Below are positions 1 through 32,000 of a stretch of 32,000 nt of DNA, in pieces. The stretch's first letter is position 1. The number at the start of each line of letters is the position of its first letter. The position numbers and the translations under genes are program-made. A model generated the notes under the pieces. That model saw only the letters and a program-made list of their open reading frames with translations. It was not told the origin of the DNA and did not search any database. The stretch spans positions 1 through 32,000 of the forward strand of contig NC_010482.1 in the NCBI RefSeq assembly GCF_000019605.1, in the 5' to 3' direction. This DNA is from Candidatus Korarchaeum cryptofilum OPF8. GTDB lineage: Archaea > Korarchaeota > Korarchaeia > Korarchaeales > Korarchaeaceae.

Positions 1-1161
1 ACCAACCTCCCACCAGAGGCCCAAGCTAAGTGGGAGGAATATTCTAAAGCGAAAACTCCGGAGGAGAAGCTCCAGAAACTTAAGGAGTTCTACTCACTGA
101 TACCGAAGCACAAGGGAACAGAAAAGATGGAGAAGTTCGTTAAGAGGAGGATATCCGAGCTTAAAGATGAAATAGAGAGAAAAAAGGCATCAAAAAAGGG
201 TAAAGGATCCTCTCTGATGGTTGAAAAGAGAGGAGCTGCTCAATTAGTCCTTATAGGATTCACAAATTCCGGTAGGAGCACTCTCCTAGCGACGCTGACG
301 AACGCTAAGCCCTCGATATCCCCGAACCCCTTCACAACTATGAGGCCCGTTGAGGGAATGATGGAGATCTATGGGACCCAGATCCAAGTGGTTGAAGCGC
401 CTCCACTCATACTTGAGGCTCAAGGCGGTCCAACAAATCTAGCAGTTGCCCTAGCGAAGAACTCGGATGTATTAGGGATAACGGTGAGCTCTCTGGAGGA
501 CCCCCTGGATTCCCTCTCCAAGATATTCTCATTCCTGGAGTCCAGGGAGATATCCTTCGAGAGGCCGACCGGTAGGGTCAGGATAAAGAGGAGCAGAGCG
601 GCCCCTACTCTCATAATAATGAATAAGGGGAAACTCGTTGATTGCTCTGAGAGTGATGTGAGGGAGCTGCTGCTTCAGTTCGGGATAGATAGGGCTTGGG
701 TCGAGATAGAGGGATATGTGAGACTTGAGGATGTCGAGGAAGCGATATTCGGGGAGAAGAGTTACAAACCGACGATAATATTCCTGACTAAATATGATAT
801 CGTTGAGGACAGGGGCTTGGTGGAGGAAGTCAAGAGGATATACGGAGATAAGGTCATGGGAATAATACCCTCCCCAACGGGACTCCCATCCAAGGATGAG
901 CTCGGGGAGATGATACTAAAGGAACTGGGGCTCATAAGGGTATTCACGAAATCGAAAAATGAGAAATCCCCATCAGATAAAGCTGTTATACTCCCGAGGA
1001 ATTCGAGCGTAATTGATCTAGCGGAGTTCATTCACGAGTCCTTCAAGGAGAGGTTCAAGTACGCTAAGGTATGGGCAAAGAGGCTACCCTACTCCCCGAT
1101 GAGAGTGGGCCCAGATTTCCTCCTGGAGGACGGAGATATAGTGGAGATAGTGGTGGGTTGA
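1..1161 (+). CDS. DRG/Obg-family GTP-binding protein with C-terminal TGS-like domain; 5' end outside window
   Basis: Frame 1 is open from nt 1, so the listed ATG at 127 is probably internal. The upstream residues ...KLKEFYSLIPKHKGTEK fit a DRG N-terminal helix. G motifs are in the DRG order: GFTNSGRSTLL (G1 position), FTT (G2), EAPP (G3 position), TKYD (G4). The C-terminus ends GDIVEIV, TGS-like. Confidence 0.75.
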   Translation, partial: TNLPPEAQAKWEEYSKAKTPEEKLQKLKEFYSLIPKHKGTEKMEKFVKRRISELKDEIERKKASKKGKGSSLMVEKRGAAQLVLIGFTNSGRSTLLATLTNAKPSISPNPFTTMRPVEGMMEIYGTQIQVVEAPPLILEAQGGPTNLAVALAKNSDVLGITVSSLEDPLDSLSKIFSFLESREISFERPTGRVRIKRSRAAPTLIIMNKGKLVDCSESDVRELLLQFGIDRAWVEIEGYVRLEDVEEAIFGEKSYKPTIIFLTKYDIVEDRGLVEEVKRIYGDKVMGIIPSPTGLPSKDELGEMILKELGLIRVFTKSKNEKSPSDKAVILPRNSSVIDLAEFIHESFKERFKYAKVWAKRLPYSPMRVGPDFLLEDGDIVEIVVG

Positions 1162-1839
1162 ATGATAGAGTTCGAGAAGAGATTAGTCGCTAGGGAAGCG
1201 CTCAAATTGATAGGTGATGTGAAGCTATTGGGCCTCGGCTCCGGATCTACAGTCGCTATATTTGTTGAGGAATTAGCAAAATCGGATAAAGCGGGCAAAA
1301 TAAAAGTTATACCATCATCCAAACAGATAGAGGAAGTAGCTAGGAATCAGGGACTTGAGGTGATCTATCCTGATGGTGAGAGGCCAGAGATAACGGTAGA
1401 TGGTGCGGATGAGATAGATAGCAATTTGAACTTGCTCAAGGGGGGAGGGGGCGCTTTACTGAGGGAAAAAGTTCTGGCATACAACAGTTCAACTTACGTC
1501 ATTATAGCGGATCACACGAAATTAGTGGAAAAGCTCTGCTCAAAGAGGGCTCTCCCCGTTGAAGTATTACCTTATGGGGTCTCCTGGACCCTCGGTAATC
1601 TAATTAAGAGATTTAATTGCGATGCGAGGATCAGGATTAAGGATCTCTCACCTTTCATAACTGATAACGGTAATGTGATAGTGGACATAAACTGCCCTCC
1701 CTTGGAGGATCCTGCTTCCATGGAGAGCGAGGTGAAGGGGGTACCGGGAGTCGTCGAGGTAGGTATATTCGTCGGCCTAGCGGACCTGGTCTTAATAGCG
1801 AGGGGAAGCGAGGTCAAGGTCTTACGCCAGGGTTTTTAA
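1162..1839 (+). CDS. rpiA: ribose-5-phosphate isomerase A
   Basis: RpiA motifs GLGSGST, DGADEID and KGGGGALLREK. The ATG directly follows the upstream TGA (TGAATG). Length of 225 aa is typical. Confidence 0.9.
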   Translation: MIEFEKRLVAREALKLIGDVKLLGLGSGSTVAIFVEELAKSDKAGKIKVIPSSKQIEEVARNQGLEVIYPDGERPEITVDGADEIDSNLNLLKGGGGALLREKVLAYNSSTYVIIADHTKLVEKLCSKRALPVEVLPYGVSWTLGNLIKRFNCDARIRIKDLSPFITDNGNVIVDINCPPLEDPASMESEVKGVPGVVEVGIFVGLADLVLIARGSEVKVLRQGF

Positions 1840-1858
1840 GGGAGTGATGCCCGATCCC

Positions 1859-2179
1859 GGGGGCGGTGGGGTAGGACCGGGGGGGTAGCCGTCCCCTCAA
1901 CCGGAAGGCTAATGCCGGGGTCAGTAACTCCCGGGGGCGAGTTGATGGTAGGGGGTCCCTATCTCCTCCTAGCCGATGAACCTCGGTCCCGGTGGACCGG
2001 CGGTGGTGATAACCCATCCGGAGGGATGGGGAATCACCTTTACCACCGAACCGGGTCAGGCCCGGAAGGGAGCAGCCCTAAGGTGGACGTTCGGTGCTGC
2101 CGGGTAACTGGGGGAAGGGTATGGGGAGAACAGGGAAACTCGATCCATCAACTCCACCTCGGGGGAGCCCACCGTCCCC
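1859..2179 (+). ncRNA. signal recognition particle RNA (archaeal 7S/SRP RNA)
   Basis: Very GC-rich non-coding block. It contains the conserved helix-8 motif GGUCAGGCCCGGAAGGGAGCAGCC on the + strand. Alu-domain-like GGACCGGGGGGG...GUCCCCUCAACCGGAAGG lies near the 5' end. 1859-1870 (GGGGGCGGUGGG) pairs over 12 bp, including one G-U, with 2168-2179 (CCCACCGUCCCC), closing the molecule. End coordinates are good to a few nt only. Confidence 0.85.
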
Positions 2180-2182
2180 ATT

Positions 2183-2194
2183 AAAAAAGAAAAA
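2183..2194 (-). terminator. oligo-T terminator for the ferredoxin gene
   Basis: The minus strand reads CCCCTTTTTCTTTTTTAA starting 8 nt after the ferredoxin stop. This is the archaeal T-tract type of terminator. Confidence 0.5.
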
Positions 2195-2201
2195 GGGGTG
2201 T

Positions 2202-2429
2202 TTAGATCAGCTGCTTCTTGGAGCCGTTCGGCTGAACCTCGTATATATGTATTATATTGACGGGGCAGGCTTGGGCAGCTTCCATGTTGCAACCGAGATC
2301 GTCCAACTCTTTCTTAACGGGGGAAGCTAGCCCATCATCTTCTATGATCCAGTTATCCGGGCAGAGGGATGCGCAGACACCATCGGCTATGCAGCTCTCC
2401 CTATCTTGCTCTATCAAGTACTTGGGCAT
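2202..2429 (-). CDS. small single-cluster ferredoxin of the Pyrococcus furiosus type (Asp ligand)
   Basis: CIADGVCASLCP ... C ... ACP arrangement, i.e. Cys-x2-Asp-x2-Cys-x3-Cys-Pro plus a distal Cys-Pro. Length 75 aa. GAGGTG lies upstream of the ATG. Confidence 0.85.
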   Translation of the reverse strand: MPKYLIEQDRESCIADGVCASLCPDNWIIEDDGLASPVKKELDDLGCNMEAAQACPVNIIHIYEVQPNGSKKQLI

Positions 2430-2518
2430 GGTAACACCTCCTCGGCTAGCTAAGCTGTGGGTGGGTTTAATTTAATTTTTTGCAGTGAGAGTGCGAATAC
2501 AATTCTCACATACTGCAA

Positions 2519-2971
2519 CTATATAGCGCTATTCTGCCTCTCATTTATAAATTTTTTGAACTCTTCGCTTATATTATGCATATTTTCTCTCAGAAAATCG
2601 ATGAATAATTTCAGCCTCTCAGCGCTCTCCCAACTCACCCCGTGCTCCATCCAGCAGGCCTCCTCCCTAGCTCTCTCATCCTCGATCCCCAGGATCCCCC
2701 TGAGGAATTCGTAGAAAATTTCCTCTTTATTTATGATAAGAATTGCAGATTTTTCCCCATTCTCCGTCAGAGTGACCTTGCTGTATCTATTATAGTTAAC
2801 TAAACCGGCTTTAGAGAGTCTCTTTAAAGCGTCTATCACACTAGGTAATGTGACATCCAGCTCATCGGCGAGTTCCTTAACCCCGACGGCCTTCCCCTTT
2901 CTCTGCAATCTATATATCGCGGTTAGGTACTCCTGCAGTCCGGGAGTTATTTTAGCTTGTAGCTCAGCCAT
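2519..2971 (-). CDS. DtxR/MntR-family metal-dependent transcriptional regulator
   Basis: N-terminal wHTH (EYLTAIYRL...VGVKELADELDVTLPSVIDALKRLSKAGLV) followed by a DtxR-type dimerisation/metal-binding region. Length 150 aa. Confidence 0.8.
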   Translation of the reverse strand: MAELQAKITPGLQEYLTAIYRLQRKGKAVGVKELADELDVTLPSVIDALKRLSKAGLVNYNRYSKVTLTENGEKSAILIINKEEIFYEFLRGILGIEDERAREEACWMEHGVSWESAERLKLFIDFLRENMHNISEEFKKFINERQNSAI

Positions 2972-3025
2972 TCCAGAAGTTCAGTTGGGCGGATAATTTT
3001 AAAGTTACCCCCATAACATTAATCT

Positions 3026-3535
3026 ATGGGAGTCCCGGAGGAACACAGGAGGGGAGCTCCCTCCAAGCTCAGTTATTCAATATTCGTCGTTAGCACGTCG
3101 AGATTCAGTGATAAGGACAAGGAGGATCTAACTGGGAAGATCGCTGTGGAAATTGTGGAGGCTTCAGGCAATCTAGTTGTGAGGAAGGAGATAATACCTG
3201 ATGATGAAGGTCTCATAAGGGCATCTCTTATAAGGGCGGCTGAGGACTCAGATGTGATAATATTCTGCGGGGGAACCGGTGTCAGCCCCTCGGATGTAAC
3301 ACCGGAAGCAGTAAGACCGCTACTTAAGAAGGAGCTCCCCGGATTCGGGGAGATATTCAGGTGGCTAAGTTACTCCCAAATAGGTAGCTCAGCTATAGCT
3401 AGCAGAGCTTCGGCTGGATTTTACCTAAAATCTCTCGTTTTCATGCTCCCAGGATCGCCGGATGCAGTTAAGCTAGCCCTCGAGAGGCTGATAATACCGG
3501 AGGCCCCTCACTTGATCAAGCTCGCTAGGGGCTGA
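3026..3535 (+). CDS. moaB: molybdenum cofactor biosynthesis protein B (MoaB/MogA family)
   Basis: MogA/MoaB fold signature: IIFCGGTGVSPSDVTPEA and GFGEIFR...MLPGSP. Length 169 aa. Confidence 0.85.
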   Translation: MGVPEEHRRGAPSKLSYSIFVVSTSRFSDKDKEDLTGKIAVEIVEASGNLVVRKEIIPDDEGLIRASLIRAAEDSDVIIFCGGTGVSPSDVTPEAVRPLLKKELPGFGEIFRWLSYSQIGSSAIASRASAGFYLKSLVFMLPGSPDAVKLALERLIIPEAPHLIKLARG

Positions 3536-5477
3536 TGGGGAGGCCTATGTCGTCACTGGCCTCAATGCCGTCCAGCTCATTCAACTTACTCCTGAACTCC
3601 CTCAAGATCCTTAGGAATTCCTCGACAGCCCCCTTCCTCATAGAGGATCTTCTGATCAAGAAATCATAATTTTCCTCGGCGATTGGAATGAAATCCAAGT
3701 TGTAAAGCCTGGCTACGGTCTTTATTCCGATTCCCACATCAGCAATCCCATTCTTAATTGCTATGGCAACTGCATTATGAGATTTAGCCTCATTCCAGTA
3801 TCCTCTGATGTTCTTAATGGCCTCGGAGATATCTATACCCATTCTCTCGGCCTCCTCTTTGAGCAGATAATCTAACAGTATCCTAGTGCCCGAGCCCTTA
3901 TTCCTGTTCATCATAACAATATCTCTCCTCTCCAAGATATCCCTAATTCCCTTTATCCCCTTGGGGTTCCCTCTAGCCACTATGAGGCCCTGGATCCTCC
4001 TGTACCCCCTTATCAATATGGCTTTATCCTCTATCGAGAACTTCCTCATGAAGGGCAGATTATACTCCATGGTCTCCGGGTCGAAGGCGTGCACACCAGC
4101 TAAATCAGCTTCTCCCCTAGCTATGGCCTTGAACCCTCCGGAGGATCCGACGAATACGGATTTAATGAGGTACCCCCTCCTCCTCATCTCAGACATTATC
4201 AACTCTAATCCGATGCAATGGCTACCTATCATGGAGATATCAGCGATCCTATCCGTGAAGAGCTTGACCCTAACGACTTCTCCCTCCTCTATGATCTCCT
4301 CAAGCTCCTCCATTTCCACGTAGCCATCTGCCCTTGAGAGCGTTGAAATGGCCTCCGATCCGGTTGGAACGGGGAAAACTAGGTATTCCTCGTCCTTAAC
4401 TACATGGACGGGAAGGAGATCCCTCCTCCCCCTCTCCCCGATTATCCTCTCCGCGGCCCTTCCAATTACCTCCTTTCCAGTCTCCAGAGGCTTGCCGCTC
4501 CACTTCCTTATGAGGGGAGAGACTATCTCCCTATAAACCGTGAGGCAGCTCGTGGGATATCCTGGAAGACCTATCACAAGCTTCCCTCTCGCCTCAGCTA
4601 TTACAGTCGGCTTCCCCGGATGCATAGCTATGCCGTGGACGATGACGCCTGGGGGGCCCAGTTCCTCAAGCACTCTATACATAACATCGCCAGCCCCAAC
4701 ACTAGTGCTTCCTGAGATCAGGATGATATCGAATTTCTCGATCTCCCTCTTCAGGGAATCCCTTATAGCCTCATAATCATCTGGGAGTATGCCTAGGAAT
4801 TTGGGCTCCCCACCGTCCTCGAGCACGGAAGCCATGAGGGATGATGAGTTCACATCGTATATCTTCCCATATTCTAAAGGTTCCCCTGGCTGAGCTAGTT
4901 CATCCCCTGTCGAGAATATCCCTACCCTAGGTTTCGAGAGCACTTCCACCTCCCTTATGCCCACCGCAGCGAGAATTCCTATCTCCCTCGCTGAGAGCCT
5001 CGTCCCCCTATATGCTACGGTCTCACCTACTCTCACATCAGATCCGGCACCTTGCACATTCTCTCCAGGAGCTACGGCTCTCATCACGAGGATACTATCA
5101 CCTTTCCTTACGGTGAACTCTTCCTTAACGACGGAATTGGCCCCTCTAGGCATGGGAGCGCCAGTAGCTACCTCGACTGCCTCTCTCTCCCCTACTTCCC
5201 CCGGAAAGGGATGCCCGGCTGAGGCCACTCCTATTACCTTGAGCTCCACGGGGTTATCCTCATCCGCCCAGAAGGTATCCTCGGCCCTCACAGCGTAACC
5301 ATCTAGCATCACCCTATCGAATCCCGGTACATCGACTCCCGATACGATATCCTCAGCTAGGATCCTACCGAAAGCATCCCAAATGGAGATTTTTTCTCTC
5401 CTTTCAGCCCTCTCATATCTCATAATAAGGTCCTTAACTTCCTCTAAACTCTTAAGATTTCTGAAAACCTTCCTCAA
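3525..5477 (-). CDS. moeA: molybdopterin molybdo/tungsto-transferase MoeA fused to a C-terminal periplasmic-binding-protein-like (PBP-like) domain
   Basis: MoeA core motifs: DGYAVRAEDT, VEVATGAPMPRGANSVV, ISGSTSVGAGD, PGKPT, GLPGYPTS. A ~230-aa C-terminal extension follows (GSHCIGLE...GEADLAG...NRNKGSGTR), resembling the PBP-like domain seen in archaeal MoeA fusions. Confidence 0.85.
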   Translation of the reverse strand: MRKVFRNLKSLEEVKDLIMRYERAERREKISIWDAFGRILAEDIVSGVDVPGFDRVMLDGYAVRAEDTFWADEDNPVELKVIGVASAGHPFPGEVGEREAVEVATGAPMPRGANSVVKEEFTVRKGDSILVMRAVAPGENVQGAGSDVRVGETVAYRGTRLSAREIGILAAVGIREVEVLSKPRVGIFSTGDELAQPGEPLEYGKIYDVNSSSLMASVLEDGGEPKFLGILPDDYEAIRDSLKREIEKFDIILISGSTSVGAGDVMYRVLEELGPPGVIVHGIAMHPGKPTVIAEARGKLVIGLPGYPTSCLTVYREIVSPLIRKWSGKPLETGKEVIGRAAERIIGERGRRDLLPVHVVKDEEYLVFPVPTGSEAISTLSRADGYVEMEELEEIIEEGEVVRVKLFTDRIADISMIGSHCIGLELIMSEMRRRGYLIKSVFVGSSGGFKAIARGEADLAGVHAFDPETMEYNLPFMRKFSIEDKAILIRGYRRIQGLIVARGNPKGIKGIRDILERRDIVMMNRNKGSGTRILLDYLLKEEAERMGIDISEAIKNIRGYWNEAKSHNAVAIAIKNGIADVGIGIKTVARLYNLDFIPIAEENYDFLIRRSSMRKGAVEEFLRILREFRSKLNELDGIEASDDIGLPISP

Positions 5478-6714
5478 GATCCAACCACCTCCTGTAAACT
5501 ATTACATCGACTTCATCACCCCTCTCATATCCCTCGACTTCCTCGGGGACTATGAGGAAGCCATCCGATCTCACGAGGGAGCTTATTATACCAGCTCCGC
5601 CTATCCTCACGGGGGTGGCGATGTAGGAATCTCCCTCCTTTGTAAGCTTCACCCTAACGTAGTGCCTCACTCCAGGGGAAGAGGGAACCCTCTGGGAGAG
5701 CTTGGCCCTCACTCTAGTCTTAACCTCTACTCCCCTGATCCCCAGGAGCCTCTCTATTATCGGCAGCAATATCTCGCTAGCTGCTACCATCGCAGATACA
5801 GGGTAGCCAGGTATCCCAACTAGGAGCCTCCCTCCCAGTACAGCTAGCATAGTCGGTTTCCCCGGCATTATGCTGAGGCCGCGTACTAAGATCTCACCGC
5901 CCATCGATTTTATTACATCGTAGAGGTAATCCTTACTCCCGACGCTGCTCCCAGCTATGGTTACGATGATATCACAATCATCGCAAGCTTCTATCAGGCC
6001 CTTAATGGAACTGGGCTCATCCTTCGCTATACCCAAGTACCTAGTCTCAGCCAGCTCCCCTATGATGGCTCTAATCCCGAACAAATTGGAGTTCACGATT
6101 TTACCCCTCTTGAGCTCAGATCCAAGTTCTACGAGCTCATCCCCGCTCGCTATAATGCATACTCTCGGTTTCCTCACAACTCGGACTTGCGTTATATTCA
6201 AGGAAGCTATCGCGAGTATCTCGAATGGGCCTAGAAACGTCCCCTTCCTGAGGATCGTCTCTCCCTTCCTTATATCGCTTCCAGCCCTATCTACGTTAGC
6301 TCCCGGAGCTACTTGCTTCAATATCTCAACGTGCTCACCTAACCTCCTCGAATATTCGAGCGGGACGACGGAATCGGCACCTTTCGGAAGGGGGGCGCCA
6401 GTAGCTACTTCAACAGCCTCCATGCCCCTTATCTCAAATTCGCGTTCCTCCCCGGGCGAGGAGGACCCTATCACCCTCAAGACTATGGGGTTATCCGAGG
6501 AGGCTCCGAAGGTGCTCTCAGATCTAACGGCGTATCCATCGAAAGCGACCCTATCGTAAGGTGGGAAGTCGCTAGGAGAGATTATGTCCTCAGCTAAAAC
6601 TCTTCCCAAGGCTCTCTCAGTGCTCACGATCTCGCTGGGAAGATTGCTTATATGCTGAGATATCTTCGAGAGGGCCTCATCAACCCTACTGAGCTTGTCG
6701 AACAGCTTGCTCAT
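5452..6714 (-). CDS. moeA: molybdopterin molybdo/tungsto-transferase MoeA, second tandem paralog
   Basis: DGYAVRSEST, VEVATGAPLPKGADSVV, IAGSSVGSKD, PGKPT, GIPGYPVS. I trimmed the start to the ATG at 6714 (MSKLFDKL...). The 70-codon upstream extension overlaps the hom gene and the promoter region and has no MoeA counterpart. The gene overlaps the downstream moeA by 26 nt. Confidence 0.85.
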   Translation of the reverse strand: MSKLFDKLSRVDEALSKISQHISNLPSEIVSTERALGRVLAEDIISPSDFPPYDRVAFDGYAVRSESTFGASSDNPIVLRVIGSSSPGEEREFEIRGMEAVEVATGAPLPKGADSVVPLEYSRRLGEHVEILKQVAPGANVDRAGSDIRKGETILRKGTFLGPFEILAIASLNITQVRVVRKPRVCIIASGDELVELGSELKRGKIVNSNLFGIRAIIGELAETRYLGIAKDEPSSIKGLIEACDDCDIIVTIAGSSVGSKDYLYDVIKSMGGEILVRGLSIMPGKPTMLAVLGGRLLVGIPGYPVSAMVAASEILLPIIERLLGIRGVEVKTRVRAKLSQRVPSSPGVRHYVRVKLTKEGDSYIATPVRIGGAGIISSLVRSDGFLIVPEEVEGYERGDEVDVIVYRRWLDLEEGFQKS

Positions 6715-6734
6715 CTGGATTAGCTGGACGTCCC

Positions 6735-6772
6735 GATTAAAATAGTTGCGTCTACAGTAAATTTTTTTAAAT
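6735..6772. promoter_or_regulatory. divergent promoter region with two TATA-like boxes (moeA leftwards, hom rightwards)
   Basis: AATTTTTTTAAATG (6759-6772) lies about 25-38 nt upstream of the hom ATG. GATTAAAATAG (6735-6745) lies about 21-31 nt upstream of the moeA ATG on the other strand. The spacing suggests short or absent leaders. Confidence 0.4.
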
Positions 6773-6796
6773 GCACGACAGCTAAGCTCTCCCAAC

Positions 6797-7813
6797 ATGC
6801 GCATGATACTCATGGGGCTGGGTGTGGTCGGTAGGTCCTTCCTACGCATGTTGATTGAGAAGTCCCCGGAGCTGAGGTTGAAGTATGGCTTGAACCCGAC
6901 TCTAGTGGCTGTGGCGGATTCCACCTCAGCCGTTCAGGATGAGAGGGGGCTCGATCCGAAGGAGATACTGGATATGAAGGTCAAGAAGGGTTCCCTCTCT
7001 GGTCATGCCTGTGAGGTGGGGATGAGGGGGGTGGAGCTGATAAGGGGAGTGGAGGCTGAAGTGCTAATAGATGTCACTCCATCGAATTTCAAAACGGGAG
7101 AGCCATCCCTCTCTTATATAAAAGCAGCCCTAAACACTGGAAAACATGTGATAACGGCTAGTAAGGGTCCATTTGCTTTAGAAATGCCTGCTTTAATTGA
7201 GATGTTTCAGGAGAGTGGCCTCCGCCTCCTATTCAGCGGTACCGTTGGAGGGGGCGTGCCCTTCGTCAGGTTCGTCAGGAAATGCCTGATAGGCGAGAGA
7301 GTGCTTGCGATCAAGGGAGTCCTCAATGGGACTACTAATTACATATTGACGAGGATGGAATCGGGACTTCCCTTCGAGAGCGCCCTTAGAGAAGCTCAAG
7401 AACTGGGTTATGCTGAAGCCGATCCATCAAATGATATAGACGGTCTCGACTCAGCGGCTAAGCTCGTTATACTATCTAACCTCGCGATGGAGACGGATCT
7501 GACCATAAGGGAGGTGGAGATAACGGGGATAAGGGGATTAGAGTTAGATAAGAAGATATTGGAGGAGGGAAAGACCGTAAGATTGATAGCAAGCTCAGAT
7601 GAATCTGGGGCGAGAGTGAAGCCTGAGATAGTAGAGAGGATCGATCCTCTAGCAGTATCGGGGGCTTTGAACGCGGTCTCATTCTTCGCTGAATCCTCCG
7701 GGAGGCACACCCTGATAGGGAAGGGAGCGGGGGGTGATGAGACAGCTATGGCCCTGATCAGGGACTTAGTAGAGCTCAGGATGGACTTGAGCGAGGTGGG
7801 AGCTTGCTTGTGA
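6797..7813 (+). CDS. hom: homoserine dehydrogenase
   Basis: N-terminal NAD(P) fold GLGVVGRS. Signature GYAEADPSNDIDGLDSAAKLVILSN. Length 338 aa. Confidence 0.9.
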   Translation: MRMILMGLGVVGRSFLRMLIEKSPELRLKYGLNPTLVAVADSTSAVQDERGLDPKEILDMKVKKGSLSGHACEVGMRGVELIRGVEAEVLIDVTPSNFKTGEPSLSYIKAALNTGKHVITASKGPFALEMPALIEMFQESGLRLLFSGTVGGGVPFVRFVRKCLIGERVLAIKGVLNGTTNYILTRMESGLPFESALREAQELGYAEADPSNDIDGLDSAAKLVILSNLAMETDLTIREVEITGIRGLELDKKILEEGKTVRLIASSDESGARVKPEIVERIDPLAVSGALNAVSFFAESSGRHTLIGKGAGGDETAMALIRDLVELRMDLSEVGACL

Positions 7814-9165
7814 TGAAATTCGGAGGTTCAATATTAGAGGGATCGAGGGACTTCATGGAGATTTCAGATTACATCATGGGGCAAAGTGAGAGGAAGGTTG
7901 TAGTTATCTCAGCGATAAAGGGAGTAACTGATTCCCTACTCAAGCTCCACAACTTAGCCGCATCTGGCGATGAAGTTAACACAAACAAAGTCCTATCTGA
8001 TCTAGAGGAGATGCATCTGAGGGTCTGCGAGGAATTGGGGATCAGATGCGATGATGTGAGGAAGGATCTGGATAAACTGGAGAGGATAGTGAGGGGTATG
8101 CTCTACTTGGGGGAATCGACCCCCAGGATAAGGGATCTGATCGCATCGTTCGGCGAGAATCTCAGTGGTAAGATTCTAGCTGGACTCTTAAGGGAAAAAG
8201 GGGTTAATTCAAGGTTCCTCACAGGTGGGGAGGCTGGTATAGTCACTGATGAATGTTACGGAAATGCCAACCCCCTTATCAAGGCCACTAGGATATACTT
8301 AAGGGCGAGGCTCCTGCCCCTCCTCGAAGATACCGTTCCAGTGGTTGCGGGTTTCTCGGGCGTCACTATGCTAGGCAAGGTCACGACGCTAGGCAGAGGG
8401 GGAAGCGATCTGACGGCCGTACTTGTAGGCTCCTCGCTCTCCGCTCGTGAGGTCTGCCTTTGGACGGATGTGGACGGTCTCATGACGGCAGATCCCAAGG
8501 TAGTCAGGGACGCTAGAGTTCTGAAGAATGTCTCCTATCCCGAAGCCATAGAGATGGCTCATTTTGGAGCAAAAAGAATGAATCCAAGATTTTTGGAGCC
8601 GGCAATGCCTACTAAGACTCCAATAAGGATAAGGAACTTCAGAAATAGGGAATGTGAGGGGACCCTCATATCGGAGAGACCATCTGGAAGCGTGGTCAGA
8701 GCCATCGGGATGAAGAAAGGGGTATCCATATTGACCGTCAGGGGGGCTCGCATGGTTGGGAGGCCTGGGATAGCTCATATGCTCTTCAGAGTCCTGGGAG
8801 AGAGCCATATAAACGTTGGGATGATATCCCAATCGATATCCGAGTCGGATATATCCGTATTACTCGATAGTAGGGCAGCTGAGAGAGCTAGGGGTCTAGT
8901 GGAAGCGAGGCTCGGGACTCTCTTCAGGGAGGTATTGATAGAGAGGGATTGCGCAGCTGTAGCGGCGATAGGCTCGGGTATGAGGGGGATCCCGGGCGTG
9001 GCCGCTAGGGTCTTCAGAGCCGTAGCTGAGAGGGGTATAAACGTTAAGATGATAGCTCAGGGCTCATCCGAGCTGAGCATATCTTTTGTGGTGAATGGGA
9101 GTGATGGAGAGGAAGCTGTGAGAGCTCTACATGAGGAGTTCGAGCTCAGCAAGATCGAGGATTAA
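7813..9165 (+). CDS. aspartate kinase with two C-terminal ACT domains
   Basis: MKFGGSIL, GRGGSDLTA and TDVDGLMTADPK motifs, with two ACT-like repeats at the C-terminus. The ATG at 7813 overlaps the hom stop (TGATG). The ORF track's TTG at 7804 is an alternative start. Confidence 0.9.
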   Translation: MKFGGSILEGSRDFMEISDYIMGQSERKVVVISAIKGVTDSLLKLHNLAASGDEVNTNKVLSDLEEMHLRVCEELGIRCDDVRKDLDKLERIVRGMLYLGESTPRIRDLIASFGENLSGKILAGLLREKGVNSRFLTGGEAGIVTDECYGNANPLIKATRIYLRARLLPLLEDTVPVVAGFSGVTMLGKVTTLGRGGSDLTAVLVGSSLSAREVCLWTDVDGLMTADPKVVRDARVLKNVSYPEAIEMAHFGAKRMNPRFLEPAMPTKTPIRIRNFRNRECEGTLISERPSGSVVRAIGMKKGVSILTVRGARMVGRPGIAHMLFRVLGESHINVGMISQSISESDISVLLDSRAAERARGLVEARLGTLFREVLIERDCAAVAAIGSGMRGIPGVAARVFRAVAERGINVKMIAQGSSELSISFVVNGSDGEEAVRALHEEFELSKIED

Positions 9166-9194
9166 GCTTAAATTTTCCATATTGATATTGAGGC

Positions 9195-9267
9195 GCCCCG
9201 GTAGCTCAGTCGGCAGAGCGGCCGCCTTGTAAGCGGCAGGCCGGGGGTTCGAGACCCCCCCGGGGCT
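9195..9267 (+). tRNA. tRNA-Thr (anticodon UGU), no intron, CCA not encoded
   Basis: Hand-folded cloverleaf. Acceptor GCCCCGG/CCGGGGC; D arm GCTC-AGTCGGC-AGAGC; anticodon stem GCCGC/GCGGC with loop CTTGTAA; variable loop AGGCC; T arm GGGGG-TTCGAGA-CCCCC; discriminator T. A T5 run follows, and a TTAAATTTT box sits about 20 nt upstream. Confidence 0.9.
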
Positions 9268-9323
9268 TTTTCCATACTCAACTCATGCCCTCGGGAAGGC
9301 CTCTAAGTTCGTTTAAAAAAGTT

Positions 9324-10079
9324 TTAAAGCTTAAGATAATTTCCAGGTGCTAGATTCGAAGATAACTCCTCAACGCCAGCCACTAGGCCGAATTCCCTAT
9401 TCAGTCCGTTCACCTCGACCTTATTTATGAAAACAGCCCCTCCAGCTTCCTTAACGAGCAACAGGCCAGCTGCTATATCTACTATCCTGAGATCCTCCTT
9501 CAAATCGATGAGGAGGTCTATCTTCCCCTCAGATATTAGGGCGAGCCCCAGGGCTATCGAGCCATAGTCCCTTCTAGCTATTTGCCTGGAGTTGAGATGG
9601 ACTAAGGGATCCGGCTCCTGACAAGGGGCATATATCACTGGAGTTCCCCTGAAACTCCTCACCTTTATCCTACAACCGTTCTTATATGCCCCCTTCCCTC
9701 TCTCAGCATAGTAGAGATCGCCCGAGAATATATTGAGTATAACGGAAGCGGAGAGGTCCTTGATGGAGTTGGAGAGGGAATAAGCTATTGAGATGCATGA
9801 GAAGGGTATCCCTCTATCTGCATTGGAGCTACCATCGATGGGATCTATCAGGATGAGCCCAACATCCTCTCCCTTTATGAAACCGTTCTCCTCGCTCAGG
9901 ATGCTCGGCCTCCTCGATGCTGATGCCCACCTCTCCACCTCGAGCTTTGCAGCTTCATCCACAGCTCTTACGAGATCCCCTCCCTCACTCGCATAATCTA
10001 ACTCCTCATCGGAGCCCAAGTACTCAGTCACGCGATCCTTTATTCTCAGAGAAAGATCTATGAGATCTTCAAGGATCAT
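9324..10079 (-). CDS. suhB: inositol monophosphatase / fructose-1,6-bisphosphatase family protein
   Basis: Metal-binding motifs ILIDPIDGSSN and VDIAAG. Length of 251 aa is typical of archaeal IMPase/FBPase. Confidence 0.8.
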   Translation of the reverse strand: MILEDLIDLSLRIKDRVTEYLGSDEELDYASEGGDLVRAVDEAAKLEVERWASASRRPSILSEENGFIKGEDVGLILIDPIDGSSNADRGIPFSCISIAYSLSNSIKDLSASVILNIFSGDLYYAERGKGAYKNGCRIKVRSFRGTPVIYAPCQEPDPLVHLNSRQIARRDYGSIALGLALISEGKIDLLIDLKEDLRIVDIAAGLLLVKEAGGAVFINKVEVNGLNREFGLVAGVEELSSNLAPGNYLKL

Positions 10080-10088
10080 CTAAGACTC

Positions 10089-10400
10089 TCACCCCAATCC
10101 CTTGGCTTTTAAATCGAACCTCAGCCAATTCTCATAAGAGTCCTTCTCGACCTCCTTCAACCTACTCAGGACGAATTCCCTTATCTCAGAGCTCTCCACG
10201 TATTCCCTGCCCCTGAATTTGCTTTCACATTCTTCAGCTATTTTATCGGCTAACTCAACAGAGGATCCAGCCTTTATCAACGCAGAAACTATCTTCATCT
10301 TGGAGAAGTCCTCCTCCTTCCCGTTCCTCTTCCTCACCTTGGTCAAGGTATCACCCGGCCCCACGTACCGGAGGATACGAAAAACTTTTCTGCTCCTCAT
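10089..10400 (-). CDS. stand-alone ATP-cone domain protein
   Basis: VRKRNGKEEDFSKMKIVSALIKAG...SSEIREFVLSRL matches the ATP-cone pattern found at the N-terminus of NrdR and ribonucleotide reductases. The start is uncertain: ATG at 10400 is preferred, ATG at 10436 is possible. Confidence 0.6.
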   Translation of the reverse strand: MRSRKVFRILRYVGPGDTLTKVRKRNGKEEDFSKMKIVSALIKAGSSVELADKIAEECESKFRGREYVESSEIREFVLSRLKEVEKDSYENWLRFDLKAKGLG

Positions 10401-10434
10401 GCATACTGCCCAGATGGAAGTAGCTGTTAGGGTC

Positions 10435-10815
10435 ATGAGAGTGCTGGGAGAGAGGTTCGTGGAGCCAGAGGATCCACTGCCCGAGAACCTTCAGATAGCG
10501 GTTAATATGAATATAGGGAAGATAGAGAGACAGGGCAATTCTGCTAAGTGCAAATTCGTGATGGATGTCAGCTACATGCCCTCCATAGCTAGGATAACTG
10601 TAGAGGGTAGAGTAATCACCAGGGGCTCCCAAGATGAGATGGAGAAGCTGATCTCAGATGCTAAGGAGGGGAAATTGCCAGCTCCCATAGTTCAGAGCGT
10701 ATATACTGTCGGAACAAGTGAGATAATAATAGTATGCAGATCTATAGGGGTGCCCCCGCCTCTTCCACCGATACCTCAGCCCAAGTCGGAGGAGGGCATC
10801 GGTTACTCCCTTTGA
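10435..10815 (+). CDS. hypothetical protein with a Pro-rich C-terminus
   Basis: Long ORF with ordinary amino-acid composition. I recognise no family. The start was chosen as the third in-frame ATG so that it does not run antisense through the ATP-cone gene; 10399 and 10414 are alternatives. Confidence 0.45.
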   Translation: MRVLGERFVEPEDPLPENLQIAVNMNIGKIERQGNSAKCKFVMDVSYMPSIARITVEGRVITRGSQDEMEKLISDAKEGKLPAPIVQSVYTVGTSEIIIVCRSIGVPPPLPPIPQPKSEEGIGYSL

Positions 10816-11090
10816 CCGCTGAACCAAAAATAGTGGGAGGAGCCCCCGCTTATCTCGGGCATAATAGTGAGCTCATCATCTTGGGATACGGGGGCATCTA
10901 GTCCGCCTTTGGACTCAGCGGAGACTCCATTTATCAGCACTATCATCTTCAGCTTCTCTCCATCAGTTATCAGCTTCCTCACATCCTCGGGCAGTCTCTC
11001 TAGCACCTCTCTGAGTGTAGCCCTTCCTAAATTTAGCTCGATTACTCCTCCCATGATCTCCTTAGGCTTCCCCAGGAACCTTATCCTCAT
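10803..11090 (-). CDS. moaD: MoaD/ThiS-family ubiquitin-like beta-grasp protein with a 12-residue extension after Gly-Gly
   Basis: MRIRFLG...DDELTIMPEISGG matches archaeal MoaD length and C-terminal pattern, but it continues SSHYFWFSGQRE. The ATG at 11090 lies 8 nt after the aor stop and is preceded by GGGGGAG. The longer ORF-track start overlaps aor and was rejected. Confidence 0.7.
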   Translation of the reverse strand: MRIRFLGKPKEIMGGVIELNLGRATLREVLERLPEDVRKLITDGEKLKMIVLINGVSAESKGGLDAPVSQDDELTIMPEISGGSSHYFWFSGQRE

Positions 11091-11098
11091 GCTCCCCC

Positions 11099-12961
11099 CT
11101 ACTCGTTGAGGGAGACCACCCTCTCCAGCTCCGGTATGACCCAATCGAGGCCTAGCCTCCTCAAGGTACTCTTCCTCGGGATACCGTTCTGATCCCATCC
11201 CCTGTTCTCATAGTACCAAGTCAGCATCTTCTCATAGTCATCCCTGTTGAGCTTGCTACCGGCTAGAGGACCCTTAGTCTGAGGCTCCTCGAACCACTTC
11301 GCGGGAGGAGTATCTAAGGACCTGTTCCATCCGCCCTTCTCCCTGACCCAGAACGCCCTCATAAGTGTGTAGATCCTGTTAGCTATTATTTGGAGGTCAT
11401 CCCAACTGTAGTCCAGTCCTGTAGCTGCCTTCAGGAACTTGGGATACCACTCGAGATCATAACCGACCTCTACCCAGGGTAATCTGCAAGCAGCAGCGCT
11501 TTCGAAGAAGCCTCCTCTTACGTTCTGCATCCATATCAGCTTCTTGGCCCTCTCCTCACTAACTACACCTCTGCCCTCCCTTATCTCGTATGAGATGAAC
11601 CAAGCGTCCTTGTGATGGGCGCCTATAGGGCTCGTCCCATAGGCTAGGGCCATCCCTATATACGCGTGGCAATCGTATGCACTTATCTCTAGCCCCTTCA
11701 CATGCATCGCAAACTTCTCCGATCCCTTACCTATCTTATGCGATGCATAAGCCACTCCTTCAGCAAGAATAGATCCGAATCCTTCTTTATTCACTATCTT
11801 CTTGGCCAGTTCCACATAAGCTTGCCCATTCCCCCAATCGAGCTTGAGGCCGGCATCTCCCTCGCTGATTAAGCCCCTCTTCATCGCTTCAGTAGCGAAT
11901 GCTAGCACGCTTCCCAAGCTTATCGTATCCACTCCCGCTTCATCGGCGATCAAGTTGAGAGTGAGGGCCCAATTCATATTATCTATCCCCAAGTTGGGCC
12001 CCAGCATCGCTATGTTCTCGTAATCCACTTCAGTATCTCTTCCCTTGTAGGGACCCTCCTTTATTTCATTTATGTTCCCGCAGGGCATATTGCAATTCGG
12101 GCATCCCTTCTGCCCTATCTTGTATATCTTCTCCATAGCATTGCCGCCCACCTTATCGTAACCATCGAAAACACCCTCACTCATGTTGTAAGTCGGTAGG
12201 GCAGCATTTGCATTCGCCCACTCGACAGTAGCCATCGTCCCCTGCCTCACCCAGAAATCATAATTGTCCTTGGACTTTATGTCTTTGTAAGACTCAGCTC
12301 CCAGCTTCGCTACCTCCTTAGGGTCTGCCAATGGGATCTCCTTGCTTCCCCTTATCACTACAGCCTTCAGGTTCTTCGAGCCCATCACAGCACCTATTCC
12401 CGGTCTTCCGCCCGCCCTTCCCTTCTCAGAAGTTATCACTGCGAATTTCACGAGCTTCTCGCCACTTGGTCCTATGACCAATATCCCGGAGTTCTTCCCA
12501 TACTGCCTTTCGAGCTCTTCCTGGGCTTTGTAAGTATCGAGACCCCATAGATCTCTACCATCCTTTATCTCAACTTTATCATTCTCTATGCTCAGAATAG
12601 ATGGCTTCTCGGCTTTCCCCGATATTATTACAGCATCGTATCCAGCTTTCTTAAGCTGAACGGATGCCCTCGTCCCTATGTTCCCATCCCCGTAGCCCCC
12701 GGTCAGGGGAGATTTAGCGGCGACGACCAACTTCCCGCTGCTAGGCATACTTATTCCAGTGAGGGGGCCCGTGGAGAGTATCAATAAGTTTTCAGGGGAT
12801 AGAGGATCAGTTCCCCGGGGGAGCTCATCCCACAAAGTTTTTACCGCGAATCCTCTCCCTCCCAGGAAGTCCACGGCGACTTTAGGATCTAGGTCCTGGA
12901 CCAATGACTTACCCTTGCTGAGATCGACCCTCAGTAACTTACCGGTCCATCCACCCCTCAT
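11099..12961 (-). CDS. aor: aldehyde:ferredoxin oxidoreductase (tungstopterin AOR family)
   Basis: The AOR N-terminus GGWTGKLLRVDLSKG and the full 620-aa length are collinear with AOR-family enzymes. Confidence 0.9.
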   Translation of the reverse strand: MRGGWTGKLLRVDLSKGKSLVQDLDPKVAVDFLGGRGFAVKTLWDELPRGTDPLSPENLLILSTGPLTGISMPSSGKLVVAAKSPLTGGYGDGNIGTRASVQLKKAGYDAVIISGKAEKPSILSIENDKVEIKDGRDLWGLDTYKAQEELERQYGKNSGILVIGPSGEKLVKFAVITSEKGRAGGRPGIGAVMGSKNLKAVVIRGSKEIPLADPKEVAKLGAESYKDIKSKDNYDFWVRQGTMATVEWANANAALPTYNMSEGVFDGYDKVGGNAMEKIYKIGQKGCPNCNMPCGNINEIKEGPYKGRDTEVDYENIAMLGPNLGIDNMNWALTLNLIADEAGVDTISLGSVLAFATEAMKRGLISEGDAGLKLDWGNGQAYVELAKKIVNKEGFGSILAEGVAYASHKIGKGSEKFAMHVKGLEISAYDCHAYIGMALAYGTSPIGAHHKDAWFISYEIREGRGVVSEERAKKLIWMQNVRGGFFESAAACRLPWVEVGYDLEWYPKFLKAATGLDYSWDDLQIIANRIYTLMRAFWVREKGGWNRSLDTPPAKWFEEPQTKGPLAGSKLNRDDYEKMLTWYYENRGWDQNGIPRKSTLRRLGLDWVIPELERVVSLNE

Positions 12962-13021
12962 GAGAGCACCCGGGGTAGCGGTACTGAAAAGTTAAAAACT
13001 TACTTTACACTGGAGAGAGGG

Positions 13022-13939
13022 ATGCTCGATAATCCGGGAGATGGCATAAAAATAAGAGCCTCTATCGGAACTCTAGCGAGGATCGGAATAGCGCAAGTGA
13101 AATTGGAAGCCTATCCGAGGACAGCTTACCTCCTCCTCCCGGGAGGCTGTTCAGGTAGCTGTCTCTTCTGCCCTCAATGGATCAAGGAATCTCGAGTCTC
13201 AAGGGTGAGCTGGCCGGAGGTGGAATTGGAGTATATTTTGAACGCTCAAATGCTATTTGAGAGGATTTGTATACAATCCGTCCTGAGGAGGATGTTCTGG
13301 GAGGATTTAGTGAAAATTTCGTCACTCTTCGAGATCCCGGTATCCATCTCGACTAACCCGGTGGGGGAGAGGGAGCTCTTGGAACTGAGGAAGAACTCTC
13401 AAATGATAGGGATAGGAATAGACGCAGCTTCAAGCTCGTTATTCGAAGCGATTAGGAGGCCCGGATCCTTCGAATCCTATCTAAAATTCTTCGAGAAATC
13501 CTTGAGGATATACGGTAAGGGGAACGTTTACGTCCACCTGATAGCTGGATTGGGCGAGGATCTGAAGGATATGGTGAAGATCATGTCTTATATATACGAT
13601 AGAGGAGGGGCAGTCGCTCTCTTCGCCTTCACTCCAGTCCCGGGGACCCCGCTTCAGGATAGAGAGCCCCCTCCGATAACTTACTACAGGTTCATCCAGA
13701 TCGTCAATTACTCCCTGAAGGAGGGGATCCCACTCGAGAGGATTGGATCTCTGGATCCCGATGATTATAAGGAGGCCTTTCTGACATCTGGATGTCCGGG
13801 ATGCAACAGGCCCTTCTACAACGAGAGGCCCGGCGGCAAGTTATACAATTTCCCATCTAGGGAGCTCCTGGAGTCGAGATGGGAGGAAGTGAGAGAGGAG
13901 GTGAGGGCATCTCTTGAATACCTCAGGTTTCTTCCCTAA
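13022..13939 (+). CDS. radical SAM protein, BioB/LipA-like small type
   Basis: CSGSCLFC (CX3CX2C) sits near the N-terminus after LLLPGG. TIM-barrel-like periodicity. Length 305 aa. Confidence 0.7.
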   Translation: MLDNPGDGIKIRASIGTLARIGIAQVKLEAYPRTAYLLLPGGCSGSCLFCPQWIKESRVSRVSWPEVELEYILNAQMLFERICIQSVLRRMFWEDLVKISSLFEIPVSISTNPVGERELLELRKNSQMIGIGIDAASSSLFEAIRRPGSFESYLKFFEKSLRIYGKGNVYVHLIAGLGEDLKDMVKIMSYIYDRGGAVALFAFTPVPGTPLQDREPPPITYYRFIQIVNYSLKEGIPLERIGSLDPDDYKEAFLTSGCPGCNRPFYNERPGGKLYNFPSRELLESRWEEVREEVRASLEYLRFLP

Positions 13940-14732
13940 GGGGAAGTTCATAGAGGTCAGCATAACCGGGAGAGCTTGCCAACTGAACTGCCCGATTTGC
14001 GGGGGGAGGTGGCTAGAGGGGATGCTCGGTGTGAATAGACCGGAGGATTTAGTTAAGCTAGGCATTTCTGAGTGGAAGAGGGGGGCCAGAGGGATTCTGA
14101 TAAGCGGAGGATATAATAGAGAGGGGAAACTGCCTATTCAACCTTTCCTATGGGCTATAAGAGAGCTCAAGAGGATCGGTTTCATAATAAGCGTTCATAC
14201 AGGTCCCCTGGATAAGAAGGAGGCTCAGGATCTAGGGAAGGCTGGAGTTGATATTGCAGATTTCGAGTTAATGGATGAAAACTCCGCTAGGATTGCGAAA
14301 GGGCTCAATCTTAGTCTCGAGGATTACCTGAGGGGGATGGAGGACCTCTCGGGGGAGGGGATAGAGGTAGTCCCCCACATAATATTGGGGCTCCCCGGCT
14401 CCAGGGAGGGCTCTCTAGCTGGGTATATCGATATCATAAGGGAACTTAAGATAAGGAGGACCGTCATTTTGGGGTTCATACCTACTCCAGGGACTGAGTT
14501 TTCGGATGAAACAGCCCCAAGCCCTGAGACCCTCAGGAGGGCAGCCGAGGAGTTGAGGAAGGTCTCGAGAGTGAGCTTAGGATGTATGAGGGCTCCCTGG
14601 CTAAAGAGAGAATATGATAGGATGCTCTCGGGCGTAGTGGATAGGATAGCGAACCCTCACAATTCCCTGAATCTGGAGAGAGTTGAAGCTTGCTGCTCCA
14701 TCCCGGAGGAACTCATCGATAGGTTCATCTGA
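13914..14732 (+). CDS. radical SAM protein, second tandem gene
   Basis: CQLNCPIC (CX3CX2C), then ILISGGYN and HTGPL elements. The predicted start is TTG and overlaps the upstream gene by 26 nt, so the start is uncertain. Confidence 0.65.
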   Translation: MNTSGFFPKGKFIEVSITGRACQLNCPICGGRWLEGMLGVNRPEDLVKLGISEWKRGARGILISGGYNREGKLPIQPFLWAIRELKRIGFIISVHTGPLDKKEAQDLGKAGVDIADFELMDENSARIAKGLNLSLEDYLRGMEDLSGEGIEVVPHIILGLPGSREGSLAGYIDIIRELKIRRTVILGFIPTPGTEFSDETAPSPETLRRAAEELRKVSRVSLGCMRAPWLKREYDRMLSGVVDRIANPHNSLNLERVEACCSIPEELIDRFI

Positions 14733-16392
14733 CTAAAGTTATGAGGGCCCTTAAGATGGGGTTCCTGATCCTCTCGGCTAATCCGCTCGTAGGATATAGG
14801 GAGAGCCCCTTCTTAACCCTAGCATCTGATCTCCGCGCTAATTCATCGATCCTATCCTTCAAATCATCTATGGGAATTCCCCTCTCAACCCTATCTAGGA
14901 CGAGTTTATCGAGCTTTATCCTCTCCATGGCTAGCTCATAAGCCTCCTCATCAACGATCCCCTGGAGGTACCTCTCGGCGAGCAATCTCTCATATGCATC
15001 GAGCGATGCCTCAGCTATCTCCCTCCTGTTCATCCATCTGGTCTCATAATTGAGGGACTTCATCCAATGCTCGGAGAGGAGGGCTCTCCTATAATCCTCG
15101 AAATCCCTCAGAGTTATAATATATCCGAAGGCCCCCGGATCCATATAAGCCCTGCTCCCAGGATCGACGAAAGGTGCTAATGGAGAAACGAAAGAATCCA
15201 ATCTCTTAGAAATCTCCCTGAGCTTCCTGAAGTAATCAGCAACAGAGATGGCTTGCTCCCTCCTCTGGAAAGGGAGGCCCACCATGAAGTAAAGGTCGAG
15301 CCTCTCGAACCCCAGAGATTCGGAGTTAGATACCATCTTCTCCAATGATTGGTTCGTGTAGGGTCTCCCGAATGCCCTCCTAATGTCCTCAAAGGGACTC
15401 TCTGGGGATATCTGTAGGTAGACGGAGTGAGAAGTCCTCCTTATGTATCCTAAGACCTCCTTAGATGGTGGAGTGAAGAATTCGAAGATGAGCTCATTCT
15501 CCAGGTCGAGCTCCTTCAGGAGCTTGGATACTCTCTCGACCCTCCCCATTCCACCAATCCTCAGATCACCTACGAAGAATATAGGCATCTTAGATATCCT
15601 CGCTATTCCCTCTACCTCATCAGCTATTGCCTCTGGAGACTTTATAGCGAGTTTCCTCCTCATGTAAGCCCTCTCATATGCGAATCTGGATCCGCCGCAT
15701 GTGATGCAGTTGAAAGGGCAGCCTTTCATCGTTATAACGCCAGCTATAGGGGCCTCATCGAAGGATGCGAAGGGGGAGCTTATAGCGAGATCCCTCGTCT
15801 TCTTGACATTCCTCAGGAGGAACTCATGGTCTATCCCGAATTCATCTAGGGATTCCGGGATCCAGCTCAATGGATTCTCCCTTATTTTTCCTCCATCCTT
15901 CCAAATGATATTCGGGGTCCTCTCAGGTCCCTCCTCTATGTACCTGAGGAGGGGGAGCTCCGCGCTATCTCCGGTTAAGATGGCATCGATGAAGGGGTAT
16001 CTTATCACCTCATACCTGAAGTAGGTGGATGAGAGGCCACCGAGTACGACCTTACTCTCCGGATGAATCTCCTTAATGATCCTAGCAATCTCTATCGCTC
16101 CCTGAGCATGTACAGCCCAGTGAAGATCTATTCCGAAGAGATCAGCCTCTATCCTCTTGATGTACTTCTCAACATCGAAGGAGCGGTCCTTCAACATCTT
16201 CGCGGCCAAGTTAAATATTGCGACGTTGAGACCGTTCTTCTCGAGGTAAGTAGCTAGAGTCAGGAATCCATAGGGCATCATATCGAAGACGTACATGGAG
16301 GGAATTACCTCACTGATCATACTGGCGTAGGATGGGCTCTTCCTGAAGTCATAGACGCTCGGAGGGTGTATGAGAGCGACGTCCAGCTTCAA
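14725..16392 (-). CDS. B12-binding-domain radical SAM protein (class B)
   Basis: N-terminal Rossmann-like domain (VALIHPP...DLFGIDLHW...VVLGG) typical of cobalamin-binding rSAM enzymes, then CPFNCITC (CX3CX2C) at about aa 225. Length 555 aa. Confidence 0.75.
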   Translation of the reverse strand: MKLDVALIHPPSVYDFRKSPSYASMISEVIPSMYVFDMMPYGFLTLATYLEKNGLNVAIFNLAAKMLKDRSFDVEKYIKRIEADLFGIDLHWAVHAQGAIEIARIIKEIHPESKVVLGGLSSTYFRYEVIRYPFIDAILTGDSAELPLLRYIEEGPERTPNIIWKDGGKIRENPLSWIPESLDEFGIDHEFLLRNVKKTRDLAISSPFASFDEAPIAGVITMKGCPFNCITCGGSRFAYERAYMRRKLAIKSPEAIADEVEGIARISKMPIFFVGDLRIGGMGRVERVSKLLKELDLENELIFEFFTPPSKEVLGYIRRTSHSVYLQISPESPFEDIRRAFGRPYTNQSLEKMVSNSESLGFERLDLYFMVGLPFQRREQAISVADYFRKLREISKRLDSFVSPLAPFVDPGSRAYMDPGAFGYIITLRDFEDYRRALLSEHWMKSLNYETRWMNRREIAEASLDAYERLLAERYLQGIVDEEAYELAMERIKLDKLVLDRVERGIPIDDLKDRIDELARRSDARVKKGLSLYPTSGLAERIRNPILRALITLVR

Positions 16393-16440
16393 GCTTTTCC
16401 CCGGGGATCAGGGGTATCTTTATTTACTTAACTTTTCCCC

Positions 16441-17517
16441 ATGGATGGGACTGATATGAGCGAGCTCACCCAAGGGTTGAGGAAGCTGAGGCTCTCAATG
16501 ATACCAATGCTCCTCTCTGGAATCTCCCTAGCTTTAGCTCACACCCCCCAAGTACTACCGAATGAGTACTCAATCCCAGTCCTAATAGCTTCAGCTTTCC
16601 TCTGCATAGTATCGCTAGCCTTTTTCACTATGGGGATAAGTAGCATATGTGAATCATTGGGGGAGATCTTCTGCAAGTTGAGGAGGCTCTTCAAATACTT
16701 GACACCCGCTCTCCTGATCTTCACTTCTATCTCAGTCTTCTATGGGGTAGAAAGCCCCATCGGAATAGAAGGACTGGTATCGAAACCACCTCTACTAATA
16801 GCGGCGATATTTTTCATAATCCTCCTCCTGTTAATGGCATACTCATTCATAAAGCTCAGCTCATTGTTGGGCTCAAGATCCATGATGCTCGGATCCGCAA
16901 TGATAATTCCATCCCCGTTCGCAGCAATAACTGGCTATGACACAGGCGTGATCATGGGATCGGCATTGGGAATAATAGGATCGCTGATACTCATGCTCAC
17001 CCTGACTAGACTCATAAGGGCTGAGATAGAAGTTGTAGAGGCTGAGGAGGCTCCGCAGGAATATGAAGAAGAGCCCGAGGAAGTTTCTAAGTTAGAGGAA
17101 ATCCCGAAGAGGCCACTGGAGGTCCCTAGGAGGAGACCGGTGGAGGTTCCTAGGAGGGAGGAGATATACGAAGGGATTCATGTAAGGGCTGAGGAGAAGA
17201 GAGCCAGATTATTGGGGCCAAACGGATTAACAATAGAGCTCGAGCTCGGTGTCAGAGCTTTCGGTAGGAGGGATTTCGTAGGATACGTCCCGGAGGAGGA
17301 TCTGGACTACATATCGAGGAGGCACTTCGAGATCAAGGGGACGAAGGAAGGATATTTCATAAGGGATCTGGGGAGCTTAAATGGGACTTGGGTTAACGGG
17401 AACAGGATAGGAAGGGAATTCGTTAAGTTAGTCAATGGAGCTGTCATAGATGTCGCTGAGGTCGCTAGACTCAGGTTCTCATACGAATCGGAGGACCTGG
17501 GTGTGCCCGAGATATGA
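16441..17517 (+). CDS. multi-pass membrane protein with cytoplasmic C-terminal FHA domain
   Basis: About 6 hydrophobic segments in aa 20-190. An acidic/Pro-Arg linker follows. The FHA signature is FGRRDFVGY...ISRRHFEI...YFIRDLGSLNGTWVNGNRI...NGAVIDV. Confidence 0.8.
   Translation: MDGTDMSELTQGLRKLRLSMIPMLLSGISLALAHTPQVLPNEYSIPVLIASAFLCIVSLAFFTMGISSICESLGEIFCKLRRLFKYLTPALLIFTSISVFYGVESPIGIEGLVSKPPLLIAAIFFIILLLLMAYSFIKLSSLLGSRSMMLGSAMIIPSPFAAITGYDTGVIMGSALGIIGSLILMLTLTRLIRAEIEVVEAEEAPQEYEEEPEEVSKLEEIPKRPLEVPRRRPVEVPRREEIYEGIHVRAEEKRARLLGPNGLTIELELGVRAFGRRDFVGYVPEEDLDYISRRHFEIKGTKEGYFIRDLGSLNGTWVNGNRIGREFVKLVNGAVIDVAEVARLRFSYESEDLGVPEI
17110..17157 (+). repeat. 2 x 24-nt in-frame tandem repeat encoding RP(L/V)EVPRR
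   Basis: AGGCCACTGGAGGTCCCTAGGAGG is followed directly by AGACCGGTGGAGGTTCCTAGGAGG, inside the linker of the FHA protein. Confidence 0.8.
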
Positions 17518-18617
17518 ATAGGGGATCCTTAGGGAAAGTAGATAAATACACGCTGATAAGAATGCTGAGAGAAGGGGGATTCTCGAAGGTATTCCTGGCG
17601 AGGAGGGAAAGGGAGCTAGTAGTAGTGAAGCTCCCTAAGGATGATGAGCTATCGAGGTACCTCCTAGCCGAGGAGGCTGAGATACTGGAGGAGGTCTCAA
17701 AGCCAGTGCCTCACGAAAACATCGTCGGATTCATAGAGTGGATCCCCGAAGCCTCAGCTCTCGTCGAGGAGTACGTCCCCGGCCCGACGTTGAGGGAAGC
17801 ATTCTCAGGGAGGATTGCAACGCAGGGAGATGCCATCAGAGTTGCTCTAGGATGCCTCTCAGCATTAGAGAGGATACATTCATTGGGGATCGCTCATGGT
17901 GACATTAAGCCGGAAAACATAATACTTCCTAAGCCATTGCATCCCGTCCTAATCGATATGGGAGTCGCTAGGAGGTTCGGAAGCAAATCTTTAGCTGCTA
18001 CATTGGGATGGAGCGCCCCGGAATTCCTAAAGGGGGAAGTTTCCCCGGAGTCAGATATATATTCAGTTGGGGCACTCCTCCTCTTCATGTTAACCGGAAG
18101 GGATCCTCCTGAGGACCCTTCATCCATAAAGGTCCCAAATAACATCTCCGACAACCTCAAGTATGTCTTGGAGAGATCCCTCAATCCGGAGCCATGGGGG
18201 AGATTCGGGAGCGCTAGTGAGATGTCCCTGGCCCTCATGGGGAGGAAACTGCCCCAAGGAGAGGGGCCGAGACTCGTTATCCAAGGTAAAGTAATAAATT
18301 TGACCTCAAAGATAACGATAGGGAGGATAAAGAGGCAGGGAGGCACTGGAAATGCCGATGTCTGCCTCCAGGAGATAGGGAACAGGAGGCTCTTACCCCC
18401 AGGCCCGCCTCTCGGGTGGGTTGAGATATCTAAGGTAGGCGGGGAGTTCTGGATAAGCGATATGGGCGCACCTGGAGGAGTGTGGATTCAGGAGGGGATG
18501 AGCTGGAAGAGGGTAATGGACTATCCCCTCAAGCACGGTCAACTGATATCTATAGGGCTCAGAGTCAAGGGGAGGATGGCCCTTCCTTATGTCTTGGGTA
18601 GGTTCTATTCACGCTGA
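17514..18617 (+). CDS. Hanks-type Ser/Thr protein kinase with a divergent FHA-like C-terminal domain
   Basis: Kinase subdomains are all present: EGGFSKVF, VVVKL (Lys), HGDIKPENIIL, DMG, SAPE. The C-terminal 120 aa has FHA-like spacing (ITIGR...WVEIS...WISDMGAPGGVWIQ...HGQLISIG). The ATG overlaps the upstream stop (ATGA). Confidence 0.8.
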   Translation: MNRGSLGKVDKYTLIRMLREGGFSKVFLARRERELVVVKLPKDDELSRYLLAEEAEILEEVSKPVPHENIVGFIEWIPEASALVEEYVPGPTLREAFSGRIATQGDAIRVALGCLSALERIHSLGIAHGDIKPENIILPKPLHPVLIDMGVARRFGSKSLAATLGWSAPEFLKGEVSPESDIYSVGALLLFMLTGRDPPEDPSSIKVPNNISDNLKYVLERSLNPEPWGRFGSASEMSLALMGRKLPQGEGPRLVIQGKVINLTSKITIGRIKRQGGTGNADVCLQEIGNRRLLPPGPPLGWVEISKVGGEFWISDMGAPGGVWIQEGMSWKRVMDYPLKHGQLISIGLRVKGRMALPYVLGRFYSR

Positions 18618-18654
18618 TCTCCAAAAAGTTTTTCCGGTAATGTGGGTCGCTTGA

Positions 18655-19461
18655 GTGGTGACTTCGATGAAGAGTGAGGGATCGACGCAATCTAAAGAGC
18701 TGGAGAGCCTGAAATATGTCAAGAGAAAGATAGCTGTGATGAGCGGGAAGGGAGGAGTCGGTAAGACCACTGTCTCCGTGAACATAGCAGCTGAACTCGC
18801 TAGGAGGGGTTATTCCGTCGGCATAATGGATACGGACCTCACGGGACCTAACGTCCCTAGGGCCATCGGTCTACTGGGCTCCCAAGTATATGTCGAGGAG
18901 AACAAGCTGATCCCTGTAGAAGGTCCTTTAGGGATAAAGGCCATTTCACTGGGGTTCATGATAGAGGACGAAGATGCTGTCATATGGAGAGGACCTCTTA
19001 AGGCCAAAGCGATACAGGAATTAGTGGAAGGTACAAAATGGGGGAATTTGGATTTTCTGGTGGTAGATCTCCCGCCTGGAACAGGAGATGAACCATTGAG
19101 CGTGATGCAGCTCATCCCTCTCGATGGCATCGTTATAGTGACCACTCCTCAGAAGATCGCCCTGATGGATGTCAGGAGGGCGATAAGGATGGCTAAGGCT
19201 ATGAACATAAAGGTCCTCGGTCTAATAGAGAACATGAGCTACTTCAAATGCGGTAGTGAGAAGATCAAGATATTCGGGGAAGGTGGCGGCAGGAAGCTCG
19301 CGGAGGAGGAGGGAGTCCCCTTCCTCGGTGAGATCCCAATAGATCCGAAAGTTGTTGAGCTAACTGATGAGGGTAAGCCCATAGTGATGGAGGATCCCGA
19401 GAGCCCTGTAGCTAAGGCATTCAGCGAAATAGTTGATAGGATGCTCGCTCAGATCGGATGA
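18655..19461 (+). CDS. Mrp/NBP35/ApbC-family P-loop ATPase lacking the CxxC pair
   Basis: Deviant Walker A SGKGGVGKTT, DLPPGTGDE, and ENMSYFKCGSEKIKIFG. GTG start; the ATG at 18667 is an alternative. Confidence 0.8.
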   Translation: MVTSMKSEGSTQSKELESLKYVKRKIAVMSGKGGVGKTTVSVNIAAELARRGYSVGIMDTDLTGPNVPRAIGLLGSQVYVEENKLIPVEGPLGIKAISLGFMIEDEDAVIWRGPLKAKAIQELVEGTKWGNLDFLVVDLPPGTGDEPLSVMQLIPLDGIVIVTTPQKIALMDVRRAIRMAKAMNIKVLGLIENMSYFKCGSEKIKIFGEGGGRKLAEEEGVPFLGEIPIDPKVVELTDEGKPIVMEDPESPVAKAFSEIVDRMLAQIG

Positions 19462-19722
19462 CAGTTATTTCAGCTGGTACAGATTCATAAATTTATTTTT
19501 CATATCGTCTTAAAATGTTAAGAAAATTACATAAAGGTGAGCTGAGAAAAAAATAAACTTCCATCTTTTAGATATAAAAACATACAGTAAGTATATTAAA
19601 ATCTCAAATTTTTTTCGATTTACTGGATTTTTAGATGACTCCAATATATGAAACGGTTGCATTGGTAAGTTAAGAATTAGAGCATGTAACATTTATTTAG
19701 GTGATCCCGGAGTTATCGCTCG
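19462..19722. other. AT-rich non-coding island upstream of the PKD surface-protein gene
   Basis: I counted 46 G/C in the 180 nt from 19501 to 19680, about 26 percent, against roughly 50 percent in the flanks. There are many A/T runs and TATA-like strings and no credible ORF. Confidence 0.6.
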
Positions 19723-21264
19723 ATGAAAGCAACGAAAATGTTAGTTTCCACGGGCGTAGCATTAATTCTGCTCATGACGATAAGCGCTTCGGCAGGTACC
19801 GGATGTGAGGCAATCGCATCCTCACTACCTCCACCTAGGATAGTCAGCTTATCATATACAGTTAGGGGAACTACAGTCTACTTCACCGCCGTGGCAGCTT
19901 TCGAGAAAACCACGACAGAAGATAATATGCCAAGGGAGTGGATTTGGGATTTCGGTGATGGGCAAACTCTCAAAAAAACGGGCGGTTATAAGATAAATGA
20001 GACACAAAAGGGCGCTTCTATAATAGCTTATTATGGTATGGACGTCTCCCATACCTACAAGGATTACACTCAATATACAGTTAAGGTGAGCGTGAAGAAT
20101 ACTTGGATGAAGGAATCAAACGTTTACATTGCTACGATAACCGTCAAGAAACCAAATTACCCGCCCGTAGTTGAGCTTAAGGATGTTTATCCAAATCCCG
20201 CGCAACCGAATGAGAAGGTTACATTCGTAGCTGAGGCTTCCGATTCCGACGGTCGCGTAACTACCTTCTACTGGGATTTCGGCGATGGCAATAAGCAGCA
20301 GGGGGCTAACCTAACTAGGGTCACTCACGCTTACTCGAGAGAAGGCACTTACACCGTCACGTTGAAAGTCGCTGATGATAAGGGAGCCATCTCGAATGAG
20401 ACATCCGTCAAGGTTTACGTTAAGTCTAGGATGACTGAGGCGAAGCCCCCGAACAGAGCACCAATCATAACTTCGGTAACGTTCAGCCCGCAGGATCCGG
20501 ACCCTGGGGCTACTATATCATTCAGGGCATCCGCTTACGATCCCGATGGTGATCCGATAACATACACTTGGGATTTCGGTGATGGCACTGTGAGGAAGGG
20601 GGACGCTGAGATCAAGTATACCTACCCGAAGGAAGGTGCTTACACAGTTAAGGTGAAGGCGATCGATTCAAAAGGGCTTGAGTCCTCCTATTATACTGTC
20701 AGTGTCTCTGTGAGAGGAAATAGACCACCTCAGGCTTCCATAATATCCATAAAGACACTCGATAACGTCACATTCCTATTCCAAGGGATGGGCGTCGATC
20801 CCGATGGCAAAGTAGTGGCTTACGAGTGGAATATGGGAGATGGGAAGATATTCACGGGGGAGCTCGAGGGGAACTCCATACCCCACGATTACCTCAACTA
20901 CACATACTCAAAGAGCGGGAATTATACCGTGAGCTTCAGGGTTAAGGATGATAAGGGTGTTTGGTCGAACTGGGTGAGCAGGAAGATAACTGTCAAGATA
21001 CCGGAGATAGCTTCAGCCTCCCTATCCTGGATAGGTCTGGACAACCTATGGATGAGCATAGGGATAGGAGCATTCATTGTGATCTTCGCGAGCTATCTAG
21101 CGGTGAGGGATTCCAATAGAAACGGTTTCGTTGAGAGAGCTAATAGCAGGAAAGTCGTCGTGAGGAAGGACCTGAACAGGAGAGGACAGGGGCCGCGTGG
21201 GAAATACTACAGGGACTATAGGACTTATGTGAGGAAGGGATCGAAGAAATCTCCTTGGGACTGA
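19723..21264 (+). CDS. secreted, membrane-anchored protein with four PKD-like domains
   Basis: N-terminal signal-like segment (MLVSTGVALILLMTISASAGTGC). Four WDFGDG-type repeats: WIWDFGDGQT, FYWDFGDGNK, YTWDFGDGTV, YEWNMGDGKI. A C-terminal TM helix (IGIGAFIVIFASYLAV) and a basic tail follow. Confidence 0.85.
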   Translation: MKATKMLVSTGVALILLMTISASAGTGCEAIASSLPPPRIVSLSYTVRGTTVYFTAVAAFEKTTTEDNMPREWIWDFGDGQTLKKTGGYKINETQKGASIIAYYGMDVSHTYKDYTQYTVKVSVKNTWMKESNVYIATITVKKPNYPPVVELKDVYPNPAQPNEKVTFVAEASDSDGRVTTFYWDFGDGNKQQGANLTRVTHAYSREGTYTVTLKVADDKGAISNETSVKVYVKSRMTEAKPPNRAPIITSVTFSPQDPDPGATISFRASAYDPDGDPITYTWDFGDGTVRKGDAEIKYTYPKEGAYTVKVKAIDSKGLESSYYTVSVSVRGNRPPQASIISIKTLDNVTFLFQGMGVDPDGKVVAYEWNMGDGKIFTGELEGNSIPHDYLNYTYSKSGNYTVSFRVKDDKGVWSNWVSRKITVKIPEIASASLSWIGLDNLWMSIGIGAFIVIFASYLAVRDSNRNGFVERANSRKVVVRKDLNRRGQGPRGKYYRDYRTYVRKGSKKSPWD

Positions 21265-21265
21265 A

Positions 21266-21541
21266 TCAATCCCTTCCGGTTAAGCATTTTATTAACTTAA
21301 TAATGCTCTCCCCCTCCCCCATCTTGTATACCCTCACTCTCCCCAGCTTCACTTCCTCCAATATACCGGCCTTACTCAGGGCCTCTAAGTTCCTCTCGGC
21401 GCTCGTGTAGGAGATCCCCAACTCCCTAGATATCCTACTTATATTAGCTCCTCCTGCATTTATGATGTATTTCAGGATCCTGACCCTCGTCTTGCTCTTC
21501 ATAGCTTCGATTAGCAAGTCCTCCCAATCCAACTCGACCAC
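21266..21541 (-). CDS. small winged-helix (ArsR/TrmB-like) DNA-binding protein
   Basis: TRVRILKYI...ANISRISRELGISYTSAERNLEALSKAGILEE...GRVRVY is an HTH plus wing pattern. The start codon abuts the stop of the upstream rSAM gene. Confidence 0.7.
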   Translation of the reverse strand: MVELDWEDLLIEAMKSKTRVRILKYIINAGGANISRISRELGISYTSAERNLEALSKAGILEEVKLGRVRVYKMGEGESIIKLIKCLTGRD

Positions 21542-22606
21542 CTAAGGAATTACTTCCACCGTATTATTATAGCGGGGATAATAAAGGTCCTCGGCGGATA
21601 TTACTCCCTCTCTGATCAAAGATCTTATTTCCTCTCCATGCTCTAAGACTATCTTTATCGTCTCCTTAGTCACAGTACAGACCTCCCTGAACCCTTCCTC
21701 TCCCCATAAGCGTTCCATGTAAGCGTAGAGGCACCTACCTCCGCAGTATTTGAAGTAATCGCAGCTCTTGCAGGGCTCCCCTATACTGACTTCTCTGATC
21801 CCATTACCCAGCTCCCCGACGACCGCCCAACTAGAGTCAACAGCTATAGGGCAAGCTAAGATCTTACCGTTGGGCAGCAAGGTGAAGCTCTCGCTACCGG
21901 CTCCACAGGGAGGAGAGGGTAGATCCCCGAATAGCTCAGCCCTCATTATTCCTAAGAATGGGACTATCCCCAGAATCTTTCCCTTTCTCATCTCCCCCAA
22001 CCATAAGGAGGCCAGTTTCCTGAGTCCCGGTAGATAAGAGCGCTCCGACCAATCCCTGAAATCCCATCTCTCGGACCAGATGACGTTGAGTTGCCAGTGG
22101 ATGTGATCGAATAGTCCCAAGCTCAGGAGGTGAGTCACTTCTTCATATATATCTGTCCTCTCCCAGGCGGTCATCCTGGCTATTAAATCTCCAGAAAATC
22201 CATATTTTCTCAAATTCCTCGCTGTTTCTATTGCTCTCTTATAATTTCCCTTCCCCCTGCCCTCATCGTTCACTTCAGGCCTCCCATCCACGGAGAGGAG
22301 TATGGAGTCGAAGGACAGCCAGTAGCTCAAGGGTAAACTCTCGAATAGGGTGCCGTTCGTCTGTATTATGAACCTACCTCTCCAGTCCCTCGACTTCAAT
22401 GAATCGATCACATCCATTACTAGCTTGGGATTGAGGAGAGGCTCTCCCCCGTAGAAGGCCACATCGCAACCGGTCCTCACTACCAAATCGACTAGATCCT
22501 CTAATCTATATCCCTCCGACCAAGGTACGAGCTTAGGATCGAAGCTGCCACCGCAGTACAAGCATTTCATGTTGCATTTCCCAGTGGTGGTCACTATCAG
22601 GATCAA
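21542..22606 (-). CDS. radical SAM enzyme with C-terminal SPASM domain (peptide/protein-modifying maturase family)
   Basis: CNMKCLYC (CX3CX2C) at aa 11-18, then FYGGEPLL. The C-terminus has CGAG...ILACP and CKSCDYFKYCGGRC (Cx2Cx5Cx3C), the SPASM signature. TTG start preceded by GGTGG 7 nt upstream. Confidence 0.8.
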   Translation of the reverse strand: MILIVTTTGKCNMKCLYCGGSFDPKLVPWSEGYRLEDLVDLVVRTGCDVAFYGGEPLLNPKLVMDVIDSLKSRDWRGRFIIQTNGTLFESLPLSYWLSFDSILLSVDGRPEVNDEGRGKGNYKRAIETARNLRKYGFSGDLIARMTAWERTDIYEEVTHLLSLGLFDHIHWQLNVIWSERWDFRDWSERSYLPGLRKLASLWLGEMRKGKILGIVPFLGIMRAELFGDLPSPPCGAGSESFTLLPNGKILACPIAVDSSWAVVGELGNGIREVSIGEPCKSCDYFKYCGGRCLYAYMERLWGEEGFREVCTVTKETIKIVLEHGEEIRSLIREGVISAEDLYYPRYNNTVEVIP

Positions 22607-22682
22607 CTGATTCCACCTTCGGGGTATCGGGTTAAGTGGAATGTTTATTTATTTCATATGATCGATTCCCGTCTGATGCCAT

Positions 22683-23891
22683 ATGACCTCGTTGAAGGTT
22701 TCCCTCTCTCGTAGACCTCCCGTTGACGAGCAACCCATAGAGATAGTTGAGAGGAAAGGTATCGGCCATCCGGATACGATAGCGGATGGAATAATGGAGA
22801 GAGTTTCCCTAGAGCTGAATAGGGAGTACCTGAGGAAGTTTGGGGGCCTGCTCCATTACAATGCGGATAAATCCCTACTAGCAGCCGGAGTAACGGAGCC
22901 AGCCTTCGGGGGAGGAAGGGTAATAGAACCTATGCTGATCGTTTTCGGGGATAGGGCAACTACTTCATTCGGAGGAGAATCTATAGATCTTGAGGAGGTA
23001 GTGAAGAGAGCGGCTAAATCCTGGATAAGGGAGAACCTGAGGTTCGTGGATCCGGAGCGTCATGTGAGATATCAAGTGGAGATGAAGCAGGGAAGCGCTG
23101 AGCTGACGGATATATTCAGGAGGGGGAGCAAGATAATGGGGGCTAACGACACATCAGCAGCCGTGGGTTATGCACCACTTTCAAGGACGGAAAGGGTCGT
23201 TTTAGATGTAGAAAGGTTCCTGAATTCGAGGGAATTTAAGAGGGATTTCGAGGAGACGGGTGAGGACGTTAAGGTAATGGGGAGCAGATATGATAATAAA
23301 TTGGACCTCACGATAGCTCTAGCATTCGTCGATAGGTTCATATCAAGCGAAGATGAGTATTTCAAGAGGAAGGATGAAGTCCTGGAGAGGATAAATTCCT
23401 TCCTCAAGGAGAGGTACAGCGATGCCTTCGATTCCATAGAGGTCCACTTGAATACGCTTGACGTCAGGGGTAGAGGAGTTGGAGGGGTCTACCTGACCGT
23501 CTTGGGCACCTCGGCTGAAGGAGGAGACTCCGGTCAAGTTGGAAGGGGGAATGGAGTGAATGGAGTGATATCCTTGATGAGACCCAGGAGTTCAGAAGCT
23601 GCAGCTGGAAAGAACCCTGTGAGTCACGTGGGGAAGATATACAACGCTTATGCATATGAAATGGCTAGAGAGATAGTGAAGGAAGTGCCATCGATAAAGG
23701 AAGCTTACGTTTGGCTCCTCAGCAGGATAGGTTGGCCCATAAACGAACCGACTCTAATAGCCGCCGAAGTACATACAGAATCTAACTTCGAGGAGATAAG
23801 GAAGCAAGTGGAAGAGGTTTTACTGAGGGGGATATCCAGGATAGATCAATTCGTTGAGAAGCTCATAGATGGTGAGATACCGGTCTACTGA
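22683..23891 (+). CDS. metK: archaeal-type S-adenosylmethionine synthetase
   Basis: ERKGIGHPDTIADGI near the N-terminus, and the ~400-aa length, are characteristic of the archaeal MAT family. A TATA-like GTTTATTTATTTCAT lies about 30 nt upstream. Confidence 0.9.
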   Translation: MTSLKVSLSRRPPVDEQPIEIVERKGIGHPDTIADGIMERVSLELNREYLRKFGGLLHYNADKSLLAAGVTEPAFGGGRVIEPMLIVFGDRATTSFGGESIDLEEVVKRAAKSWIRENLRFVDPERHVRYQVEMKQGSAELTDIFRRGSKIMGANDTSAAVGYAPLSRTERVVLDVERFLNSREFKRDFEETGEDVKVMGSRYDNKLDLTIALAFVDRFISSEDEYFKRKDEVLERINSFLKERYSDAFDSIEVHLNTLDVRGRGVGGVYLTVLGTSAEGGDSGQVGRGNGVNGVISLMRPRSSEAAAGKNPVSHVGKIYNAYAYEMAREIVKEVPSIKEAYVWLLSRIGWPINEPTLIAAEVHTESNFEEIRKQVEEVLLRGISRIDQFVEKLIDGEIPVY

Positions 23892-26800
23892 CCTCCGAAC
23901 CTAAAGCGAGAAAAGTTAGATAGATGGCCCTGGCTCTCTCTTCAATTATATTTTTCGCTTTTTCCCTGAGATATTTTGTATATCTCTCCCAATTTGCACC
24001 TTTTCTCTCCTCTATCTCTCCAATGGATCTCCTAGCTTCCATAATAACATCCTTCATGGAACCACCTATCCCCCAGATCCTCCTCGACACCTCCTCTAGA
24101 GATACTGGGCTCAGGTTGAGGAAATCCTCAACTAAGGGTTTGAGCTCAAAGAACCTGCCCTCCTCCCTCAGGCCCTGAAGTATGTAGCATAGGGTCCTCT
24201 GGTTCATCGAGAATAGGTCCTTCAATAGTGAATCGAAGTCCCAGCCGACTACGATGAAGCCCTCATTCACGCACTTCTCGATGGGTGAGAGGCTCATTCC
24301 CGTGGAGTCGAAGAACTCCTTGACCACCAGCTGAGTCTCGATATTCTCCCCATCATAGAGCCCCAGGAATCCGATTGATATGGAATCAGATAACCTGACC
24401 CCGATGAAATCCAGGGAGAGCACTTTATTAGCTCTGGAGGGCCTTGGAATCATGAAACTCTTCCCTTCTAGGATGAAGGGGATCATCTGCTTAGCTAAGA
24501 TGTAATCCACAGCTCTCCTAGCGAATCTCTTCGCTAGATTCCAGTTTAGACCCCTGATCACGAACTCATAGTGGGCTTCCTCATCTATCAGCATCATTAT
24601 TATCTCGGAGAGATCATCGGGCTCGAAGAGATCGATCTCCTTAGCGACCTTGAGCCAGTCCAACTTCTCTATCAAACCGGCGGATTCAGGTTCATGGAGC
24701 ATCATGACCTTCTTCTCACCTAAGTTGGCCACTTCGTAATAGATGGAGTCCACGTGTATACCGAGGGAGAGCCTCAAGACGAGCATGAGAGTGGCCAATC
24801 CTATCCTGAGCCAAACTAAGTCCTCCTTAGGATCAAGCTCCACAGATATACCGTATGTATAATCCCTGTAAACTCCCCCAGTTTGTGTTATCACGGGGAG
24901 GGATCTGTTCTCCCTGAGCAATATCGTACTCTTCCCCGCGTTCACGGGCCTCACTCTGGAGGAACTGAGCTTCCAATAGACCCTATTTGGCACCTTGGTC
25001 CTGAGGCCGAACCCATCTATGGGTGGATCTACTACGCAAACTACCTCAGAGCCGATCCTCCCCTTGTGATAATCATCTATTATATCGGGCCTCTCCCCCC
25101 ATTCCGCCTTTATCCTCTCGTACTCCTCCAGCATGAAGGCCAGGGCATCGAAGGAGTATATGGTCCCGTAATTGAAGGGCCCCTCGATAACTCCAGTTAT
25201 CACCCTACCCTTCCTCCTGAAATCGAGGACGATGGAGTCGTTCCCATAATCTATGCAGCCGGGCTGGAACCTCTCGACTAAGTCGCAGTGACCTATATCC
25301 TCTAAGTACCTGAACTCACTGTCCTCCTTGAGGATCCTCTTGAATCCATAAGGAGGACCGAACTCATAGAAGTTGATCATCTCCCATACCCTCTTCCCCC
25401 TTTCCGTTAAGTTGCCCTGCGATATGAGTCCCAGCTCTGTGAGTAATCCGATCTCCTCCTCCCTCAGGTGATCCCTCATCTGGGGGTTTATCACCTTGAA
25501 TAAGCCCTCGAAGAGCATGGAGTACTTGTTCGATGGGTTCACAAGGGTTATCTCAAGCGGTAGTTTGAGCCATTTAGCCATGGCGTCAGCTCCTCTGGAG
25601 AGGAGCTCCCTATCCCACCTGTATAACGGGAATATCACAGTCTCGGTCCACCCGACATCCTTCCTACCCTTCCTCCCCTCCCTCTGCTTGAACTCCCTCA
25701 AGCTATCCGGGAGCCCTAGGTGGACGATCCTTATGATATTCCCTATATCTATCCCTTGGGAGAGGGTCCTGGGACTTATCAGTATCCTGAGCTCCCCAGA
25801 TCTCGCCGCATCCTCTATCCTCTCCCTCTCATCCTTGGGCACTAAGTGATGATGAGAAGCCACTTTGGTCAGGCCGAACTCGTTGACTAACCTCTTCCTC
25901 AGATTCTCAGCGCTCCTTATACTGTTCGTGAATACAACAGTAACTCCTTCATCTCTCTCATAGTTCGATATGATCTCAGCCGGATCCATGAAGGGTTGAG
26001 GGCACTCTATACCTAGAGATCTCGCGATCTCCACTAGCTTATACACTTCTCTCTCGAAGGACTTATAATCCTTCAGGGAGTTCCTGACATCCTCACCCAC
26101 ATCGCTCGAAAGTATCTCAATCTCATGAGCCTTGAGGCAATCCCAGATGCTCCTCAAGTTCTTCCCTAATACGAGGTAGACATCGTTCCTGGGCCTGAAG
26201 GGATCTCCCCTTATTATTGAGGTCTCCCTCCCATTGGTCGAAGTTAGGAATGAGGCGAGATCGTCAGGATTTCCCAGCGTTGCAGTAAGTACAGCTATCT
26301 GAGGTTTCCTCTCTGAAATAAGAGAGATTACCCTGATTATCGATAGAAGAAGAGCTATCTCCCTCGGCCCATAGAAGTCTAACTCATCCAGGACGAGTAG
26401 CTCCAGCTTCCTGAGGAAGCTCAGCAGGTATCCCTTGGAGAGCCTCTTCAGATCTACCAGAAGGAATGCGGGGTTCGTTATAACTAAGTTAGATGAGGTG
26501 ACCACTTCCCTGATGCCATGAGCCCCATGCGAGGATACGAGTAGCTCCCTCCTCCTAGCGTCCAAGATCTGCGGGTTCATGCCTAAGGCCCTCGAGTAAT
26601 TCTCCAACCTCCTGATCTGATCGTTCGCGAGGGCTAAAGTTGGATAGAGAGCTAAAGTCCTCTTCCCCTTCGCGGTATAGAAGAACCAACCTTCCGTCTT
26701 CCCGCTGCCAGTCCCAGAAATCAATATAATATTCTTACCATCTTCAAGGGAATTTAGGGCTTCCATCTGATGTAAATAAAGCTTCTTATCTGCTATCTCC

Positions 26801-26946
26801 CTACTCTTCCCCTCGCCAATATATAATTCAGGGAAGAGATCCCCGAAACTGACCTCGACGGTTTTTGGCCTTATCCCATCCTCAGAATAGGCCTCAAAAT
26901 CATAACCTAATGATCTGAGTAAATCGGAGGATGAGATCCTCGTCAA
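23863..26946 (-). CDS. large SF2 DExD helicase, MrfA/YprA-like (DUF1998-type architecture), with an additional uncharacterised C-terminal domain
   Basis: Helicase motifs: LYLHQMEAL, SGTGSGKT (I), YPTLALANDQ (Ia), LDELD (II), LTATL (III), SQGIDIG (V), QREGRKGR (VI). The downstream layout is IGHCDLVERFQPGCIDYGNDSIVLDF ... GLATLMLVLRLSLGIHVDSI ... VMMLHEPESAGLIEKL. From memory, this mirrors the beta-barrel and DUF1998 regions of YprA-like helicases. TTG start 5 nt after the hsp20 stop. Confidence 0.75.
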   Translation of the reverse strand: MTRISSSDLLRSLGYDFEAYSEDGIRPKTVEVSFGDLFPELYIGEGKSREIADKKLYLHQMEALNSLEDGKNIILISGTGSGKTEGWFFYTAKGKRTLALYPTLALANDQIRRLENYSRALGMNPQILDARRRELLVSSHGAHGIREVVTSSNLVITNPAFLLVDLKRLSKGYLLSFLRKLELLVLDELDFYGPREIALLLSIIRVISLISERKPQIAVLTATLGNPDDLASFLTSTNGRETSIIRGDPFRPRNDVYLVLGKNLRSIWDCLKAHEIEILSSDVGEDVRNSLKDYKSFEREVYKLVEIARSLGIECPQPFMDPAEIISNYERDEGVTVVFTNSIRSAENLRKRLVNEFGLTKVASHHHLVPKDERERIEDAARSGELRILISPRTLSQGIDIGNIIRIVHLGLPDSLREFKQREGRKGRKDVGWTETVIFPLYRWDRELLSRGADAMAKWLKLPLEITLVNPSNKYSMLFEGLFKVINPQMRDHLREEEIGLLTELGLISQGNLTERGKRVWEMINFYEFGPPYGFKRILKEDSEFRYLEDIGHCDLVERFQPGCIDYGNDSIVLDFRRKGRVITGVIEGPFNYGTIYSFDALAFMLEEYERIKAEWGERPDIIDDYHKGRIGSEVVCVVDPPIDGFGLRTKVPNRVYWKLSSSRVRPVNAGKSTILLRENRSLPVITQTGGVYRDYTYGISVELDPKEDLVWLRIGLATLMLVLRLSLGIHVDSIYYEVANLGEKKVMMLHEPESAGLIEKLDWLKVAKEIDLFEPDDLSEIIMMLIDEEAHYEFVIRGLNWNLAKRFARRAVDYILAKQMIPFILEGKSFMIPRPSRANKVLSLDFIGVRLSDSISIGFLGLYDGENIETQLVVKEFFDSTGMSLSPIEKCVNEGFIVVGWDFDSLLKDLFSMNQRTLCYILQGLREEGRFFELKPLVEDFLNLSPVSLEEVSRRIWGIGGSMKDVIMEARRSIGEIEERKGANWERYTKYLREKAKNIIEERARAIYLTFLALGSEVSRPVSHHL

Positions 26947-26951
26947 TTAGC

Positions 26952-27380
26952 CTACCTTTTAGGTATCCTTACCTCCAGAATCCCGTTCCTGTAAGTGGCC
27001 CTTATCCTCTCTGAGTCAGGCTCTATTGATAGTTGTATCCTCCTCAGGAGATCTCCCGCCTTTATAGTTATCTCCTTCCCCTTCAACCTGACTGAGATAT
27101 CCTCCTTACTTATACCAGGAACCTCAGCGACTATGAGGATCTCATCCTCCAGATCTATAACATCAACTAACTGCTCCTCTAACTCCAAACCCCTCCCCCC
27201 CTCAGATGAAGTATCGGGCTCGGGGGAGATCTCGACCCCCTCTCCCTCCTCAGCGTTCCATGATATATCGCCGTTGATGAAGCTAGATAGATCCTCATCC
27301 ATCTTCCTCAGCAGCTCCATCACGTCCCTTATGAAGCGATCGAAGGGGTCATCATAAGGGGTCTTCCTCTTATCTCCCAA
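26952..27380 (-). CDS. small heat-shock protein (Hsp20/alpha-crystallin family), atypical
   Basis: DPFDRFIRDVMELLRKMD N-terminal motif. The alpha-crystallin core is VDVIDLEDEILIVAEVPGISKEDISVRLKGKEITIKA ... ATYRNGILEVRIPK. TTG start preceded by GGGGGG; an internal ATG at codon 21 is an alternative. Confidence 0.75.
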   Translation of the reverse strand: MGDKRKTPYDDPFDRFIRDVMELLRKMDEDLSSFINGDISWNAEEGEGVEISPEPDTSSEGGRGLELEEQLVDVIDLEDEILIVAEVPGISKEDISVRLKGKEITIKAGDLLRRIQLSIEPDSERIRATYRNGILEVRIPKR

Positions 27381-27414
27381 CTAACCCCCCAAGCCTATCG
27401 CCCGTAACCCATAT

Positions 27415-30123
27415 TTAATCGCTTACCATCACCTCCTCTAACATCTCAATATTCGAAATACCATTCACCTTACTGACGAGTATGGATCTGGACGCTATAT
27501 CCCTGAACCTTGGGGAGTGCGTCACCACTATTATCTGAGGTATCTGGAGCGATGAGAGGGCCTCGAGCAGGGACTCTATCCTCTCATCATCCAAATGTAT
27601 GGTTGGCTCATCTAGGATGAAGCACTCTATCTTAGTTGAAACGAGGTATCTAGCTATAGCTAGTCTCAGAGCGAGCGCTAAGGAGATCCTCTCCCCACCG
27701 CTCAAGATGTCGAACGAGTAAGCTTTCCCCCCTCTCCTCAGGATGGGAGTGAAGTTCTCATCAAGCTCTATGGAATCGTAATCGAACCCGAATGAGCTGA
27801 AGATCTCATTGAGCTCCCTCTCTATTATTGGCTTAGCTCTCTCCCTCAGGGAAGCTTGTATACCCCTATCCCTACTGAATATTTCCCTTATCTTCAATAC
27901 CTTCAGTCTGAAATTCTCATATTTCTCTTTCCTCTCCCTGAGCTTCCTCAACTTCTCAGATTTAGTTTCTAACTCACTGATCTTCTTCTTAAGCTCTCCC
28001 ATGATCCCTTCAAGCTCTCCCCTAGTTTTAATTATCTCTCTCATCCTCTCCTCCGCTTCATTCAACTCGCTCCTCGCTTCTGATAGGGCAACTTCATCGA
28101 AGCCGAGAGATGCTATCATTTCAGAGAGTTCTCTGACCTTCTCACTATCCAAAGATATTTCCTCTGAAAGCTCATTTAAAATACTTGAAATCCTTTCTCT
28201 CTCCCTCAGAAGTCCCTTAAGCCTCTCAAACTCTATAAAAGCTTTTTTTGATCTCTGATATTCTTCCTCAATGTTCACGACATTCAGCTCCTTCGTTAAT
28301 GAAGCTATCTCTCCCTCGAGGGAGCTTATCTCCTGCCTCATCTTATCTAAGTCCACTCCAATGAGTAGCGACCTCAACCCCTCAGCCTTCTCCTTCAGCT
28401 TCTCAACTCTCTCGATATCGGAAATCAATTTCCTGTATTCCAACTCCAATTCATCCAGGTCCCTCAAATGATCCCCTAACTCAGCGATTTTCTCTGATAA
28501 ATCCCTTACATCTTCTTCTATCTTCCTCAAAGAATCATTAATGCTGCTAAGCTCCCTCAGATTTTCCCTCAGCTTCTTCGATGCATCATCTACCCTCCCG
28601 ATCCTCTCCACAGTCAGTTTTCTCTCCTCATTCAGAGAAGCCAGTCTCTCCTCTATCTCAGGAATCCTCGCCTCCATCTCATTTAAACTCCTCTGGAGGT
28701 TTCCCCTGAGCTCCTCTATTACTTCCATCGTGAGCTTTGAGCCGCATAACGGGCACCTCTCCGGATTCGTGCTCAGCTCTCCCAAGTATACTGAGTAACT
28801 GTTGATCCTCTCCCTCAACGCGGCGATTTCATTATTCAAATTTTTCATATTTTGATCGATCTCCTCTAAATGCTTTTTAAGATTCTCGGAGAACTGTGAG
28901 CAGAATTGAAGAGCATCCTCCGGATCCTCAGGAACCTCCTCGGCAATCTCCCTCAGTGAATTGAGCTCCAAGCTCGATAAAACCCTTATTTCATCGATTC
29001 TCCTCAAAAGATCACTTTCCTTCTCCTTCAAACCTGCAAGCTTCATATCCATCTTAGTGAGCTCCTGTTTCTTGCTCCTCTTCTCTTCTATTTTCTCCTT
29101 AATCCTCACGAGGATCTCTTTCCTCCCTTCTATATCCGAGATCTCCTTCTCTAAAGCCCTGAGCTCATCTAGCCTCTCGTTGGCTGTTTCAATATTTCTC
29201 CTCAGATCCGAAAGCTTCACTGCTAAATCCCTCAGCCTAGAAATCTTATCGAACTTTGATGCGATCTTCTCTATCTCCGGAAGCTTCGATAAACTTTCAT
29301 CGATTCTAATAAGTTCGCTTTCAAGTTCCCTCCTCTTTCTAATATTCTGCTCGATTTTCCTCTCTATCTCGGTGAGCTTAGACTTCAGCTCGATGAACTT
29401 CCTCCTCTTTTCCTCGATCTCATCAACTAACTTTCTAAGCTCCTCTATCTTCGATTGAAGGATATATTTTTGAGAATCTAGTTCGGAGAGCTTCCCCTTG
29501 AGCTCCTCTATCTTCCTCTCCACCTCCAGCCTCTCCCTATCCACATCCCCCATAGCGGCTATCTCCCTATCCATCGCCCTTATCTCTGAATCCAGCCTGT
29601 CTATGACCCCCCTGAGCTCCTCCCATAATCTCTCAAGCATATCTATGCCAAGGAGCCTGGCGATTATCTCCTTCCTCTTCGAAGGCTGGCTCTCCAATAG
29701 CTCCTGTATCTCACCCTGCCTCACGTAGATCCCCTGGAGGAATACATCCCTGCTGAATCCCAAGATTGCCTCTATCTGGGATGATACCTTGCTCTGGTCC
29801 CTCTGTATGAGTTTTTTACCCCCTTCTATGATCTCATGAAGCTCTGCGGATACTCCCCCATCCCTCCCCCTCTCTCTAGTCACTATATAGCTCCTCCCAT
29901 CGACCTCGAACTCGAGCGCTACCCTCATATAGGGGGCTCCGATCCTTATCAGTTCATCCTGCTGCCTGCTGGCTCTGTGATAGAGAGCATAAGCTATTGC
30001 CTCAAGTATAGTCGTTTTCCCAGCTCCGTTGTTCCCTATTATAGCATTTATCCCATCGGCGAAAGTTATATCAGTTTTTTGATGGGATCCGAAGTTTTCA
30101 AGCGATATTCTTTTTATCCTCAA
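27415..30123 (-). CDS. rad50: DNA double-strand break repair ATPase Rad50
   Basis: Walker A GNNGAGKTT. Very long E/K/L-rich coiled coil with a central zinc hook CPLC. Signature SGGERISLALALRLA and Walker B CFILDEPT. Length 902 aa. The start overlaps the mre11 stop by 4 nt. Confidence 0.95.
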   Translation of the reverse strand: MRIKRISLENFGSHQKTDITFADGINAIIGNNGAGKTTILEAIAYALYHRASRQQDELIRIGAPYMRVALEFEVDGRSYIVTRERGRDGGVSAELHEIIEGGKKLIQRDQSKVSSQIEAILGFSRDVFLQGIYVRQGEIQELLESQPSKRKEIIARLLGIDMLERLWEELRGVIDRLDSEIRAMDREIAAMGDVDRERLEVERKIEELKGKLSELDSQKYILQSKIEELRKLVDEIEEKRRKFIELKSKLTEIERKIEQNIRKRRELESELIRIDESLSKLPEIEKIASKFDKISRLRDLAVKLSDLRRNIETANERLDELRALEKEISDIEGRKEILVRIKEKIEEKRSKKQELTKMDMKLAGLKEKESDLLRRIDEIRVLSSLELNSLREIAEEVPEDPEDALQFCSQFSENLKKHLEEIDQNMKNLNNEIAALRERINSYSVYLGELSTNPERCPLCGSKLTMEVIEELRGNLQRSLNEMEARIPEIEERLASLNEERKLTVERIGRVDDASKKLRENLRELSSINDSLRKIEEDVRDLSEKIAELGDHLRDLDELELEYRKLISDIERVEKLKEKAEGLRSLLIGVDLDKMRQEISSLEGEIASLTKELNVVNIEEEYQRSKKAFIEFERLKGLLRERERISSILNELSEEISLDSEKVRELSEMIASLGFDEVALSEARSELNEAEERMREIIKTRGELEGIMGELKKKISELETKSEKLRKLRERKEKYENFRLKVLKIREIFSRDRGIQASLRERAKPIIERELNEIFSSFGFDYDSIELDENFTPILRRGGKAYSFDILSGGERISLALALRLAIARYLVSTKIECFILDEPTIHLDDERIESLLEALSSLQIPQIIVVTHSPRFRDIASRSILVSKVNGISNIEMLEEVMVSD

Positions 30124-31298
30124 GGCTCCTCCACCATCCTCATGACCTCATTCAGGAAATCCTCTCCCCTCTTCCCCTCCCTGTACCATATGTCGAATAT
30201 CCTAATAGCGAGGGATTTGATATCCTCATCTATCTTGAGGGAGCCTATCAATTGAGATATTGTGTCCTCTAGCCCCAGCAACGGGGCCTCATCCGATACC
30301 TCTTCCCTCTCCTCAAACCTCTCCTTGACGGCTATGTGGAGGGCATCGCTAGAGAGGGATCTCTTGATCTCCCCAGTTGAGAACCCGGGCTTCAAGGATC
30401 CCTTCACCTGGATTCTCCCGCATATAACAGGCCTCTCCTTCCCCTTAATCTCATTCCTTATCCTCTCTATTAGGGAGTAGAGATCCCTCGTGTTCCTTAT
30501 GATCTCGGAGAAAGTTATGAAGGGCCTCGTCTCGAGCTTTATCTCCCTAACATCAACGCCATCCCTCTCTATATCCACGGAGAGTATGTACTTGCTTCCA
30601 TCCGAAGTGAAGGCCTCCCTCAGCTCAACGATCTCAGTGGATCCGGGGTAGGCGAACACTCTATTCCCACTCCTCCTCACGACCTTATTGTGATAGTGCC
30701 CCATAGCGACATAGTTGAAGCTAGTGCTCGCTATATGGGAGAAATCGAGCTCCGGATAAAACGTCTTGATCATCCCCTTAACTCCCTGATGGATCATCAG
30801 GACTGAGGGGCAATTGCACAAACTCTTGCATTTTCCCTCCAAATTGCTTATCATAGCCGGGACATCTTTACCCAGGCTCTTGTAGGGTAGGCCAGCCACA
30901 ACGAGGTCACCTATCCTCTCAACCTTCGCATTGAGTCTCATGAACAGCTTCCCATAACCGAGCCTATTGAAGAGAGTCTCCATGTTCGCGATAGGGGAAG
31001 TTATCTGCTTTCTCACGACATCTGGCCCCAGCTCGTGGTTCCCTTCTATTATCGCTATCGGTATCCCCCTCTCAGCCAGTTTCATGAGGGATTCGAACGC
31101 CCTAACGAATGCCCTGGGATGGGGCCTGTAGCTATCGAATAGATCCCCAGTATATATGAGTAGATCAGGCTTCTCCGATATAGCGATATCTATAGCCCTA
31201 CTGAAGGATGAGTAGAAGTCCTCCTCCCTCTCAGCTAGATTGAATTGAGCCTTCCCCAAGTGACTGTCCGATAAATGAACTAGCCTCATCTCAATCAC
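30120..31298 (-). CDS. mre11: DNA double-strand break repair nuclease Mre11
   Basis: Phosphoesterase motifs HLSDSHLG, GDLFD, GNHE, HQG and GHYH in canonical order. Overlaps herA by 8 nt. Confidence 0.95.
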   Translation of the reverse strand: MIEMRLVHLSDSHLGKAQFNLAEREEDFYSSFSRAIDIAISEKPDLLIYTGDLFDSYRPHPRAFVRAFESLMKLAERGIPIAIIEGNHELGPDVVRKQITSPIANMETLFNRLGYGKLFMRLNAKVERIGDLVVAGLPYKSLGKDVPAMISNLEGKCKSLCNCPSVLMIHQGVKGMIKTFYPELDFSHIASTSFNYVAMGHYHNKVVRRSGNRVFAYPGSTEIVELREAFTSDGSKYILSVDIERDGVDVREIKLETRPFITFSEIIRNTRDLYSLIERIRNEIKGKERPVICGRIQVKGSLKPGFSTGEIKRSLSSDALHIAVKERFEEREEVSDEAPLLGLEDTISQLIGSLKIDEDIKSLAIRIFDIWYREGKRGEDFLNEVMRMVEEP

Positions 31299-32000
31299 CT
31301 ATGGCTGAGTAATAATCGTCCCTGAAGTCCTTCCTCTCAATTCCCCTCTTCCATAGCTCCCTCGCTTTCAGGCTCTCCCCCCTCCTCTTGGCTTTGGATA
31401 ATCTGACCTTTATGAGAGCTGGTATCTTGAGCATAGGACCGACGACTACCGCTTCCCCTATATCCAAGGACGGGAGGTACTTCACCATATCCTCGCTGAG
31501 GAATTCCGTAGCCCTCCTTATGTATGCCTGGTCCTCAGGTTCTATCACCCTCAATATTATCTTATTGACCATCTGCGAGAGTATGTCCGTGTTTATGCCC
31601 TTAGGCCTCTGACTGACTAAGCAGAGACCAATCCCGAATTTCCTACCTTCTCTAGCTATTTTCGAGGCGGCATAATTCGTGTAAGTGTCCATCATGGAGG
31701 GCACCAGTATATGCGCTTCTTCTATCACTGAGAGCACGGGAATAGGCATCCAAACATCTGACCCCATTCTCCTCTTTTTAGCCCTATCTAGTAGAGTTAG
31801 GAGGGTCTTACCGACGACTATATCCGTTAACTCCGTGTCTAATTGACCCAAATCGACTACGACAAGCTTTCCATAGTTCAAGTGATCGACTATCTCACCG
31901 GCCCGTGAGACTAAAACCCTGGAATACCTCTCCCTCACATGCTCCAGCCTAGCTAAGAGGCTCAATATGCTCTCCCTATCCCTATACTCGTACCTCAGTA
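31291..32000 (-). CDS. herA: HerA-type hexameric DNA helicase/translocase, C-terminal part; N-terminus outside window
   Basis: The reading frame stays open to nt 32000, so the TTG at 31965 is not the real start. Walker B/sensor region VIEEAH...VSQRP...N and the position directly upstream of mre11 support the call. Confidence 0.85.
   Translation of the reverse strand, partial: LRYEYRDRESILSLLARLEHVRERYSRVLVSRAGEIVDHLNYGKLVVVDLGQLDTELTDIVVGKTLLTLLDRAKKRRMGSDVWMPIPVLSVIEEAHILVPSMMDTYTNYAASKIAREGRKFGIGLCLVSQRPKGINTDILSQMVNKIILRVIEPEDQAYIRRATEFLSEDMVKYLPSLDIGEAVVVGPMLKIPALIKVRLSKAKRRGESLKARELWKRGIERKDFRDDYYSAIGD

Follow-up and report, generated by a model that had tools for sequence, protein, structure and literature searches.

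The window analysed here, a 32,000-nucleotide stretch from the hot-spring archaeon Candidatus Korarchaeum cryptofilum OPF8, ends with a series of closely packed genes on the minus strand that encode HerA, Mre11, Rad50, a small protein with an alpha-crystallin domain (ACD protein) and a large SF2 helicase (Table 1). Gene order, strand and junctions proved to be as given in the initial annotation when the ORFs were rechecked. herA and mre11 overlap by 8 nt, given a GTG start for mre11, and mre11 and rad50 overlap by 4 nt, while spacers of 34 nt (27381-27414) and 5 nt separate rad50 from the ACD gene and the ACD gene from the helicase gene. The Pfam search proposed at the same time placed HSP20, DEAD and Helicase_C domains on the expected ORFs. 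Mre11 carries phosphoesterase motifs, and Rad50 has the Walker A motif, a CPLC zinc hook (residues ~459-462), the signature motif and Walker B. The array ends at the helicase gene, since the 3' end of this gene overlaps a convergent AdoMet synthetase gene by 29 nt.

Table 1. Features of the array and its 3' flank, with positions in the window
Feature	Positions	Strand	Evidence or remark
herA, C-terminal ~235 codons	31291..32000	-	Pfam HerA_C/DUF87; NCBIfam HerA_Thermprot, E 8e-62; gene cut by window end
mre11, 392 aa	30120..31298	-	Pfam Metallophos; NCBIfam Mre11_Sulfo, E 1.5e-38
rad50, 902 aa	27415..30123	-	Pfam SMC_N and Rad50_zn_hook; NCBIfam Rad50 models, E 1e-99 to 1e-108
TTAAATA, candidate archaeal TATA box	27412..27418	-	Overlaps rad50 stop codon; 31 nt upstream of ACD start
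ACD gene, 142 aa	26952..27380	-	Pfam HSP20 / ArsA_HSP20
SF2 helicase gene, 1027 aa	23863..26946	-	Pfam DEAD, residues 59-228; Helicase_C, residues 330-429
Helicase residues 1-450, N-terminal strands and RecA1/RecA2 SF2 core	25597..26946	-	Profile against PDB
Helicase residues 451-754, helical/WH-like, beta-barrel and beta-rich accessory region	24685..25596	-	AF2 pLDDT 86
Helicase residues 755-1027 and stop, C-terminal module	23863..24684	-	AF2 pLDDT 85
AdoMet synthetase gene	22683..23891	+	Pfam AdoMet_Synthase on orthologs in L001, L002 and L091

The initial annotation had placed the helicase gene where nurA is expected. Its observation that the ORFs downstream of rad50 include none resembling NurA was borne out for the window, but nurA is found at the other end of the array, a side that the initial annotation could not see because the window stops within herA. 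In a contig that is 99.1% identical to positions 13895-32000 of the window with zero indels (L011), nurA lies directly upstream of herA and overlaps its start. The product matches Pfam NurA over the full length of the profile (2-254/254, E 5e-22), and the full-length herA of this contig has the HAS-barrel, DUF87 and HerA_C domains of a HAS-barrel protein with an FtsK-like ATPase. The same arrangement, with a nurA confirmed by Pfam, occurs in L001, L002 and L013-L015, which are all of the syntenic relatives with enough flank. A nurA in just this position was the first of the findings that the initial annotation had listed as telling against its proposal. By comparison with these genomes, nurA should lie ~0.9 kb beyond position 32000, outside the window. 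Because nurA adjoins herA in L011 and in the syntenic relatives, NurA has not been replaced, and the array, judged from sequence, reads nurA-herA-mre11-rad50-ACD-helicase. The four genes of the HerA-NurA/Mre11-Rad50 operon of Sulfolobus and Pyrococcus all occur here as well, close together on a single strand. The order differs, however, from the herA-mre11-rad50-nurA order of those organisms, and in the Korarchaeum-like clade, unlike in Sulfolobus and Pyrococcus, two further genes follow rad50.

Attachment of these two genes to the rad50 operon, as initially proposed, holds inside the Korarchaeum-like clade but not beyond it. The order rad50-ACD-helicase occurs in groups L001-5, L011-15 and L018 and in L091, and the ACD-helicase pair is found in L092. 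The linkage is thus kept in 4-5 Korarchaeum-like sublineages of one broadly syntenic clade, across which identity falls from 99% to 53-54% for the helicase and to as low as 31% for Rad50. The ACD gene and the helicase gene are separated by 5-9 nt in every relative, and the spacers between rad50 and the ACD gene range from 15 to 35 nt. The suggested comparison of helicase neighbourhoods across Archaea gave a different picture elsewhere, with linkage to rad50 in 0 of the 35 other lineages examined. The extension behind rad50 is, on this distribution, specific to the Korarchaeum-like clade. Synteny among the linked genomes extends over the entire ~23 kb surveyed (>20 kb); the genes may thus have stayed adjacent through common descent and not because selection kept them linked.

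Sequence signals around the rad50 stop codon bear on how the pair is expressed. The element at the rad50 stop (GATTAAATA) occurs only twice in the window, counting both strands, and is kept in three sublineages amid an otherwise diverged spacer, with TTAAATA 31-35 nt before the ACD start; an analogous TTAATAA is present at the rad50 stop of L091. This TATA-like box could drive the ACD-helicase pair independently. No run of five or more T residues, and hence no oligo-T terminator, was found on the operon strand within positions 23400-32000. Since there is no such terminator after rad50, at least partial read-through transcription of the pair is probable, and with rad50-ACD spacers this short, read-through would be hard to avoid. 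In three sublineages, a G-rich, Shine-Dalgarno-like run lies before the ACD start. Co-expression of the pair with rad50 is plausible.

The assignment of the ACD protein to the small heat-shock protein (sHSP) family is supported by Pfam HSP20 (E 8e-9, 35.9 bits against a cut-off of 20.8), by ArsA_HSP20 (25.5 bits, cut-off 22.5) and by a match to the alpha-crystallin domain of Sulfolobus solfataricus Hsp20.1 (PDB 4rzk, E 7e-12); the NCBIfam Hsp20 model scores 69 bits, under its cut-off of 140. The protein consists of an sHSP-type N-terminal DPF motif, which aligns with the WDPF motif of sHSPs, an acidic linker and a minimal alpha-crystallin domain, and it shares the C-terminal ATYRNGILEVRIPK strand with canonical sHSPs. 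Unlike canonical sHSPs, however, it is missing ~20 residues in the region of the beta5-beta6 loop (a 20-column deletion in alignment A2 against the canonical sHSPs P0138-P0140), and it has no C-terminal IXI tail, ending with ...EVRIPKR directly after the last strand of the domain where canonical relatives continue with ...VRIDIH. The sHSPs of archaea, bacteria and plants dimerise through the loop that contains beta6. A conserved N-terminal helix and the acidic linker are specific to the clade and likewise set the protein apart. Full-length homologs were found only in the Korarchaeum-like clade, where the gene is under strong purifying selection (dN/dS 0.05-0.12). These features characterise the ACD protein as a clade-specific sHSP derivative that has evidently lost both of the elements from which dimers and oligomers are built. 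Because both elements are lost, we infer that the protein is not a general chaperone but serves the helicase as a dedicated partner or adaptor (or as a holdase).

The helicase has intact SF2 motifs (GSGKTE, YPTLALANDQ, DELD, TAT and QREGRKGR). When the profile of its family (A1) was compared with PDB, the best match was YprA/MrfA (E 4e-30), followed by Lhr (8e-16); the match to NCBIfam TIGR03817 (E 1e-20) is far below the cut-off of that model. Sequence profile and structure agree by a wide margin that MrfA/YprA (SftH, Hrq1; PDB 6znp/6znq) is the closest characterised relative. The predicted structure matches MrfA in Foldseek with an E value of 5e-29 and a target TM score of 0.63-0.67 over ~850 columns, an extent which indicates that the similarity reaches well beyond the RecA core, and the modelled accessory region may correspond to the WH-OB-CON-MZB 'canopy' of MrfA, on which it appears to superpose. 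At the sequence level, the profile gave no match to MrfA in PDB past residue ~436, and residues 451-1027 had no Pfam match even at E<=10, DUF1998/MZB included. A four-cysteine Zn2+-binding DUF1998 motif is considered to define the MrfA/YprA family (PMC7797055). In the helicase family described here that site is not conserved, as only C637 is invariant and C554 and C564 occur in 31/38 and 25/38 sequences. The helicase further differs from MrfA/YprA in having no MrfB-type neighbour, a gene for a DEDDh exonuclease of this type lying beside the helicase gene in 0 of 92 loci, and in having ~280 extra C-terminal residues that form a module private to the family. Censuses that demand PF09369 (PMC8301817) would leave the family out. 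By analogy with MrfA/SftH, the protein is most likely a monomeric 3'-to-5' ssDNA translocase/helicase in DNA repair, but as the zinc site is missing, transfer of the MrfA mechanism is uncertain.

The initial annotation had also raised the possibility of a nuclease domain in the helicase. The AF2 model of the C-terminal module consists of a helical bundle, a hairpin, a beta-beta-beta-alpha-beta-alpha-beta-alpha unit and terminal helices, and the topology of that unit (residues ~842-943) resembles that of RNase H-fold nucleases. The top Foldseek matches are RNase HI, EndoV, UvrC-C and PIWI, all weak (E 0.04-0.2, TM ~0.3), and no nuclease or exonuclease family was found in the module with Pfam. 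Unlike in RNase H-fold nucleases, conservation is lacking at the positions that correspond to the catalytic triad, which are acidic in 27/36 and 19/36 lineages without co-variation. The resemblance in fold is weak, a nuclease domain is doubtful, and the module is probably RNase-H-like and non-catalytic. It is confined to the C-termini of ~1000-1050-aa proteins or their fragments, with 68 representatives among 1.84 billion sequences.

From the sequence comparisons, thermophilic TACK archaea have a small family of ~1030-aa SF2 helicases, whose local ortholog is the protein encoded here. The 35 unlinked lineages correspond to clusters at 80% identity, and in 34 of these the sequence available upstream extended for at least 600 bp. 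In these lineages the helicase gene stands alone, with no neighbour common to more than about six of them and no ACD gene within 10 kb in any (0/35). The genes that recur beside it encode RNA ligase RtcB, an SFM1-like methyltransferase and radical-SAM proteins; RtcB is the most frequent immediate downstream neighbour (4 lineages), which hints at RNA metabolism. DNA-repair genes are adjacent to the helicase gene in none of the 35. The mre11-rad50 genes lie within 10 kb of it in 2/35 lineages, never adjacent, against a rough chance expectation of ~0.35 derived from the flank surveyed, so that any enrichment is marginal.

The reading we favour, with a probability of about 0.6, is that an ordinary resection module has acquired an appended ACD-helicase pair which is transcribed partly by read-through, with a repair-type helicase and the ACD protein as its partner. 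On this reading, the array of this Korarchaeum-like archaeon comprises six genes on one strand, of which the window contains the 3' two-thirds; nurA-herA-mre11-rad50 constitutes an ordinary, complete archaeal DNA-end-resection module, to which this clade alone has added, behind rad50, the closely coupled ACD and helicase genes. In the helicase, the intact ATPase core and a putative MrfA/YprA-like canopy, devoid of the zinc cluster, would be joined to the private C-terminal module, and the ACD protein would serve the helicase as a dedicated partner, adaptor or holdase. Read-through from the repair operon would provide part of the expression of the pair, and the TATA-like box may add independent control. 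Physical or functional coupling of the pair to Mre11-Rad50/HerA-NurA is plausible. That the two proteins are true accessory subunits of HerA-NurA/Mre11-Rad50, adding a 3'-to-5' helicase activity to resection, seems unlikely. In bacteria and eukaryotes, RecQ/Sgs1-type helicases fill the role of the end-resection helicase. If true, such an accessory role of the two proteins would give a DNA-break-repair function to an uncharacterised, zinc-site-less helicase family of thermophilic TACK archaea and would present a case of a small heat-shock protein turned dedicated adaptor.

Alternatively, the ACD and helicase genes could be a two-gene unit of their own, with a promoter at the rad50 stop and no shared job with the repair genes, which was placed there by a lineage-specific rearrangement and has been kept by synteny. 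Such neighbours might be, for example, a stress-inducible chaperone-like protein and a general nucleic-acid, possibly RNA, helicase. This explanation is possible, if somewhat doubtful. It would account for the conservation of the TATA-like element amid a diverged spacer, with its counterpart in L091, for synteny that spans the whole region and for the company of orthologs elsewhere, which is RtcB, methyltransferase and radical-SAM genes and never repair genes. sHSP genes, moreover, are commonly under their own stress-responsive promoters. It fits less well with the short spacers and the missing T-run after rad50, or with the Shine-Dalgarno-like run before the ACD start, which is what internal initiation on a polycistronic mRNA would use; the loss of the sHSP oligomerisation elements argues against a generic heat-shock role, and the nearest characterised relative of the helicase acts in DNA repair. 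The proposal from which the analysis set out, namely that the cluster has no NurA partner and that the helicase, possibly with a nuclease domain, and a chaperone-like protein substitute for it in end resection, is barely credible now that nurA has been located next to herA in L011 and the syntenic relatives. NurA is itself RNase H-like, as the C-terminal module weakly is, and no NurA-like ORF lies 3' of rad50; yet the module and NurA show no similarity to each other (hhalign probability 0.3%), and its triad-like acidic positions neither persist nor co-vary.

A role of the pair as an anti-virus defence module is very improbable, even though defence helicases are numerous in the YprA family (bioRxiv 10.1101/2025.09.15.676423) and many YprA-like helicases are part of DISARM, Dpd, Druantia or ARMADA. 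The PADLOC models BrxHI, SngC, DpdJ, DruE and Cas3 do match the helicase, but every one of these matches is limited to the generic RecA core. The neighbours are housekeeping genes, with no methyltransferase, PLD or other nuclease partner nearby, and the helicase, unlike those of the four systems named, does not belong to an operon of system-specific partners. All 35 unlinked clusters have a single copy of the helicase gene in a housekeeping context, and identity declines smoothly from 99% to 41%, as is usual for a core gene passed on vertically and not for a mobile defence island.

The addition of an ACD-helicase pair, comprising a gene for an HSP20-like protein with an alpha-crystallin domain (ACD) and a gene for an SF2 helicase, to a canonical repair module is specific to one archaeal lineage. 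The pair closes a minus-strand array of five ORFs that lie back to back in 23863-32000, and the layout, coordinates and junctions of the initial annotation are confirmed; Pfam and NCBIfam matches bear out the gene identities. The array stops at the helicase gene, because a convergent AdoMet synthetase gene overlaps its 3' end.

Features of the minus-strand repair array, in order of transcription
Feature	Position	Strand	Identification	Junction
herA	ends 31291, open at window end	-	Pfam, NCBIfam	
mre11	30120-31298	-	Pfam, NCBIfam	8-nt overlap with herA if GTG start used
rad50 with zinc hook	27415-30123	-	Pfam, NCBIfam	4-nt overlap with mre11; followed by 34-nt spacer
ACD protein gene, 142 aa	26952-27380	-	HSP20/alpha-crystallin match (Pfam, NCBIfam)	followed by 5-nt spacer
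SF2 helicase gene, 1027 aa	23863-26946	-	Pfam DEAD (residues 59-228), Helicase_C (330-429)	

As had been noticed from the sequence alone, the window contains no NurA-like ORF downstream of rad50. A JGI metagenome contig (L011) that matches window positions 13895-32000 at 99.1% identity without indels extends past the window end, and on this contig herA is complete (HAS-barrel, DUF87, HerA_C) and the gene upstream of it, whose end overlaps the herA start, matches Pfam NurA across the whole profile (E 5e-22). Two syntenic relatives, L001 and L002 (helicases 90% and 63% identical, respectively), are annotated with the order nurA-herA-mre11-rad50-ACD-helicase followed by the convergent AdoMet synthetase gene, and the order from nurA to the helicase gene recurs in L013-L015. 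From L011 and these relatives, nurA is therefore placed past position 32000, at a distance of about 0.9 kb. The order of the genes differs from that of the Sulfolobus/Pyrococcus cluster in that nurA here precedes herA. Since nurA lies directly upstream of herA in all of these loci, the proposal that NurA is missing from the cluster does not hold, nor does the proposal that the helicase and the chaperone-like protein replace it; a NurA-like domain at the C-terminus of the helicase was likewise rejected (hhalign probability 0.3%). The DNA-end-resection module is thus canonical and complete, and an end-resection operon without NurA is not what this genome possesses. The starts of nurA and a divergent gene for an ADP-forming CoA-ligase-like protein are 15-60 nt apart (L001 2907-2923; L002 2818-2879), and in L002 a TTAAAATTTA box 24 nt ahead of the nurA ATG points to an operon transcript with a short leader or none.

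The reach of the linkage was surveyed by using the six proteins of the array as queries (tblastn, phmmer) against 92 loci that encode helicase relatives. The closest named matches of the helicase are in Korarchaeota MAGs. The order rad50-ACD-helicase is present in every locus with sufficient flank and a helicase at least 60% identical, which amounts to three clusters at 80% identity, as well as in the divergent locus L091 (helicase 54%, ACD protein 57% and Rad50 31% identical); in L092, which ends at a contig edge, an ACD fragment directly precedes the helicase gene. The ACD and helicase genes are separated by 5 nt, or by 8-9 nt in L091 and L092, and rad50 is separated from the ACD gene by 15-35 nt. 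In the other 35 lineage clusters, where helicase identity is 41-53%, the helicase gene stands alone. These unlinked lineages include other Korarchaeota, Nezhaarchaeales, Bathyarchaeota, Caldarchaeales/Aigarchaeota, Nitrososphaeria-type lineages and Thermofilaceae. An ACD ORF upstream of the helicase gene is absent from 34 of the 35, those with at least 600 bp of upstream sequence, and rad50 is absent upstream in the 27 with at least 3.5 kb. A mre11-rad50 locus does occur 2.6-6.6 kb from the helicase gene in two unlinked lineages (L043; L053/58/68), with other genes between, a marginal excess over the approximately 0.35 expected by chance in a rough estimate from the flank surveyed. In L043 this is a nurA-herA-mre11-rad50 array (18670-23108) located 5.7 kb downstream on the same strand beyond about seven unrelated genes. 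In the other lineage, which is A/T-rich judging by its proteins, genes for a short (800-aa) SbcC-like Rad50 and an SbcD/Mre11-like protein (L053 3810-7383, L058 2523-6105, L068 972-3374) lie 2.6-6.6 kb upstream, with opposite-strand genes between. Gene order is common to the linked genomes over the whole of the roughly 23 kb examined (CoA ligase, PspA, AdoMet synthetase, radical SAM, HTH, PKD protein, ParA, kinase and FHA), which leaves the conserved adjacency as a weak argument for selection acting on the linkage itself. The suggestion that the ACD and helicase genes have been attached to the rad50 operon accordingly stands for the linked clade, where the order is kept, with the qualifications that this clade is syntenic anyway and that the helicase gene is solitary elsewhere.

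Full-length homologs of the ACD protein (53-99% identity) were found only in the Korarchaeum-like clade, and the protein scores below the NCBIfam Hsp20 cut-off. Aligned with canonical small heat shock proteins (sHSPs), it retains the N-terminal DPF motif and the ACD strands, including ATYRNGILEVRIPK, but lacks about 20 residues across the beta5-beta6 loop and the entire C-terminal IXI extension, the elements on which sHSPs rely to assemble into dimers and larger oligomers. A conserved N-terminal PYDDPFDxFIxDxxDLLxKMDEDLSxF segment takes their place, together with an acidic linker. The gene is constrained and functional, as dN/dS against its orthologs is 0.05-0.12. Loss of the oligomerization elements in a protein that is nevertheless strongly conserved suggests repurposing as a specific partner protein, and its putative role is that of an adaptor or holdase for a specific partner, not that of a general chaperone. 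The protein offers a clean natural example of an sHSP stripped of its oligomerization elements. Nothing relevant to an sHSP-helicase or a Korarchaeum rad50-helicase association was found in the literature searched.

Motifs I, Ia, II (DELD), III and VI of the helicase are intact and invariant among 38 aligned homologs. The nearest solved structure by sequence profile is that of the B. subtilis repair helicase YprA/MrfA (E 4e-30), followed by Lhr (8e-16). A confident AlphaFold model built from 38 homologs (pLDDT 86, pTM 0.80) also has MrfA as its best structural match (E 5e-29, TM 0.63-0.67 normalized to MrfA), and since the approximately 850 aligned columns exceed the RecA core, the accessory domains are probably MrfA-like as well. 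The accessory region of the model appears to resemble the MrfA 'canopy', which consists of WH-OB-CON-MZB (PMC7797055). The helicase differs from MrfA/YprA in that the family-defining four-cysteine zinc motif is absent and only a single Cys is invariant. Pfam DUF1998 was not detected even at E<=10, and the last ~600 residues have no Pfam or NCBIfam match. A census that required PF09369 (PMC8301817) would have left out this family, and a recent YprA survey (bioRxiv 10.1101/2025.09.15.676423) makes no mention of Rad50, Mre11 or Hsp20 contexts. No published work on the family was found in the literature searched, and PADLOC defence models match only the generic helicase core. The family is a divergent, uncharacterized branch of the YprA-like helicases.

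The C-terminal module of the helicase (residues 755-1027; model pLDDT 85) has the core topology beta-beta-beta-alpha-beta-alpha-beta-alpha. Its best Foldseek matches, namely RNase HI, EndoV, the C-terminal half of UvrC and PIWI, without exception have the RNase H fold, and all are weak (E 0.04-0.2, TM ~0.3). These matches leave something of the earlier suggestion of a nuclease domain, but no Pfam family was detected in the module of any member, and an active DDE/RNase H-type nuclease is unlikely because the positions that would form the triad, D846, D903 and E934, are acidic in 27, 19 and 35 of 36 lineages, respectively, with no co-variation. When 1.84 billion representative proteins were searched exhaustively by HMM, superseding a profile search that had returned three fragments only, the module was found in 68 of them. 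Apart from P0170, P0187 and P0206, which are atypical in length or match position, these are proteins of ~1000-1125 aa with the module at the C-terminus, or fragments. The helicase family is therefore small and has a single architecture.

Throughout 23400-32000 the operon strand is free of stretches of five or more T, by which transcription in archaea usually terminates, and in three sublineages the ACD start follows a G-rich SD-like run; both features favour read-through from rad50. Pointing the other way, the heptamer TTAAATA (27412-27418, minus strand), one of two copies on both strands of the window, lies across the rad50 stop codon in three sublineages, 31-35 nt before the ACD start (31 nt in the window). 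It is conserved there as GATTAAATA within a spacer that is otherwise unalignable, and L091 has TTAATAA at the matching site. The heptamer is a credible candidate for an archaeal TATA box and a possible internal promoter for the ACD-helicase pair, and part of its conservation may instead stem from the conserved Rad50 C-terminus (VSD-stop). Scans for sigma-70 promoters and hairpin terminators, with models unsuited to archaea, gave results at or below chance.

The reading that we favour, with a probability of roughly 0.6, is that a vertically inherited, MrfA-like, zinc-less TACK helicase moved behind rad50 in the Korarchaeum lineage and there gained a dedicated, degenerate partner derived from an sHSP, with expression of the pair coupled at least in part to that of the resection genes. 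Alternatively, the ACD and helicase genes could constitute an independent two-gene unit that has no role in break repair. The TATA-like box at the rad50 stop, the synteny throughout the clade and the neighbours of orthologs elsewhere, which are not repair genes and are partly RNA-related, would all fit such a unit, and the indications of read-through from rad50 point the other way; we consider it the main rival, though less likely than the first reading. The helicase may cooperate with Mre11-Rad50/HerA-NurA, a mechanism suggested by genomic context. RecQ-type helicases for resection are said to be missing from archaea (PMC3326311), a gap that such cooperation, if true, would fill. The Korarchaeum arrangement is the sole genomic-context clue to the role of the helicase family. 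The locus combines an extended form of the resection operon with a divergent YprA-like branch and a minimal ACD protein.

No conserved partner gene of the helicase was found across the 35 unlinked lineages. Genes for RtcB, radical SAM, PAC2, SFM1-like methyltransferase and pyruvate kinase each occur nearby in 3-4 of the 35 and those for ABC-transporter ATPases in six, and a radical-SAM gene directly follows the helicase gene in four. The RNA ligase gene rtcB adjoins the helicase ortholog in four non-Korarchaeal lineages (L008-L010 13177-14634; L056 10188-11645; L057 6305-9205; L051 8352-9809), in three of them directly after it at 38-75 nt on the same strand and in L051 at 1.4 kb on the opposite strand. 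This neighbourhood hints at RNA or 3'-phosphate ends as possible substrates of the family. A gene for an SFM1-like SPOUT methyltransferase lies 16-21 nt downstream of the ortholog in L041 (11035-11679), L042 (7060-7704) and L043 (13151-13801), and in L079/L080 a member of the same ORF family lies on the opposite strand at a distance of 1.5 kb, giving three lineage clusters altogether.

Elsewhere in the window, genes for an FHA-domain protein, a Ser/Thr protein kinase and a ParA/MinD-like ATPase stand in a row (16441-19461, plus strand), the first two overlapping by 4 nt. L001 and L002 have this trio in synteny, and its ParA and kinase genes are also present in L091 and L092. The three genes, ~5 kb away from the repair operon, may form a phospho-signalling module. 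The gene at 19723-21264 (plus strand), which is kept in the syntenic relatives, encodes a 513-aa protein with an N-terminal signal-like segment, several PKD repeats and, at its C-terminal end, a hydrophobic segment that leads into a strongly basic tail. Two tandem overlapping paralogs of MoeA-type molybdopterin molybdenumtransferase are encoded at 3525-6924 (minus strand), the downstream one of which carries a C-terminal fusion to a periplasmic-binding-protein-like (PBP_like) domain.
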